A stretch of 64,000 bases of DNA from Acidobacteriota bacterium (GTDB taxonomy: Bacteria; Acidobacteriota; UBA890; WLXD01), in contig CBDBHB010000009.1 of assembly GCA_965205505.1 (NCBI GenBank), forward strand, positions 384,001 to 448,000, read 5' to 3'. The first letter of the stretch is position 1; each line of letters opens with the position of its first letter. Below the pieces are notes generated by a model. It worked only from the letters and a program-made list of their open reading frames with translations. It had not been told where the DNA came from and ran no database searches. Both the position numbers and the translations under genes were made by a program. Below are positions 1 through 64,000 of this stretch, one piece after another.

Positions 1-2
1 CT

Positions 3-1223
3 CAGGAAGGGCCCGATCCGAATCGCCCAGGTGCGAATGAGGTGATTGAGTACGACGTTCCGGACGAGGTCGATATCGACTACGAGGTACTGGACAACAT
101 CGACACTGCGTCGTCGGAGTTCGGCGTCGTGCCGTTGCCAGCCAACGTTGGCAAGACCCTGACGGGCCTGTTCAGTAAATACACGAAACACGTCGCTCCC
201 AACGGCAAGCCGATCCATATCCTCGGCCAGTCGCGGGTGAGCGATCTACAGATGGCCCGGGCTCGGGAAATCCTCCGATACCACCTCACGAATGCGCCTA
301 GTACCAGGTATGGACGTGAAAAGACTGCGATCGCCAACCGCATGGGAGACGTGCGCGCGACGCTCATCTACACAGACACGCAAGCCAGGGCGTTTGCGAT
401 GTACGACATCATCGGGGAGTCGGAACTCGCTCTCCAGGACCTGTATGCCACGGAATCTCCCGTGGAGGGCGACTACGTTTACCTCCACAACGAGGCCGAG
501 CCGGGAGGGTTCTTCACGCGTGACGCCTCCTACGAGGAGATCATGCATCTGGTGCACGCGAAAGGCATCGAGGGGGCGCTTCCCGGGTACCACGCAGCGA
601 TCGAGAAAGCTGAGCAGCGCGCTGTAGATGCCGGGATATACAAGTACGGGTCGCCCGCGCCCCACGAGTACATTATCAGCGGCTTCGATATCTATTTCGG
701 CTTGTGGGACCACGATCCCCAGGGCGACGGTACCTCCTACGGTGATGAGTACCCGTACCACACACGCGCTGAGATGATGGCCGGCGACCGGCCGTTGTTC
801 GACCTGGTCAAGGAGTTCTGGCCCGAATACCTAACCTATAACGCCTACATCGATCCCTCGTTCGAAGGGACGTTCATGATGGTTCACGACGATGCCGTCG
901 AATACACGCACAAGTCGCGGTTTCTCGTGGAGATCACCCTGACGGGAAACAAGGACACGAACGTCTTGGGCAACGACCAGAGCAACATCTTGACGGGCAA
1001 CGAAGGCGACAATGCGTTCATCGGTGGTGCCGGAGACGACGTGATCGCGGGTGGGGCTGGAACCGATCGAGCAACCTTCGCCGGGGTAGCATCCGAGTAC
1101 CGAGTCGAGTCGATGGGATCGACTACAACAGTGACCGACACCGTGGACCGCCGTGACGGGGCGGACGAGTTAACAGGGGTCGAGATCCTCGTTTTTCGGG
1201 ACGGGGAAGTTCGGGTCGAGTAG
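3..1223 (+). CDS. EExxH zincin-like protein with C-terminal RTX-like Ca-binding repeats (family member A; 5' end probably outside the window)
   Basis: Frame is open to the window edge; APNGKPIHIL, RDASYEEIMHLVH, PHEY; GGAGDDVIAGGAGTD repeats; clear paralog of 19619-22414 and 56641-57894. Confidence 0.8.
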   Translation, partial: QEGPDPNRPGANEVIEYDVPDEVDIDYEVLDNIDTASSEFGVVPLPANVGKTLTGLFSKYTKHVAPNGKPIHILGQSRVSDLQMARAREILRYHLTNAPSTRYGREKTAIANRMGDVRATLIYTDTQARAFAMYDIIGESELALQDLYATESPVEGDYVYLHNEAEPGGFFTRDASYEEIMHLVHAKGIEGALPGYHAAIEKAEQRAVDAGIYKYGSPAPHEYIISGFDIYFGLWDHDPQGDGTSYGDEYPYHTRAEMMAGDRPLFDLVKEFWPEYLTYNAYIDPSFEGTFMMVHDDAVEYTHKSRFLVEITLTGNKDTNVLGNDQSNILTGNEGDNAFIGGAGDDVIAGGAGTDRATFAGVASEYRVESMGSTTTVTDTVDRRDGADELTGVEILVFRDGEVRVE

Positions 1224-1447
1224 ATGCTTCGCGCGGCGACGCACCCGACATAACCAACGGGCATGTGGATCATGTATTCGAGGGCGAAGGGCGACAGAAG
1301 CGGCTCGCCTATCCCATCGCTCCGGTTGGCGCATCAGTGCCCTACAACCACCCCGCGTTTTCCGTGTCGAATGACGGAACGTGGTTTGTCGTCGGCAGCC
1401 GCACGGGGAGCCGGGCCGATCTGATGCTGGTGGAAGGCCTGCGCTGA
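1224..1447 (+). pseudogene. C-terminal remnant of a PD40/TolB-like beta-propeller protein
   Basis: Ends FSVSNDGTWFVVG...RADLMLVEGLR, resembling the last blade and tail of acidobacterial Tol-like proteins; no N-terminus, begins right after the previous stop. Confidence 0.5.
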
Positions 1448-1498
1448 AGGGTGTTGGACGAACTCACTAATCATCGCCGCGGGGAAGATCCGCCGGCT

Positions 1499-2995
1499 CT
1501 ATTGCGATTGTTGGCCCAGCAGCCGCTGGTATTGCTGCAACGCGTCGGCCTCTAGGCCCGTATGTCCAAGCCGACCATAGGCCGTGGCCAGGTTCAGGAA
1601 GTGGGCTGGATTGTCGGGGTCCAGCTCGATCGCGGCTTGGTACGCGGGCACCGCCGCGGCTGTTTCTGAGAGTGCCAACAGGACGTTGCCGATGGCCGCG
1701 TGCGTCGGTGCGTACAACGGGTTGATGTTGCGGATAGCCTCCAGCGCCTCGAGTGCCGCGTCGTGGCTTCCGGTGCGATGCAGGAGGATGCCGCGCAGGT
1801 ACAGCGCCTCGAAGTGGTCCGGGCGGAGTGCCAGGGTCCGATCAGTGGCAGCAAGTGCGGCGGACAGATCACCGGAGCGCAGCTCGACCTGCGCCACCAT
1901 GATCAGAACATCGGGGTCATCGGACACCTCCACGGCCAGTTGCCGGGCGGCCTGGCGAACCGCATCGAGGTCGCTCGTGGCCAGTGCAGCGGCGGTGTCC
2001 TTCAGCTGCTCGATGCGCCGCGCCCGCTCTTCCAGATCGACACGGGCTCGCGACAACTCCTGGAACCGGGCCTGGTAAACGCCTGCTGTCTCGCGGTCGC
2101 CCAGCCGCGCGTGAACGAGCGCCAGCCGGTAGTGAGCGTCGGCTTGACCGGGGTCCAGCGCGAGGCTCCGGTCGAGTGCCTCGAGAGCTGCATCCAGATT
2201 GCCCAATGTGCCGTGGACACGACCGATCAGATAAAGCGCCATGGCGTTGTCGGGGTCGGCCTTCACGGCCCGCTCGAGGTGTCGTATGGCGCGCTCATGC
2301 TTCTCGGGCAGGTCTGCCAGCGCCATGCCCAAGCCGAAGTGGGCCTGCCCAAGGTCCGGATCGAGCTCGAGGACGCGCTCGAGAGTGGCCACCGCCCCAT
2401 CGATGTCGCCATCCAGGTATTGCTCGCCGCCGAGCTGGGTCATTGCCACTACGTCGGTCGGCCGCAGCCCGACGTAGCCGTGCAGGTGCCGAATCGCATC
2501 GCCGTGAAACGCCAGTTGCACTGCGGCTCCCGCTGCCTTGCGGTATCCGGCCGGTAGCGCCGGTGCTGCCTCGCTCGCCCTCTCGTAGTAAGCCAGCGCC
2601 TCCTCCAGGTTGCCGGCATCCGATTGCATGTCGCCCAAGGCGACCAGCGCGCCAGCGTTGGTCGGCTGCAGGCGCAGCGCACGGAGGTACTCGCGTGCGG
2701 CAGCACCGGGATCCCCGGATCGGCGGAACGCATGACCGTGCCAAAGTGCTATTTGGGTCGACTCGGGTTGCTCGGCTGCAAGCGCCGCAAGCAGGGTGAG
2801 GACCTCCTCGACCCGTCCCGACAGCACGGCGCTGCGCGCCACGCGCAGTTGCGGGTCGGGCTCAGCTTGCTGTTCTGTCTGCGGTGCTATCGCGAACGCC
2901 GCGGTCGCCGACATCAGCCCCGCCACGAGCACCTCTCTCAGGATCGTGGCATGAGTCCAGGGCGTCACGACGCCAACTCCTCCTCCGTGGGACAT
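1499..2995 (-). CDS. Tetratricopeptide repeat protein, probably exported
   Basis: Many TPR-type repeats (ALVALG...A...YERA, AHYRLALVHARLG); hydrophobic N-terminal segment. Confidence 0.85.
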   Translation of the reverse strand: MSHGGGVGVVTPWTHATILREVLVAGLMSATAAFAIAPQTEQQAEPDPQLRVARSAVLSGRVEEVLTLLAALAAEQPESTQIALWHGHAFRRSGDPGAAAREYLRALRLQPTNAGALVALGDMQSDAGNLEEALAYYERASEAAPALPAGYRKAAGAAVQLAFHGDAIRHLHGYVGLRPTDVVAMTQLGGEQYLDGDIDGAVATLERVLELDPDLGQAHFGLGMALADLPEKHERAIRHLERAVKADPDNAMALYLIGRVHGTLGNLDAALEALDRSLALDPGQADAHYRLALVHARLGDRETAGVYQARFQELSRARVDLEERARRIEQLKDTAAALATSDLDAVRQAARQLAVEVSDDPDVLIMVAQVELRSGDLSAALAATDRTLALRPDHFEALYLRGILLHRTGSHDAALEALEAIRNINPLYAPTHAAIGNVLLALSETAAAVPAYQAAIELDPDNPAHFLNLATAYGRLGHTGLEADALQQYQRLLGQQSQ

Positions 2996-3157
2996 CTCAA
3001 GAGACCATCATGCGTCAGCTGGCACGCCAGGAGAAGGTCAGAGCGGCCACCCGATCCGTTGCAAAACCGGGCGTCCAACATAGAAAACTGCGATCTAGTT
3101 ACACGCTTCCGAAGAGAGGCGGTCGGAAACGACCGTCACGCTCACAGGAAACCTGAT

Positions 3158-5697
3158 ATGCGCGTCGTCGAGAGGATGACCACAAGAGCCGGTACGGCTG
3201 GGCTTTGCACCAGCAGTGCCGCAATCGGTGCGGTCTGTCTGGTGGTGCTGCTTCCACTGACGGCTCATGCGCAGGTCGCCAGAACCGGCCTGGTTACCGG
3301 CCAGGTCACCGATCCCGACGGCCTGGCCCTGCCGGGTGCCACCGTCATGCTCAGCTCCCCCAGCCAGATCGGTGGCGACCAGACCGCCACATCCGGCGCC
3401 AATGGTGAGTTCAGGTTCCCGGCGTTGGAGCCTGGTCTCTACTCGGTCGCCGTCTCGATGGACGGCTTCAACTCCGAGCAACAGACCGATGTTCGCGTAC
3501 GCTCAGGCTTGGCATCGAACGTCGGCTTTTCGCTGACTCTCGGTGTCACCGACACGGTCACGGTGCGCGGCGCCGCACCGCAGGTCGACATCCGGTCATC
3601 GGCGTCCGCCGAGACGCACATGGACGCAGAGTTCTTCCAGGCGTTGCCTACGAATCGGAGCCTCGAGAACTTGATCAACCTCGTCCCGGGCGCCGTCGGT
3701 CGCGCCGTGAGCGGCGGCACCCAAAACGGCACGCAGTGGAACGTAGACGGGACCAACCAGAACGATCCTGAAGGAGGAGAGGGCGATATCAGCGTCGACT
3801 TCGACAATATCGCCGAGGTGAGCTTTTCCGGTGTCGGCGGGGAGGCCCAGATCGGTGGGTACAGCGGGATCGTGGTGAGCGCGATTACCAAGTCGGGCTC
3901 GAACAACGTTCACGGTGCGGCCAACTTCTTCTACCGCGGCGATGGCTTCAATTCGCAGAACTCCGACAACCCGGAGTTCAGGCGCGAGGTCAACAACAAC
4001 CGCAGCTGGCACGTCGACATCGGCGGACCGCTCGCTCGCGACAAGCTATGGGGCTACGGTTCCTTCCGACGAAACGTTTTCAACGAGCGGGCGGAGCTCG
4101 CCGGCGACCTGGCGGGCTTCTCCAGGGACAACGAGGCCTTCGGGAAGCTCACCTGGCAGCTGAGCCCGAGCGACAAGCTCCAGAGCAGCCTTGTCTGGCA
4201 GAAAGACGACAGCCAGGACGCCTCGGACCGGTTCGTCGCACCAGAAGCAACCTTCGGCCCGTTCGAGAAAAGGCTCACCTTCAATCTCGATTATCTGCAC
4301 GTCTTTTCGCCGAACACCTACCTCGATGCCAAGGTCGGCCTGAGGGATAGCCAGGGCGGCGACTTCAAGAATAGCGGGGGCCTCCCGGCCGCCCACTTCG
4401 ATATCGCCACGGAACGGCTCACCGGAAGCCCGGGCTGGTTCTTCGACAAGACCAGGAACCGCTATCAGGGCAACGTTGCGTTGACCCACTTTGCAGATGA
4501 TTTTCTGGGCGGCTCACACGATTTCAAGGCTGGGATCTCGGGCGACGTAGCGTACCCCTTTACGACCCAGGGTCTCAGCGGGTCGCCGCCCGCCTACTAC
4601 GTCGACTACGACGGACAGCCGCTGTACCGGTATGACTTTCAGAGCACCGCCATCGACCCAAAGGGCACCACGGTGGCCTTCTTCGTTCAGGACTCATGGA
4701 CCCTCAACAACGGTCGGCTGACGATGAATCCCGGCTTGCGGCTCAGTCATTGGTTCGGCAAGAACAAGGGGTTCGTCGGCCCGTGCTGTGGCGAGCCGGG
4801 ATTCGACGTCACCGGAAGTGACTACGCTCCGGCGTGGGGCGTCTCGCCGCGGCTCGGGCTTGTCTACGATCTTCTCGGCGACGGCACGACCGCGGTGAAA
4901 GCGCACTACGGCAGGTACTACGAGCAGCTCATCGCCGGAATGTACGGTGCCTTCAGCTCCTTCCCAGGCATCCAGTTCCGCTTCTCCTTCTGGGATCCCG
5001 AAGCCAACGACTGGGTGGTCGCCTTCGAGGAACGCTCGGAGGGGGGCACACCGATCGACCCCAATGTGAAGATGCCGAACTTCACCGAGTTCAGCGTGGG
5101 TATAGAACGACAGCTCACCCAGGATTTCTCTGTCGAGGTCACGGGCATCGTCAGAGAGACCAACAGCTTCATGGACCAGGTGCGGCTGAATGGCGTGTGG
5201 GTTCCGGTGGAGGTCTTCGACGCGGCCGGCAACTCCTTCACCGTCTACGACATCCTCAACGCTGACGATGGCGTGTTCATCCAAACGAACCCCACGACGC
5301 TTCCCGATCTCCTGCCCCCCACCGAATGCGATCCCTTCGCGCAGAGCCGAAAATACTGGGCGATCGAGGTCTCCATGGAGAAGAGATTCTCCAACCGGTG
5401 GCAGCTGTTGGGCTCGTATGTGTACAGCCAAGCAAGGGGCACGGACGACACCGATTTCTCGGAAGGGGAAGGTCGCGGCTCGTCGCTCGGCTTCTCCTCG
5501 TTGTGGACCGACCCGAACACGCGCTTCGGCGGCTACGGCCCCATGTCCCACGATGTCCCGCATCAGATCAAGTTGTCGGGCTCGGTGGTCTTGCCATACG
5601 AGATCCTCTTTGGCGCCTTCTACAACGGCCTCTCCGGACGTGCCTACACCAAGACGGTGAGCTTCCGCGGCGATTTCGAAAGCGACAACCGCACGAG
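3158..5697 (+). pseudogene. TonB-dependent receptor with N-terminal carboxypeptidase-regulatory-like domain, 3'-truncated (ORF runs on out of context to 6160)
   Basis: Signal peptide AHA/Q; GQVTDPDGLALPGATV; TKSGSNNVHG; FFVQDSW; SPRLGLVYD; barrel-like sequence stops after FESDNRT and the terminal strand/Phe is absent. Confidence 0.8.
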
Positions 5698-6231
5698 AGC
5701 GACGTGGGCAAGTGGGACGAAGGTCCGACAGAGCTCATCATGCTCAAGCCAGAGAGAGACCTCTGGAAGGGGCTCGGCAGCGACCGCGAGCGGCAGCGGT
5801 TCATCGGCTGGTTCTGGGCGCGCCGCGATGACGACCTTCGCGACACCGAGCAACCGGTCAAGCGCGGCTTCTACACACGAGTTGCCGAGGCCAACTCGCG
5901 ATTCCACGAGATACCTCGCGGGTGGCGGACCGATCGAGGTCGCGTTTGGGTGGTGCTCGGACGGCCCGATAGCGTCGACACGGATTTTTCGGACACGCAG
6001 GCTGTCTGGAACTACTTCGTGCCTGGCTTGGAATCGGTCTTGGCGTTCAACAGCGACGCCGGAGACTTGCGGGTACGGTTCTCGCGAAGGCCGCCACGGT
6101 CGTATCGAATCGCCGGCGGGTTCGGCCCCGGAGCCTGGCCGGACTACGTTCTGCGCTTAATGCAGCTGATGAGCGAGGCCATGGTTGCCAATCCCGACCT
6201 GGAATTCGACGGCGCGGCCCCGGTGCCTTGA
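5698..6231 (+). pseudogene. GWxTD domain protein lacking its N-terminus/start
   Basis: WDEGPTELIM...ERQRFIGWFWARRD...GWRTDRGRVWVVLGRPD in a different frame from the TBDR; stop overlaps the next start. Confidence 0.8.
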
Positions 6232-8474
6232 TCGCGACTCAGGCGAGCCTGCCCCGACGGATCGCATGGATGGCTACGTCTGGCCTGCTTGTCATGGGAG
6301 CGGGCGTTGCCACGGCGTCAGCAGGCCGTGGTGAGAGAGTGGTGGGTCTGGTAGCCGGAAGCCCCCACACGCAGCAGATTGCGCTCGATCCGTACCCGAA
6401 GCTGGAGGCGCGAGATCTGCCAACGCGCCACCGCGACTGGCTGGAGACGGAGGTCCGCTGGATCATCACCGGCGACGAGCGCGATCTGTTCCTTCGATTA
6501 GACACCGACGCCAAGCGTGACCGGTTCATGGATGCGTTCTGGCTGCGCCGCGACCCGACCCCCGGGACCCCGCGCAACGAGTACTTCACGGCTCACTACG
6601 AGCGGCTCGCCTACGTCGACCACGAGTTCGGCCGCTATTCGCCGGGCCCCGGATGGCGCACCGCCATGGGCAGGATCTACGTGCTGCTCGGCGAGCCCGA
6701 GGCCCGCCACCGGCATCACAACGAGAGAGCCGTCCATCCCGTGGAGGTCTGGTTCTACCAGATGGACCCGAAGGTGGGTGTTCCGGTTTTCTTCTACGTG
6801 GTCTTCTTTCGCGAGCGGGGGGTGGGTGAGTTCGAGCTCTACAGCCCGCTCATCGACGGACCCAGCGCGTTGCTCAACGCGTCGGGGCTGGAGGCCGTAA
6901 GACGAGCCGGGCGACGAGGAGGCCAAGGGTTCGGCTTCGACGCGCTGCCAGGCGGCGGGACGGCAGCCTACGACATGCTGCAGTCGATTAGCCCGGATCT
7001 TGCCGACGCCGCTTTCAGCCTGATTCCGGGCGAGGCACGGCTGGGCTCGCCGTTGCGGTCGGACACCCTGATGGCGCAGATCTTCGAGATTCCGGACCGT
7101 GTGGTGCCGACGATCGAGTGGGCCTACCCGATTCTGACCGGCGCGGCCGACTCGCTGGTGCGATTCGACGCCCTGCAGGTGGAGGTGCGTGCGATCGGCT
7201 GGCTCGACCCCGCCGGGTTGCCGTTCGTCAGCTTCGTGGCGCGCGCGCCGGAGGCGTTCAACCTCGGTGAACACGAGGGGCGCCGCTACCTGAGGTTCAC
7301 GGTGGCGACGTACTTGATGGATAGCACCGGGACCGTGGTGGAGGGCGCACCTTCGCGGCTCATCGAAAGCAGCCTCGACGCGGAGCAGCAGGGCCGGGTG
7401 CGCCGGGGGGAGCTTCTGTACATCGATCGGTTGCCGGCCATCGCCGGTCGTCTGGAGCTGGACGTGGTTCTGGAGAACAACCTGACGCGCAAGTTCGGAA
7501 AAGCAAGCGCGACCGTGGAGGTTCCCGGGCCGCACCCGACGGAGCTTGCGCTCGGCCAACCGGTTCTCTGCTTCGATGCCGCGCCCCTGGGCGAGGGCTA
7601 CGACCGCTTCGGGACGCATCTTCCGTTTCAGGTCGGCGACGTCGCGCTGGCTCCGACGGTCGATGGCCCGTTTCCCGTCGGCGGGCAGTTGCTGGTGTTT
7701 CAGCAGGTGCTGATTCCCGCCTCCCGTGAGGAGCCGTTCAGCGTGGCGTATGCGCTCGCCGATGAGTCGGGAGTGATCGTCGCTGGTCGGCAGTTGACCG
7801 TAGAGCCCGAGCTGGCCAACCAGTTCGGCGTGTTGAACCAGATCACGAGCTTGCAGCTCGACGTCGATCCTGGCGCCTACACGCTGCGGGTACAGCTCAG
7901 CGAAGGCGGCCGGGGGCGGAGCCTTCCGGTGATTGTGCGCCAGTCGGCGGAACGCCCAATCGCTCACGCTGCAGCCACGCCGCCGTCGACTGATCCGAGG
8001 GCGCTGACTCGCCGCGCCGCCCTGCTGCGTACGGTAGGCTGGGTCGACGAAGCCATCGCGTTTCTTGATGACGTGCTGTCGCGGGCCCCGGAGCTCGAGG
8101 TAGCGCTCGGTCTGCAGATCGAGCTGCTACGTGACGCCGGGCACTACGAGCGCCTCGAGGAGCTCGTGACACCCCGCCTCATCGAACGCCCCCAAGATGT
8201 CGCGCTCTTGCTCCTGCTGGCCGAGGCGAACGCGCGACAGGGTAAGCACTACGATGCTATTCGTTACTACGAGCGCGCCCGGCTTGGAGGCAGCGACGAC
8301 GTGGAGGTGCTCAATGCCCTGGCCACCGAGTACCTGGCGAGTGTCGAGCCCGATGGCGACAACCTGGATAGGGCAGTCGACCTGCTGCGTCGGTCGCTCG
8401 AGCTCGATGTGTCGCAGGCGGGAGTGCGAGCGATGCTCGAACGGATCACCAAGGCCGCCACAGAACGTCGCTGA
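6228..8474 (+). CDS. GWxTD domain protein with C-terminal TPR repeats
   Basis: WLETEVRWII, FWLRRDPTPGTPRNE, GWRTAMGRIYVLLGEP; signal peptide; TPRs. Confidence 0.9.
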   Translation: MIATQASLPRRIAWMATSGLLVMGAGVATASAGRGERVVGLVAGSPHTQQIALDPYPKLEARDLPTRHRDWLETEVRWIITGDERDLFLRLDTDAKRDRFMDAFWLRRDPTPGTPRNEYFTAHYERLAYVDHEFGRYSPGPGWRTAMGRIYVLLGEPEARHRHHNERAVHPVEVWFYQMDPKVGVPVFFYVVFFRERGVGEFELYSPLIDGPSALLNASGLEAVRRAGRRGGQGFGFDALPGGGTAAYDMLQSISPDLADAAFSLIPGEARLGSPLRSDTLMAQIFEIPDRVVPTIEWAYPILTGAADSLVRFDALQVEVRAIGWLDPAGLPFVSFVARAPEAFNLGEHEGRRYLRFTVATYLMDSTGTVVEGAPSRLIESSLDAEQQGRVRRGELLYIDRLPAIAGRLELDVVLENNLTRKFGKASATVEVPGPHPTELALGQPVLCFDAAPLGEGYDRFGTHLPFQVGDVALAPTVDGPFPVGGQLLVFQQVLIPASREEPFSVAYALADESGVIVAGRQLTVEPELANQFGVLNQITSLQLDVDPGAYTLRVQLSEGGRGRSLPVIVRQSAERPIAHAAATPPSTDPRALTRRAALLRTVGWVDEAIAFLDDVLSRAPELEVALGLQIELLRDAGHYERLEELVTPRLIERPQDVALLLLLAEANARQGKHYDAIRYYERARLGGSDDVEVLNALATEYLASVEPDGDNLDRAVDLLRRSLELDVSQAGVRAMLERITKAATERR
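6318..6346 (-). repeat. Diverged copy of the 28-bp CTAG-ended repeat, in frame inside the GWxTD gene
   Basis: TCAGCAGGCCGTGGTGAGAGAGTGGTGGG vs reverse-complement consensus CTAGCAGGCCGTGGTGAAAGTGTGGCGGG (24/29). Confidence 0.7.
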
Positions 8475-8485
8475 GGGAGGTGTAT

Positions 8486-9592
8486 ATGGCCGAAGGGACG
8501 ATACCGATCGTTGGAGCCAAGAACACGACCAAGTCGGTGTTGCTGGCGATCTTCCTCGGGGTAGCGTCGGCTGCCTGCTCACAGCCGGCTTCCCAATCGC
8601 TACCGACGCCCGCTCCACCGCCCGGATCCGACTACGAGGGTGCTGCTTTCGAGTTCCAGCCGATCTCCGACAATGTCTACCTGGCCGTTGAAACGGGGAA
8701 TCTGGGAGCGTGGTGCAACGCTGTTGTCATCGTCAACGACAGCGATGTTCTGCTGGTGGAATCGCATGTTTCACCAGCTGCCGCCTGGGCTCTGCTACGG
8801 GAGCTGAAAGAGATCACCGACAAACCGGTTCGCTATGTCGTCAACACCCACTTCCACTTCGACCATCTGCATGGCAACCAGATCTACGGTGACGACGTAG
8901 AGATCATCGGCCATGAGTTCACCCGCCAGATGGTGCTCGCGGGAGATTCGAATCGGGGACGTACCTACGACTACTTCGCCGGTTTCATGCCGGGACGGAT
9001 CGAGGAGCTCGAGGCCGAGCTCGCAGCCGCAGAGGAGCCCGATCGGACCGGGGAGCTTCGGCATAAGCTGGAGGTCCTGCGCAATATGCGACTGGCGATG
9101 GATTCGGTCGTTCCGACACCGCCGAACCTGACGTTGACGGATCGGATGACGCTGCATCGTGGGGGGCGCGAGATCCAGCTACTGTTCCTCGGGCGCGGCC
9201 ACACCGGGGGCGACGTGGTCGTCTACCTTCCCGCCGAGAGGGTTCTCATTACCGGCGATCTGCTTACCGCAGGGCTTCCCTGGATGGGTGACGGGTTCCC
9301 ATGGGAGTGGGCCGACACGTTGGAGCGGTTCAAGGCGCTGGACTTCGACGTCATGCTGCCGGCACATGGGCGCGCCATTCGCGACCTCGAGCGAATCGAC
9401 CAGTGGCAGGCGTACCTTCGCGACTTCTGGACGATCACGGCTGCAATGCACGAGCAAGGCATGCCCGCACAAGAGGCGGCACAGCGGGTCGATCTGCGGT
9501 CCCACGCCGGAGACTATCCGCGGCTCGCCGAGATCGGTGCCGAGCTGCTCGAGGTCGAGCGCGTCTACGAACTACTCGATGGCGTCGAGTAG
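8486..9592 (+). CDS. MBL-fold metallo-hydrolase (cyclase-like), lipoprotein
   Basis: THFHFDH, GHT, GD, PAHG motifs; GGAGG RBS; SAAC lipobox-like. Confidence 0.9.
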   Translation: MAEGTIPIVGAKNTTKSVLLAIFLGVASAACSQPASQSLPTPAPPPGSDYEGAAFEFQPISDNVYLAVETGNLGAWCNAVVIVNDSDVLLVESHVSPAAAWALLRELKEITDKPVRYVVNTHFHFDHLHGNQIYGDDVEIIGHEFTRQMVLAGDSNRGRTYDYFAGFMPGRIEELEAELAAAEEPDRTGELRHKLEVLRNMRLAMDSVVPTPPNLTLTDRMTLHRGGREIQLLFLGRGHTGGDVVVYLPAERVLITGDLLTAGLPWMGDGFPWEWADTLERFKALDFDVMLPAHGRAIRDLERIDQWQAYLRDFWTITAAMHEQGMPAQEAAQRVDLRSHAGDYPRLAEIGAELLEVERVYELLDGVE

Positions 9593-9628
9593 TGGCTGCA
9601 ACGACCGAACGCTCAGTGCACCGCCGGC

Positions 9629-11278
9629 TCAGGGCTCGAGCCCGAAGGTGAAGATGTCGTTGCCGGCGGCGATGGTCACGTACTGATCGCCGTCGGCAAG
9701 ATACGTGATCGGCGCGGCCTGCACCCGTCCACCGATGTTCATGTGCCAGAGGTCTTCACCGGTGTGTGCGTCAAGCGCGAAGAAGTACCCGTCGACCGTG
9801 CCACCGAACACCAGATCGCCCGCCGTCGACAGCAGCCCCGTCCGGCCCCGCGGCTGCACGCGGTGCTCCCACTTCCTTTCGCCGGTCTGCGGCACGATGG
9901 CCCGCACGGCGGCGACGTAGTTGTCGATTGGCATCGTTCTCTGCCAGCTGCCGCCCTCATAGAGCTCGCCGGGCACGTACTCGTCGTCACGAACGAAGAA
10001 CAGCTCCTCGGCGTCATGGGTCATGACGTAGAGAAGCCCCGTCTTGGGGCTGTAGGTGGTCGACCACCAGTTGGCGGCGTCCTCCACCGGTGGGGCAACC
10101 AACGTGCCCTCCGCACTGGGCATGATGCCGGGCCGGAAGATCGGTCGACCGTCGTCGTCGATGCGCTCCGCCCAGGTCTGCTTGGCGAAGGGCGTCGCCA
10201 GCAAGAACTCGCCGGTCTCGCGGTCGAGCACATAGAAAAACGCGTTGCGGTTCGCCCAGACCATGAGCTTGCGCGGCTGCCCATCGAAGACGGCGTCGAC
10301 CAGAACAGGGATCTGAGCGGCGTCCCAGTCCCAGACATCATGCGGGGTGAACTGGAAGTACCACCTGAGCTCGCCGCTGTCGGCGTCGAGCGCCAGGACG
10401 CAGTCGGAGTACAGGTTGTCGCCCTCCCGGTCCTCGCCGTTGAAATCGGGGCCGGGATTACCCGTCCCCCAGTAGACGAGATTGAGCTCCGGGTCGAACG
10501 AGCCGGTTACCCAGGTTGCAGAGCCTCCGGTCTTCCAGGAGTCGCCCTCCCAGGTCTCGTTGCCGGGCTCGCCGGGTGCGGGAATCGTGTAGAAGCGCCA
10601 GACTCGGCTCCCGGTCTCGGCGTCATAGGCGTCGATGAAGCCGCGAATGCCGTAGTCGCCGCCGGCGATGCCCGTCACCACCATGTTCTTGACGACGAGC
10701 GGCGCTGCCGTCTTGCTGTAGCCGGCCTGGTGATCGATCACCTCGATGTTCCAGATTACGTTGCCGGTCTTGGCGTCCAGCGCGACGAGGTGCGCATCGA
10801 GGGTGCTCACGAACAGCCGATCGCCCAGGATCGCCACGCCGCGGTTGTTTCGCCCACAGCAGTAGGGGACGCCGCTCGGGACCTCGTGCTCGTATCGCCA
10901 GAACTGTCGTCCCGTCTTGGCATCCAGGGCGATCACGGTGCTCGGTGACTCGGTCACATACATGACGCCGTCGACGACGAGCGGCGTCGTTTCTGCCCGG
11001 TCGAGAGTCCGCAATTGGTGGACCCATTTCAGGCGGAGCCTGGCGGCGTTCTGCGCCTGAATCTGGTCCAGTCGGCTGTAGCGCTGTCCGTTGTACTGCC
11101 CCGAGTACATGAGCCAGTTGCCGGGCTCCTGGTCGGCGTTGACCAGTCGGTCGTAGCCCACCGGGCTGAAGGCGGGCACGGCCGTGGTGGGTGCGGACGA
11201 TTGCCCCTCGGCGGGCCCGTCGCCGGCAAGCAGCAGGACTGCGATAGCTACCGCGGCGAGAAGCGTGCGCCGTCTCAT
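9629..11278 (-). CDS. PQQ-dependent dehydrogenase, methanol/ethanol family
   Basis: Vicinal CC (YCCGRNNRG), WGTGNPGP, GDNLYS, PHDVWDWD; signal peptide; ATGA overlap with the upstream cytochrome. Confidence 0.92.
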   Translation of the reverse strand: MRRRTLLAAVAIAVLLLAGDGPAEGQSSAPTTAVPAFSPVGYDRLVNADQEPGNWLMYSGQYNGQRYSRLDQIQAQNAARLRLKWVHQLRTLDRAETTPLVVDGVMYVTESPSTVIALDAKTGRQFWRYEHEVPSGVPYCCGRNNRGVAILGDRLFVSTLDAHLVALDAKTGNVIWNIEVIDHQAGYSKTAAPLVVKNMVVTGIAGGDYGIRGFIDAYDAETGSRVWRFYTIPAPGEPGNETWEGDSWKTGGSATWVTGSFDPELNLVYWGTGNPGPDFNGEDREGDNLYSDCVLALDADSGELRWYFQFTPHDVWDWDAAQIPVLVDAVFDGQPRKLMVWANRNAFFYVLDRETGEFLLATPFAKQTWAERIDDDGRPIFRPGIMPSAEGTLVAPPVEDAANWWSTTYSPKTGLLYVMTHDAEELFFVRDDEYVPGELYEGGSWQRTMPIDNYVAAVRAIVPQTGERKWEHRVQPRGRTGLLSTAGDLVFGGTVDGYFFALDAHTGEDLWHMNIGGRVQAAPITYLADGDQYVTIAAGNDIFTFGLEP

Positions 11279-12081
11279 GGTTGTCTCTCCGTTCTTCGCA
11301 ACGAGTACAGGTAGGCCACGAGATCGTCCACTTCCCCCGGAGTCAGCTCTCCCTCGTAGCTCGGCATGGGGGAGGTCTCGATGCGCTCGCTCTCGCGCAG
11401 GTCTCGCTTCGCGAACGACCAGAGGTTCTCGTCTCCATCCATGATGCGCACGGAGTACGTATCCTCGTTCATGCGTATCCCTTCGACCCGCGTACCGTCC
11501 TCGTGCGCGACTCGCATCGACCACCAGCGGGGTTGCACCTCCTCCTGCGGCTGAAGCAGGTCGGCTCTTAGCGCCCCCGGCGCACGGCGCTCGCCGACCC
11601 GGGTGAGATCGGGCCCCAGCCGGCCTCCGGTGCCCTCGACCATATGGCAGCTGTCGCAGTCGCCCTTGCCGCGGTAAAGCGCTGCGCCCGCGGACGGATC
11701 GCCCGGCAGCGACGCGTCATCCGGCGCTTGGTTCAGCGCCCCGAGGTAGGCCACGAGCTGCCAGACGGCCTTATCCGATCGGGTTCGGTGAAGCGGTGGC
11801 ATCTCGGTGCCGGGGATTCCTTCCGCGACTACCTCGAACAGCCCTGCGTCGCCGCGCGCCAGGATCCTCCCGGTCGTCAGATCGGGCCCCCGACCGCCCC
11901 TCGCGTCGCGTGCGTGGCAACGGCCGCAATGCACACGGAACAAGTTCTCGCCAGCAGCAACATCTTCCAACTCGGTAAACGGATTGATGGTCTCCTGGGC
12001 CGCGACGTTCGTGGCCCAGCCCACTACCAGCAGACCGGCGACTGGCGCCACGCGCCAGCGGCGGTGTGTTCTGCGAAGCAT
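11275..12081 (-). CDS. Diheme cytochrome c, probable partner of the PQQ dehydrogenase
   Basis: CGRCH and CDSCH; GPDLT; SPMPSY; DLVAYL; signal peptide. Confidence 0.9.
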   Translation of the reverse strand: MLRRTHRRWRVAPVAGLLVVGWATNVAAQETINPFTELEDVAAGENLFRVHCGRCHARDARGGRGPDLTTGRILARGDAGLFEVVAEGIPGTEMPPLHRTRSDKAVWQLVAYLGALNQAPDDASLPGDPSAGAALYRGKGDCDSCHMVEGTGGRLGPDLTRVGERRAPGALRADLLQPQEEVQPRWWSMRVAHEDGTRVEGIRMNEDTYSVRIMDGDENLWSFAKRDLRESERIETSPMPSYEGELTPGEVDDLVAYLYSLRRTERQP

Positions 12082-12261
12082 GCCCATCCTTTCTGCCGAG
12101 ATGTTCCAGGTGACACCGCATTGTCTACCGATGACTCCGGCTTGATAAGAGGGTCGATCTCCAATCCGCTGGAATCCGCGCAAGGGGCGTGCTTAGTTTG
12201 TCTTTCAGGGTAACCGGGTCAGCATCGGCTCTGCGGAGCGCAGCACGCGGGAGGAAGCTCG

Positions 12262-13506
12262 ATGAGGAAAGCGCTGATCGTCGGCGTTGCATCGCTAGCC
12301 TTGATCGGTAGCTGGAACACGCTCCCAGCTTCGGGCTCGTCGCCGCAAGAACAGGTGCCCACCTGGACCGACGACATCGGCCCCCTGATGGCCGCCAACT
12401 GCATGGGTTGCCACCGGCCAGGCGAGGTAGCCCCCATGTCGTTGTTGTCTTACGACGACGTTGTCCCCTGGGCCCGTTCGATCCGCATGGTGGTCGGCGA
12501 GCGCATCATGCCCCCATGGCATGCCGATCCGCGCTGGGGCCATTTCGCCAACGACCGCCGGCTCACCGATGACGAGATCGGCACCATGTTGGCCTGGATC
12601 GAGGCCGGGTCTCCGCGTGGGACCGGCACGTTCGCCGCACCGACCTTCCCGGAGGGCTGGGCCCTCGCCGCCTCGGCGGGGCCGCCCGACTATGTCTTCG
12701 AGATGGAGGAGGAGTGGCAAATGCCGGCTGCCGGGCCGGACATCTACCAGCACGTCTACATCCCCACCACGCACACCGAGGACATCTGGTTGCGCGGGTT
12801 GGAGGCCAGGGGCAACTCACGGATTGTCCACCACATCGACATCATGGCCGAGCATCCGGACGACAGTCGGGCATTGCTGGGGATCAACCTTCCCGGGAAG
12901 CCGCCGGATTTCTTCCCGGAGGGCAGCGCCGTGCTGTTCCCGGCCGGAGCGCAGCTGCGTCTGACGATGCACTACCACCCCAACGGCGAGGAGCAGACGA
13001 ACCGCACCCGCGTCGGCGTCTGGCTGGCGCGATCCCCGATCGAGTACCAGGTCATCGGCAGCCTCGTTACCGACCAGACGTTCGAAATCCCGCCGTATGA
13101 GCCGAACTACGAGCACGTCGCGGAAAAGGTGTTCGACGAGGATGTCGATCTGCTGGTCCTCAACCCGCACATGCACTATCGGGGCAAGGACTTCATGTTC
13201 CAGGCGATCCATCCCGACGGTCGGGAAGAGACCCTGCTGTACGTGCCGCACTACAACATCTACTGGCAGATGGTCTACAAGCTGGCGCAGCCGCTTCACC
13301 TGGCCAAGGGATCGAAGCTCCGGACGGTCGGACACTTCGACAACTCCGAGAACAACCCCTGGAACCCGAACCCCAGCGTGAGGGTCATCTACGGCATGGA
13401 CTCGCGCGACGAGATGTTCGAGGGATGGCTCCACTATCGCCGCAAGTTGGACAAGCCGGTCATTCCTTCCTACGGCGAGCTCACCACCGACGGCGGCGCG
13501 AGCTAG
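12262..13506 (+). CDS. Cytochrome c-fused copper type II (PHM/DbM-like) monooxygenase, copy 1
   Basis: CMGCH...MPPW; VHH, MHY, PHMH, DEM matching PHM CuH/CuM ligand spacing; signal peptide. Confidence 0.8.
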   Translation: MRKALIVGVASLALIGSWNTLPASGSSPQEQVPTWTDDIGPLMAANCMGCHRPGEVAPMSLLSYDDVVPWARSIRMVVGERIMPPWHADPRWGHFANDRRLTDDEIGTMLAWIEAGSPRGTGTFAAPTFPEGWALAASAGPPDYVFEMEEEWQMPAAGPDIYQHVYIPTTHTEDIWLRGLEARGNSRIVHHIDIMAEHPDDSRALLGINLPGKPPDFFPEGSAVLFPAGAQLRLTMHYHPNGEEQTNRTRVGVWLARSPIEYQVIGSLVTDQTFEIPPYEPNYEHVAEKVFDEDVDLLVLNPHMHYRGKDFMFQAIHPDGREETLLYVPHYNIYWQMVYKLAQPLHLAKGSKLRTVGHFDNSENNPWNPNPSVRVIYGMDSRDEMFEGWLHYRRKLDKPVIPSYGELTTDGGAS

Positions 13507-13550
13507 TGTCCCGGAGCCTCTGTTCCCGGACGCTCGGTGCATGCTCGAAG

Positions 13551-14234
13551 ATGAGGATCTCTAGGGCACTTGCCCTCGGGCTGAGCGTCGGGATCTTGGT
13601 TTCCGGGTGTAGCCGGGAGGCCGAGCCGGATCCCGTCGGTCTCTGGAACCTGAAATTCGGCGCGAGCCAGGCGTCGACCGGAAGGATTCCCACCTCGCTG
13701 CTCCGGGTGGAGGAGGTCGACGGTGAGATCGAAGCTCAGCTCACCTCGATCCGCGACCGCTTTCTCCCCGTCGACGACCTCCGCGTCGAGGGCGCAACGA
13801 TGAGCTTCGCCTATGGTGCCTACGAGTACGACCTCGAAATCGACGGCGATCTCATGACCGGAACCGTCGTCAGCCCGCGCGGCACCGAGCCGGTCAGCGG
13901 CCGTCGACAGGTCGAGACCATGATGTACAACCGCCCGGAGGAGTTCCGGACTTCCCGGGGCGGGGTCATCGGCCACCGAGTCGAGCTGGCGCCTCCCGAC
14001 GACGAGCCCGACCCGACCGCGTGGGTGCTCAGCCGGGTCCAGGCTCCGAGGGACCTGGCGTTCATTGTCTTTCTGAGGAACCACACGACTGCTGTCGCCT
14101 TCGTCAACGCCGAGGATTTCGAGGAGGAGCTCAGAGCCCACGCCGGCCAAAGGGTCGAGATCACCGCCGTCTGGGTGGGGGAAGAGCTCCGCCTGGAGAC
14201 CATCGAGGCAGCTGAAACGGAGACTGAAGGCTGA
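13551..14234 (+). CDS. Hypothetical lipoprotein, copy 1
   Basis: VSGC lipobox; paralog of 15494-16186. Confidence 0.8.
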   Translation: MRISRALALGLSVGILVSGCSREAEPDPVGLWNLKFGASQASTGRIPTSLLRVEEVDGEIEAQLTSIRDRFLPVDDLRVEGATMSFAYGAYEYDLEIDGDLMTGTVVSPRGTEPVSGRRQVETMMYNRPEEFRTSRGGVIGHRVELAPPDDEPDPTAWVLSRVQAPRDLAFIVFLRNHTTAVAFVNAEDFEEELRAHAGQRVEITAVWVGEELRLETIEAAETETEG

Positions 14235-15481
14235 TGAGGAAGGCGCTGATCGTCGGCGTTGCATGCATCGTCCTGATCGGCAGCTGGGGCACGCTCGTAG
14301 CTTCGGGCTCGCCACCGCAAGAACGAGCGCCCACCTGGACAGACGACATCGCGCCCCTGATGGCGGTCAACTGCATGGGCTGCCACCGGCCGGGAGAGGT
14401 GTCTCCCATGTCGCTGTTGACCTACGAGGACGTTGTACCGTGGGCCCGGTCGATCCGCATGGTGGTCAGCGAGCGGATCATGCCTCCGTGGCATGCGGAT
14501 CCACGTTACGGCGATTTTGCCAACGACCGCCGGTTGACCGAAGAGGAGATCGGCACGCTCGTCGAGTGGGTCGCGGCGGGGGCTCCCCGCGGCAGCGGCG
14601 CGTTCACCCCACCGACGTTCCCGACCGGCTGGGCCCTCGACGCCGAGCTCGGGCCGCCCGACTACATCTTCGAGTTGGAAGAGGAGTTTCTCGTGCCGGC
14701 GGCCGGGCCGGACATCATCCACCACGTCATGACCTCCACGACACACGAAGAGGACATCTGGATCCGAGCAATCGAGGCGCGGGGCAATTCCAGGGTGGTG
14801 CATCACATCAACGTCGACGCCTATTGGCCCGACGGCACCTGGGACGGGCTGGCGCTCGCGGTTCCCGGCAGGCAGCCGGATCTGTTCCCGGATGGGAGCG
14901 CGCATCGGCTGCCGGTCGGATCACAGTTCCGCGTCGAGATGCACTATCACCCGAACGGCGAGGAACAGGTCGACCGCACCAAGGTCGGCGTCTGGCTGGC
15001 CCGAACAGCAATCGAGTACGAGATCCGCGGCAGTCTGGTCACCGATCAGAGCTTCGAGATACCGCCGTACGAGCCGAACTACGAGAGCGTCGCGGAGAGG
15101 GAGTTCGACGAGGAGGTCGAGCTGCTGCTCATGACCCCGCACATGCACTATCGCGGCAAGGACATGAGGTTCCAGGCGATCCATCCCGACGGTCGGGAGG
15201 AGACCCTGCTGTTCGTGCCGCAATACAACATGTACTGGCAGATCGCCTACGTGCTGGCGAAACCGACTCGGCTCGCCAAGGGGTCGAAGCTCCGGGTTAC
15301 CTCGCACTTCGATAACTCGGAGAACAACCCCTGGAACCCGAACCCCAGCGTGAGGGTCATCTGGGGCATGGATTCACGCGACGAGATGATGGAGGGATGG
15401 ATCCACTATAGACGCAAGCTGGCAGAGCCGGTCATTCCCTCCTACGACGCCGAGATCACTGGCGGCAGTGGCGCCAGGTAG
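14234..15481 (+). CDS. Cytochrome c-fused copper type II monooxygenase, copy 2
   Basis: Same motifs (CMGCH, VHH, MHY, PHMH, DEM); TGATG coupling to the upstream gene. Confidence 0.8.
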   Translation: MRKALIVGVACIVLIGSWGTLVASGSPPQERAPTWTDDIAPLMAVNCMGCHRPGEVSPMSLLTYEDVVPWARSIRMVVSERIMPPWHADPRYGDFANDRRLTEEEIGTLVEWVAAGAPRGSGAFTPPTFPTGWALDAELGPPDYIFELEEEFLVPAAGPDIIHHVMTSTTHEEDIWIRAIEARGNSRVVHHINVDAYWPDGTWDGLALAVPGRQPDLFPDGSAHRLPVGSQFRVEMHYHPNGEEQVDRTKVGVWLARTAIEYEIRGSLVTDQSFEIPPYEPNYESVAEREFDEEVELLLMTPHMHYRGKDMRFQAIHPDGREETLLFVPQYNMYWQIAYVLAKPTRLAKGSKLRVTSHFDNSENNPWNPNPSVRVIWGMDSRDEMMEGWIHYRRKLAEPVIPSYDAEITGGSGAR

Positions 15482-15493
15482 GGGTCGTCTTCG

Positions 15494-16186
15494 ATGCCGC
15501 TCGGAGACTCTCGCGCGTTCGCCGTCGCGACCGGCCTTACACTCGGCCTCGGAATCGCCGGGTGTGTCCAGGCAGCCGAGCCGGATCCCGTCGGGCTCTG
15601 GAACCTGAAATTCGGAGAGCAGAGTCAGCGCGCGACCGGCAGGATTCGCACCGTGCTGCTGCGATTGGAGGAGGTTGGCGGTGAGATCGACGGACACCTC
15701 ACCTCGGTTCGCGACACCTTTCTCCCCATCGACGGCCTGCGCGTCGACGGCGCTGCGATCAGCTTCGGCTTCGGCGCCTACGACTACGACCTCGAGCTCG
15801 ACGGCGATCGGGTCAGCGGAACCGTCGTCAGCCCACTCGGCACCCAGCAGGTCAGCGGCTTCCGGCAGGGCGAAACCCTGATGTACAACCGCCCGGAAGA
15901 GTTCCGGACATCACGTCAAGGGGTGATCGGCCATCGGGTCGAGCGCGTGCCTCCCGAGGGCGAGCCCGACCCGGCCGCGTGGGTTCTCGGCCGAGTGCAG
16001 GCTCCCGAAGACCTGGCACTGATCGTCGCGTTGAGGAATCACAAGGCCGTGATCGGCTTTGTCAATGCCGGGGATTTCGAGGAGGAGCTCAGGGCCCACG
16101 CTGGCCAGCAGGTCGAGATCACCGCCGTCTGGGTGGGGGAAGAACTCCGTCTCGAGCACATCGAGCCGGCTCACGAGGAGCACTGA
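15494..16186 (+). CDS. Hypothetical lipoprotein, copy 2
   Basis: IAGC lipobox; EPDPVGLWNLKFG and MYNRPEEFRTSR shared with copy 1. Confidence 0.8.
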   Translation: MPLGDSRAFAVATGLTLGLGIAGCVQAAEPDPVGLWNLKFGEQSQRATGRIRTVLLRLEEVGGEIDGHLTSVRDTFLPIDGLRVDGAAISFGFGAYDYDLELDGDRVSGTVVSPLGTQQVSGFRQGETLMYNRPEEFRTSRQGVIGHRVERVPPEGEPDPAAWVLGRVQAPEDLALIVALRNHKAVIGFVNAGDFEEELRAHAGQQVEITAVWVGEELRLEHIEPAHEEH

Positions 16187-16194
16187 TACCGGAC

Positions 16195-16878
16195 ATGTCG
16201 ACGAAGCTCGGGGAGTTCATCAGGGCGCTCTTGACTGGCACAGGTCTGTCGCGCCGCGAGCTGCTGAAGCGAGCCGGAATCGTTGGCGCGACGGCCACCC
16301 TGCCGGTGCCGACTCTTGCTCCAGCGCCGGCGGCTGCAACCGCACAGGATGCCTTTGAGACGCTCACCGCGGCGGAATCCGGAGTGCTCGAGGCGATCGT
16401 CGCGCGGTTGATTCCGACCGACGATAGCGGGCCGGGCGCCCTGGAGGCGGGCGCTGCGCGCTACATCGACCGCGCTCTGTCCGGCGCCCTCGCGTCGTAC
16501 CGCGAGGCATACGCGGCGGGCCTCGCCGCGGTGGACGGGTACGCGCAAGCCTCCAGGGGCGCGCCCTTCGCCGGGCTCTGGGAAGCGGATCAGGACGACC
16601 TCTTGAGCGACATGGAGCAGGGCGTTGCGAGCGGGTTCGACTCGAGCTCGGCGGAGTTCTTCGGGCTGCTTCGGACGCATACGATCGAAGGCACTTTCTG
16701 CGACCCGCACTACGGCGGTAACCGGGATTTCGTCGGTTGGGACCTGCTCGGCTATCCCGGCGTCCGAGTGGTGGTTACCGAGTCGCAGCAGCGCATGGAC
16801 GCCGCGGCTACGCCGAGCCGCCGGTCGGCGTACGACTATCCGGGGTTCTCGAAGCCAGGTGTGGACCGTGGCCGTTGA
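16195..16878 (+). CDS. Gluconate 2-dehydrogenase subunit 3 family protein (Tat signal)
   Basis: SRRELLK twin-arginine motif; RLIPTD...PGA; EGTFCDPHYGGN...GW.LLGYPG. Confidence 0.9.
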   Translation: MSTKLGEFIRALLTGTGLSRRELLKRAGIVGATATLPVPTLAPAPAAATAQDAFETLTAAESGVLEAIVARLIPTDDSGPGALEAGAARYIDRALSGALASYREAYAAGLAAVDGYAQASRGAPFAGLWEADQDDLLSDMEQGVASGFDSSSAEFFGLLRTHTIEGTFCDPHYGGNRDFVGWDLLGYPGVRVVVTESQQRMDAAATPSRRSAYDYPGFSKPGVDRGR

Positions 16879-18571
16879 GCTGAAGAAGACCGACGTGGTC
16901 GTCATCGGCCTCGGAGCGGTCGGCGGTGTGGCGGCCTTGCCGCTGGCCCAGGCGGGGCTGGAAGTGATCGGGCTCGAGGCGGGAGACTGGCTCGGCCCCT
17001 CGGACTTCGCCCCCGACGAGCTGCAGCACCGGCGCGGCTGGCCACGCTCGGTGCAGAAGGCCAACCGGGAGGTTCCGATCCAACGCCGGAGCGCCTCGGC
17101 GCCCGACTCGCCCCGCTACTCCGTCCACCCGATGATGAACGCGGTCGGCGGCACCTCTCTGCACTACTGGGCGCAGAGCTGGCGTCTCCACCCCTGGGAC
17201 TTCAAGGTGGTGAGCGAGACCACCCGACGCTACGGTGCCTCGCGCATCCCGGCGGGCTCGACGGTGGAGGACTGGCCGTTCGGCTTGGAGGAGCTCGAGC
17301 CCTATTACGATCTCGTGGAATATGAGATCGGGGTCTCGGGCAAGGCCGGCAACATCGACGGCGAGATCGATCCCGGTGGGAACATCTTCGAGGGTTCGCG
17401 GCGCCGCGAGTATCCGATGCCGCCGCTACGAGGCACCGGATTCACCGAGCTTATGTCGGGCGCCGCGCGAGGTCTCGGGTGGCACCCGTTCGCCGGCCCG
17501 GCGGCGATCAACTCACGCCAGTACCAGAGCCGGTCGGCCTGTGTCTACCACGGCTTCTGTAGCCGCGGCGGCTGCCACGTCAGTGCCAAGAACTCGACCG
17601 CCGTAACGACGATCCCCAGGGCAATAGACACGGGGAGCTTGCAGGTGGTGCCGCGGGCTCACGTCCTGCGAATCGCCGATGCCGAGGACGGACGGGTGCG
17701 CGGTGTCTACTACCTCAAAGACGGTGAGACGTACTTTCAGCCGGCGTCGGTCGTGCTGCTCGCCAGCTTTACCTACGAGAATGTCCGCCTTCTGCTGCTG
17801 TCGACCTCGACGACCTATCCGAACGGCCTGTCCAACAACCACGGTCAACTCGGCAAGCACTATCTCAGCCACAACATGTTCAGCGGCGTCGTTGCCCTCT
17901 TTCCGCACGACCTCAACACCTGGTATGGACTGCCGGCGCAGGGCGTGGCGATCGACGACTGGGCCGACGACAACTTCGACCACGACGGGCTCGATTTCAT
18001 CGGCGGCGGCAACCTGTGGGTCCATACGGAGAGAAAGCCGATCAGCGCCGCGAACATGAACACGTTCGGGCGCGCCCCACGGTGGGGCTCGGCCTGGAAG
18101 TCGTTCGTCATGCAGAACGCCGATCGCTCGAACCGGTGCTTCATTCAGACGACGACGCTGCCGTACGAGAGCAACTACCTCGACCTCCATCCGACCGTGA
18201 AGGATCCCCTCGGCGATCCGGTGTGCCGCATCACGGCCGATTTCAAGGACAACGAAAGAAAGCTTGCCGTCTTCCTCCAAGACAAGATGGCGGAGTGGTA
18301 CATGGAGGCGGGCGCGGCGGAGATCGTCAAGCGCCCGATCGACACGATGGGGCCGACGGATCACGCCTACGGGGGCACACGCATGGGCGACAATCCCGAC
18401 ACCAACGTCGTCGATCGCTGGGGCTTCTCACACGAGGCCCCGAATCTCGGCGTTCTCGGAGCCTCCGTGATGGGCACCAGTGGTTCGCGCAACCCGACGC
18501 TCACCGCCCAGGCGCTCGCCTGGCGCACCGCCGAGCACCTGGTGGAGAACTGGGCCTCCATTGCCTACTAG
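16868..18571 (+). CDS. GMC family oxidoreductase (gluconate 2-dehydrogenase flavoprotein-like)
   Basis: GLGAVGG FAD motif; VGGTSLHY; CVYHGFC...GC; HAYGGTRMG; NPTLT. Confidence 0.92.
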   Translation: MAVELKKTDVVVIGLGAVGGVAALPLAQAGLEVIGLEAGDWLGPSDFAPDELQHRRGWPRSVQKANREVPIQRRSASAPDSPRYSVHPMMNAVGGTSLHYWAQSWRLHPWDFKVVSETTRRYGASRIPAGSTVEDWPFGLEELEPYYDLVEYEIGVSGKAGNIDGEIDPGGNIFEGSRRREYPMPPLRGTGFTELMSGAARGLGWHPFAGPAAINSRQYQSRSACVYHGFCSRGGCHVSAKNSTAVTTIPRAIDTGSLQVVPRAHVLRIADAEDGRVRGVYYLKDGETYFQPASVVLLASFTYENVRLLLLSTSTTYPNGLSNNHGQLGKHYLSHNMFSGVVALFPHDLNTWYGLPAQGVAIDDWADDNFDHDGLDFIGGGNLWVHTERKPISAANMNTFGRAPRWGSAWKSFVMQNADRSNRCFIQTTTLPYESNYLDLHPTVKDPLGDPVCRITADFKDNERKLAVFLQDKMAEWYMEAGAAEIVKRPIDTMGPTDHAYGGTRMGDNPDTNVVDRWGFSHEAPNLGVLGASVMGTSGSRNPTLTAQALAWRTAEHLVENWASIAY

Positions 18572-18642
18572 CAGGCCGGAGATGCTCCCCTTCCTTAACG
18601 ACTACCTGGGTCCGGTGCGTTAGTAGGGGGACCTTGAAGACG

Positions 18643-19557
18643 ATGATGCGCCAGCGTTCCGCCATACCTATGAGCGTCGCCATGGCGGCGATGCTCATGT
18701 TGATGGGTCCCACCGTCACCTCGGAGGCGTTCGCCCAGGGCGCGATCACCGCCGGCGAGATCAAGGGCACCTTCCAGGATGATGCCGAGGATGCTCACCT
18801 GTGGTCGGGGCCCGATGGCAAGCCGTTGCCGTTTCGAACCTACGAGGAGGCGACGGAGTTTCTGCGTACCGCCGAGGTCGTGTCGTCAGAGGACTTCGGC
18901 ATCGGCATTACGGGGATCAAACGTCTGGTGCTCGAGCGCGACGGCGTGTGCGTGCGCGGCGCCTTTCACGATGTCGACAAGGTGACGGCGGACTCCCGAG
19001 TGAACCGGCGCATGTTTCGCCGCTACTACGACAGCTACAAAAGCCAGTGTGCCGCCTACGAGATAGCGCGCCTGTTCGAGCTCGACAACGTGCCGCCTAC
19101 GGCCTGCCGCAACGTCAACGGCGTTGACGGAAGCGTGCAGCTGTGGATGGAGGGAACGCAAAGCGAGCGAGACCAACGAGAGACGGCGTCGGGCCCGCCA
19201 GTGACGAACGACTGGATACTCCAGATCCAGGCCATGCGACTGTTCGACAGCCTGATCTTCAACGACGACCGGAACAGCGGCAACTACCTGGTCGACGTAG
19301 ATTGGGAGCTCTGGATGATCGATCATTCACGCGCCTTCCAGGTGCGCACAGAGCTCCGCTATGGCGATGAGATCGTGTGGTGCACGGAGCGCATGTGGCA
19401 GCTGCTTCACCAGGTAACCGATGACCAGATTCGCGCCGCGGTCGACATGTTGTTGGTCCCACGGCAGCTGAATGCGCTGCTCGAGCGGCGCACGATACTC
19501 GTCGAGCACATCCAGAAGATGATCGACGAGCACGGCGAAGGTGCCGTACTCCGTTAG
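18643..19557 (+). CDS. Secreted atypical protein-kinase-like protein (PI3/4-kinase/HipA-like fold)
   Basis: GIGITG loop, AAYEIARL...VPPT, GSVQLW, FDSLIFNDDRNSGNYL, WMIDHSRAF; signal peptide AFA/Q. Confidence 0.75.
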   Translation: MMRQRSAIPMSVAMAAMLMLMGPTVTSEAFAQGAITAGEIKGTFQDDAEDAHLWSGPDGKPLPFRTYEEATEFLRTAEVVSSEDFGIGITGIKRLVLERDGVCVRGAFHDVDKVTADSRVNRRMFRRYYDSYKSQCAAYEIARLFELDNVPPTACRNVNGVDGSVQLWMEGTQSERDQRETASGPPVTNDWILQIQAMRLFDSLIFNDDRNSGNYLVDVDWELWMIDHSRAFQVRTELRYGDEIVWCTERMWQLLHQVTDDQIRAAVDMLLVPRQLNALLERRTILVEHIQKMIDEHGEGAVLR

Positions 19558-19561
19558 CGAT

Positions 19562-19589
19562 CCGCCACACTTCCACCACGGCCTGCTAG
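19562..19589 (+). repeat. 28-bp CTAG-ended repeat
   Basis: CCGCCACACTTCCACCACGGCCTGCTAG. Confidence 0.9.
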
Positions 19590-19618
19590 ACTTCGAGCTC
19601 GTCGACGGCTTCGGTTGC

Positions 19619-22414
19619 CTACCCGGACGTGAGCCTGCGGATCTCGTCGTCGAGGCCGGTCATCTCCCAGCGGATCAGTGACCAGGGAATCGATCCGGTG
19701 TCGAGCACGCCATCGAGGAACTCGCTGAGCTTGAACTCGTCGCCTAGCTGGTTGGCGCGGTCGCGGAACAGCTTCATGAACTGCACCTTGCCGACCACCA
19801 TCAACATGTGGTGTCCGACGCCGCGCAACGTGGTGTCGAGCTCGAACCACAGGTGGTGGCTGCCATCGAGCAGCTCTCCATGGGGCGCGTTGCCGACGCA
19901 GAATTCCATCGCATCGGCAAGCGTCCAGTCGCCGCTGTGCATGTAGATGTCCGAGAGTGCCCGCACGGTGCGGAACGCCGACTGCTCGTAGGCGATCTCA
20001 CGGCCGTGCGGGTTTCGTCCGTCCAGGTAGCCGGCGTGCATCAGCAGCTCTTCGAGCGCGAAGGCGAAGCCCTCACCGCGCGCCGTGCCGATCTTGAAGG
20101 GGCGGCGGCCGCCGCGAATCGGACGGTCGTCGTTTCTCGAGCGTAGGCCGTCGAAATGGTGTCCGACCATCTCGTGTGTCTCCTCCATCAACGGCTCACG
20201 GTGTGAGAAGTTGAAGAAGTAGTCGTGCTTCTCGGGCCAGGGGTTGTCGAACCCGTGCCACGAGCCGAAGTACTCATCGGGCGTCAGGTAGTCGTTCACC
20301 GTGAAGATCTCCTGGTCGCGCAGGAAGTCCATCAGGTGGTCGATTGCCGCCGAGACGCTGGCCTTGTACTCGGCCTGCGATTGCACCGGCTCGATGGCCG
20401 GGGCGTCGCGGTTGCGGTTTTCCTCGAGCCGCTGGTAGGTGATGACGCGGTTGTCCTCGAGCTCGACGATGGTGCGCACCTCTTCCCAGGTGTAGGGGAA
20501 CAGGTAGACGTTCTTGAGCAACCAGTTGTAGTTGTCCTTGCCTACCCCGGCGCGGGCCGTCATGCGGTGCTTGTTGGCCTCGATCCACCCGATGTAGCCA
20601 TCGATGGCGGCGAGCGCCGCCTCGAGGTCGGCTATGAGCTCCGGGTGATGCTCCGCCAGGCGCGTTCGCAGCGACTCGTAGCCGGCCCGGGTGTCGCCCA
20701 GCGACAGCACCGCCAGCGTGCCCAGGTCGCCGGCGACGACCGATAAGTCGTGGAGGTTCACCCGTGCCTGCTCGAGAATGCCGCCGACAGATCGGAGCCG
20801 GTCTCGCATCGTGGCGCGCTGCTCCTCGGTGAGCGCCCCGTCCCCCCGCAGACGTGTGCGTGGCAGCGCGTCGTTGTAGAAGCCCGGATCGAGCAACCAC
20901 GGCACCAGCACTCGGTGACGGAACTCGAGTCCGTTCATCTCCGCGCGCACCAGCTGATAGTCGACCTGCTGGGAGATTGGCCAGTCACCGGGATCAATTG
21001 CGGCGAGGCGATGTTGATACTGCTTCAGCTCCTCGAACTGAACCGCCATGGCGGTCGCCGAGTAGTCGGGCACGCCCTCGATCCTCTCGGCGGCGAGGAA
21101 CTTCCGGAAATCCCCGAACAACGCCAGCAGATCCGCGTAGCTGGCCGGGCCAGCATCGCTCGCCAGGTCCGGCAAGCTCACGGTGTCGTCGGCAAAGGCG
21201 AGGAGCTCGATATTGAGGAGCAGGTCGGATCCGTCGCGATCGATACGCTGGTCGATGACCCTGACCGTGACGCCGTCACGCGCCACGTCATACTCGTCAG
21301 CGTTGCCCTCGTAGACGGCAGTGTCGGTGCCGCGGCCGCCGTCGAGCAAGTCGGCGCCGGCGTTGCCGCGCAGCGTGTTGTCGCCGCTGTTGCCGGTGAG
21401 CTGGTTGTCCCAAGCGTTGCCGATCAGGCCGGCGTTGTTGTTGCCGGTTAGCGTGGCGTTCTTGAGATGCTGCGACTTGCCGGTGTAGCGTAGCGAGCCG
21501 TCGCGCTGCATCGAGAACGTGCCCTCGAATTCTGCTGGTAGCTCGGGTGTGTAGGTGAGGAACGGCGGGAAGAACTCCTGCAGGATCGCCAGCCCCTCGG
21601 GATCCGACAGTCGCATCCCGTGGCGGCCTCTGGCGCCGTATCCTCCGAAATGGGAGGTGCCGGCGGGGATCCTGTCCGGGTCTATCGGCCGCCCCTCATA
21701 GACGGTCGGAGGCACCGTCCAGAGATCCAGGTAGTTGTCGTAGATCGCTGCGAAGTACTCGTTGGGCTCATTCTCGAGGTCATCCTGGTTGCCGCGCCAC
21801 AAGCCTCGGTCCATGGCGGCGTGAGTGATACGCCGCAGCTCCTCCTGCATCTCGGGCAGCGCCGGCTTGATGCCGTAGTCGTGCACCATGTGCAGCACCT
21901 CCTCGTAGGAGGCGTCGCGGGTGCGGTGCGCCATGTAGTCCTCGTGACCCTCGACCGGCGCCTCGTTGGCGCGCAGGTCCTGCATGCCGAGCTCGACATC
22001 CCGCAGCGGCCCGCGGAAGGCGGCGCGCATGTCCGGCTCGGTTCTGAATAGGGTCAGCGTTGCCCGGTTATCGGCCATGGCATTGGCGACGATGCGCTTG
22101 TCGGCGCCGTACTTGGTTCCCGGAACGTCGCGCAGTATGTGCTCGAGCACATTGCGCGCCTTGACGATGCGGGCGTCGCTCCAGCCGTCCTGGGCGAGGA
22201 TGTGGATCGGCTTGCCGTTGGGCGCCACCACCTTGGTGTATTTCGCGAAGACCTCGCGAATGACCGGCGAGACGGTTTGCGGCAGCACCACGACGCCGTT
22301 GGCCGATGTGGAGGTGTCGATATCCGGCAGCGGCTCGGTCGCTTGCGGGGCACCGACAGCGACGGCGCCGGCCAGCATGGTGAGGACGACGAGAACGGTG
22401 GCGACCAAGGGCAT
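19619..22414 (-). CDS. Fusion of EExxH zincin-like domain + RTX-like repeats + DUF885-like domain (family member B)
   Basis: GGAG RBS before ATG 22414; signal peptide; RDASYEEVLHMVH, PNEY; GNAGADLLDGGRG; C-terminal HEMVGHH and GEGFAFALEE. Confidence 0.85.
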   Translation of the reverse strand: MPLVATVLVVLTMLAGAVAVGAPQATEPLPDIDTSTSANGVVVLPQTVSPVIREVFAKYTKVVAPNGKPIHILAQDGWSDARIVKARNVLEHILRDVPGTKYGADKRIVANAMADNRATLTLFRTEPDMRAAFRGPLRDVELGMQDLRANEAPVEGHEDYMAHRTRDASYEEVLHMVHDYGIKPALPEMQEELRRITHAAMDRGLWRGNQDDLENEPNEYFAAIYDNYLDLWTVPPTVYEGRPIDPDRIPAGTSHFGGYGARGRHGMRLSDPEGLAILQEFFPPFLTYTPELPAEFEGTFSMQRDGSLRYTGKSQHLKNATLTGNNNAGLIGNAWDNQLTGNSGDNTLRGNAGADLLDGGRGTDTAVYEGNADEYDVARDGVTVRVIDQRIDRDGSDLLLNIELLAFADDTVSLPDLASDAGPASYADLLALFGDFRKFLAAERIEGVPDYSATAMAVQFEELKQYQHRLAAIDPGDWPISQQVDYQLVRAEMNGLEFRHRVLVPWLLDPGFYNDALPRTRLRGDGALTEEQRATMRDRLRSVGGILEQARVNLHDLSVVAGDLGTLAVLSLGDTRAGYESLRTRLAEHHPELIADLEAALAAIDGYIGWIEANKHRMTARAGVGKDNYNWLLKNVYLFPYTWEEVRTIVELEDNRVITYQRLEENRNRDAPAIEPVQSQAEYKASVSAAIDHLMDFLRDQEIFTVNDYLTPDEYFGSWHGFDNPWPEKHDYFFNFSHREPLMEETHEMVGHHFDGLRSRNDDRPIRGGRRPFKIGTARGEGFAFALEELLMHAGYLDGRNPHGREIAYEQSAFRTVRALSDIYMHSGDWTLADAMEFCVGNAPHGELLDGSHHLWFELDTTLRGVGHHMLMVVGKVQFMKLFRDRANQLGDEFKLSEFLDGVLDTGSIPWSLIRWEMTGLDDEIRRLTSG

Positions 22415-22432
22415 GCTGATTGCTCCGGGGGG

Positions 22433-22490
22433 TTGGCAGGCCATGGTGGAAGTTTGGTGCGTCACACTTCCTTCCACCATGGCCTGCTAG
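22433..22490. repeat. 58-bp head-to-head doublet of the repeat (MITE/REPIN-like hairpin)
   Basis: Perfect 17-bp IR GCAGGCCATGGTGGAAG (22436-22452) / CTTCCACCATGGCCTGC (22471-22487); terminal CTAG supplies the stop of the M28 gene. Confidence 0.9.
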
Positions 22491-24088
22491 CGATTTAGTG
22501 AACGCTTGCTGATGACCTGCGTGTCGGATCTGGGGATCTTCTCGTCACGTGTGGCGGCGTGATAGGCGAAGCTGGCCAGAATCGCGGCGTTGCCCATCAG
22601 GTCGGCGACGACGATACGATCGTAGACGTCCATGTTGGAGTGCCAAGTCTTGGTGAAGTACTCGAGGTCGTCCTGAAGGAACTTGAATCCTGGCAACCCT
22701 GCCTCGTTGAACGAGACGCTGTCGGTGCCGCCAGTCGGTACGGGCAGCAGGTGCGCGAAGCCGAGATCGTGGAACGGCTCCATCCACGCCCGGAAGATGG
22801 GCGCCACCAGGCTGTTGCCCTCGATGAACAGGCCACGGAAGCGCCCGTACCAGTCGGTGTTGAAGTACACCGAGAAGTTCTCATAGTCGGGCAGACGCTC
22901 GCTGGCCTCGATATCGATGAAATGGTTGCGCACGTAGCCGCGTGAGCCCAGCAGGCCGGCTTCCTCAGATCCCCAGAGGATGCCGCGGATGGTGCGCCGG
23001 GGCTGCGCGTCGATTGCCCGAAGAATGCGCATCGCCTCCATGACCACGGCGCTGCCGGCGCCGTTGTCGGTGGCGCCGGTGCCGGCCGACTCGGCGTCGA
23101 AGTGGCCGCCGACAATGACCACCTCGTGGGCCAGATCGCTGCCGGCAATTTCCGACACGACGTTGTAGTCCTGCAGGTCTTGCTCGTCGTAGCGAACGCG
23201 GACCTCCAGCTCGAGCTCGACATCCCTACCCATGTCGAGCACGCGGATCACCCGGTTGTAGTGCTCCGCGGCGACGATCAGATGTGGCATCGGCTTCGGA
23301 TCGCCCGGCATGATGGGCTCACCACCCACGACGCGGACCGTGCCCTTGTCGAAGGCGCCCTGATCGGTACCGAGACCCGGCGAAACGAGCGCCACGGCGC
23401 CGGCCCGATCGAGGAGCTCCGCGATGGCGGTCGCCTCCAACGGTGCGGCCATCGCGCCGTCGACCAGCTTGTCGTACTCGGCCTCTGCCAGCTGCACGAG
23501 CTCCGGCTCCGGCAGGATGCGAAAGCTCGCCCAGTCGTCGAGCTGCTCCCGAGTGAAGCGGATCCCGTCGGGCGTGAAGCTCGGCTGCAGCTCTCGTGAG
23601 GGGGCGATGAACACGATCTTGCCGTCTACCAGCGCGCCGTACGGCTCGAGATCGGCCGCCGAGCGAATCTCCTCGGCGTTCACGTGGATCGCGGTGCTCC
23701 GAATCTGGCCGTCTGTGCCGCGGGTCCATGGAACGGGGTAGGCGATGAGTGTCTGGTATTGCGGCTCCATCATGTGAAACGATGTGTACTCGTTTTGCCA
23801 GCCCACCCCGACGGTGCCGAATGGCTCGACCACGGCATCGACGCCGAACTCCCGGAACTTCTCGCGCGCCCAGTGCGTTGCTTCGTTATAGGCAGGGGAG
23901 TTGGAAAAGCGCGGTCCGTAGACGTCGGCAATGGTGCTGACGAGCTCCGCGACTCGCGAGCGGTTGAACGCCTCGTCCTTGATCCGTTGGATGATGTCGT
24001 AGTTCACCGGTTCCTGGGCCAGCATGCCGCCGCCGGCGGCGACGGGCCACGACAGCAACGCCAGCAAGGTGATGGCGCGGTAGCTCAT
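22487..24088 (-). CDS. M28 family metallopeptidase (carboxypeptidase Q-like), secreted
   Basis: GGHFD, GATDNGAG, WGSEEAG, NTD, WHSNMD; signal peptide. Confidence 0.9.
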   Translation of the reverse strand: MSYRAITLLALLSWPVAAGGGMLAQEPVNYDIIQRIKDEAFNRSRVAELVSTIADVYGPRFSNSPAYNEATHWAREKFREFGVDAVVEPFGTVGVGWQNEYTSFHMMEPQYQTLIAYPVPWTRGTDGQIRSTAIHVNAEEIRSAADLEPYGALVDGKIVFIAPSRELQPSFTPDGIRFTREQLDDWASFRILPEPELVQLAEAEYDKLVDGAMAAPLEATAIAELLDRAGAVALVSPGLGTDQGAFDKGTVRVVGGEPIMPGDPKPMPHLIVAAEHYNRVIRVLDMGRDVELELEVRVRYDEQDLQDYNVVSEIAGSDLAHEVVIVGGHFDAESAGTGATDNGAGSAVVMEAMRILRAIDAQPRRTIRGILWGSEEAGLLGSRGYVRNHFIDIEASERLPDYENFSVYFNTDWYGRFRGLFIEGNSLVAPIFRAWMEPFHDLGFAHLLPVPTGGTDSVSFNEAGLPGFKFLQDDLEYFTKTWHSNMDVYDRIVVADLMGNAAILASFAYHAATRDEKIPRSDTQVISKRSLNR

Positions 24089-24101
24089 TGGGGGGCTCCC
24101 G

Positions 24102-24135
24102 GTTCAGTCGTGGACGGCAGTTCAGTTGTGGACGG
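24102..24135. repeat. 16-bp direct repeat duplicating the 3' end and stop codon of the upstream gene
   Basis: GTTCAGTCGTGGACGG (24102) and GTTCAGTTGTGGACGG (24120). Confidence 0.7.
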
Positions 24136-24661
24136 TCTGCGAGAAGAACAGCGTTTCCGTGACCCGGATGTCATGGGCGGGCCGCTCCGGGGTGACGCTC
24201 TCCAGCGTTTCCAGTGTCTCGGGGTCCTCGAACACGAGCGTCCACGCACCCGGATGGGGATTGAAGACACACTCGGGAAACAGAACATGGTGGTGCCAGT
24301 GTTGCCCCCGGTCAGAGAGACTACGGGCGCGCTCCATCATCTCCGCCACCATGGGCGAGTCGGGCTGCAGATCGGCCTGGGCGGCCCCATCGGCGCCTCT
24401 TTCGAGCGGATCGTCGCCGTGCACCATCGTCGCCAGTGCGCGCCCGACGTCCATCATGGGTTCGTCAGAGTAGGTTACGTAGACAACGTCGCGATCCGAT
24501 GCCTCCACGACCATGGCAGGTTGGGTGCGCGGGTTGAGCTCGCAATCGGCTGATAGCACGTGGTTGTGCCAGCGCTCGCCGTCGGCGTGCAGCTCGCGGC
24601 CGATCTCGAGCAGCCGCTCGGCGCTCACGTCTGTCATCTCGACCTGTTGCCGCTGCGTCAT
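24122..24661 (-). CDS. Hypothetical protein with an internally duplicated His/Cys motif
   Basis: WHNHVLSADCELNP and WHHHVLFPECVFNP. Confidence 0.75.
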   Translation of the reverse strand: MTQRQQVEMTDVSAERLLEIGRELHADGERWHNHVLSADCELNPRTQPAMVVEASDRDVVYVTYSDEPMMDVGRALATMVHGDDPLERGADGAAQADLQPDSPMVAEMMERARSLSDRGQHWHHHVLFPECVFNPHPGAWTLVFEDPETLETLESVTPERPAHDIRVTETLFFSQTVHN

Positions 24662-24746
24662 CCGGTCTCGCTTACCGGGCTCCGCGGCGCTGCGTCACCG
24701 CGCTAGTGGGTCTCCAGGTCCCGGTTTCCGGGATCCTAGCCATGGA

Positions 24747-24761
24747 TGTATACAGTATACA
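24747..24761. promoter_or_regulatory. Perfect 7-1-7 palindrome, putative GntR-family operator, in a divergent promoter region
   Basis: TGTATACAGTATACA; overlaps a TACAAT -10-like box; near copy at 40055. Confidence 0.65.
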
Positions 24762-24899
24762 ATCCGCAGATGACCTTGAGTCGGCATCCGCGGTCAGGCT
24801 CCGCCGATTCCACACAGCCTCTTGTCAGCATGCGTTGAATGGGTTACGACGGGCATGAACTTCAGCGACCCTAGGGGTCCGTGGATGGGAGGCCTTGGT

Positions 24900-26876
24900 A
24901 TGTTGGGTATTCAGAGCTCGATTCGGACGAGCCTGTGCGTGAGCCTTGTCCTGGCGGGTAGCGTGGTAGCTGGCGCTCAGGATGCCGGGCCGGCGGCGTC
25001 GGGCGAATGGCACTACTACGGCGGGGACAAGGGGTTCACCAGGTACTCGCCTCTTGATCAGATCAATCTCGACAACGTCGGCGATCTCGAGATTCTCTGG
25101 CGTCGCCCCAAGGTAACCGCCCAGCTGAAACAGGCGTTCCCCGATCTCAACGTCAACGACAACCTGCGGTCGACGCCGATCATGGTCGGTGGGGTGCTCT
25201 ACGCCCCCAACGGCGTTGGGCTGGTGGAGGCCTTCGACGCCGGAACCGGCAAGACGGTCTGGGAACAGGAGCCGTTCGACAGCACCCCGGAGGGCATGAG
25301 CGGTTCGAGCTCCCGCGGCCTCGACTACTGGGAGAGTGGCACCGACCGGCGGGTGTTCGTGGCGAGGCGCCGGTATCTCTATGCCCTCAACGCCAGAACC
25401 GGCGCCTACTACCCCGACTTCGGCGAAAACGGGCGCGTCGACCTTCACCGCGACTTGCCGTGGGCAGAATACAGCTGGTCGATCGCCGCCCCGGTCGTCG
25501 TCGGCGATGTTGTGGTCGTCGCCGGGAACGGTGGTGGCGGTGGCGACTTCGGAAACAAGAAAGAAGCTGCTCCGGAGGACGTACGGGGTTACGACGTGCG
25601 TACGGGCGAGCTCGTGTGGACGTTCCACGTGAGGCCGCGGCCGGGTGAGTTCGGCGACGACACCTGGGGCGACTCGTGGTGGTACGGGGGCGCCATGGGT
25701 GCCTGGGGCGGGCTCAGCGCCGACGAAGAGCTCGGCTACGTGTATGTGCCGCTGACCGCTCCCAGCAACAGTCTCTACGGCGGCCACCGGCCCGGGGACA
25801 ACCTGTACGCTGACAGCCTTGTGGCCATCGACGCCAAGACTGGCAAGCGCGTTTGGCATTTCCAGATGGTTCATCACGATCTGTGGGACTACGACAACAT
25901 CGGCGCCCCTGTTCTCGGTAACATCACGGTCGATGGCAAGCAGATCAAGGCGGTGATGCAGCCCAACAAGACCGGGTTTGTCTACGTCTTTGATCGGGAG
26001 ACGGGCGAGCCGGTGTGGCCGATCGAAGAGCGGCCTGTGCCGCAGTCGACGGTTCCGGGCGAGCAGACCTCGCCGACGCAGCCGTTTCCGACCAAGCCGC
26101 CACCGTTCGACCGTCAGGGCTTGACCGAGGACGACCTGATCGACTTCACGCCCGAGCTCAGGGCCGAGGCACTCAGGATCATGAATCAGTACGTCACCGG
26201 TCCGATCTTCACGCCGCCGTCGTTGGCGGACGAGGCGGCGAACGGAACGATCGTGGTACCGGGAACCTGGGGTGCGGCGAACTGGCACACGCCGGCGTTC
26301 GATCCGGAGACCGGCGTTTTCTATGCCGCATCGCACACGCTCCCGTACATCAACGACATGGTCGCAGCCACCGGCGACGCGACGATGGATTACGTGATCA
26401 AGTCGCCGCCGCCCGGGGCAGGCCGCGGCTGGCGACAGAGCCATCAGGAACTGGCCACGCCATTCGGGCTCCCGCTCACCAAGCCCCCGTACGGGCGGCT
26501 CACGGCGATCGACATGAACCAGGGGGAGCACGTGTGGCAGGTCGCGGTTGGCGATGGGCCACGCGATCATCCCTTGCTGCGAGATCTCGACCTGCCGCCG
26601 CTCGGCATCGCCAATCGCGCCGCCCCGCTCGTCACCAAGACGATGCTGTTCATCGGCGAGGGGAATGATGCCATGCTAGGTGTTGCCCGCGGCGCCTGGG
26701 GAACGATGTTTCGGGCGCTGAACAAGGCCACCGGCGAGACGATCTGGGAGATGCAGCTGCCGGCGGGCGCGACAAGCGCGCCAATGACCTATCTGGACGA
26801 CGGCAAACAGTACGTCGTCGTGGCTGTCGGTGGTCGCGATTACCCGGCCGAATGGGTCGCCCTCGGCCTGCCGTGA
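24900..26876 (+). CDS. PQQ-dependent glucose/quinate/shikimate dehydrogenase family protein (no N-terminal TM domain)
   Basis: YGGDKGFTRYSPLDQI, YGGHRPGDNLY, HHDLWDYD, PTQPFP, KPPYG; GGAGG RBS. Confidence 0.9.
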   Translation: MLGIQSSIRTSLCVSLVLAGSVVAGAQDAGPAASGEWHYYGGDKGFTRYSPLDQINLDNVGDLEILWRRPKVTAQLKQAFPDLNVNDNLRSTPIMVGGVLYAPNGVGLVEAFDAGTGKTVWEQEPFDSTPEGMSGSSSRGLDYWESGTDRRVFVARRRYLYALNARTGAYYPDFGENGRVDLHRDLPWAEYSWSIAAPVVVGDVVVVAGNGGGGGDFGNKKEAAPEDVRGYDVRTGELVWTFHVRPRPGEFGDDTWGDSWWYGGAMGAWGGLSADEELGYVYVPLTAPSNSLYGGHRPGDNLYADSLVAIDAKTGKRVWHFQMVHHDLWDYDNIGAPVLGNITVDGKQIKAVMQPNKTGFVYVFDRETGEPVWPIEERPVPQSTVPGEQTSPTQPFPTKPPPFDRQGLTEDDLIDFTPELRAEALRIMNQYVTGPIFTPPSLADEAANGTIVVPGTWGAANWHTPAFDPETGVFYAASHTLPYINDMVAATGDATMDYVIKSPPPGAGRGWRQSHQELATPFGLPLTKPPYGRLTAIDMNQGEHVWQVAVGDGPRDHPLLRDLDLPPLGIANRAAPLVTKTMLFIGEGNDAMLGVARGAWGTMFRALNKATGETIWEMQLPAGATSAPMTYLDDGKQYVVVAVGGRDYPAEWVALGLP

Positions 26877-28267
26877 GCCGTTCGGTCGCCGCAGGAGCCG
26901 TGCGCCGAACCCCGTTGCCGGCGGCCCTCTGTTTCGCGCTGCTGGCCATTCTCATCGGTGATGGGCCGGCCGACGCACAGCAGGCTCTCGACGTGCGCGT
27001 GCTCGACGCGCGGGCGCGCCAAGAGAACCTCGACCTCATTCGGCAGGAGAAGTTCGATCTCGTCTTGCCGGGAGCGATGCGCGACAACGGTATCGATATG
27101 TGGATCCACTGGATCCGCATGGGCAACCCCGATCCGCTCGAGCAGGACCTGGGTGCCGAGTTCGGAGTGTTCATCTTCACCGACCGCGGCGGCGAGCGCA
27201 TCGAGCGAGCCGTGCTGCAGCCGTTTCACCTGTCGGATCGGACAGCCTACGACATCGTCGGCGATCTGGAGGACCTGCGCGACCATGTGCACGAGCGCGA
27301 CCCGCAGCGCATAGGCATCAACAGCTCGGCCTGGCTCGGGGTGGCCGACGGCATGTCGCGCAACGACTACCAGGAGCTGGTCGAGGCCATTGGTCCGGTC
27401 TATGCCGAGAGGTTGGTATCGGCCGAGCAGCTGATCACCGACTTCCGCGTGCGCCGCGTGCGGCGCGAGCTCGCGGCGTTTTCCACGGCGGGGGAGATGA
27501 CTCGGCGGACGCTGGAGCGCGTACTCTCCAACGAAGTGATCACACCGGGGCTGACGACGCGCGCCGACGCCGCCTGGTGGGTGCAGGATCGGCTACTGGA
27601 AATGGGAGTTGGCTCCTCCTTCGGAGTCAGCATGCCGCGCATCTCGCGTTCCGCCAGCGCCGATTCGGAGACCTCACGGCGGCCCGACTACGTGATCGGC
27701 CGTGGGGACTTCCTGACCTACGACATGGGAATCCGGTATCTGAACTTCGGCACCGACTTCAAGCGCCACGCCTACGTGCTGCGCGAGGGTGAGTCCGCAC
27801 CGCCGGCCGATCTGCAACATGCCTGGGACGAGGGCCATCGAGCACGCCAGATCATCCGTGCCAACATCAAGGTGGGTCGCACGGCCGGCGATACGTTGGC
27901 GATCCTGGCGCACGCCTTGGAGGCGGAGAGCTACGTCTACACGCCTTTCGTCAACGACGGGCGCGATCGTGACATCGTGGCAGCACTTGGCGACGATCGG
28001 CGCACCGGCATCTCGATCGACTGTCACATGGTCGGCAACACCGGCAACAGCCAAGCCGCTGTCGGCCCGGCGATCGCCCCGTTCCGGCAGAGCAAGGCGC
28101 ATCTGGTCATCCAGCCGACGCACCTGTTCTCGCTGGAGTTCGTGGTCCACTCGCTGATGGACGACGGCACCAGGTTGGCTATCAACTTCGAGGACAACGC
28201 GATTGTCACCGATAACGGCGTCGAGTGGCTTTACCCGCCCAACTCGCGCCTCCTGCTGATTCGCTGA
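26873..28267 (+). CDS. M24 (Xaa-Pro aminopeptidase-like) metallopeptidase, secreted
   Basis: TYDMG, TDFKR, DCH, SLEF, NFED ligands; paralog of 57908-59338; start uncertain (26873 or 26900). Confidence 0.85.
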   Translation: MSRSVAAGAVRRTPLPAALCFALLAILIGDGPADAQQALDVRVLDARARQENLDLIRQEKFDLVLPGAMRDNGIDMWIHWIRMGNPDPLEQDLGAEFGVFIFTDRGGERIERAVLQPFHLSDRTAYDIVGDLEDLRDHVHERDPQRIGINSSAWLGVADGMSRNDYQELVEAIGPVYAERLVSAEQLITDFRVRRVRRELAAFSTAGEMTRRTLERVLSNEVITPGLTTRADAAWWVQDRLLEMGVGSSFGVSMPRISRSASADSETSRRPDYVIGRGDFLTYDMGIRYLNFGTDFKRHAYVLREGESAPPADLQHAWDEGHRARQIIRANIKVGRTAGDTLAILAHALEAESYVYTPFVNDGRDRDIVAALGDDRRTGISIDCHMVGNTGNSQAAVGPAIAPFRQSKAHLVIQPTHLFSLEFVVHSLMDDGTRLAINFEDNAIVTDNGVEWLYPPNSRLLLIR

Positions 28268-28287
28268 ACGGAGACGTGGAGACAACG

Positions 28288-29391
28288 ATGGGAAGAAAAC
28301 AAGGCGCGCTGTTCGTCATGCTCGCAGCGGCCGTTGTCGCGCTGACGGTTCTGCCGGGCGCGGCGACGGTTGGGCAGCAACCTGTCCTCACCGATGAGTT
28401 CGAGCGTTTCCTGGTGACCCGGGACACACGGATCGGCGAGGTGCTAGGCAGCGCCGACCTAATCTTTCCGACCGACAAGAAGATCACCTGGAGCCTGGTG
28501 GCCCCGATCCCCGGAGGCGATCGGCGCAACTACCTGCGCGAGGGTCAGCTCGACGCCACCGAGATCGTTGGCATCGACTCGGACACCGGCGAGATCAGCC
28601 TCGAGGCACACCCTGGCGCCTATGACGCGCACTACTACGCCGAGGTACGAGCCGACAACGAAGACGGCTTCATGGAGGCGGTGCTCATCATCATCGCCCT
28701 CGAGGAGACGCCCAAGCAGGAGAACGCCCTCGATATCTTCACGCAGCGCGTCGAGACGCCTGGCGTGACCTTCTGGGCCACAGCGCGGGTCGACCCGGCG
28801 AAGGTCGACTACGCCGCCAAGATCGCCAACACGCTGCTCTTGAAGGACCGTAGCGGCTCCGGCCGCATCACCGAGGCGGTCAAGCAGCGGCAGGCGATCA
28901 TGACGCTTTTCTATACGTTCGAGGAGCGCAATACCTCGATCGGTTTCTACATGCACCGCCGGGCGCTCCGTCTACGCACCCAAGACCTGGAAGACGAGGA
29001 GATCATCCCCGACTACCTGCGGTTGGGAGGCCCCGAAGGGCTCCGCCGCGATGCCTCGGTTGAGGAGATCACCCACCTGATCCACCGCGGCGGCATCATG
29101 GTGGCCTACCCCGAGGTGCAGGAGCGAATCGAGCGCGCTACCGCGGTCGCCATCGAGCGCGGCTTCTACAGGCCGCAGCCCGGATTGCCGGCCGATTCCT
29201 TCGCTGACGAATATCTGGCGTTCGGCGTCGATATCTTCTACGGTGCCCACCGCCGTCGTAGCTTCGAGGGCGTGGCGCTGACACCCGAGAACTTGCCCAC
29301 CCTTGATCCGGAACTCTACGAGATTCTGTCGTTCCTGTTCCCGTCGCGCGAGGAGTTCTTCCGCGAGATGGGTTGGGAAGACGACATCTAG
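28288..29391 (+). CDS. EExxH zincin-like protein with N-terminal cadherin-like beta domain (family member C)
   Basis: QDL...RDASVEEITHLIH...ADEYL...DPELYEIL..LFP; signal peptide; IDSDTGEISL. Confidence 0.75.
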   Translation: MGRKQGALFVMLAAAVVALTVLPGAATVGQQPVLTDEFERFLVTRDTRIGEVLGSADLIFPTDKKITWSLVAPIPGGDRRNYLREGQLDATEIVGIDSDTGEISLEAHPGAYDAHYYAEVRADNEDGFMEAVLIIIALEETPKQENALDIFTQRVETPGVTFWATARVDPAKVDYAAKIANTLLLKDRSGSGRITEAVKQRQAIMTLFYTFEERNTSIGFYMHRRALRLRTQDLEDEEIIPDYLRLGGPEGLRRDASVEEITHLIHRGGIMVAYPEVQERIERATAVAIERGFYRPQPGLPADSFADEYLAFGVDIFYGAHRRRSFEGVALTPENLPTLDPELYEILSFLFPSREEFFREMGWEDDI

Positions 29392-29432
29392 CTCGCCACC
29401 GCGATCGCGCACCGCACCATGGAGGCCAACCC

Positions 29433-30830
29433 GTGAAGATATCGAGAGTCATGACGCTCCTCGCCCTGTCGACGTTGCTCATCTCACCAGGCCGTGCTGC
29501 GCCACAGTCTGCGGACGGGCCGATCACGGTGCTCACGAACGCCAACGTGATCGACGCCACGGGTAGCCCGGTGCAGCCGGGTATGACGGTGGTGATCACC
29601 GGCAACACGATTACCTCGATCAGCGGTGGGGCCTACCAGCCGACCGGTGAAGAGGAAAGCATCATCGACCTCGATGGTGCCTATGTCGTTCCGGGCTTCT
29701 GGAACATGCACACCCACCTGACCGCCTTACTGCCCCACAACCATGCGCTCGACGGCGCCAGCAGCGGCTCAAAGGTCATTCGTGCCGGTGTCAACGCCAT
29801 GGAAGGCCTGCGCCACGGTTTCACGGCGCTGCGCTCCGTCGGTGAAGAGGACTACATCGACGTGACCTGGCAGCGGGCCTTCGATCAGGGGTATTTCGTG
29901 GGCCCGCGCATTTTCCCCAGCGGCCAGGCGGTCTCGCCCACGGCTGGTCACCGCGGCTCGACCGTCGATGGTGCCGACGGCGTCGCCGCCATCCGTAAGG
30001 CGGTGCGCAGCCGCATCCAGAACGGCGTCAGCACGATCAAAATCCACAACGTCGAGATGCTCCCCGACGAGCTCGCGGCGGTGGTCGAGACCGCCCATAG
30101 CCTCGGCGTTCACGTCACCGCGCACACGCGTGAGCCGGCCGCTCAAGCAGCCGTCGAGGCGGGGGTCGATTGCCTGGAGCACGGCTACGGGCTCACCGAC
30201 CACACCATCGAGCTGATGGCGCGCCGCGGCACCTTCTACGATCCTACGATCATCTGCAATCTGAGCGACCAGTACATCAAGGAGCGCGAAGCGCGGCTGG
30301 CGTCGCTGGGCTACTCCGACGACGAGCAGGCAGTGCGGCTGCGCACGGCGATCGCCTACGCCGACGAGCGCTCGCCGGAACACGCGCTGTACCAGCGGCA
30401 GGCGCTGGTGAAGGCAGCCGAAGCCGGCGTCAAGCTACTCATCGGCTCCGACTCGATGCCCATCGGCGAGATCGGCTGGCTGGAGATGGAGCAGTTCGTG
30501 ATCTCGGGCGTCAGCGAGATGGACACGCTGATCGCGGCGACGCGCAACGGCGCCGACATGATGGGTCTCCTCGACGTGCTCGGCACGGTGGAGGAGGGCA
30601 AGCTCGCCGACCTCGTGGTCCTGGCCGACAACCCGCTCGAGAACATCTCAAACATCCGCACCGTGCAGATGGTGTTCAAGGACGGCATCTCGGTCGAGAT
30701 GGAGCCTCCGCCGGGTATTCTGCGCTTCTACGACTACTTCGATTCCACCGGTCTGCTGCAGGGGTTCCTCGGCAAGTCCGAGAGTGCTGCCGGCTTCAAC
30801 AGAAAAGGTAACCCGTACGCTCAGCAGTAG
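29433..30830 (+). CDS. Amidohydrolase family protein (Xaa-Pro dipeptidase-like), secreted
   Basis: PGFWNMHTH, IK, TAH, EHG, GSD, GKLADLVVL; GGAGG RBS. Confidence 0.9.
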   Translation: MKISRVMTLLALSTLLISPGRAAPQSADGPITVLTNANVIDATGSPVQPGMTVVITGNTITSISGGAYQPTGEEESIIDLDGAYVVPGFWNMHTHLTALLPHNHALDGASSGSKVIRAGVNAMEGLRHGFTALRSVGEEDYIDVTWQRAFDQGYFVGPRIFPSGQAVSPTAGHRGSTVDGADGVAAIRKAVRSRIQNGVSTIKIHNVEMLPDELAAVVETAHSLGVHVTAHTREPAAQAAVEAGVDCLEHGYGLTDHTIELMARRGTFYDPTIICNLSDQYIKEREARLASLGYSDDEQAVRLRTAIAYADERSPEHALYQRQALVKAAEAGVKLLIGSDSMPIGEIGWLEMEQFVISGVSEMDTLIAATRNGADMMGLLDVLGTVEEGKLADLVVLADNPLENISNIRTVQMVFKDGISVEMEPPPGILRFYDYFDSTGLLQGFLGKSESAAGFNRKGNPYAQQ

Positions 30831-30913
30831 CGCCGGGAGCACGCTGACTCAGTGCGGGTGAGAAGATAGCTGTCCAGGATCAGCAGACCTCACCGGAGGC
30901 CCGGGAGTCCGCC

Positions 30914-32767
30914 ATGAATGAGCCACGAGTCGTTGCCACGAAGCGAGAGGACTCGGTGGTCATCCGGTTTGCCGGCGACTCCGGCGATGGCATGCAGCTC
31001 ACCGGCACGCAGTTCACCACGACGTCGGCGCTGCTCGGCAACGACTTCGCGACGTTCCCTGATTTTCCGGCGGAGATTCGCGCCCCGGCAGACACCATGC
31101 CCGGGGTCAGCGCCTACCAGCTGCACTTCTCCTCGACGGACGTTTACACCGCGGGTGATTCTCCCGATGTCCTGGTGGCAATGAACGCGGCGGCTCTGAA
31201 AGTGAGCCTGCCGATGCTGCCGGCGGGCCGCACCATCATCGTCAACACCGACGGATTTGGTGACGCCAGTCTGAGGAAGGCGGGCTACGCGATCGACCCA
31301 CTGGAGGACGGCACGCTCGACGGCTACCGGGTCGTTCCGGTGCCGCTCACCACGCTCACGATCAAGGTGCTGGAGAGCTCGCCGCTGTCGGTGCGTGAAC
31401 GGCGCCGCTGCAAGAACTTCTACGCCCTCGGAATCATGTACTGGCTCTACTCGCGCCCGCTGGGGACGACCGAAGAGTGGATCCAGAAGCGCTTCAAAAA
31501 CAAGCCGGACATCGTCGAAGCCAACCTCACAGCGCTTCACGCCGGCTACGCGTACGCCCAGGCAAGCGAGCTGTTTCAGGTTCGCTACGAAGTTCCTCCG
31601 ACCCCTCAGGACCCTGGTCTGTACCGCAACATCTCTGGCAACAAAGCGCTGGCGCTCGGGCTCTACTCGGCGGCGTCGCGCGCCGGTCTGCAGCTGTTCT
31701 TCGGTTCCTATCCCATCACCCCGGCGTCGGACATCCTGTCTGAGCTGGCGCGGCTGAAGTCGCAGGGAGTGGTGACGTTTCAGGCTGAGGACGAGATCGC
31801 CGCCGTGTGTTCCGCCATCGGTGCCTCCTTCGGCGGCTCCATCGGCGTCACCGCTACCAGCGGCCCCGGTCTGGCCCTGAAGGCTGAGGCCATCGGTCTG
31901 GCGGTGACCACGGAGCTGCCGCTTGTTATCGTCAACGTGCAGCGTGGCGGACCGAGCACCGGCCTTCCCACCAAGACCGAGCAGTCAGATCTGTTGCAGG
32001 CGATGTGGGGGAGGAACGGCGAGTCCCCGATGGCTGTGATCGCCGCCTCTACCCCCGGAGATTGCTTCGCTACTGCCATCGAGGCTGTTCGTATTGCGCT
32101 CCAATACATGATGCCGGTGCTGTTGCTCTCAGACGGCTATATCGCTAATGGCGCAGAGCCCTGGCTGGTGCCCAACGCCAGCGATCTGCCTGAAATCTCC
32201 GTGCAGTTTCGAACCGACCCCGAGGGCTTCGAACCGTTTCTCAGGGATCCGGAGACTCTGGCGCGGCCGTGGGTGAAGCCCGGCACTCCAGGACTCGAGC
32301 ACCGCATCGGCGGCCTCGCGCACCAGGAAGGCTCCGGCAACGTTTCCTACGACCCGGCGAACCACGAGCAGATGACCGTTCTGCGCGAGGAGAAGATCGC
32401 TCGGATAGCGAACGACATTCCCCCGGCGAAGCCCTTCGGCGACGACAGCGGCGATCTCCTGCTGGTCGGCTGGGGAGGCACCTACGGTTCCCTGCATGCG
32501 GCAACGCTGGCGGCGCGGGCGAAGGGGCTCAGCGTCTCGCACGTCCATCTTCGCCACATCAACCCGTTCCCCTCGAACCTCGCGGAGGTGCTGGGCTCCT
32601 TCGATCGGGTACTGGTTGTGGAGCTCAACCGGGGCCAGCTCGACACCCTGTTGCGCGCTCGCTACCTGTTAGACACCCTGAAGCTCAACAAAGTCCGGGG
32701 ACAGCCCTTCTCGGTGGCGGAGATCGTCGCCGCTGTGGAGACGGCCCTCGAAGGCGAGAAACGATGA
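30914..32767 (+). CDS. korA: 2-oxoacid:ferredoxin oxidoreductase subunit alpha
   Basis: AGDSGDGMQ, YPITPAS, QAEDEI, TSGPG, QRGGPSTGLPTK. Confidence 0.93.
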   Translation: MNEPRVVATKREDSVVIRFAGDSGDGMQLTGTQFTTTSALLGNDFATFPDFPAEIRAPADTMPGVSAYQLHFSSTDVYTAGDSPDVLVAMNAAALKVSLPMLPAGRTIIVNTDGFGDASLRKAGYAIDPLEDGTLDGYRVVPVPLTTLTIKVLESSPLSVRERRRCKNFYALGIMYWLYSRPLGTTEEWIQKRFKNKPDIVEANLTALHAGYAYAQASELFQVRYEVPPTPQDPGLYRNISGNKALALGLYSAASRAGLQLFFGSYPITPASDILSELARLKSQGVVTFQAEDEIAAVCSAIGASFGGSIGVTATSGPGLALKAEAIGLAVTTELPLVIVNVQRGGPSTGLPTKTEQSDLLQAMWGRNGESPMAVIAASTPGDCFATAIEAVRIALQYMMPVLLLSDGYIANGAEPWLVPNASDLPEISVQFRTDPEGFEPFLRDPETLARPWVKPGTPGLEHRIGGLAHQEGSGNVSYDPANHEQMTVLREEKIARIANDIPPAKPFGDDSGDLLLVGWGGTYGSLHAATLAARAKGLSVSHVHLRHINPFPSNLAEVLGSFDRVLVVELNRGQLDTLLRARYLLDTLKLNKVRGQPFSVAEIVAAVETALEGEKR

Positions 32768-33816
32768 GTCTGGCATCGACTGCACCCCCCACGTACTCGA
32801 AAAAGGACTTCGCCTCCGACCAGACTGTCCGCTGGTGTCCGGGTTGCGGCGACTACGCCATCCTGAGCACGGTGCAGAAGGTCTTCGCCACCCTGGGGAT
32901 CCCCCGCGAGAAGTTTGTCATCATTTCCGGAATCGGTTGCTCCAGTCGCTTCCCCTATTACATGAACACCTACGGGTTCCACACCATCCATGGACGCGCC
33001 CCGGCGCTTGCCACGGGACTGAAGGTGGCGCGCCCCGATCTCTCGGTCTGGGTGGTGACCGGCGACGGCGACGCGCTCTCCATCGGCGGCAACCACATCC
33101 TGCATTCGATGCGTCGCAACGTGGACATCAAGGTGTTGCTCTTCAACAACAGAATCTATGGGCTCACCAAGGGCCAATACTCCCCCACATCGGAGGTGGG
33201 TAAGAAGACCAAGACGTCGCCCTACGGGTCTATCGACCGGCCGCTTCAACCTCTTTCCATCGCCCTGGCGGCGGAGGCGACCTTCGTTGCCAGGACCGCC
33301 GATGTTTACGGCCAGCATCTGGCGACAGTGCTGCAGCGAACCGCCGCGCACCGGGGATCTGCTTTCGTGGAGATCTTGCAGAACTGCAACATCTTTAACG
33401 ACGGAGCCTTCGAGGGTGTGACGGACCGGCAGACGCGCGAGGACCAGAAGGTGGACCTGGTGCACGGAGAGCCGATGGTGTTCGGCAAGAACCGAGATCG
33501 GGGCGTTCGGTTGCAAGGGCTGATGCCCGAGGTGGTGCAGGTTGGCAACGGCGGGGTGCCGGAGGAGGAGCTCCTGCACCACGACGAGGCGGCGGCGGAT
33601 CCCACCCTCGCCTACCTCCTCAGCCAACTCGAGCCACCTGACTTCCCGATGCCGATGGGTGTCTTCCGAGCGCTGCAGGAAGAGACCTACGACGATGCCA
33701 TCCACCGCCAGATCCGTGATGCCCGCGGAGCGGGGCCCGAGAGCGATCTCGACGCCTTGCTCCAGGAGGGGGATACCTGGCGAATCAACACGGAGACCGC
33801 AGACGAGACAGTCTGA
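32764..33816 (+). CDS. korB: 2-oxoacid:ferredoxin oxidoreductase subunit beta
   Basis: WCPGCGD, GIGCSSR, HGRA, GDGD, YGLTKGQYSPT; ATGA overlap. Confidence 0.93.
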   Translation: MSLASTAPPTYSKKDFASDQTVRWCPGCGDYAILSTVQKVFATLGIPREKFVIISGIGCSSRFPYYMNTYGFHTIHGRAPALATGLKVARPDLSVWVVTGDGDALSIGGNHILHSMRRNVDIKVLLFNNRIYGLTKGQYSPTSEVGKKTKTSPYGSIDRPLQPLSIALAAEATFVARTADVYGQHLATVLQRTAAHRGSAFVEILQNCNIFNDGAFEGVTDRQTREDQKVDLVHGEPMVFGKNRDRGVRLQGLMPEVVQVGNGGVPEEELLHHDEAAADPTLAYLLSQLEPPDFPMPMGVFRALQEETYDDAIHRQIRDARGAGPESDLDALLQEGDTWRINTETADETV

Positions 33817-33836
33817 CGCGCCAAGGAGCAGAGGCC

Positions 33837-34373
33837 ATGAGCACTGGCTACGACGAAGACCTGGACATGTACGAGGAGGCCAGAGGCCCGCGAAAACGAC
33901 AGCTCGACAACCGGGTTCTGCTGCGCCCGATAAGCGATCTCAACTACCCGAAGAATCCCGCCGCCGTAGCCCCCGACACGACGGTCGAGGAGGCTCTGGA
34001 CGTGATGGTCGCCAAGAAGATCGGCGGCCTGTTGGTAGTGGAGGACGGCAAGGTCGTCGGCATCTTCGCCGAGCGTGATGCGCTCATGAAGCGGCTCTAC
34101 GATACCAAGGGGCTTGATCGGCCCGTGCGCGACTACATGACCGCCGACCCGGATTGCCTGACGATCTACGACGGAATAGCGGTCGCCTTGAACCGGATGG
34201 TCGAGGGCGGTTACCGGCACGTCCCGCTGGTGAACGCTGAACACGAGCCGGTGGGAATCCTGGTCATGCGCGATGTCGTGCGATACGTGGTGTCGTTCTT
34301 CCCGGCCGAGGTCCTCAACCTGCCGCCGCATAGCGAGCACGACCCGCCGGACCGGTCCATCGACGGCGGGTAG
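33837..34373 (+). CDS. CBS domain pair protein
   Basis: VGIFAERD, YRHVPLV...VGILVMRD. Confidence 0.88.
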   Translation: MSTGYDEDLDMYEEARGPRKRQLDNRVLLRPISDLNYPKNPAAVAPDTTVEEALDVMVAKKIGGLLVVEDGKVVGIFAERDALMKRLYDTKGLDRPVRDYMTADPDCLTIYDGIAVALNRMVEGGYRHVPLVNAEHEPVGILVMRDVVRYVVSFFPAEVLNLPPHSEHDPPDRSIDGG

Positions 34374-34421
34374 TGTGGTTCGCGCGGGGCCGGGGAGGGC
34401 CACGAACGCGACGCCGCTGCG

Positions 34422-35909
34422 TTACTCCATCGCCAGCTCGACGAACTCGTCCCAGACCTTCAGCAGCTTGGTGGTGTCGTTCTCGGCGTGACTTGGCGTG
34501 ATCAGGCACATGTTGAAGTAGGGCATGATCAGCACGCCGTGGTTCCAGAAGTAGGCGTGGGAGAGCTCGAAGAGGCCACCGAATCCGACCTGGACTAGCC
34601 CGGCGATCGGGTCGCTGACCGGTTCGGGTATGAAATGGTAGCAGATCCGGTTGCCTATCGTCTCGATCCTGAACGGCGCGTTGTGGCGCTGCAGGCTGTC
34701 TTCCATACCGGTCTTGATGGCGCCCGCCGCCGCGTCGATCCTGGCGAAGGTCTCGTCGGTGAATATCTGCTCCAGCGTCACCCGCAGCGCCAGGGTGGAC
34801 ATGGCGTTGCCGCATAGTGCCGTGCCCAGGAAGCCGAAGCCGGCGCCGGCAAAAAAACCGACCTCCGTGTGATCGCGCTCTACTTTCTTGGCGATCTCCT
34901 CGGTCATGCCGAAGACCGCACCCGGGATGCCGCTCGAGATCGACTTGCCGCAGGTCCAGAAGTCGCCTGAGATCCCCATGTGCCCGGCCATTCCCCTCGG
35001 GCCCTGACTGATGGTGTGGGTCTCGTCGTAGCAGAGCAGCGTTCCGTACTTCTCGCACAGCCCCTTGAGCCCTTCGTGCCAGCCGGGCCTCGGCCACGCC
35101 CAACCGAAGTTGGACATCACCGGTTCCACCATTACGCAGGCGACGGTGCGGTCTTGCAGGATCTCGTCGACGCTTTCGAGGTCGTTCCAGTTGAAGACCT
35201 TCGTCCCCTGATCGACGTCGCCGTGGTAAATGCCGAGGTCGTGGAAGCGCGAGATCTTGCCCGGCGCCGGCATGAACTTCTGAGTCTCGTCGATGGTGCC
35301 GTGGTAGGTGAAGTTGGGGATGGCGATGTTCGGTCTGCCGGTATGGTGGCGAGCAATGGCGAGCACGAAGCGGTTGGCGTCGGATGCCGACAGAGCGTGC
35401 ATCCAGTGGCTGAGGCCGAAGCGGTCCGCGAGGAGCTGGGTCGCCGCGATGGAGTCTTCGTTGCACATCATCGTCGACAGGCCGTCCCTGGTGAGGCGAT
35501 CGGCCACCGCAGCGTAGACTGGGTTGTCGGGGACGCGTCCGAACATGTCCGGGGAGTCGCCGAAGTTGACGTCCAGGTACTCGTTGACGTCGACGTCCCA
35601 GAGCTTGTTGCCGTACGAGCGCTCGGCGTAGAGAAGATGCGGCGTTTCCCAGTCTTTTTGGCAGGTGGCGAAAACGCCCCAGGGCATCGACTTCCTGCCC
35701 TCGTCTTGCATCTCCTTCGACTTCGGGGTCCTGCTCATCCACTCCGACATCTGCTCTTCGGCCAGGGCTAGCAGCGTCTCCCGCGGCTTCACGCCGGGGA
35801 GAATCGGAAAGACGGTGGAAAGATCCGTGGGGTCGGCGTAGGGCGCCCAGTTCCGGGCTTGCTCCAACGGGAATGGTCGCGTCGACGCCATCCGGCTTTT
35901 CTTCACCAT
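34422..35909 (-). CDS. Class III aminotransferase (glutamate-1-semialdehyde aminomutase-like)
   Basis: LWDVDVNEYLD, YHG, EPV, DETHT, GKSISSG PLP lysine. Confidence 0.85.
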   Translation of the reverse strand: MVKKSRMASTRPFPLEQARNWAPYADPTDLSTVFPILPGVKPRETLLALAEEQMSEWMSRTPKSKEMQDEGRKSMPWGVFATCQKDWETPHLLYAERSYGNKLWDVDVNEYLDVNFGDSPDMFGRVPDNPVYAAVADRLTRDGLSTMMCNEDSIAATQLLADRFGLSHWMHALSASDANRFVLAIARHHTGRPNIAIPNFTYHGTIDETQKFMPAPGKISRFHDLGIYHGDVDQGTKVFNWNDLESVDEILQDRTVACVMVEPVMSNFGWAWPRPGWHEGLKGLCEKYGTLLCYDETHTISQGPRGMAGHMGISGDFWTCGKSISSGIPGAVFGMTEEIAKKVERDHTEVGFFAGAGFGFLGTALCGNAMSTLALRVTLEQIFTDETFARIDAAAGAIKTGMEDSLQRHNAPFRIETIGNRICYHFIPEPVSDPIAGLVQVGFGGLFELSHAYFWNHGVLIMPYFNMCLITPSHAENDTTKLLKVWDEFVELAME

Positions 35910-36061
35910 AGGGGGGCAGTCCAGTTGACCTTCGGGGACGAGATTTGCGAGCCTAGCTTCAAAGGTACCGTGGAAACGGTGCGCGTATCACTGGTGCTGG
36001 CAGCACTCCAATGCAGCGAATCGAAGACATCTGATCCAGGCGAGTTGCCCAGGAGAACCCC

Positions 36062-36702
36062 ATGAAACCACCGAACTGGGCCATGGTCGTGGCTCTGGCG
36101 GGTCTCGAAATCGTGCAATTTGCAGCACACGATGCGGGTGCGGTCAGCGAGGCGATTGCTCCGGGGCAGCGAGAACAGTTCGTTGATCAACGCGATGGAC
36201 AGCGATATCGGATGGTCGAAATCGGCGACGCGACCTGGCTCGCCGGCAACCTGAACTACGAAACGCCGGAATCCTATTGTTACGGTGATCAGCCGGCCAA
36301 CTGCGACCGTCACGGGCGCCTGTACAGATGGGAGGCAGCGCTGTCCGCTTGCCCGCCCGGGTGGCATCTGTCGACCGAGCAGGCTGGCAGTCGATGGAGC
36401 TCGCGTTGGGGCTGCCAGTCTCCGAGCTCGAGAGCGAGGGTAACCGTGGATCGGCAGAGGGAGCCCGGCTCAAACCAGGTGGTGATACCGGTTTCGATGT
36501 ACAGCTCGGCGGCTGGCGCCGGTCCGAGGATGGCGTGTACGAGGCGATCGGCAGGGCGGCAGCTTACTGGACCGCCACGGAGTCCGGCCCCGGTCGAGCT
36601 TGGCATAGGGACGTCGATACCGGTGACGACCAGATCTGGCGAAGCCCCGTCATCAAACCGTACGGCCTGAGCGTTCGCTGCGTGATGAATCGCGATCAGT
36701 GA
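36062..36702 (+). pseudogene. FISUMP (Fibrobacter succinogenes major paralogous) domain protein with a frameshift near 36383
   Basis: DQRDGQRYRMVEIG..WLAGNLNY, GRLYRW, CPPGWHL in one frame; WQSME...YWTAT...GLSVRCV in another. Confidence 0.85.
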
Positions 36703-38290
36703 GCCGTCGAATCTCGTCGTCGTTGCCGGTGAGCTCCCAGCGAGTCAACGCGATGGGGATGATACCGCCGCTCATAAACTCGTCGAGCAGCTCGCGCAGG
36801 TCGAACGCCTCGCCGAGCTGTTGCGAGTGGTCGGCGATCAGCTGCAGCAGCATTTGCTTGCCGACCACGTAGCTGGTCGAGTGCGCCGGCGCGCGTAGGG
36901 CCTCTTCGATATCCCACCAAACGGCGTCGCTGTCGGGCGCCGCCCAAGGGTAGGGGAGCTTGTCGACGAACGCCTGGATGCCCTCGTCCATGGTGTATTC
37001 GTTGGCGTGCATCATCAGGTCCGACAGTGCCCGAGCGGTGCGGAAGGCCATCCAGATATACGTGATCTGCTTGGCGCGCGGCCGCGAGACGAGCGATCCG
37101 AGCTGCAGCATGATCTCCTCGCTGCCGAACGCCAGCGCCTCGGAGCGCGCCTCGTGCATGTCGAACAGGCGGATGGTGCCGCGGATCGGTCGGGTGTCGC
37201 CGTCTTGGTACCAGATGGTGCGGTCGCGCACGTAGTAGTGGCCGAAGAAAGTGTGGGTGATCTGGGTCATCGGCTCACGATCGCAACACTGCTCGAAGAA
37301 GCCGCGATAGCCCGGTCGAAGGTAGGCGCTCTTCCCCCAGGTGCGAGGGAAGCGGTGTTCCGGTAGGGGCTCGAGATCCTCGGGCACGGTGATGATCTTT
37401 CGATCGCGGAGAAACTCGAGTAGCTCCTGCGCCGCAGCGCCCTGGCGCTCCAGATTCTGCGCCTCGCTCGACGTCATCTCGAACGGCGGCAGGTCGCGGT
37501 TGCGGTGTTCCTCGAGCCGCAGGAAGGCAACGGCGCGGTGGTACTCGCTCTGAATCATGGTGAGCAGCTCGTCCCAGCCGTAGGGGATGAGCAGCACGTT
37601 TCTCAGCCACCAGTCGTAGTTGTCCTTGCCGACTCCTGCAGGTGCAGTCATCAGCGGGATCTGCTGGTTGAGCCAGTCGCGGAACTCGTCGATGGCGACC
37701 AGCGCGCGCTCGGCGTCGACGACAGCCTCCGGATGATGCGCAGCTAGCTGCTCAGCGATTCCCTCGACGAAGCTACGCTCCTTTTCCTTCAAGCGGACTG
37801 CCACGCGGGCCAGATCGGCCGACGCCTCGGTGAGGTTGCCGCGCGCCTGCTCGAAGATCGTCGGGATTGCCCGGAGCTTCACCCGTAGCGTCGCCAGCTC
37901 GCCCTCCGACAGCGGCAGGCGTGGCCAGTCCAGCGGCAGGGCGAGTGGCCAGTCCGACAGCATGCGCGAATGGTGCACCAGCAACCTCGGGTAGATGCCG
38001 TCGATAATGTTGTAGAAGCCCGGATCGCGGGCCCACGGGCGCAACACCCGATGGTCGAAGTCGACACCGTTCATCTCCGCGCAGACGACCTGATAGTCGA
38101 CCTGCTCCGAGATGCTCCAAGCGCTGATATCCAGCCTCGTGAGCCGCTCCTGAAGCCGCAGCAACTCGGTGTGCTTCCGCCCCATGGCGGTGTGTGTGTA
38201 GTCGGGTACGCCTCCGACCACGTCTGGCGCGAGCGATGCGCGGAAGTCGTCGAACAGCGCTACTAGATCCCGGTGCTCGTGTCCGCTCAT
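36653..38290 (-). CDS. DUF885-like protein, no signal peptide
   Basis: Paralog of the C-terminal domain of 19619-22414 (GVPDY, QVDYQ, GVGKDNY, RALSD, RWELTG); 50-bp convergent overlap with the FISUMP gene. Confidence 0.8.
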   Translation of the reverse strand: MSGHEHRDLVALFDDFRASLAPDVVGGVPDYTHTAMGRKHTELLRLQERLTRLDISAWSISEQVDYQVVCAEMNGVDFDHRVLRPWARDPGFYNIIDGIYPRLLVHHSRMLSDWPLALPLDWPRLPLSEGELATLRVKLRAIPTIFEQARGNLTEASADLARVAVRLKEKERSFVEGIAEQLAAHHPEAVVDAERALVAIDEFRDWLNQQIPLMTAPAGVGKDNYDWWLRNVLLIPYGWDELLTMIQSEYHRAVAFLRLEEHRNRDLPPFEMTSSEAQNLERQGAAAQELLEFLRDRKIITVPEDLEPLPEHRFPRTWGKSAYLRPGYRGFFEQCCDREPMTQITHTFFGHYYVRDRTIWYQDGDTRPIRGTIRLFDMHEARSEALAFGSEEIMLQLGSLVSRPRAKQITYIWMAFRTARALSDLMMHANEYTMDEGIQAFVDKLPYPWAAPDSDAVWWDIEEALRAPAHSTSYVVGKQMLLQLIADHSQQLGEAFDLRELLDEFMSGGIIPIALTRWELTGNDDEIRRLTDRDSSRSERSGRTV

Positions 38291-38294
38291 TCGG

Positions 38295-39983
38295 TCAGCT
38301 CAGGATCCAGAAGAACAGGGCGATCATGGCGGCGACCCCCACCCAGCTCAGCAGGAAGCCGACCACCGTGGATCGATTGGGCGTCGGGATCTCGAAGTCG
38401 GGATGATCGATCAGCACCTGGCGTGGTGCCGGCGCGGTACCCGCCGGGAGGCACAGCGGCTCGACCTCGGCCTCACCAACCTGCACGGGGGTGCGCAGCG
38501 TGCTGTACACGCGGTCGAGCGTCTCCTTGTCGGGCGCCTTCGTCGTTAGGCTCACCACCACCATCAGCGAGACGCTCACCGCGAGGTAGAAGATCATCTG
38601 CCACGGCAACGACAGCTCGCCCTGCCACACCATGAAGTCGGGTAGCGAGGCGGCGTAGCGAGCGTTGAAGTCCCAGCCGATGATGTCGATGCGGGCGGTG
38701 AAGGCCCAGGCGAGAAACCCGCCCAGCGTCGAGGCCCAGGTGGCCGCCACCGTCGCCCGTCGCCATACGAAGCTGACCCATATGGCGATCCCCATCATGG
38801 CTCCCACCTTCCAGAACATCTCCAGACCTTCCACGACGCTCTCCAGCTCGAAGGCGATGGTGATGCCGGCGAGCACCACCACACCCGAGCTGATGCGTCC
38901 GATGAGGATGTAGTGCCGCTGATCGCGGTCCGGGCGGATGAGCGGCCGATAGATGTTCTCGGTGAACAGCGCCGCGGCCGAGACCATGAGCGCATCGCAT
39001 GAGCTCATCACCGCCGCCAGCATCGAGGCGATGAACAGCCCCACCAGGCCCGGTGCGATGGTCGGCAGGAGGTCGCGGGCAAGCAGCCCGTACAGCTGGT
39101 CGGGGTCGACGGCGGTGCCGGCGTAGATACCGATGCCGCACATAGCCGTCAGCACCCAGGCGATGGTGCAGAAACGCTTCAGGAACATACCGCTTACCAG
39201 GCCGACCCGCGCCTCCTCGTCGGTGGTACCGGCACCACAGAGCGCCATCGAATAGGGCGTTGCGACCCATCCGATAAGCGCGTTGAGCGATATGACGATG
39301 ACGTAGAGCGTGGTGATCTCGCCGGGGGCGACCACCTGGAACACGGTCGGATCGGTGACGGTCGCGCGTAGCCCATCCAGACCACCGACCGCCCGCAGGG
39401 CGAACGGCAGCAGCAAGAACGAAAGGACGACGGTCAGCACCCCTTGGAGGGCGTCGGTCATGATGGCTGCGTTCAGCCCGCCGACGATTCCATAGACCAT
39501 GAACAGCACCGTCATGCCGATGATCGCCAGCTCGGCGCTGATCGTGCCTCCTGATACAGCCGTCACCATGGCGCCGGCCGCCTTGAGCGTGACCCCGATG
39601 TTGACGGACAGCTGCGCGATGCCGAGCACTGCGAAGAGAATCGCCACGCTCTGGTCGTAGCGCGCGTGCAGGTAGTCGGCGATGGTCACCGCCCGCATGC
39701 GCCGAAACAGCGGTGCCAGCAACCAGTAGAAGGGCGTCGAGAACAGCCACAACCACTGATACCAGATGCCGGAGGCGCCAGAGGTGTAGGTCTTCGACGC
39801 CACGCTCACCGCCTGGTCGGTGTTCGTGCCTGTGCCGAAAGTGAACAGGGTCATCATCAGCTTGCCGAACTTGCGATCGCTGATGAAGAAATCGGACGCG
39901 CTGTTGACCTTCTTCGCCGCCGATGCGCCCAGCACGGTGATAGCGATCAAGTAGACGGCGATGACGAGCCAATCGACGAACAT
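38295..39983 (-). CDS. Sodium:solute symporter family protein
   Basis: Multiple TM helices; GGLNAAIMTDALQG, ASMLAAVMSS. Confidence 0.9.
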   Translation of the reverse strand: MFVDWLVIAVYLIAITVLGASAAKKVNSASDFFISDRKFGKLMMTLFTFGTGTNTDQAVSVASKTYTSGASGIWYQWLWLFSTPFYWLLAPLFRRMRAVTIADYLHARYDQSVAILFAVLGIAQLSVNIGVTLKAAGAMVTAVSGGTISAELAIIGMTVLFMVYGIVGGLNAAIMTDALQGVLTVVLSFLLLPFALRAVGGLDGLRATVTDPTVFQVVAPGEITTLYVIVISLNALIGWVATPYSMALCGAGTTDEEARVGLVSGMFLKRFCTIAWVLTAMCGIGIYAGTAVDPDQLYGLLARDLLPTIAPGLVGLFIASMLAAVMSSCDALMVSAAALFTENIYRPLIRPDRDQRHYILIGRISSGVVVLAGITIAFELESVVEGLEMFWKVGAMMGIAIWVSFVWRRATVAATWASTLGGFLAWAFTARIDIIGWDFNARYAASLPDFMVWQGELSLPWQMIFYLAVSVSLMVVVSLTTKAPDKETLDRVYSTLRTPVQVGEAEVEPLCLPAGTAPAPRQVLIDHPDFEIPTPNRSTVVGFLLSWVGVAAMIALFFWILS

Positions 39984-40054
39984 GGGTGGTGGATACTACC
40001 TGGCGAGGTGCGCGGGCGGAGGGATCGGCTTGCCGAGAGTCTCGACGCCGATTT

Positions 40055-40069
40055 CGTATACTGTATGCA
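40055..40069. promoter_or_regulatory. Second copy of the putative operator, in a divergent promoter region
   Basis: CGTATACTGTATGCA (reverse complement TGCATACAGTATACG, 13/15 to the 24747 palindrome); contains TATACT. Confidence 0.6.
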
Positions 40070-40116
40070 GTCTGGAAAAACGCTTCAATGGCGGGTGTTT
40101 TTCGGCGGAGGAAGGA

Positions 40117-41163
<1,047 letters not shown>

Positions 41164-41196
41164 GTGGCCGGATCGCTAACCAGGAATGAGATTGCG

Positions 41197-42198
41197 ATGA
41201 GCTTTCGTTGGGCACAGTTGGGCGACGTCGCCGTACGCAAGATGGGGCAGGTCAAGCCGGGCGAGAAGGTGCTCGTGTTGTCGGACACCTGGACGGATCA
41301 GGATGTTGCCAACGCCTTCTTCAACGCTGCCATCAATGCCGGCGCACAGGCGACGCTGCTGGTGATCCCGCGCATGGCGCCGACCGACGCCAGCGAGCTC
41401 GATGACGTGACCATCGCTGCTATTGCCGCCGCGGACGTTGTGCTGGGTGTGTGCGAGACGATGGTCGCTAACAAGGAATCCACCGAGCGAGCGCTCGCCG
41501 GCGGTACGCGCATGTCCTCGACCAACGTCAACGGCATGGAAGACTTCGTCATCGAGGGCCTCCTCGACGTCGACTACGACTTGATGATCGAGATCGCCAA
41601 CAAGATCGGCGACCTCTGGCAGAAGACGGAGCTGTGTCGGGTAACCTCGCAGTACGGCACCGACATCACCTACGACATGCGCGAGCGCCCCATCGACGTG
41701 GGGCACGGCATGGCCCTCGAGCCGGGTGCGTCCGACTTCTTCCCGGGCGTCTCGGTGGCCAACGCGCCGATCGAGAAGACGATTCAGGGCACCATCGTGG
41801 TCGACGGCAACATCCCGCCGGGGCGTCTGGTGAAGGAGCCGGTGACACTCCGTATCGAGGACGGCGTCATCGTGGCGATCGAGGGCGGCGGCGACGCCGC
41901 GGCGTTGCGCGCCTACTTCGCCGCCAGCGGCGATCCCATCGCCACCCACCTGTGTCACTTCACGCTGGGGCTGAATCCGCGCGCACGCACCTCCGGCAGC
42001 GTTCACCAAGACGAGCATGTTCTCGGCGCCATCACCTACGGCTTCGGCTCGCAATCGGGCATTTTCGCGGGGTGCGTGCCGCCGTGCAACGTCCACTGTG
42101 ACGTCGTGCTCACCACTGGAAAGATCGAGTGCGACGGCGTGGTGATGCTCGACGCCAACGAGCTCAACGCCGACCTCGGTCTCGGCGGGCTTTCCTGA
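41197..42198 (+). CDS. M29 aminopeptidase-fold protein with a NicX-like His-His-Asp metal triad
   Basis: KPGEKVLV, GTD, GTIVVDG, CHFTLGLNP, DEH, HCD. Confidence 0.75.
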   Translation: MSFRWAQLGDVAVRKMGQVKPGEKVLVLSDTWTDQDVANAFFNAAINAGAQATLLVIPRMAPTDASELDDVTIAAIAAADVVLGVCETMVANKESTERALAGGTRMSSTNVNGMEDFVIEGLLDVDYDLMIEIANKIGDLWQKTELCRVTSQYGTDITYDMRERPIDVGHGMALEPGASDFFPGVSVANAPIEKTIQGTIVVDGNIPPGRLVKEPVTLRIEDGVIVAIEGGGDAAALRAYFAASGDPIATHLCHFTLGLNPRARTSGSVHQDEHVLGAITYGFGSQSGIFAGCVPPCNVHCDVVLTTGKIECDGVVMLDANELNADLGLGGLS

Positions 42199-42205
42199 GC
42201 GTGGC

Positions 42206-42233
42206 CCGCCACACTTTCACCACGGCCTGCTAG
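42206..42233 (+). repeat. 28-bp CTAG-ended repeat
   Basis: CCGCCACACTTTCACCACGGCCTGCTAG fills most of the intergenic gap. Confidence 0.9.
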
Positions 42234-42236
42234 GGG

Positions 42237-43505
42237 ATGTGGCGCGCCGAGCTCTTCCGTTCCTTCCGGCATCCGGGCTTCGGCCTGGTGTGGTCGTCGA
42301 TCTGCCTGAACGGCTATTCGGCCCATATCAGCACGGTGGCGCTCGGCTGGCTGGCGTTGGAGTTTACCGGCTCGGCGGTGGGGGTCGGCGCGGCGCTGGC
42401 GACGCGAATCCTGCCGCGCTTGTTTCTGTCGGTGCCGTTCGGCAGCCTGTCGGACCGCATGGACCGGCGCGTCATGCTGCAGGTCACCAACTGGAGCGGG
42501 GCGGGCATGGCGCTTGTTGCGGCGCTCGCCAGTACGCAGGGGTGGTTCGGCTTTGGTGGCGTGATGCTGGTGGCCACACTGGTCGGGGTATTCGATGTCG
42601 CCGAGACCACGCTCTCCAAGTCGTACGTCTACGACGTGGTTGGCCCCGAGGACGCCGTCAACGGGCTGGCGCTGGAGCAGCTGGCAAACAAGCTCTTCGG
42701 CGTGGTCGGCGGCATCTCCACCGGCTTCGCCTTGTCGTTGTGGGGTGGCGTCGGTGCGTTCGTAATGATGGCGGTGGCGTACCTCGGTAGCGCCATCCTG
42801 CTCACCATCATCCCGCTGGTCGCCCCGGGTACTGCCGCGAATCGCGAGTACCCGAGCGCCGCGACCGACGCGGAAGCAGGCGAGTCCCTGGGCGTGTGGG
42901 CCTCGATGTTCCAGATCATGCGCAGCCCGGCGGTGCTCGTATTCGCGGTGATCGCCATGGCCGCCGAGATCTTCGCCTACTCACACGAGGCGCTGGCGCC
43001 GTCCTTTGCTCGCGACATCCTGATGGCCGGCGAGCAGGGCCTCGGCAACCTCGTGGCGGTGCGCAACGGCGGTGGCGTGATCGGGCTGCTATTGCTCGGA
43101 TCGGTGGCGCGCCGGGTGCGGGCCGACCGACTGTTGCCGGTGGTGTGCGTATTCTTCGGCGTCGCGCTGCTGGTCTTCTCCATGTCGACGTCGTACCCGC
43201 TGTCGTTGGTGCTGATGGGCTTGGTTGGTATCGCCTGGGCGAGCCTCGACGCGCTGCTGCCTACCGCCCTGCAGCAGAACGTCGACGACCGCGATCGTGG
43301 CGCGGTGATAGGAGTCTGGAACCTGAGCCGCGGCGTCGGGCCTCTCGCTCAGCTCGAGATCGGCGCCCTGGTCACCACCATCGGCGTGGCCGCGACGCAG
43401 GCGGTGAACGGGGCGTTGTTCGCCATCATCGTGATCCTCGTTACGGTGTACTTTCGGCGGCGCCAATCCGGCTCGGCACCTGGGGCGGACACGACGACCT
43501 CATGA
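42237..43505 (+). CDS. MFS transporter
   Basis: GSLSDRMDRR motif A; about 12 TM helices. Confidence 0.92.
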   Translation: MWRAELFRSFRHPGFGLVWSSICLNGYSAHISTVALGWLALEFTGSAVGVGAALATRILPRLFLSVPFGSLSDRMDRRVMLQVTNWSGAGMALVAALASTQGWFGFGGVMLVATLVGVFDVAETTLSKSYVYDVVGPEDAVNGLALEQLANKLFGVVGGISTGFALSLWGGVGAFVMMAVAYLGSAILLTIIPLVAPGTAANREYPSAATDAEAGESLGVWASMFQIMRSPAVLVFAVIAMAAEIFAYSHEALAPSFARDILMAGEQGLGNLVAVRNGGGVIGLLLLGSVARRVRADRLLPVVCVFFGVALLVFSMSTSYPLSLVLMGLVGIAWASLDALLPTALQQNVDDRDRGAVIGVWNLSRGVGPLAQLEIGALVTTIGVAATQAVNGALFAIIVILVTVYFRRRQSGSAPGADTTTS

Positions 43506-44944
43506 GCCCCATCGGCGTCTCCATCATCCTGTTCGTCGGCGCTACCATGTGGGTCGGCGTTCGCACCTGGGCGAAGATCAAGGGCCAGGCGACGAATTAC
43601 TACGTCGCCGGCAACGCCATGGGCGTGTCGGTGATCGGCATCACCCTCTGCGCCCAGGCGTTCGACGCCAACGGCTCCATGGGCAACGCCTCCCTTGCCC
43701 ATGGCGGCGGCTTCTGGGCCGGGGCGGCGATCCCCATCGGGCTCGCCCTATGCCTGTTCTTCACCGGTGCGGTGTTTGCCGAGCCCATCCACCGCATGCG
43801 CCTGTTGACGCTGGTCGACTTCTATCGGCGTCGATACAACCAGAGCGCCGAGACGCTGGCGGCGCTCAACATGCTGGTCGGCAACATCGTGCTGGTCGCC
43901 GGCAACTTGGCCGGGCTCGGCCTGCTGCTGGATCTCGTTTTCGGCGTCGGCTACCTACCCATGCTCGTGGTGATCGGGCTCTGCATCCTCACCTACGCGG
44001 TGACCGGCGGTCTCTACGCCACTATCACCACTAGCGTGCTGCAAGTGGGGATGTTCATTCTCAGCACGGTCATCGGCTTCGCGTGGCTGACCGGCACCTT
44101 CGGCTGGAGCACGCTGATGGCGAATGTCCCTGCCAGCTTTACCGACATGTCCGGCCTGATGAGCCGCCAGCAGGGATCGCTGGTCACCTGGGCATCGCTG
44201 GTGTCCTTGGCCCTCGGCGATGTCGTGGCGATCGACTTCATCCAGCGAATCATCGCCGCCGACTCCCCACGGACCGCCAAGCGCGGCTGCTACGTCGGCG
44301 GGGTGATCACCCTCACCGTCGGCCTCATGGTCACCTTCATCGGTCTCGCCGCCTTCCACTTCGGCACCCCGGAGAGCCGTTTCCTGCTGGTGGAGCTGGC
44401 GCTCAACGAGATGCCGATGATCATCGGTGGCCTGATCCTGCTGGGCGTCATCGCTGCCAGCATGTCGACTGCCGCCGGCGTCGTGCTCGATCTCGCCAAC
44501 GTGCTCACCCGCAACCTGATCCAGGGACACTCCTCGCGCGCCTGGGATGATGCGGAGTTGCTGCGCGTCTCGCGCTGGATCGCCCTGCCCACTATGGCAG
44601 CGTCGGTGCTGTTCGCCTACCTGCGTCCCGACCCAGGCGTGCTGCTGATCCTCGCCTTCGACATCGTGCTCGCCAGCTGCTTCGTGCCGCTGGTCCTCGG
44701 TCTCTTCTGGCACAGGTCGAACACTCCGGCGGCGCTCGCCGCGATCGTCGGCGGAGCAGCGGCGCGTCTGACCTTGCACTTCGTAGTGCCCGAAGCATGG
44801 GCCGGCATGGAGACACTCATCGCGCCGCTCATCAGCCTGGCGCTGTTCGTGATCGTCGCCACCGCGACACAGGGGTCATCACCGCCGAAGCATGATGCGC
44901 TCAACTACGTGCCGTCCGAGGAAGAGCTCGTAAGCGGACGGTAG
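43502..44944 (+). CDS. Sodium:solute symporter family protein
   Basis: NYYVAG, TLVDFYRRRY, GGLYA, IQRI, AASMST; ATGA overlap. Confidence 0.9.
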   Translation: MSPIGVSIILFVGATMWVGVRTWAKIKGQATNYYVAGNAMGVSVIGITLCAQAFDANGSMGNASLAHGGGFWAGAAIPIGLALCLFFTGAVFAEPIHRMRLLTLVDFYRRRYNQSAETLAALNMLVGNIVLVAGNLAGLGLLLDLVFGVGYLPMLVVIGLCILTYAVTGGLYATITTSVLQVGMFILSTVIGFAWLTGTFGWSTLMANVPASFTDMSGLMSRQQGSLVTWASLVSLALGDVVAIDFIQRIIAADSPRTAKRGCYVGGVITLTVGLMVTFIGLAAFHFGTPESRFLLVELALNEMPMIIGGLILLGVIAASMSTAAGVVLDLANVLTRNLIQGHSSRAWDDAELLRVSRWIALPTMAASVLFAYLRPDPGVLLILAFDIVLASCFVPLVLGLFWHRSNTPAALAAIVGGAAARLTLHFVVPEAWAGMETLIAPLISLALFVIVATATQGSSPPKHDALNYVPSEEELVSGR

Positions 44945-45074
44945 ATGGGATGCAGATGCTGATCCCAATTCGGGATCACGCTATGCTTGGCCCTGGATGA
45001 GGATCATTTCCCGTCGGACGCTTCGCGAGTTTCTGGACCCGGCACCGGGACGCTGAGCAGCCGCTCAGGGCACC

Positions 45075-45257
45075 GGGCAGGACCGGGCTGATCTCCAGCG
45101 CATTCTCGGGGTCGGCCGAGGCAGGATCTCTGAGATCCTCAACCGAAAGAGAGGTTTGTCGGTTGCCATGATTCGGAAGCTGGTCGTTTCGTTGCGCATC
45201 CCGGCCGGCGTGCTCATCCAGCCGACGCAAGCGGGGCCTCTACCGAGAGGTCCGTAG
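45075..45257 (+). pseudogene. higA: HigA-type antitoxin HTH, C-terminal remnant (not in the ORF track)
   Basis: Translates GQDRADLQRILGVGRGRISEILNRKRGLSVAMIRKLVVSLRIPAGVLIQP; in-frame TGA at 45054 upstream; no start codon before the HTH; no toxin gene. Confidence 0.75.
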
Positions 45258-45299
45258 CCGCGCGGGGTAGCGCGACCCGGCCACCTCATTCCTCCAGGC

Positions 45300-45327
45300 C
45301 CGCAACACTTTCACCACGGCCTGCTAG
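45300..45327 (+). repeat. 28-bp CTAG-ended repeat encoding the last codons and stop of the sugar dehydrogenase gene
   Basis: CCGCAACACTTTCACCACGGCCTGCTAG; minus strand reads ...ASRPW*. Confidence 0.9.
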
Positions 45328-46531
45328 CCGGCTCAAGACGCAAGATCGGTGTCGGCGGCGTCTTGCCGTCGACGGGCAGGCCATCGATGGCCAGGTAGAT
45401 ATACCCGTCTGGTCCCTGGCGGACGTCGCGGATACGATCCATTCCGTGCAGCAGCGTCTCCTCGAGAACGACTCGTTGCCCGTCCATGGTGAGGCGGGCG
45501 AGCTGCTCACCTTGCAGGCCGCCGACGAAGAGGTTGCCGCGCCAGGCGGGGAAGCGGTCGCCATCGTAGATCAGCAGTCCGGAGGCGGCGATAGACGGCA
45601 CCCAGAAATGGACGGGCTGCTCCATGCCCTCCTGGTGAGTTCCCGCGTGGATCGCCAACCCGCTCGTATAGTTCACCCCGAAGCCGATCACCGGCCAGCC
45701 GTAGTTCCGCCCCGGGAGAATCAGGTTGAGCTCGTCGCCTCCCTGTGGCCCGTGTTCGTTGAGCCAGATGTCTCCGGTTTGTTGATGCACTGCCAGGCCC
45801 TGGGCGTTGCGGTGTCCGTAGCTGAATATCTCCGGACGGGCGTCGTCGCGGCCGACGAACGGGTTGTCGCTCGGAACACGGCCATCGTCGTGGAGTCGCA
45901 CCGTGGTGCCCTGGTGGTTGGAGAGATCCTGGGCCGGGTGCGCCGCCAGGTCGCCCCGGGGTTGCGTCTGGCGGTCTCCAACGGTGATGAAGAGAAAGCC
46001 GTCGCCGTCGAAGGCCAGCCGCGAGCCATAGGAGCCGCTCCCTTCGGTTACCGCTTCGAAGATCTCTTCTACGGCCGTGAGGCGGTGATCCTCGAAGCGC
46101 CCACGCACCACCGCCGTGGTTGCCTGTGAGCGGTCGGCGTTCGGCTTCGAGAAGCTCAGGTAGATGAGCCGGTTGGAGGCGAAGTCCGGATGCAGAGTCA
46201 CTTCCAGCAACCCACCCTCGGTGGCCAGGCGCCCGCCGCGTGGCTCGACCAGGACCTCGGGAACTCCCGGCACCGGATCGGCTAGCAGCCTGCCGTCGCG
46301 AACAACGCGGAGCCGTCCCGGTTGCTCGGTGACCAGCATGTCGCCGTCGGGAAGGAAGGCCATCGACCACGGATGCTCCAGTCCTTCCACCACCGTCACC
46401 ACCCGGTAGTCGTGGTGGGCGGATCGGAGCAGGGGACGCTGACCGGCGGACGGGCTCGCGGCGAACGCCAGGAACCCGGCCACAGCCAGCGCCATGCGGG
46501 CACGAACCATCTCGATCTCCGGTGACTTCAC
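45311..46531 (-). CDS. PQQ-dependent sugar dehydrogenase (soluble GDH/YliI-like)
   Basis: GLEHPWSMAFLPDG, YGHRNAQG, EHGPQGGDELN, NYGWP, RIRDV. Confidence 0.92.
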   Translation of the reverse strand: MKSPEIEMVRARMALAVAGFLAFAASPSAGQRPLLRSAHHDYRVVTVVEGLEHPWSMAFLPDGDMLVTEQPGRLRVVRDGRLLADPVPGVPEVLVEPRGGRLATEGGLLEVTLHPDFASNRLIYLSFSKPNADRSQATTAVVRGRFEDHRLTAVEEIFEAVTEGSGSYGSRLAFDGDGFLFITVGDRQTQPRGDLAAHPAQDLSNHQGTTVRLHDDGRVPSDNPFVGRDDARPEIFSYGHRNAQGLAVHQQTGDIWLNEHGPQGGDELNLILPGRNYGWPVIGFGVNYTSGLAIHAGTHQEGMEQPVHFWVPSIAASGLLIYDGDRFPAWRGNLFVGGLQGEQLARLTMDGQRVVLEETLLHGMDRIRDVRQGPDGYIYLAIDGLPVDGKTPPTPILRLEPASRPW

Positions 46532-48486
46532 TCGGGAGAGCTCGGAAGCGCCAGGGCGACGAGCTGCCCGCGGACTTCCTGATCCCCGATCGCGACAACA
46601 ATGTACTGTCTGCCGTCGGCCATGTAGGTCATCGGTGCGCCAGACGTCCCCGCCGCCAGCTCGACCTCCCAGACGACATCGCCGGTCTGCTTGTCCCAGG
46701 CGCGGAAGAACTTACCGCCGGCTAGCGGGAGGATCGACAACGCCGCGTCGGAGCCCTCGCCGAGAAAGAGCAGCGTCTTGGTGAGCAGCGGGGCCGGGCG
46801 ACCACGCTGGCCGAGCCACGGCAGATCGAGATGCTTGATGGCGGGATGATCTGTTGGCCCCGGACCGTTGGCTTTCATCCAAAGCTGATCGCCGGTGTTC
46901 ATGTCGATCGCCGTGATGCGGCCGTAGGGTGGCTTCAGGAGAGGGAGCCCGCGGGGCATCGGGGCCTCGCGCGGGGCGCCGCGAACATACCGGAAGTCCG
47001 AGCTGTCCAGCTCCGGAGCGACGAGCACGGTGACGCTAGGTGAGGTCACCGAAGGCACGTACATCACCCCAGTCTCGGGATCGACCGCGGCACCACCCCA
47101 ATTCGCACCACCGACCCACCCCGGCATCAGAATCGTTCCCTGCGTACCTCCGGGGCCGTCATCCCTGACGCTGGGTGGCGTGTACATGGGACCGTATACA
47201 AAGCCCGAGAGGATCTGCTCGGCTTCGGCGCGCAGCTCGGGCGTGAAGTCGATGAGATCGTCGACGGTGATGCCCTGGAGGTCGAACGGCACCGGCCAGG
47301 TCGGGAAGGGCTGCGTCTGCGCGGCGACCTCGCCGGGGACGGTCGATGCCGCGACGTTACGATCCTCGATCGGCCAGATCGGCTCGCCCGTCTGACGATC
47401 AAAGGCGAAAACGAAGGCCTGCTTGGTGACCTGAGCAAGAGCCTCTATCGGCCGCCCATCCACCACGATGTCGAGTATGTTGGGAGCCGCAGGGAGGTCG
47501 TAATCCCAGAGTCCGTGCCGCACCGTCTGGTAGTGCCAGAGTCGTTCGCCCGTATCCGCATCCACCGCGACGATGCTCTCGCCATAGAGGTTGTCACCGA
47601 GACGGTGGCCGCCATACCAGTCGTTGGTTGTCGTCTTGAGGGGAAGGTAGACGTGTCCCAGCTCCTCATCGGCACTCATCAGCGTCCAGACATTGCCGTT
47701 TCCAGAATAGGCCCATGAAGAGCCCTCCCAGGTCTCGTTGCCACGCTCACCCAGTTGCGGGATGGGGTTGTGTCTCCAGCGCAGCTCACCCGTGCGCACG
47801 TCGAACGCTCGCACATAACCGGGCGGAGCCGTCTTCCAGTTCCGATCCGGAGTCATCGCGGTGGAGCCGACGATTACCAGGTCACGGACTACCAGCGGTG
47901 CCGAAGTCCAACTGTAGGTGGTGACGCGCGGGTCAGGGTCCCGCGCCAGGTCGATCGTCCCGGCCGCGCCGAACTGCAGATCTGGAAGTCCGGTCGCCGC
48001 ATCCAGGGACACAAGGTACTGGCCGGAGCCGAGGTAAACACGTTCCCGGGACCCGTCGCTCCAGAAGGCAACCCCGCGATTGGCGCGTCCCGAGGGATCC
48101 GCGCGCAGGCCGGCCCTATAGGGGTCGTAGCGCCAGAGCTCACGCCCGGTGGCCGGATCGAGTGCTACTGCTTGCCCCATGTTGGTTGCAACGTAGAGCC
48201 GACCACCGATCTTGATAGGGGTGACTTGGTAGTTAGGGTTGACCTCGGTGCTGGGATAACGTGCCAGCAAGTCGTAGTCGGCCGACTCCCAAGCCCACAC
48301 GACTTCCAGGTCGTCGATGGTTGCAGCCGATATCTGCTCGAGCGGTGAGTATTTGGTCGCGCCGAGGTCGCGCGCGTAGTGTGGCCAGTCAGCTGCGTCG
48401 ATGGCTGGTGCACGCTCTTGTGGGGGTGCGGCACTACCGCAGGCCACCAGCAAGCCGCACAACACCATGATGCCGACTAGCGGCAT
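46528..48486 (-). CDS. PQQ-dependent glucose/quinate dehydrogenase family lipoprotein
   Basis: KYSPLEQI, YGGHRLGDNLY, HGLWDYD, GGANW, KPPYG; LVAC lipobox; start uncertain (48486 or 48552). Confidence 0.9.
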   Translation of the reverse strand: MPLVGIMVLCGLLVACGSAAPPQERAPAIDAADWPHYARDLGATKYSPLEQISAATIDDLEVVWAWESADYDLLARYPSTEVNPNYQVTPIKIGGRLYVATNMGQAVALDPATGRELWRYDPYRAGLRADPSGRANRGVAFWSDGSRERVYLGSGQYLVSLDAATGLPDLQFGAAGTIDLARDPDPRVTTYSWTSAPLVVRDLVIVGSTAMTPDRNWKTAPPGYVRAFDVRTGELRWRHNPIPQLGERGNETWEGSSWAYSGNGNVWTLMSADEELGHVYLPLKTTTNDWYGGHRLGDNLYGESIVAVDADTGERLWHYQTVRHGLWDYDLPAAPNILDIVVDGRPIEALAQVTKQAFVFAFDRQTGEPIWPIEDRNVAASTVPGEVAAQTQPFPTWPVPFDLQGITVDDLIDFTPELRAEAEQILSGFVYGPMYTPPSVRDDGPGGTQGTILMPGWVGGANWGGAAVDPETGVMYVPSVTSPSVTVLVAPELDSSDFRYVRGAPREAPMPRGLPLLKPPYGRITAIDMNTGDQLWMKANGPGPTDHPAIKHLDLPWLGQRGRPAPLLTKTLLFLGEGSDAALSILPLAGGKFFRAWDKQTGDVVWEVELAAGTSGAPMTYMADGRQYIVVAIGDQEVRGQLVALALPSSPE

Positions 48487-48685
48487 CCGGCGGTGTCGCG
48501 GCCATCGACAGGCGCGCTGTGTACCGTCTGCAGAGCCCCTCTGAGCGCGCATTCCTAGCGCAACCTCGCGTTTCAGCTTCGTGTCCTGAGCCTGGATGTT
48601 CCAGCAAGAGCCTCATGCGCTGCTGTCGGTCGTGAGCTTGCCGGAGAGGGCATCGGATGCCCACTATGAGCGCGCGCGCCGAGCG

Positions 48686-50695
48686 TCATTCCTCTTCCTT
48701 GTAGGGCACGTTCATCGCTAGCGGCCCGGCCCACTCGTTGGGGACCTCGAGGCTGAGCGCCCAGTGGATGCCGTTGATGATCAGGCGCTGCAGGCCCTCC
48801 TGCTGGAGGTCGACCGGATGCCCGAGCGTTGTCGTGAACACGCGGCCGCCGGCGTCGGTGCGGCGGGTCCACGCGACCGGAGTATCCACCGGGTCACCGG
48901 CCTCGGGGTCGAAGGTGTCGCCCAGCGGGAAGCCCGTCATGAGGATCTGAGAGCCGGCAACCGGGTAGTCCGGGAGCAGCGTGTACAGCCATGAGGGCAC
49001 GTGGAATTCCGGGGGGACGCCGGTCAAGATCGGATGATCGGCCGCTGCCCCCAGGGGCCGCACGTCGGTGCCGTTCTCATGGCCGTAGTCCCACACGTAG
49101 GGGGCGCCGACGTAGCGTGGCCCGAAGTCATTGAACGACTCGAGCTCGTGGCCCTCCGGGTAGAGGAAGGCATGCGTGGAGGTGCGCAGGCTGACCAACG
49201 GGTTGCCGTGGTCGAGATAGCCGACGATGCGCTCGGCCTGGTCGCGCGGCAAGGTGCGGTTACGCATGAACAGCACCATCAAGTCCGCCTGCTCGAGGAG
49301 CTCGAGGCCAGGAATGTTGTCGGCGTGCTCGTCGGGGAACGCGCTCAGGACGGTGGTGCGCATGCTGTAGCTGGCCTCGAGCGCGGCGGCGAGGATCGGC
49401 ATGGTGAGCTCTGAGCTGTACTCGTCGTCGCCGGTTACGAAGACCACGTGGGGCTGGTCTGACTGATCGGACTGATTGCCGGACCGTTCAGTGACCCCAG
49501 GCCCGACGAAGGGCTCGACGATCATCCGTCCGCGGATCTCGGGCCTTCCGGGGCCACATAGAACGGGGCTGCGGAGCTCGAAGGTCCCGGCCTCGTCGGC
49601 AGTGAACGTGGCCGATTGCGGTCGTTCCACGAGGGCAGGCTTAGTGGTACCTCCGTAGGCTTCTATCTCTAGCGTGTAGCCGATCCCGTTGCCGTTGTCG
49701 GCGGCCACGAGATCGATTCGCACGCGGTCGTTCTGCCGCACGCGAATCATCTCGGGGGTGAGCGCATCGCCGCTGGCGGTGATGGTGAGCCGCACCAGCC
49801 CCTCGTCGTCAGCGGCGGTATCGCGCCCAGGTTCGTGCCGACTCTCGGGTCGACCTTCCGGCCCATATTCCGGCGGATGTTCCGACCCGGCGACCGCCAG
49901 GGTCTGCACGTAGGCTGCCAGATCCCAGATCTGGTCGGGCGAGAATGCCTCGGTGAAGCCCGGCATCGAGTTGCCGTTGTTACCGATGGCGATCATCAGA
50001 GCGTTGTCGCGCCGGGACACGCCGCGCTTGAATTGATTCGTGTCACGGAAATCGCGCGGCAGGATGGCGTTGCCGAAGGCGTCCATCAGCGTCGCTGCGT
50101 TGGGGCCATCACCAGCTCCGTTTACGCCGTGGCAGAGCGGACATTGGGCATCGACGTAGAGCCTCTCACCGCGGCGCACGCTCTCTGCGAGAGGCGCGGA
50201 AGGCTCCGGGCCGAGGTCGATGGGCTCACCGGATCCCCAGTCGTCGAAAGCCGGGGTAAGGGTCTTAACGAAATGGGTGACAGCCCAGCGCTCGTCGACC
50301 GAGAGCACCCGCCTCCACGGGGGCATCGAGGTGCCGCTCAGCCCCATCGACACGGTGCGAAACATGTCGTCGTCGATCGGCATGTCGCCGCCCGGGGTGG
50401 TCTTGAACCGGAAGACGCCCGCGGTCAGGTCGCGCGCCGGCGGCGACAGCAGCGACGCGCAGGGCCCGTCGGCATGCCCCGCTGCGCCGTGGCAGGAGGC
50501 GCAGTGGTCGGCATATACGGAAGCGCCCAGGGCGAGCAGATCGGTGGTGGCAACCGGCGCCGCCGGGACCTCGAATGTGCTCCAGGATTCTGCCGCGGGC
50601 GTCCCCGTGGCGTCGGGCTCGGCCCGTTCCGGGGCGCAGCCCACCGGGACCAACAGCCACGCGATCAGTGCAGCGCCAACAAGGAGGCGTTTCAT
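48686..50695 (-). CDS. Multidomain lipoprotein: two cytochrome c domains + degenerate cupredoxin + ThuA-like domain
   Basis: PVGC lipobox; CASCH, CPLCH; ADEAGTFELRSPVLCGPG; TGDDEYSSE, RTSTHAF, RVFTTTLGH. Confidence 0.85.
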   Translation of the reverse strand: MKRLLVGAALIAWLLVPVGCAPERAEPDATGTPAAESWSTFEVPAAPVATTDLLALGASVYADHCASCHGAAGHADGPCASLLSPPARDLTAGVFRFKTTPGGDMPIDDDMFRTVSMGLSGTSMPPWRRVLSVDERWAVTHFVKTLTPAFDDWGSGEPIDLGPEPSAPLAESVRRGERLYVDAQCPLCHGVNGAGDGPNAATLMDAFGNAILPRDFRDTNQFKRGVSRRDNALMIAIGNNGNSMPGFTEAFSPDQIWDLAAYVQTLAVAGSEHPPEYGPEGRPESRHEPGRDTAADDEGLVRLTITASGDALTPEMIRVRQNDRVRIDLVAADNGNGIGYTLEIEAYGGTTKPALVERPQSATFTADEAGTFELRSPVLCGPGRPEIRGRMIVEPFVGPGVTERSGNQSDQSDQPHVVFVTGDDEYSSELTMPILAAALEASYSMRTTVLSAFPDEHADNIPGLELLEQADLMVLFMRNRTLPRDQAERIVGYLDHGNPLVSLRTSTHAFLYPEGHELESFNDFGPRYVGAPYVWDYGHENGTDVRPLGAAADHPILTGVPPEFHVPSWLYTLLPDYPVAGSQILMTGFPLGDTFDPEAGDPVDTPVAWTRRTDAGGRVFTTTLGHPVDLQQEGLQRLIINGIHWALSLEVPNEWAGPLAMNVPYKEEE

Positions 50696-50702
50696 TGGCG
50701 GC

Positions 50703-50708
50703 AGTATA
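50703..50708 (-). promoter_or_regulatory. -10 box 7 nt upstream of the ATG (possible leaderless transcript)
   Basis: Minus strand TATACT-gccgcca-ATG(50695); no SD sequence. Confidence 0.4.
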
Positions 50709-50838
50709 GGCGCTCGTGTACGCTCCCCGCACCGCTGGCCGGATCCCCGTTGCGGTCGGCCCAGCGTGGGCCTGAGCCGCGCAAGAAGACCCGCGGCCCG
50801 CCATGCTTGAGGCACGCCCCGACGACGCTGGTGAGCAA

Positions 50839-52443
50839 TTGACGAGACACAAGGATTCGCGCCTACGCTCTTTCTTGCCCCTCCTGCTCGGGATAGCGGT
50901 CATTGCCTGCGACTCGGAGAGGTCCGCCGGCCCGGTAATCGAGCCGGGTGCGCCGAGACCCGGCCACGGGCGCAAGGTGGAAGGAGTGCATCCGGGATTG
51001 GAGATCGCGGCGATCCGTCCGCCCGGCATGAACCTCGGGGTGGGCGGTCTGGGGGTGCTCCCGGACGGACGCCTGGTGGTCGCCACTTTCGATGCGCAGA
51101 AAGTGCTGCCGATGGATCCGGCGACGGAGGTCAACGGCGAGCTCTGGTTGGTCGACAACGTCGCTGCCGCCGACCTCTCCGGGGTGACGTCGGTCCAGAT
51201 CGCCGACGATCTGCAGGAGCCACTCGGCGTTGCCGTCGTCGGTGCGGATATCTATGTATCGCACCGCGATGAGGTGACGCGGTTCGCGGTCGACGATGCC
51301 ACCGAGGTCTGGAGCCGAACGACGGTCGCGGGCGGCTGGGAGTCCCGCGACTGGCACTCGTTCTCGTTCGGCCTCATCCACGAGCCGGGGCAAGCCGACC
51401 ATCCCGGCTACCTGTACATGTCGCGTTCCACCGGTCTGGGCCGTTTCAGCAACCCTCCCGATCACGGTGCGGTGTGGAAGATCGACCTCGGCCGACCCCT
51501 GGGTGACAACGTCGAGGCCCTGGTTGGTGGCCTGCGGACGCCCAATGGCGTCGGCTTCGGTCCCGAGGGCGATGTCTTCGTCACCGACAACCAGGGCGAG
51601 TGGACACCTGCCAACGAGCTCAACCACGTCCAGAAAGGCCACTTCTACGGCTACGAGCACGACACCGAGAAGCCAGGAGACTACCCGACTCCGTTTCAGG
51701 ACCCGTCCGACCGGCTGAGCCCCGGGCAGGAAGCCACGCTACCCGCCATCCAGCTGCCGCAAGACGAGATCGCCAACTCACCCACCCAGCCCATCCTGAT
51801 CCCCGAGGGCCAGCCCTACGCCGGACAGATGCTCATGGGCGATATGCGCTACGGGGGCATCCAGCGGCTGCAGCTGGAGAAGGTCAACGGGGTGTGGCAG
51901 GGGGCAGCGTTCCGCTACTCGATGGGGCTGGAGGCCGGGGTGAACCGACTCGCCTGGGGGCCGGATGGTTCCCTCTACGCCGGCGGCATCGGCGGCGATC
52001 ACGCCGGCACCTGGGCGTGGGTGAACGACGACGGCGACCGGACGTTCGGCGGCCTGCAGCGTTTGCGACCGACCGGCGTGGTTGCGTTCGAGATGCAGAC
52101 GATTCGCGCCACGCCCGCTGGCTTCGAGATTCAGTTCACCCAGCCGGTTCCGTGGGCCTACCTCGCCCAACCGGGCAACTACCACCTCAGGCAATGGGCC
52201 TACCGCAGGACGCCCGCGTACGGCGGCGTCAAGCTGGGGCAGAAGGAGCTGACGGTGACCGCGGCGAGTGCGTCGGAAGATCGGATGTCGGTTCGGCTCA
52301 CCGTGCCGGACCTCGAAACCGGCCGGGTCGTTTACATCATGACCGATCCCGTGAACGACGACGGGGCGTACATGTGGTCTACGGAAGGCTGGTACACGCT
52401 GCATGAGATCCCGGCTAGCTCGGGGTCCGGCGCGCAGCATTGA
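50839..52443 (+). CDS. Beta-propeller lipoprotein (GSDH-like, uncharacterised)
   Basis: VIAC lipobox; GLRTPNG, TDNQGEW, NSPTQP, VNRLAWGPDGSLY; start uncertain. Confidence 0.75.
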   Translation: MTRHKDSRLRSFLPLLLGIAVIACDSERSAGPVIEPGAPRPGHGRKVEGVHPGLEIAAIRPPGMNLGVGGLGVLPDGRLVVATFDAQKVLPMDPATEVNGELWLVDNVAAADLSGVTSVQIADDLQEPLGVAVVGADIYVSHRDEVTRFAVDDATEVWSRTTVAGGWESRDWHSFSFGLIHEPGQADHPGYLYMSRSTGLGRFSNPPDHGAVWKIDLGRPLGDNVEALVGGLRTPNGVGFGPEGDVFVTDNQGEWTPANELNHVQKGHFYGYEHDTEKPGDYPTPFQDPSDRLSPGQEATLPAIQLPQDEIANSPTQPILIPEGQPYAGQMLMGDMRYGGIQRLQLEKVNGVWQGAAFRYSMGLEAGVNRLAWGPDGSLYAGGIGGDHAGTWAWVNDDGDRTFGGLQRLRPTGVVAFEMQTIRATPAGFEIQFTQPVPWAYLAQPGNYHLRQWAYRRTPAYGGVKLGQKELTVTAASASEDRMSVRLTVPDLETGRVVYIMTDPVNDDGAYMWSTEGWYTLHEIPASSGSGAQH

Positions 52444-53244
52444 ATGATGATTAGGCTCCGCTGGTTCGGAACCCTTGTGATGCTGACCGTCGCGCTGGGG
52501 TGCGGGCCGGGTTCCCGCGATGACCCCGAGCTGACGGAGCGTCCCGAGCCGGTGGGCGTGGCGCCCGATCTGAGCCGGGCCGGCGCGATCGTCGGTCGCG
52601 CCCTGTTCGGCGGCGATATCGACCCAGCAGTCATTCTCGATATGGGCGCCGACCCCTATTGCGCCCGGTTGCAGCGCTCGGAGCAGCACGCCGCGCCGCG
52701 CATCCGGGTCAACAGCGACCGGACGTTGCGCGACGTGCTCGTGTACGTGAGCGCGGGGCTCGAGGGGCTCGCGTTCCCGGACCCAACCCCCGAGGAAGCG
52801 CTGTTCGGATACAACGTTCCGGGGGTTCTCGACCAGGCCGATTGCACCTTCCGACCGCCGATCGTCGCCTTGCGGACCAGGCAGTCGCTGACCATCCGCA
52901 ACAGCGACGACACGCTACACAACGTCAGCGCCCGACCTGCCAGCGGTGAGGCCCTGGAGCTGAGCCAGCCGATGCCGGGGCTCGAGCATCAGCACGTCTT
53001 CGATCACGCTGAGATCGGGATTCCGGTTCGTTGCAGCGTGCACCCATGGATGGAGGCCACCATTCACGTCTTCGACCACCCTTACTTCTCGGTCACCGAC
53101 GAGGACTTCGGGATCGACCTCGGCCCCCTGCCGCCGGGCCGCTACACGGTGTCGGCACGGCACGAGATCCTCGGCACCTTGACGCAGGAGGTCACCGTGG
53201 GGTCGAACGAAACAGCGGAGATCGCCTTTGTCTTCGAACGGTAA
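52444..53244 (+). CDS. Cupredoxin/carboxypeptidase-regulatory-like lipoprotein with type-1 Cu ligands
   Basis: ALGC lipobox; LDQ..CTF.P, NSDDTLHNV, CSVHPWM. Confidence 0.8.
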   Translation: MMIRLRWFGTLVMLTVALGCGPGSRDDPELTERPEPVGVAPDLSRAGAIVGRALFGGDIDPAVILDMGADPYCARLQRSEQHAAPRIRVNSDRTLRDVLVYVSAGLEGLAFPDPTPEEALFGYNVPGVLDQADCTFRPPIVALRTRQSLTIRNSDDTLHNVSARPASGEALELSQPMPGLEHQHVFDHAEIGIPVRCSVHPWMEATIHVFDHPYFSVTDEDFGIDLGPLPPGRYTVSARHEILGTLTQEVTVGSNETAEIAFVFER

Positions 53245-53401
53245 CCGTGCGTTCGTGGCGGCCAACTCGGTTGGCGCGCGTCGACGCGGCTGTTAGTCGC
53301 TCATGCCAGCCAGGCGTAGACCGCTGCGGTAGCGCTCCGCGGCAGCGAGCTCGGCAGTGAGAAGTACCTCGATGTTCCGAGACGTGAGTCGCGGGCAGTC
53401 T

Positions 53402-56400
53402 CTACTGCGACCGGCTCGGTTGATCACCGTGCCAATAGAGCGGCCCGAGCGGCCGCTCCCTGGGCCATTGCTCGTCGAGCGTGTCAGCATCGTACAGCCG
53501 ACCGCCCTTGATCACGTAGCGCAGTGATGTGGTGTTGCGCAGATCGTCGAGCGGATCGGCGTTGAGCACGAGCATGTCGGCGAGCTTGCCGGCGGTGATC
53601 GAGCCGAGATCGTTGCCGAAGCCGATGCCTTCGGCACCATGCAGTGTGGCGGCGCGAAGAACGTCGAGCGCCGGCATGCCACCGGCGCCGAGGTTCCACA
53701 TCTCCCAGTGGAACGAGATGCCCTGCATCTCGCCGTGGCTTCCGGCGGTGACCTTGCCCCCGGCCACGACGATCGTGGCCACGTCCTTGGAGTGCTCCAG
53801 CCAGTAGAACTCCTCGTCGTGAAACCATTCGACCCGCCGGGTACGGTCGTCGAGTATCTCGTGTGGCGTGAATCGTCGCACCTTGGGGTCGTCGTGCACG
53901 TCGGTACGAGTCCACCAGTAGTAGATCGAACGCGGCCCGGTGCCCACCACCAATGTGGGGTCATAGTAGATACCCGACTGCACCAGCAGTTGCACCACGT
54001 CGGGCGCCAGGGGGAAGTGGGGCAGCACGTGCTCGAGCGAGTATCCGTCGATGACCTGGGTGATCATCGTCTTCATGTCGACGCCCTCGGTGGTTGGTGT
54101 AAGGTGGAACTCGCGCGCCGCGATGGCCATCCACTGACGTACCGTGCGGTCGCCCGTCAGGTATTGCTTGATCGTGTGGTGACCGTAGTAATCGCGATAG
54201 CGTCGCATCAGGTCACGCGCATCCTGCAGCGAGCCGATGTGGACGTCGGGGTACATCGCTCGACCGGTGGAGAAGGTGCGCGGCCCCACCATCGCGCCGA
54301 TCTCGACCAGATCGCTGTAGGTCATCACGTCGATGGCGTCTGCCGCATTGCGTGTGGTGGTGACGCCGTGGGCCAGGTAGTTGAGGTAGTCCCAGGCTGT
54401 GTTCCGGTGCATGCCGCGGGCGGCGCGCAGGTGCGCGTGCAGGTCGACGAACCCTGGAAGCAGCGTTGCGCCGCTGATGTCGATCTCGCGGGCACCGTCG
54501 GGGGTGGCCACCTCGACGGAGCGTGCGACCTGGGTGATCCGCTCATCGACGATCACTACGGCACCGTCGTCGATGACGCTGTCGCCGGCGCGCGCCGGAT
54601 CCATTGTCAAGATCCGGGCGCCGCGCAGCACCAAGGTGCCCTCGGCGCGATCACGCGGCAGCTCGATCTCGATGCGACGCTCGCTCGGTGCCGAGTCTGT
54701 GGCCTCCACCTGGCGCCCGAAGACGGCGTTGCCGAGCGACCACGTCTCGACGTCGCCTCGCGGGCTCCACGCGAAGAAGTCGACGCCGAGCTCATCGAGC
54801 CGCCTGACGCCGGAGCCCGGCGGCGGCTCTGCCACCGACAGTGTTGCAGGGGTGTCGCCGGCCGGAATCGGCACATACAACAGCCGCATGTCCGCGAGTA
54901 CCAGCGCGGCGTCGCCAACGGGTCCCATGACGATCGCGTCGACTGCTCGGGGTCCGCCCGGACCGAGAGGCTCGCGCCAGCCGGTGATCGCGAGATGTGT
55001 CCGCCTGTCGGATCCGTCGAGCGCCAACGAGAAGAGCCCCTCGGCGGGGTCATATGCATAGAAGCGGTCGTCGCGGTCGGCGAAGTGCGCTCGCCCGCCG
55101 CGGGCGGCCGCCACCAGGGTCCGCGGCCCCCCCGCGGCGGGTATCCGCACCCATTCGAGATTGTCGCCGCGCTGCTGCCAGGGACCGCGCGTGACGAGGA
55201 TCTCACGGTCTCCGGGCACCCACACGGGCTCGGTGTAGTAGCCGGCTTGCCGGCTGATGCGGCGAAGATCGCTGCCGTCAGCCGCCACGCGGTACAGATG
55301 ACCGCCCTCGAGGTCGGACCAGGTGACGAAAGCCAACGCCGAGCCGTCGTGGCTCCAGGCCGGCATCGCCTGCAGCGGGTCGGTCGGCACCCCGTCCATC
55401 GGCGCGACGGCCGAGACCTCCCCGCTGCCGATGTCCTGCACCCACAGCCTGTGCACCGCAGCGAATGCCAGCTTCGAGCCGTCGGGTGACAGTGTCGGCC
55501 AGCGAATGGATCGCACCACCAGCGGTTCGCGCGAGATCGGTGTCTCAAAGTGGATCAACGGTCCGATCGGCAGCGAGATATCGGCGGTGAAGTCGATCGC
55601 TGATTGCTTGCCATTCGCCAGGTCGATGCGGTGCGGCTTGCCGTTGATCGCCGCGATGATGGCCGAGCTATCGGGGAGGAACGCGAAGCCGGGCATGTGA
55701 TCCGACGAGGTGCCCATCCAGTTGTTTTCCTGCAAGTCGTGCTGCACCGGAAAGGCAAGCCAGCGCTCGGTCTCCGCCCGTAGATCGCGCATTCGGTAGC
55801 CCGTCTGGCTGTCCTGGCGGGACGCATAGACCATCCAGCGGCCGTCCGGTGAGATCGCCGGCCGCACCGCACCGCCGGCGGGCGCGGTGATTGGGACAAC
55901 AGCACCGGTGGCCGGGTCGAAGCGATCGATACGGTGGCCGTAGGGGTCGTTGCTTCGTGGTGGACGGTGCGACAAGTACAGCGCTCCGTCGGGGCCGAAC
56001 ACCGCCCCCATGCCGTAGATCGGCTGACCATCAACCAGCAACTGCGTTCCCGGACCTTCCGTCGACGGATAGCTCCATACGGTGTGCATCACGTCGATCC
56101 AGGTGAAGCGATCGGTGCGCGAGGCGACGATGGTGGTACCGTCCGGGCTCCATTCTGGTGAGGCGTACGTCGCATCGCGACCGGCGGTCAAGGCGCGCAG
56201 GCCGGATGCTGCCGATTCCGGCGTGTCGTCGTCGATCATCCGGCCGACTTCCAACGTCCACAGGTTCTCGGATCCGCTGCGATCACTGGTAAAAACAATC
56301 CGACGGCTGTCGGGCGAGAAGCCTGGCTGGGTGTCGAGGGCCATGCCGGAGGTGATGCGCTGTGCGCGGCCACCCGAGATCGGCATCAGGTACAGGTCGC

Positions 56401-56644
56401 CGAGGGCTGCGAAGACGATTGTGTCGCCGTCAGGGGAGACATCCAGCGACATCCAGGTGACGGCGTTGGTGGTCAGCTCGACGGTGCGGGTGGGCTCCAG
56501 CGGCAGTCGCGCACCGAAGCCATGCTGCGGGGGCGCTGCCGCCCGGCCCTCCAGGGCTCCAATACCAAGCGACAACATCACCAACGCGCCGAGCACGGCG
56601 ATCCAGTGGCAGTGCTTCACGGCTTGTTTCCGATCCGGGCTCAC
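53402..56644 (-). CDS. TolB/PD40 beta-propeller + amidohydrolase fusion, secreted
   Basis: WMSLDVSPDG and repeated SPDG blades; PGFVDLHAH, IKQY, TEG, EH, GSHG, GKLAD. Confidence 0.92.
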   Translation of the reverse strand: MSPDRKQAVKHCHWIAVLGALVMLSLGIGALEGRAAAPPQHGFGARLPLEPTRTVELTTNAVTWMSLDVSPDGDTIVFAALGDLYLMPISGGRAQRITSGMALDTQPGFSPDSRRIVFTSDRSGSENLWTLEVGRMIDDDTPESAASGLRALTAGRDATYASPEWSPDGTTIVASRTDRFTWIDVMHTVWSYPSTEGPGTQLLVDGQPIYGMGAVFGPDGALYLSHRPPRSNDPYGHRIDRFDPATGAVVPITAPAGGAVRPAISPDGRWMVYASRQDSQTGYRMRDLRAETERWLAFPVQHDLQENNWMGTSSDHMPGFAFLPDSSAIIAAINGKPHRIDLANGKQSAIDFTADISLPIGPLIHFETPISREPLVVRSIRWPTLSPDGSKLAFAAVHRLWVQDIGSGEVSAVAPMDGVPTDPLQAMPAWSHDGSALAFVTWSDLEGGHLYRVAADGSDLRRISRQAGYYTEPVWVPGDREILVTRGPWQQRGDNLEWVRIPAAGGPRTLVAAARGGRAHFADRDDRFYAYDPAEGLFSLALDGSDRRTHLAITGWREPLGPGGPRAVDAIVMGPVGDAALVLADMRLLYVPIPAGDTPATLSVAEPPPGSGVRRLDELGVDFFAWSPRGDVETWSLGNAVFGRQVEATDSAPSERRIEIELPRDRAEGTLVLRGARILTMDPARAGDSVIDDGAVVIVDERITQVARSVEVATPDGAREIDISGATLLPGFVDLHAHLRAARGMHRNTAWDYLNYLAHGVTTTRNAADAIDVMTYSDLVEIGAMVGPRTFSTGRAMYPDVHIGSLQDARDLMRRYRDYYGHHTIKQYLTGDRTVRQWMAIAAREFHLTPTTEGVDMKTMITQVIDGYSLEHVLPHFPLAPDVVQLLVQSGIYYDPTLVVGTGPRSIYYWWTRTDVHDDPKVRRFTPHEILDDRTRRVEWFHDEEFYWLEHSKDVATIVVAGGKVTAGSHGEMQGISFHWEMWNLGAGGMPALDVLRAATLHGAEGIGFGNDLGSITAGKLADMLVLNADPLDDLRNTTSLRYVIKGGRLYDADTLDEQWPRERPLGPLYWHGDQPSRSQ

Positions 56645-57894
56645 GTGAGATCGATCACGTGATCGGCGAACTCCAGGCGCTCGATGCTCAGCAATACATC
56701 ATTGCCGTCGCGGTCGATGCGCCCGTCGATCACGCGCACAGCACCGCCGCTACGGATCACCTCGTAGTCGGCGGCGTTCCCGACGAAGGTCGCAGTGTTC
56801 GAGCCATCGCCACCGTCGATCAGGTCGTCGCCGCCGTTGCCGCGCAGGGAGTTGTCGCCGGCATTGCCGGTGAGCGCGTTACCCTAGCCGTTGCCGACGA
56901 GATTGGCGTCGTTATCGCCGGTCAGGGTGACGTCGCGTAGGTGTTGCGACTTGGTGGTGTAGCGCAGGCTCGGGTCCATGGTGAGCGAGAAGGTGCCGTC
57001 GAAGCCCCCCGGCAGGCGTGGGTTGTAGGTCAGGAACGGCGGAAAGAACTCCTGCACGATCGCCAAGCCCTTCGGGTCCGTCGCGCGCATGCCCTCGCGG
57101 CCGCGGGCGCCGTAGCGTCCGAAGTGCGTGTGTCCGGCGGGGATGCTGTTGTCCTCGATCGGCCGGCCCTCATACACCGTTGGCAATACAGTCCACAGAT
57201 CGAGGTAGTTGTCGTTGATCACGCCGAGGTACTCGTTGGGGTGGTTCTCAACCTCGTCGTCGGGCCAGCCGCGCCAGATTCCGCGCGCCGTGGCCTCGGC
57301 GTCGATCTCGCGCAGGGCGTCCTGCATCTGCGGCAGGGCGGGCTTGATGCCGTAGTCGTGTACCAGGTGGATGATCTCCTCGAACGAGGCATCTCGCGTG
57401 CGGTGCGCCATGTAGTCCTCGTCGCCCTCGACCGGACACTCGTTGGCGCGCAGGTCCTGCATGCTGAGATCGGCGCTGCGCAGGTCGGTGTTCGCGAAGG
57501 CGGCGCGCAGCTCGGGCTCGGTGTTGAACAGCACCATGGTGGCCTTGCGATCCGACATCGAGTTGGCCACGACGCTCTTGTCGGCGCCGTAACGGGAGCC
57601 CGGCACGTCGGTGAGCACGTGCTGCATCACGTTGCGCGCCTTGAGAATGCGGTCATCGCTCCAGCCGTCCTGCGCCAGGAAGTGGATCGGCTTGCCGTTG
57701 GGCGCGATGAGCTTGGTGTACTTGACGAAGACCTCACGGAAGACGGCCGGGACATCGGCAGGCAGCTCGACGATGCCGTTCGGCGAGCCCGAAGTGTCGA
57801 TGTCCGGAAGCGTGAGGGCGGACTGGGGGCTGACCGGCGCTGGTGCGCACGCCAGAACCACGACCATCAGCAACAGCCTCGGCAGGAATCTCAT
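56641..57894 (-). pseudogene. EExxH zincin-like protein with RTX-like tail (family member D), in-frame TAG at 56884-56886
   Basis: RDASFEEIIHLVH, PNEY; frame continues 80 codons past the TAG (GNALTGNAGDNSLRGNGGDDLIDGG...ERLEFAD) to TGA at 56641, which overlaps the next start; paralog B has Trp at that position. Confidence 0.85.
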
Positions 57895-57907
57895 CGCCTC
57901 TCTCCTG

Positions 57908-59338
57908 TCAGTGAATCAGCAGAATGCGCTCGTTCGGCGGGTACAGGTACTCGACGCCGCGGTTGGTGACGACGTGGTTGCCCTCGATGTTGAGCGACAC
58001 CGGGAAGCCAGGGCGCTCGGGCAGGTTGGTGTGCACCATGTACTCGAACGAGAAGATGTGGTTTTCCTGGATCATCAGGTGGTCGCGATCCGACCGGAAC
58101 GGTGCTACCGAGGGGCCGACGGTCACCAGGCTGCCACCGTTGTTGCCCTGGCTGTGGAGGTCGATGGAGAAGCCCGACTGGTCGGTGTCTGCCAGCATCC
58201 GCTGGACCAGCTTGTAGTCTTCCGTGCCGATGTCGATGAACGGGGTATAGATGTACTCCACTTCCTCGAGCGCCTGGACGATGGCGGCGAGCGTTTGACC
58301 CGCCGTCCTGCCGATGCGGATATTGGCCCGGATGAGCTCCCGAGCGTGGATCGCCTGGTCGAAGGCGTGCTGAATGCTGTCGGGAACGCCGGTCTCGCCC
58401 TCCTGCAGCAGATAGGCGTTGCGCTTGTAGTCGGTGACGAAGTAGTCGAGGTAGCGCACCCCGATGTCGTAGGTGAGGAAGTCGCCGCGCTGGATAACGT
58501 AGTCGTTGTGGTGGATCCACCAGCGCACATCCGGCGGATCGATGGGCTCGGACTTGGCCGAGTAGAGAATCCTCGGGATGCTCACCCCGGTTGAGGTGCC
58601 GTGGTTGAGGCCGCGGCGGAACATCTCCTCGCGCACCCACCAGCCGATCTCGCCCAGGGTGGTTTGCCCCGGCGTGATGACCTCGCGTGAGAGCGCGCGC
58701 TCGAGGATCTCTCGATGTGCCTCGAGCGCGTTGGCGAACGCGACGAGCTCGCGCTGTACACGCCGCCTGCGGAAGTCGGTGATCACGTTCTCGGCCGAGA
58801 CGATGCGCGAGGAGTACTCCGGACCGAGGATGCGCTCGAGCTTCACATAGTCGGAGTGGGAGATCCCATCGGCGATGGCCAGCCAATCCGACGTGTTGAC
58901 GGCGATCCTCTGCGGGTCGCGCTCTGCCACGAACTGGCGCAGCTCGTCGTAGACGCCGGGATCCTGATTGCCGTAGTGGTAACCCTCGACGGCGCGAGCG
59001 AGCTCGTTGGAGCCAAAGATGTCGAACAGCTCCGGGTGCCCGCCGCCGCCGAGAACGGCGCGCTCGATGCGGCTGCCGCCGCGGTCGGTGAAGATCAGAT
59101 AGCCGGAGGCGGACCCGAAGTGCACCGACATAGGGTCGGGGTTGCCGGAGCGCACGACGTGGATCCACATGTCGACGTTGTTGTCGCGCATGGCTCCGGG
59201 CAGGATGAGGTCGAGCTTTTCGCGCCGGATCAGGTGCAGGATCTCCGCGCGTGACTTAGCGGTCTGGTTGGCGATCTGCGCTTGCGAGAAGGTCGGCAGC
59301 GAGATGGCGAGTAGGACCAGGATTGTGCGTAGCTTCAT
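57908..59338 (-). CDS. M24 metallopeptidase, secreted
   Basis: TYDIG, TDYKR, DLH, SFEY, NIEG; signal peptide; paralog of 26873-28267. Confidence 0.85.
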   Translation of the reverse strand: MKLRTILVLLAISLPTFSQAQIANQTAKSRAEILHLIRREKLDLILPGAMRDNNVDMWIHVVRSGNPDPMSVHFGSASGYLIFTDRGGSRIERAVLGGGGHPELFDIFGSNELARAVEGYHYGNQDPGVYDELRQFVAERDPQRIAVNTSDWLAIADGISHSDYVKLERILGPEYSSRIVSAENVITDFRRRRVQRELVAFANALEAHREILERALSREVITPGQTTLGEIGWWVREEMFRRGLNHGTSTGVSIPRILYSAKSEPIDPPDVRWWIHHNDYVIQRGDFLTYDIGVRYLDYFVTDYKRNAYLLQEGETGVPDSIQHAFDQAIHARELIRANIRIGRTAGQTLAAIVQALEEVEYIYTPFIDIGTEDYKLVQRMLADTDQSGFSIDLHSQGNNGGSLVTVGPSVAPFRSDRDHLMIQENHIFSFEYMVHTNLPERPGFPVSLNIEGNHVVTNRGVEYLYPPNERILLIH

Positions 59339-59388
59339 GGCGTGGGCTCGCTTGTTCCAGGGTGGGCCGGAGGGGCGATTGGACGACG

Positions 59389-60933
59389 TTACCAGGGTCT
59401 TGGCGCGACACGCGGCAGCTTCTCGTCGCGCATGGCGGCGTGGTACACGAAGGTAGCCAGGATCACGGTGTTGGCCATCAGGTGCTCTTCCACCAGTCGG
59501 TCGTAGACGTCCATGTTGGAGTGCGTGTGGGCATCGCCGTCGAGGTCGTCCTGAACGAAGTAGTAGCCCGGCAGGCCGACCTCTTCGTAGGCCTCGTGCT
59601 GCATGCCGGTGGTGAACAGGTGGGACATGCCGAGGCCGCCCAGTGGTTTCATCCACTGGCTGAAGATCGATCGGATGACCTCATTGCCCATGATCGAGAC
59701 GCCGCGGATTCTGCCGCTACCGTGATCGACGTTGAAGTAGGCCGAGAGATTGTCGTAGTCGGCTTTGTACTGGCGTGTCTTGACGTCGGCGAAGTTGGCG
59801 GCGACGTGGGCGCGGTTTCCGAAGACACCCATCTCGTGGCCGCCCCAGAGGCCGACGCGCACGGTGCGTTGCGGCTGGATCCCCAGTTCCTGGAAGATGC
59901 GCATGACCTCCATCGACACCACGACCCCGGCGGCGTCGTCGGTCGCGCCTGTGCCCGCCGGATTCGCTTGCAGGTGGCCGCCCAGCAGCACAAGCTCGTC
60001 GGCCAGATCCGTGCCTGGAATCTCGGCGACAACGTTGTAGTCGAGGGTGTCCTCGTCGGTGAAGCGCACGCGGAGATCCAGCTCGATCTCGACGGCGATG
60101 CCCTTTTCGAGGATGCGGAGGATGCGGTTGTAGTGCTCGGCGGCCATGAATAGCTCCGTGTGCGGGGGCGGCGCATCGGGCTCCCATGGCCGTGTTTCGA
60201 GCGTGTAGCCAGTGTTGGAGACGGTCACGGTGCCGTAATCGCCTCGGCCGTCGGTACGGACGATGGCAAGGGCGCCCTCGCTGACAACGAAGTCGATGAT
60301 CTGCCGCCGGCCGAGCCGGCCTGAATCGCGTCTCCGGTTGCGCCGCTCGGGTGTCGGGCCGATCGGGATGCGTGCCATCTCGTCGAGCTGCGCGTCGGTG
60401 AAGATGGTCGAGCGGGGCGTGAACTGCGTCGGGAGCTGTTGCGCCGGATGCGTAAGCACGATGGCGTTGTGCAGCTTTCCACGGTAGCGCTCTAGGTCGG
60501 CTTCCGACTCGATCGAGCCGAAGTCCAGGTAGACGGCAGTGCCGACTACTCGGCCATCGGTGCCGGCCGACCAGGTTGCCGGATAGGCGATGATCGGCAT
60601 GTATTGCGGCGTCATCATGTGCACCGAGATGTACTCGTTCACGTAGCCGCTACCAAACTCGTACGGTTCCAAGGCGGCGTTCGGCAGGCCGTACTGGATG
60701 AGGCGGTCGCGCGCCCACTCGGCCGCTGAGATGTACGACGGCGATTTGGCATTGCGTGGCCCGAACACATCCGTGAGCCAGCTGGCATTCTCCATGAGAT
60801 CGGAGTGCTCGAAGGCCTCCTGCATTATCGCGTCGACGACGTCCCAGTGGACGGGTTCCTGGGTCGACATGGCCGGAAGTGCGGCGACCCCCAGGAGCAC
60901 GACGCCGAGGCTGGCTCGAACCACCGTGCTCAT
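59389..60933 (-). CDS. M28 family protein with altered active-site residues, secreted
   Basis: Paralog of 22487-24088 but GGHLQ and WGGHEMG instead of GGHFD and WGSEEAG. Confidence 0.85.
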   Translation of the reverse strand: MSTVVRASLGVVLLGVAALPAMSTQEPVHWDVVDAIMQEAFEHSDLMENASWLTDVFGPRNAKSPSYISAAEWARDRLIQYGLPNAALEPYEFGSGYVNEYISVHMMTPQYMPIIAYPATWSAGTDGRVVGTAVYLDFGSIESEADLERYRGKLHNAIVLTHPAQQLPTQFTPRSTIFTDAQLDEMARIPIGPTPERRNRRRDSGRLGRRQIIDFVVSEGALAIVRTDGRGDYGTVTVSNTGYTLETRPWEPDAPPPHTELFMAAEHYNRILRILEKGIAVEIELDLRVRFTDEDTLDYNVVAEIPGTDLADELVLLGGHLQANPAGTGATDDAAGVVVSMEVMRIFQELGIQPQRTVRVGLWGGHEMGVFGNRAHVAANFADVKTRQYKADYDNLSAYFNVDHGSGRIRGVSIMGNEVIRSIFSQWMKPLGGLGMSHLFTTGMQHEAYEEVGLPGYYFVQDDLDGDAHTHSNMDVYDRLVEEHLMANTVILATFVYHAAMRDEKLPRVAPRPW

Positions 60934-60956
60934 GGACCCTCCGGCGCAGGATCGGC

Positions 60957-61871
60957 TCATCGCCACGTCGGCGCTGCACCGGGGCCGACCGGGGTCGCTG
61001 CCCTCGTAGCCAGGTCGATCAGATAGAGTGCCGGCCCATCGTCCGTGCTCACCGTGAGCAGGATCTGCTGGCCGTCGGGAGACCACTCCGGGTACGCGTC
61101 GCCGAACATCAGGCCGTCGGTGAGCTGTTGCTTGTCGTCGCCGCTGGCCTGCATGACCCAGAGGTGCTTTTGCTCCTCTCCTCCCGAGGCCCAGGCAATC
61201 CGCGTGCCGTCGGGCGAGAACGAGGGCCACTCGTCGAGCCCCGAGTTATCGGTCAGGCGCACGGTGGCGCCGGTCTCCAGGTCGTGACGGTAGATCTCCG
61301 GGTTGCCGTCGCGCCCCGACTCGAAGGTGATCGCGTCGCCCGCGGGAGACCAGCGCGCGTAGGCATCGGCGTCGCTGCCCGTTTCGATTCGCGTTCGGTC
61401 GTTCGATGCGAGGTCTTGGCCGAACAACCCGCGGCCGCCCTTTTCCAGCGCGATGGTGAGCAGTATGGTCGAGCCGTCGGGCGAGAAGTGCACCGGGTTA
61501 GCCATGCCAGCGATGAGTTCCGTGACCATCCCCGACTCGGCATCAAGGGCCATGAGAGCGACGCCGGCGACCGACTCGCCGAGAAACATCAGGCGCTCAC
61601 CGCCCGGTACCCAGGCTGCGTATCCAGCGTAGCCCATCGGCTCGGTGAGCTGCTCGGCGGCTCCGCTCTCCAGATCGAGGCCGAACAAGGTGCTACCGTT
61701 GGCGACCTCACGAGACACGACGATCCGAAAGTCGCGTGCCAAGGCCCTATCGCCACTGGACGCGTCGGCGCCCGGCATCGGCGGATCCGCGAGCGTGACG
61801 GCCTCTCGAGCGTCGCCACAGGCGACCGCGGCGGTGCTGAGCAAGGCCACCGCGGCGCGACCGAGCATCAA
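60957..61871 (-). CDS. TolB-like beta-propeller lipoprotein
   Basis: AVAC lipobox; FSPDG/WSP blades; SGRDGNPEIY. Confidence 0.85.
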   Translation of the reverse strand: MMLGRAAVALLSTAAVACGDAREAVTLADPPMPGADASSGDRALARDFRIVVSREVANGSTLFGLDLESGAAEQLTEPMGYAGYAAWVPGGERLMFLGESVAGVALMALDAESGMVTELIAGMANPVHFSPDGSTILLTIALEKGGRGLFGQDLASNDRTRIETGSDADAYARWSPAGDAITFESGRDGNPEIYRHDLETGATVRLTDNSGLDEWPSFSPDGTRIAWASGGEEQKHLWVMQASGDDKQQLTDGLMFGDAYPEWSPDGQQILLTVSTDDGPALYLIDLATRAATPVGPGAAPTWR

Positions 61872-62788
61872 TCCTGTGCCTCTTCTGCCCTTGTGGGCCC
61901 GATGGCGCGCAACGTCTCCAGGCTCGGGGAGACCATTACACGGCCGGCGGTGCGCTCATACATGGCGTATAGCTCGGGCATCTTGGCCTGCAGATCGACG
62001 GCATCGGTGATCGTCCACTCGTCGCCGCCCTGCGGGCCATAGTCCGCCTGCAGGTTCCAGGCGGTGGAGAGCACCCAGTAGGCGAACTCCTGTATGGCGA
62101 CCCGGAACCGCACTTCATCCTCGTCGATGTCGTCGTAGGAGCCGATGTCGTAGTAGCCGGCCGCCACGGCGCGATCCATCGCCTGGGCGAGCTCGGAGTC
62201 AGGGGAGATGCCCCATTCTGCCGGGAAGGCGAAGTGCAGCCCGACGTCGCTGACGTAGTGGAGGATGTGCTCGACGACCTCCATGACCTGTCCGTCGTCG
62301 ACCTCCATGATGATGTCGCATACGCTGTTCTGGCTGCGCACTGGGTCGAAGTGGCGGTCGAACTGCTCGTCTCGCTCCGGCTGTCCCACGAAGAACGGGA
62401 TGACCGCCCTGTGCTCGTACATGCTGCGCATCACACGCTGTTGGGCCGCCAGATCGAGGCCCTCGTCGGCTGGAAAGCTCTCGGTGACGGCATCCGCCAC
62501 CAGCTGCATGAACGGATCGGAGACGCTCGCATCGCCGATGAGCGTGAGCCCGTAAACGGTGAGCTCCTTGGTGAACGGCGGGTAGGTATCGCTGGTGGTG
62601 ATGTCGGTGCGGGTGTACAGGTCGTCTGGCACCGCTCCCAGTGGCGCGACGAGGATACAGCCGCCGAGAAGTCCGCTGGCGTCGGCGTTCTCCGGGGTGT
62701 CTTCTGCGGCCGGCGCCGGATCATCGGTTGGCGCTCCTCCGCAGGCAGCGAGAAACGTGAGCAGGACAGGTATGGTTAACGTCCGCAT
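61868..62788 (-). CDS. Divergent zincin-like lipoprotein, EHxxH (family member E)
   Basis: LAAC lipobox; PFTK, EVVEHILHYVSDVGL, A.DRAV..G.Y, QEFAYW, PELY. Confidence 0.7.
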   Translation of the reverse strand: MRTLTIPVLLTFLAACGGAPTDDPAPAAEDTPENADASGLLGGCILVAPLGAVPDDLYTRTDITTSDTYPPFTKELTVYGLTLIGDASVSDPFMQLVADAVTESFPADEGLDLAAQQRVMRSMYEHRAVIPFFVGQPERDEQFDRHFDPVRSQNSVCDIIMEVDDGQVMEVVEHILHYVSDVGLHFAFPAEWGISPDSELAQAMDRAVAAGYYDIGSYDDIDEDEVRFRVAIQEFAYWVLSTAWNLQADYGPQGGDEWTITDAVDLQAKMPELYAMYERTAGRVMVSPSLETLRAIGPTRAEEAQD

Positions 62789-62831
62789 GGAATCCTCCTA
62801 ACGGTGAAGAGATCGCAGAGGGCAGGGGTCG

Positions 62832-63851
62832 GTGAGCCAAGCATCGGTAGGGCGAAAGGAGATCGAGGAGGCCCATGCGCGCATCGCGCCGTACATCCAC
62901 CGCACGCCGGTGATGACGAGCTCGACGCTGGATCGGCGTTTCGGGGCCAGCTGTTTCTTCAAGTGCGAGAACTTCCAGAAGACCGGTGCGTTCAAGATTC
63001 GCGGCGCCTTCAACGCCGTCTTGTCGCTGACCGACGAGGAGGCGGCGCGCGGCATCGTTACCAGCTCCTCGGGCAACCACGCCGCGGCGGTGTCGCTGGC
63101 GGCGCGAACGCGCGGCATGCAGGCGCACATCGCCATGCCGAAGGTGGCGGTACGTTCCAAGGTGGCCGCCGTGCGGCGATACGGCGGCAACATTGTCTGG
63201 GTGGAAGGGAAGGGCGACATTCCCACCGCCGAGGAGTTCGACGCCACCGCCGCTGAAATCCAGGATTGTCTCGGCGCCAGCTCCGTGCACCCGTACGACG
63301 ACCTGCGGACTATCGCCGGGCAGGGCACCTGTGCCGTCGAGCTGCTCGCGGACGTGCCCGATCTCGACCTCGTGCTCGCCCCCGTCGGTGGCGGAGGCCT
63401 TCTCGGCGGCACGTGTATCGCGGCGGTGACGCGCGATCCGGCCGTCGCGGTTATCGGCTGTGAGCCGGAGTGCGCCGATGATGCTTTGCAGTCGTTGCGC
63501 CTGGGGACGATTGTGCCGCAGACCGATCCACGCACTCGTGCCGACGGGTTGCGCACCTCCCTCGGTGAGCGCAACTTCGCGATCATCGCTGAGCACGTTA
63601 CAGACATCGTCACCGTTTCGGAGGCCGGTATTCTCGCCGCCATGCGCCTGGTGTGGGAGACCATGAAGATCATCATCGAGCCGAGCGCTGCGGTACCGGT
63701 CGCGGTGCTTCTGGAGCGCCGTATCGAACCGGGGAGACGTCGAGTCGGATTGATCCTGAGCGGTGGCAACATCGATCTCGAGTCGTTGCCGCCCTGGTCG
63801 GAGATCGACATGGCGGCGTTCGAGGGTGCTGGGCCCGAGGCGACTCCCTGA
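62832..63851 (+). CDS. PLP-dependent threonine/serine dehydratase (serine racemase-like)
   Basis: KCENFQKTGAFKIRG, SSGNH, PVGGGGL, EPS, SGGN. Confidence 0.92.
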   Translation: MSQASVGRKEIEEAHARIAPYIHRTPVMTSSTLDRRFGASCFFKCENFQKTGAFKIRGAFNAVLSLTDEEAARGIVTSSSGNHAAAVSLAARTRGMQAHIAMPKVAVRSKVAAVRRYGGNIVWVEGKGDIPTAEEFDATAAEIQDCLGASSVHPYDDLRTIAGQGTCAVELLADVPDLDLVLAPVGGGGLLGGTCIAAVTRDPAVAVIGCEPECADDALQSLRLGTIVPQTDPRTRADGLRTSLGERNFAIIAEHVTDIVTVSEAGILAAMRLVWETMKIIIEPSAAVPVAVLLERRIEPGRRRVGLILSGGNIDLESLPPWSEIDMAAFEGAGPEATP

Positions 63852-63866
63852 CGAACCCGTCAAGAT

Positions 63867-63949
63867 TCAGCGCTCCTCGTAGATCTCGGGCGCATAGTCC
63901 ATCGGCGACCATTCTTCGGTGGGGAAGTAACGGCTGATGATTTCGTAGA
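63867..63949 (-). pseudogene. C-terminal fragment of a probable sixth zincin-family gene, cut by an insertion
   Basis: LYEIISRYFPTEEWSPMDYAPEIYEER* resembles DPELYEILSFLFP of member C; in-frame TGA immediately upstream within the inserted sequence. Confidence 0.55.
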
Positions 63950-64000
63950 GGTACTGTCAAGTTAACTCGAAATTGGCGAGAAACGCGTGATGTATGAACT
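63950..64000. mobile_element. Probable terminal inverted repeat/end of an IS6-family element
   Basis: Starts GGTACTGTCAAGTTAA (cf. IS26 GGCACTGTTGCAAA); abrupt GC drop; interrupts a reading frame; remainder lies outside the window. Confidence 0.5.

Follow-up and report, generated by a model that had tools for sequence, protein, structure and literature searches.

Two exported proteins encoded in the window (the whole 64,000-nucleotide stretch of DNA that was analysed) appear to join the two-copper core of the animal hormone-processing monooxygenases to a cytochrome c domain in bacterial enzymes. Sequence comparison and structure modelling support assigning these proteins, here called MO1 and MO2, as fusions of a heme c motif to a PHM/DBM-fold core, and each gene is followed by a lipoprotein gene whose product is, as judged from gene fusions and complex modelling, a true partner of the enzyme; this partnership is new here. 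The neighbouring dehydrogenases, which had been proposed as dedicated electron donors, may rather contribute to a general periplasmic pool.

MO1 and MO2 combine a heme c motif with a PHM/DBM-like core

MO1 (12262..13506, + strand, 414 aa) and MO2 (14234..15481, + strand, 415 aa) are paralogues with 72% identity (299/414), and both contain the same ligand set and a single CMGCH motif at residue 47. The exact MO1 product is present in the protein collection as P0001. The copper-ligand pattern of MO1 consists of HH (190/191), H (237), HxH (303/305), and M (385), and these residues, together with the heme residues and M83, are invariant in 42/42 aligned homologues. Among 150 diverse representatives of the family, M83, H237, H303, and H305 are each kept in all 150, H190 and H191 each in 149, and C47, C50, H51, and M385 each in 148, a degree of conservation far beyond chance. 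The two exported CMGCH proteins with HH, H, HxH, and M ligands described in the first-pass annotation are thus present, and their ligands are kept in 148–150 of the 150 representatives. The family comprises 15,113 representative clusters, and no published study of it was found in the literature searched.

The sequence-only signal for the copper domains is marginal. Cu2_monoox_C scored 25.1 bits in MO1, above the cut-off of 23, and 21.2 bits in MO2, below it; the N-terminal Pfam copper domain was not matched in either protein in the Pfam search, and sequence-only searches of solved structures did not reach PHM or DBM. The PHM/DBM assignment therefore rests on the fold and on ligand conservation. 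The AlphaFold model of MO1 (pLDDT 86.9, pTM 0.82) gave human DBH as its best solved match by Foldseek (4zel_B, E 7.4e-14, 309 columns) and matched many rat PHM entries with E values of about 1e-13 to 1e-9, including 3mih (E 3.4e-13, 283 columns, TM 0.60 by target length). The DBH and PHM matches span both catalytic domains of MO1. The catalytic core alone scored 0.95 against Atlas clusters named after Cu2_monoox_C, a domain carried by only 30% of the members of the top cluster.

On the basis of these alignments, the heme site is predicted at C47/C50/H51, with M83 of an invariant MPPW motif as the likely sixth ligand. H190, H191, and H237 are predicted to form the CuH site and H303, H305, and M385 the CuM site. 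Cofactor loading, the direction of electron flow, and chemistry with O2 are what we infer from this arrangement. Amines or peptides had been suggested as substrates, a suggestion that gained no support from any analysis run.

A lipoprotein partner is encoded 3′ of each enzyme

Lipo1 (13551..14234, + strand, 227 aa, lipobox VSGC) follows MO1, and Lipo2 (15494..16186, + strand, 230 aa, lipobox IAGC) follows MO2. The two lipoproteins are 71% identical, and neither matched a Pfam or NCBIfam family. The first-pass annotation placed a lipoprotein after each enzyme, as observed, and called it unknown; its partner status was missed. The lipoprotein family contains only 20 clusters of relatives. In-frame fusions of an MO to its lipoprotein are found in P0008 (650 aa), P0018 (617 aa), P0021 (619 aa), and the fragment P0289, and lipoprotein family members were placed on contigs of close MO relatives, the shared contig being judged from equal size.

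Structure prediction of the MO-lipoprotein complex, which had been proposed as a check, yielded a score of 0.64 (runs of 0.64, 0.64, and 0.67), whereas the best of three controls scored 0.00. In calibration, 116 of 157 solved complexes and 2 of 215 mismatched pairs attained this mark, counts that hold only roughly here because custom alignments were used for the modelling. At least 64% of the contacts are common to the runs, and the pLDDT of the partner is 77 or higher. The predicted interface involves residues 58–59, 69–85, 330–335, and 366–367 of the MO and residues 31, 47–52, 66–72, 87–91, 109–110, and 120 of the lipoprotein, the latter located at or beside the invariant residues W32, L50, L51, F71, G89, Y91, P109, and Q120.

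Lipo1 contains an N-terminal small β-barrel followed by a C-terminal α/β domain. The barrel gave a weak calycin/FABP match to bile-acid/fatty-acid binding proteins (3elz_C, E 2e-4, TM 0.49 by target length), and the Atlas pointed to lipocalin and NlpE at 0.78–0.79, scores that rank as leads only. Because invariant Cys and Met are absent from the family and invariant His is limited to one residue, the lipoprotein itself is not a redox carrier; it may deliver substrate or tether the enzyme to the membrane. Taken together, the fusions, co-occurrence, gene packing, and complex model make the lipoprotein the best-supported partner of the MO.

Dehydrogenase genes surround the MO-lipoprotein pairs

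The six + strand genes from MO1 through the GMC dehydrogenase have operon-like spacing, their gaps ranging between -11 and 44 nt. The start codon of MO2 (ATG) shares 1 nt with the stop codon of Lipo1, Lipo2 starts 12 nt past the MO2 stop, the gene for the flavoprotein γ subunit starts 8 nt past Lipo2, and the γ and GMC genes overlap by 11 nt. A possible seventh gene (18643..19557, + strand, putative start codon) begins 71 nt past the GMC stop and encodes an exported 304-aa protein, which gave only insignificant matches to PI3_PI4_kinase (E 0.15) and HipA_2 (E 0.49) and whose exact sequence is not in the protein collection.

The γ subunit (16195..16878, + strand, 227 aa) is of the Gluconate_2-dh3 type (PF13618, 104 bits) and carries the twin-arginine motif SRRELLK; its exact product is present in the protein collection, and a sequence search found no solved relative. 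The GMC-type FAD dehydrogenase α subunit (16868..18571, + strand, 567 aa; GMC_oxred_C 59.8 bits, GMC_oxred_N 30.5 bits) is 100% identical to P0290 over 567 aa, is without its own signal peptide, and contains a Cys-rich putative 3Fe-4S segment. It matched end to end the large subunit of fructose dehydrogenase (7w2j_A, E 3.2e-36) and FAD-glucose dehydrogenase (6a2u_B, E 1.3e-35), with three Cys of the Cys-rich segment aligned. By these matches, the α/γ flavoprotein is a fructose-dehydrogenase-type pair. CxxCH is absent from the GMC protein and from the next ORF (18643..19557), so the flavoprotein is without a cytochrome subunit of its own, in agreement with the original description of Tat-exported gluconate-2-dehydrogenase-like subunits. 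Because the 3Fe-4S-type segment is kept while the cytochrome subunit is missing, the flavoprotein plausibly needs a heme partner.

A diheme cytochrome c (11275..12087, - strand, putative start; CGRCH and CDSCH; Cytochrome_CBB3 72.6 bits, Cytochrom_C 61.8 bits, TIGR02603 91.2 bits with a cut-off of 68.15) is encoded directly upstream of a PQQ-dependent dehydrogenase of the methanol/ethanol family (9629..11278, - strand, 549 aa; PF01011 316.9 bits, TIGR03075 572.6 bits with a cut-off of 480.05), which starts directly after the cytochrome stop and whose exact product is present in the protein collection. The pair is divergent from MO1 at a distance of 174 nt, as the first-pass annotation had it. 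The window as a whole contains three PQQ dehydrogenases, a GSDH, and a cytochrome-ThuA fusion; in a window so crowded with periplasmic dehydrogenases, adjacency to one is cheap evidence.

Dehydrogenase linkage seems largely confined to close relatives

Close relatives carry the same gene set on the same contigs, as judged from equal contig size, which points to a shared contig and is not proof of adjacency. By this measure, GMC orthologues with at least 87% identity share 11 of 16 MO-bearing contig sizes, or 6 of the 11 under 300 kb. The tightest co-occurrences are a 15,730 bp contig with MO and GMC and a 6,394 bp contig with the PQQ dehydrogenase, an MO1 fragment, and the lipoprotein. The whole cluster thus seems to recur in close relatives. 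More distant relatives, with 35–47% identity, gave a different result: at 79 loci, GMC, Gluconate_2-dh3, and the lipoprotein were each found 0 times, the PQQ dehydrogenase in three, and the diheme cytochrome in one, and only 7 of 70 loci had another CxxCH ORF within 3 kb. Dehydrogenase linkage as a property of the MO family is not supported. Synteny in other genomes, proposed earlier as a check, would extend to close relatives, as far as contig size can tell, and is largely missing at the 79 distant loci. Among 120 GMC clusters listed, all 119 others contain the protein at 74–87% identity and represent several phyla, which argues that it works elsewhere without this monooxygenase.

The distant relatives also differ in domain content. 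An N-terminal extension is present in 71 of the 150 representatives, and 64 of these 71 contain a single-Cys AhpC/TSA domain. The extension lacks CxxC in 65 of the 71, giving it the look of a one-Cys thiol peroxidase and not of a CxxC redoxin. Cu2_monoox_C was found in 20 of the 71 longer relatives, and family members including P0121 (37.1 bits) and P0068 (37.7 bits) exceeded the Cytochrome_CBB3 threshold. The AhpC/TSA domain was not found in the window proteins by Pfam search. One cluster member bears the automatic source name 'alkyl hydroperoxide reductase'.

A proposed heme/two-copper unit drawing on a general donor pool

The explanation that we favor, and to which as a whole we give an even chance, is a MO-lipoprotein heme/two-copper unit fed by a general pool of donors. 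MO1 and MO2 would act as redox enzymes in the periplasm, each consisting of a PHM/DBM-type core with two distinct copper sites and a fused domain that binds heme c covalently. The lipoprotein from the adjacent 3′ gene would bind its enzyme, the pair being the functional unit, and the small calycin-like barrel would contact both the heme domain and two CuM-domain loops. Single electrons from periplasmic donors would enter at the heme and move on to the coppers, and O2 would be activated at CuM to hydroxylate some substrate. Animal PHM and DBM depend on ascorbate, for which electron entry through the heme would substitute, a role that a cytochrome domain built into the enzyme could sensibly take. 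External electrons would most likely come from periplasmic c-type cytochromes and dehydrogenases at large, a pool that the flavoprotein and the PQQ dehydrogenase/diheme cytochrome may feed in this clade without being fixed parts of the system. The lack of GMC at the distant loci and the rarity there of other CxxCH ORFs speak for the lack of a fixed donor. Several observations count against the donor-pool explanation: the lipoprotein, itself no redox carrier, is predicted to sit on the heme domain, where docking of an electron donor might be expected; the Pfam scores are marginal, with PHM/DBM unreached by sequence; many relatives carry the AhpC/TSA domain; and the operon is tight and the cluster recurrent in close relatives, so that the flavoprotein may exceed the status of a bystander.

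That last point leads to a dedicated chain, in which the flavoprotein, after loss of the cytochrome subunit, would use the heme domain of MO1/MO2 as its acceptor, and sugar or polyol oxidation would directly drive hydroxylation at copper, with the PQQ dehydrogenase/diheme cytochrome as a possible second feeder. The gene packing, the end-to-end α-subunit matches with their three kept Cys, the missing CxxCH, and the shared 15,730 bp and 6,394 bp contigs all favor this chain, but we consider it unlikely. It is largely the chain from dehydrogenase through heme c to copper put forward in the first-pass annotation, of which the heme-copper fusion, the operon packing, and the co-occurrence in close relatives stand and the linkage at distant loci does not. 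The cluster-sharing relatives are close (MO1 76–88% identical), so the shared order may reflect recent ancestry, and the shared contigs are read from size. The lipoprotein family is not known where the 119 other listed GMC clusters occur, which implies another acceptor there, and the window is crowded with dehydrogenases in any case.

The single-Cys AhpC/TSA domain of the relatives hints at peroxide chemistry and not at plain O2 monooxygenation, and the heme-copper protein could accordingly be a peroxidase, a peroxygenase, or an oxidase-type electron sink. The prevalence of this domain among extended relatives, the scarcity of CxxC, and the hydroperoxide reductase name are in its favor. This alternative is nonetheless improbable: hydroxylase-type His3 and His2Met ligand sets are kept in 148–150 of 150 representatives, the window proteins are without the domain, the name is automatic, and a redoxin domain might just as well function in maturation or guard against uncoupled turnover. 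Metabolic coupling, in which a single small compound, hydrophobic or glycosylated, is processed successively by the flavoprotein and the MOs while the calycin-like lipoprotein binds it and hands it over, has a slim chance of being correct. The barrel resemblance, the lipocalin and NlpE leads, the predicted contacts with loops of the CuM (substrate) domain, and the operon-like packing fit such a scheme, but the fold match is weak, the Atlas scores remain at the level of leads, and the family-wide linkage is missing (0/79 distant loci).

Comparison with known systems

The MO proteins resemble PHM/DBM (PF01082 + PF03712) in their two-domain β-sandwich core (Foldseek E about 1e-13, 270–320 columns) and in the almost universally kept His-His...His of the first domain and His-x-His...Met of the second. 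In the relevant passages of a review (PMC12164859), the PHM coppers are 11 Å apart with a His2Met CuM centre, and DBM has a DOMON domain. The MOs differ in being bacterial and periplasmic, in their low identity to the solved enzymes (13–18%), in their N-terminal CxxCH domain where DBM has DOMON and PHM has none, and in their dedicated lipoprotein partner. Further counterparts are uncharacterised redoxin-cytochrome c-PHM-like fusions of Planctomycetota, Acidobacteriota, and others, labelled at source as cytochrome c, hypothetical, or alkyl hydroperoxide reductase. These share the core at 35–47% identity and the same invariant residues, but 64 of 150 have the N-terminal single-Cys AhpC/TSA domain, and TPR, hydrolase, or PQQ-repeat tails are frequent. 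The lipoprotein is present in 0/79 of their loci and 0/150 representatives, whereas the window MOs have the core without such additions and a partner encoded by its own gene. The lipoprotein in turn is like the calycins (lipocalin/FABP) and the two-domain lipoprotein NlpE in that a second domain follows a small anti-parallel barrel, although the matches are weak and no Pfam family was matched.

The flavoprotein is related to fructose dehydrogenase of Gluconobacter (7w2j), FAD-glucose dehydrogenase of Burkholderia (6a2u), and gluconate 2-dehydrogenase through its homologous α subunit (E 3e-36 and 1e-35 for the first two), the Cys kept in the Cys-rich segment, and a Gluconate_2-dh3 small subunit with a twin-arginine signal. 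The 3Fe-4S cluster and the cytochrome subunit both have roles in those heterotrimeric enzymes, but no cytochrome c (β) subunit gene follows the GMC gene in the window. In fungi, cellobiose dehydrogenase and PQQ-cytochrome dehydrogenases pass electrons via a cytochrome domain to the LPMO copper oxygenase. That system and the MO system would be alike in logic only, with no homology: in fungi the dehydrogenase carries the cytochrome and the copper enzyme is mononuclear, whereas here the cytochrome would be on the two-copper enzyme.

Organization of the monooxygenase gene region

The region 9629-19557 contains nine genes, seven on the + strand and two on the - strand. The + strand genes begin with MO1 (12262-13506, 414 aa) and include its neighbor MO2 (14234-15481, 415 aa), both exported proteins that combine a heme-c motif with a predicted two-copper core of the type found in peptidylglycine alpha-hydroxylating monooxygenase (PHM) and dopamine beta-monooxygenase (DBM, also DBH). 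Each is followed by a lipoprotein gene, lipo1 (13551-14234, 227 aa) after MO1 and lipo2 (15494-16186, 230 aa) after MO2. Downstream are genes for a Gluconate_2-dh3-type small (gamma) subunit (16195-16878), a GMC-type flavoprotein homologous to the large (alpha) subunits of fructose dehydrogenase (FDH) and FAD-glucose dehydrogenase (FAD-GDH) (16868-18571), and an exported protein of 304 aa with no family match (18643-19557). The spacing is 44 nt between MO1 and lipo1, 12 nt between MO2 and lipo2, and 8 nt between lipo2 and the small subunit gene; the MO2 start shares 1 nt with the lipo1 stop, an 11-nt overlap joins the small subunit gene to the GMC gene, and 71 nt separate the GMC gene from the last ORF. 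The + strand genes are packed in an operon-like manner, and the MO and lipoprotein genes are translationally coupled. The 304-aa protein, which may be encoded by the last gene of the operon, returned only insignificant Pfam matches to PI3_PI4_kinase (E 0.15) and a HipA-like kinase (E 0.49), around residues 188-237.

A diheme cytochrome c gene (11275-12087, -) diverges from MO1 at a distance of 174 nt and is directly followed by a PQQ dehydrogenase gene (9629-11278, -), as the first-pass annotation had described. Exact-sequence look-ups or 100%-identical database entries back the starts of MO1, lipo1, the small subunit, the GMC protein and the PQQ dehydrogenase; neither source backed the start codons of the cytochrome c gene and the 304-aa ORF. 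A promoter scan returned 0 promoter-like sites, and a terminator scan returned 8 terminator-like sites versus 4.6 +/- 2.2 expected.

MO1 and MO2 are predicted heme-c-fused copper monooxygenases

MO1 and MO2 are 72% identical. Both have a hydrophobic N-terminal signal, read directly from the sequence, and a single CMGCH motif at residue 47. In Pfam searches, Cu2_monoox_C (PF03712) scored 25.1 bits in MO1 and 21.2 bits in MO2 against a cut-off of 23, so that MO2 falls short, and the N-terminal domain PF01082 was matched in neither protein; the relative P0123 reached 20.5 bits for PF01082, under the cut-off of 30. No NCBIfam family covered the MOs or the lipoproteins, and sequence searches of solved structures with MO1 or with a 42-sequence profile did not reach PHM or DBM. 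The putative copper domain is thus barely visible by sequence alone. Cytochrome_CBB3 scored 18 bits in MO1, under the cut-off of 27, and exceeded it in the relatives P0121 (37.1 bits), P0122 (34.1 bits) and P0068 (37.7 bits). The 42-sequence profile weakly matched hydrazine synthase alpha in its heme region (E 0.052) and the monoheme cytochrome 4rlr (E 0.7).

An AlphaFold model of MO1 built from 42 homologues (pLDDT 86.9, pTM 0.82) was compared with solved structures by Foldseek. The top match was human dopamine beta-hydroxylase (4zel_B, E 7.4e-14, 309 columns), accompanied by about 25 PHM entries at E 3.4e-13 to 3.7e-9 (272-300 columns, TM 0.55-0.64 by target length). Together the PHM and DBH matches spanned about 272-320 columns and include the two-domain beta-sandwich core; the first unrelated match after them had E 1.2e-6 and TM 0.08. 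Searched against the Atlas, the core by itself (residues 125-414) scored 0.95 with clusters that take their name from Cu2_monoox_C; in the top cluster, 30% of the members have this family. A further Atlas cluster near the copper core (0.93, 72 members, 38% with Cu2_monoox_C) comes mostly from viruses (Uroviricota); when viral structures were searched with the whole MO model, only low-TM beta-sandwich and capsid-like matches came up. The modeled fold is strong evidence for a PHM/DBM-type core in MO1.

Ten residues are invariant across the 42-sequence alignment: C47, C50, H51, M83, H190, H191, H237, H303, H305 and M385. Conservation was also counted after an exhaustive search, whose 150 best representatives (50% identity clusters) were aligned to the 42-sequence profile. 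The heme motif residues C47, C50 and H51 were each conserved in 148 representatives and M83 in all 150. The candidate CuH ligands H190 and H191 were present in 149 each and H237 in 150; among the candidate CuM ligands, H303 and H305 were present in 150 and M385 in 148, both misses being gaps. H190/H191 and H237 sit on model strands 189-197 and 231-238. With HH...H in its first beta domain and HxH...M in its second, the core shows the ligand pattern known from the H and M copper sites of PHM and DBM, a likeness at the level of pattern and fold. The review PMC12164859 places these two sites 11 Å apart and describes a His2Met center.

The reading of both proteins as exported CMGCH proteins with a full set of copper ligands was therefore upheld, with the motif at residue 47 and the ligands in 148-150 of the 150 representatives. 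Fold and conservation together make it well supported that MO1 and MO2 are heme-c-fused PHM/DBM-type two-copper enzymes with predicted copper sites. The fused heme domain suggests a reductant other than ascorbate. Nothing in the analysis spoke in favor of amines or peptides, the substrates that the first-pass annotation had proposed.

Distribution and architecture of the MO family

The exhaustive search recovered 15,113 representative clusters at E<=0.001, 8,925 at <=1e-10 and 2,102 at <=1e-30; a word-index search identified 2,790 family members among 8,000 candidates scored. Its members come from Acidobacteriota, Planctomycetota, Gemmatimonadota-like and other bacteria of soil and water, under the source labels 'hypothetical protein', 'cytochrome c', 'mono/diheme cytochrome c family protein' and, once, 'alkyl hydroperoxide reductase'. 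Among the 150 best representatives, 64 consist of the bare core, as do MO1 and MO2, 71 carry an N-terminal extension of at least 120 aa, and 15 have a C-terminal extension only. AhpC/TSA was found in 64 of the 71 N-terminally extended relatives; the extension has no CxxC in 65 of them, and a single-Cys G-T-x-C-P motif recurs in the examples inspected. Some relatives have tails with TPR, hydrolase, GDSL or PQQ-repeat domains. In P0121 (1251 aa) both a thioredoxin-like domain and a heme motif occur a second time, and the entire module is apparently duplicated. Full-text searches of papers outside subscription journals found none that describes bacterial enzymes of this type, so prior work may exist.

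The lipoprotein is a partner of the MO

Lipo1 and lipo2 are 71% identical, and both have a lipobox cysteine. Neither belongs to a Pfam or NCBIfam family; at E<=10, Pfam gave only insignificant matches to DUF5818 (E 0.044 and 0.093). The lipoprotein family is small (20 clusters), and several observations tie it to the MO. An MO and the mature lipoprotein domain are joined in one chain in P0008 (650 aa), P0018 (617 aa), P0021 (619 aa) and the fragment P0289. The fused domains are 45-47% identical to lipo1/lipo2, lie directly past the MO C-terminus, and have neither signal nor lipobox. Moreover, lipoprotein clusters and close MO relatives are reported on contigs of equal size (191181, 5761898, 2549575, 1668521, 179122, 79995, 252383, 8008 and 6394 bp).

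A complex of MO1 (residues 28-414) and lipo1 (residues 23-227) was modeled. The model passed its controls: three runs reached 0.64, 0.64 and 0.67, against 0.00 for the best of three controls. The 0.64 mark is attained by 116 of 157 solved complexes versus 2 of 215 mismatched pairs, counts that hold roughly here, where custom alignments were used. The runs share at least 64% of contacts, with a lipo1 pLDDT of at least 77. To our knowledge no complex of this type has been solved, so memorization of a known structure seems an unlikely reason for the pass. On the MO side the predicted interface comprises residues 58-59, 69-85, 330-335 and 366-367, corresponding to the heme domain, including M83, and two loops of the CuM domain. 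On the lipoprotein side it comprises residues 31, 47-52, 66-72, 87-91, 109-110 and 120, at or beside the invariant residues W32, L50, L51, F71, G89, Y91, P109 and Q120. Structure prediction, proposed at the outset as a check, thus yielded both the PHM/DBM fold (pLDDT 86.9) and a passing MO1-lipo1 complex (0.64 versus 0.00).

The lipoprotein model (pLDDT 79.3) consists of a beta domain (residues 30-119) and an alpha/beta domain (133-220). The beta domain bears a weak resemblance to lipocalin/calycin barrels: its best fold match, among bile-acid and fatty-acid binding barrels, was 3elz_C with E 2e-4 and a TM of 0.49 by target length, and no Pfam family matched; Atlas offered lipocalin and NlpE at 0.78-0.79 as leads only. 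Only one His, and no Cys or Met, is invariant in the family, so the lipoprotein is not a redox carrier. The lipoprotein may deliver substrate or tether the enzyme to the membrane; since the fused forms lack a lipobox, anchoring cannot be its sole role. Taken together, the fusions, co-occurrence, gene coupling and complex model indicate that the lipoprotein is a real partner of the MO, and we consider the MO-lipoprotein pair the best-supported unit of the region.

The flavoprotein and the PQQ dehydrogenase

The GMC protein resembles, over its whole length, the large subunits of Gluconobacter FDH (7w2j_A, E 3.2e-36, query 5-558) and Burkholderia FAD-GDH (6a2u_B, E 1.3e-35). In FDH and FAD-GDH a Cys-rich segment holds a 3Fe-4S cluster, from which electrons pass on to a cytochrome subunit. 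Three GMC cysteines align with this segment of FDH and are candidate ligands of such a cluster. The small subunit likewise resembles those of FDH/FAD-GDH/gluconate 2-dehydrogenase-type complexes in its family domain (PF13618, 104 bits) and its Tat signal, the twin-arginine motif SRRELLK having been read directly. Unlike in those complexes, no multiheme cytochrome c subunit gene stands beside alpha and gamma, and no CxxCH was found in the GMC protein or the following ORF, in agreement with the earlier description of Tat-exported subunits with no cytochrome of their own. It is reasonable that the flavoprotein needs a heme partner, and the closest cytochromes lie in the heme domains of MO1 and MO2 and in the divergent diheme protein.

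The PQQ dehydrogenase scored 572.6 bits with TIGR03075 against a cut-off of 480.05, placing it in the methanol/ethanol family; 'acido-empty-quinoprotein' was rejected at 538.7, under that model's cut-off of 650. With the diheme cytochrome it forms a pair that looks self-contained.

Linkage of the MO to dehydrogenases and other neighbors

The first-pass annotation had proposed an ascorbate-independent chain from an FAD or PQQ dehydrogenase through heme c to copper, and conserved linkage across genomes bears on it. The operon-like packing favors such a chain, as does the cluster's apparent retention in close relatives, where equal contig size in bp was taken to mean the same contig, which sets no more than an upper limit on gene distance. 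MO1/MO2-type members occurred on 16 contig sizes, 11 of which also had a GMC orthologue at >=87% identity. Below 300 kb, 6 of 11 contig sizes had both MO and GMC (15730, 79995, 112139, 179122, 191181 and 252383 bp), and MO contigs of 1645, 2623, 6394, 15362 and 48998 bp had no GMC match. A 6,394-bp contig size was common to the PQQ dehydrogenase, an MO1 fragment and the lipoprotein, and an 18,071-bp size to a PQQ dehydrogenase fragment and the small subunit. On these equal sizes the whole cluster seems to be kept within this clade, although its members are close (MO1 76-88% identical).

Distant relatives gave a different picture. When window proteins were searched by tblastn against 79 genomic loci of MO relatives at 35-47% identity, the lipoprotein, the small subunit and the GMC protein were each found in 0 of 79, the PQQ dehydrogenase in three and the diheme cytochrome in one (L074, where a cytochrome-PQQ pair lies 4-5 kb downstream). 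Of the 70 loci in which an MO ORF was called, just 7 had another CxxCH ORF within 3 kb; MO paralogues were frequent (95 MO ORFs across the 70 loci). Among the 120 GMC clusters listed, all 119 others retain 74-87% identity, in Acidobacteriota, Acidimicrobiia and others, which implies that the GMC protein works without this MO elsewhere. Adjacency by chance also becomes likelier because the window is rich in periplasmic dehydrogenases, with three PQQ enzymes in all, GSDH and a cytochrome-ThuA fusion. Overall, the first-pass interpretation finds support in part. A dedicated dehydrogenase-to-heme-to-copper chain is possible but rather unlikely in this clade, and it is not a feature of the MO family.

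The unusual richness of the region in such enzymes comprises two further PQQ dehydrogenases (PF01011, 618 and 604 bits), the soluble glucose/sorbosone dehydrogenase GSDH (423 bits) and a protein with two cytochrome c domains and a ThuA domain, at 24822-26876 (+), 46528-48552 (-), 45311-46531 (-) and 48686-50815 (-). RTX calcium-binding repeat proteins are encoded at 3-1223 (+) and 19619-22480 (-), the latter also with a DUF885 domain, and M28 peptidases at 22487-24088 (-) and 59389-61230 (-).

Clustering of neighbors across the 79 loci found no conserved partner, with no family in more than 6 loci; an apparent family in 11 loci consisted of antisense ORFs over the MO gene. The genuine neighbor families, in 4-6 loci each, were DUF1501, HMBD, YHS+TPR, DUF2911 and M28 peptidase. 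A YHS-domain plus TPR protein was present in five loci (L079 7022-8128, L037, L040, L046, L056), directly downstream of the MO relative in four, the titled loci being planctomycete. A protein with a heavy-metal-binding domain (HMBD) was present in five Vicinamibacterales-type or Acidobacteriota loci (L032 11604-12974, L016, L029, L033, L064), and both may be metal-handling neighbors. A convergent DUF2911 protein of ~180 aa lies just downstream in five loci (L010 9124-9675 (-), L004, L007, L036, L045); four carry Blastocatellia or uncultured Clostridia in their titles, and the fifth is Acidobacteriota. M28 peptidases occurred in 4 of the 79 loci (L029 5224-6612, L032, L033, L064), all from one group of related genomes and hence a single event at most.

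Comparison with known systems

Textbooks present PHM and DBM as the enzymes with which animals make neuropeptides and catecholamines, and the route that electrons take from one distant copper to the other remains a matter of debate. With its heme built in, a bacterial branch would offer a triggerable spectroscopic handle on electron entry and would also show that this chemistry can dispense with ascorbate. The substrate of the family, once found, would give thousands of genes a function, and the MO-lipoprotein pair is a compact starting point for expression. It is conceivable, but we think improbable, that in this clade the cytochrome-less 3Fe-4S flavoprotein plugs into the MO heme domain while the calycin-like lipoprotein holds the substrate, giving an ascorbate-free and self-contained periplasmic machine in which oxidation of one compound would hydroxylate another. 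Such a machine of flavoprotein, MO and lipoprotein, if real, would parallel in bacteria what dehydrogenases and LPMOs do together in fungi, with parts that are unrelated.
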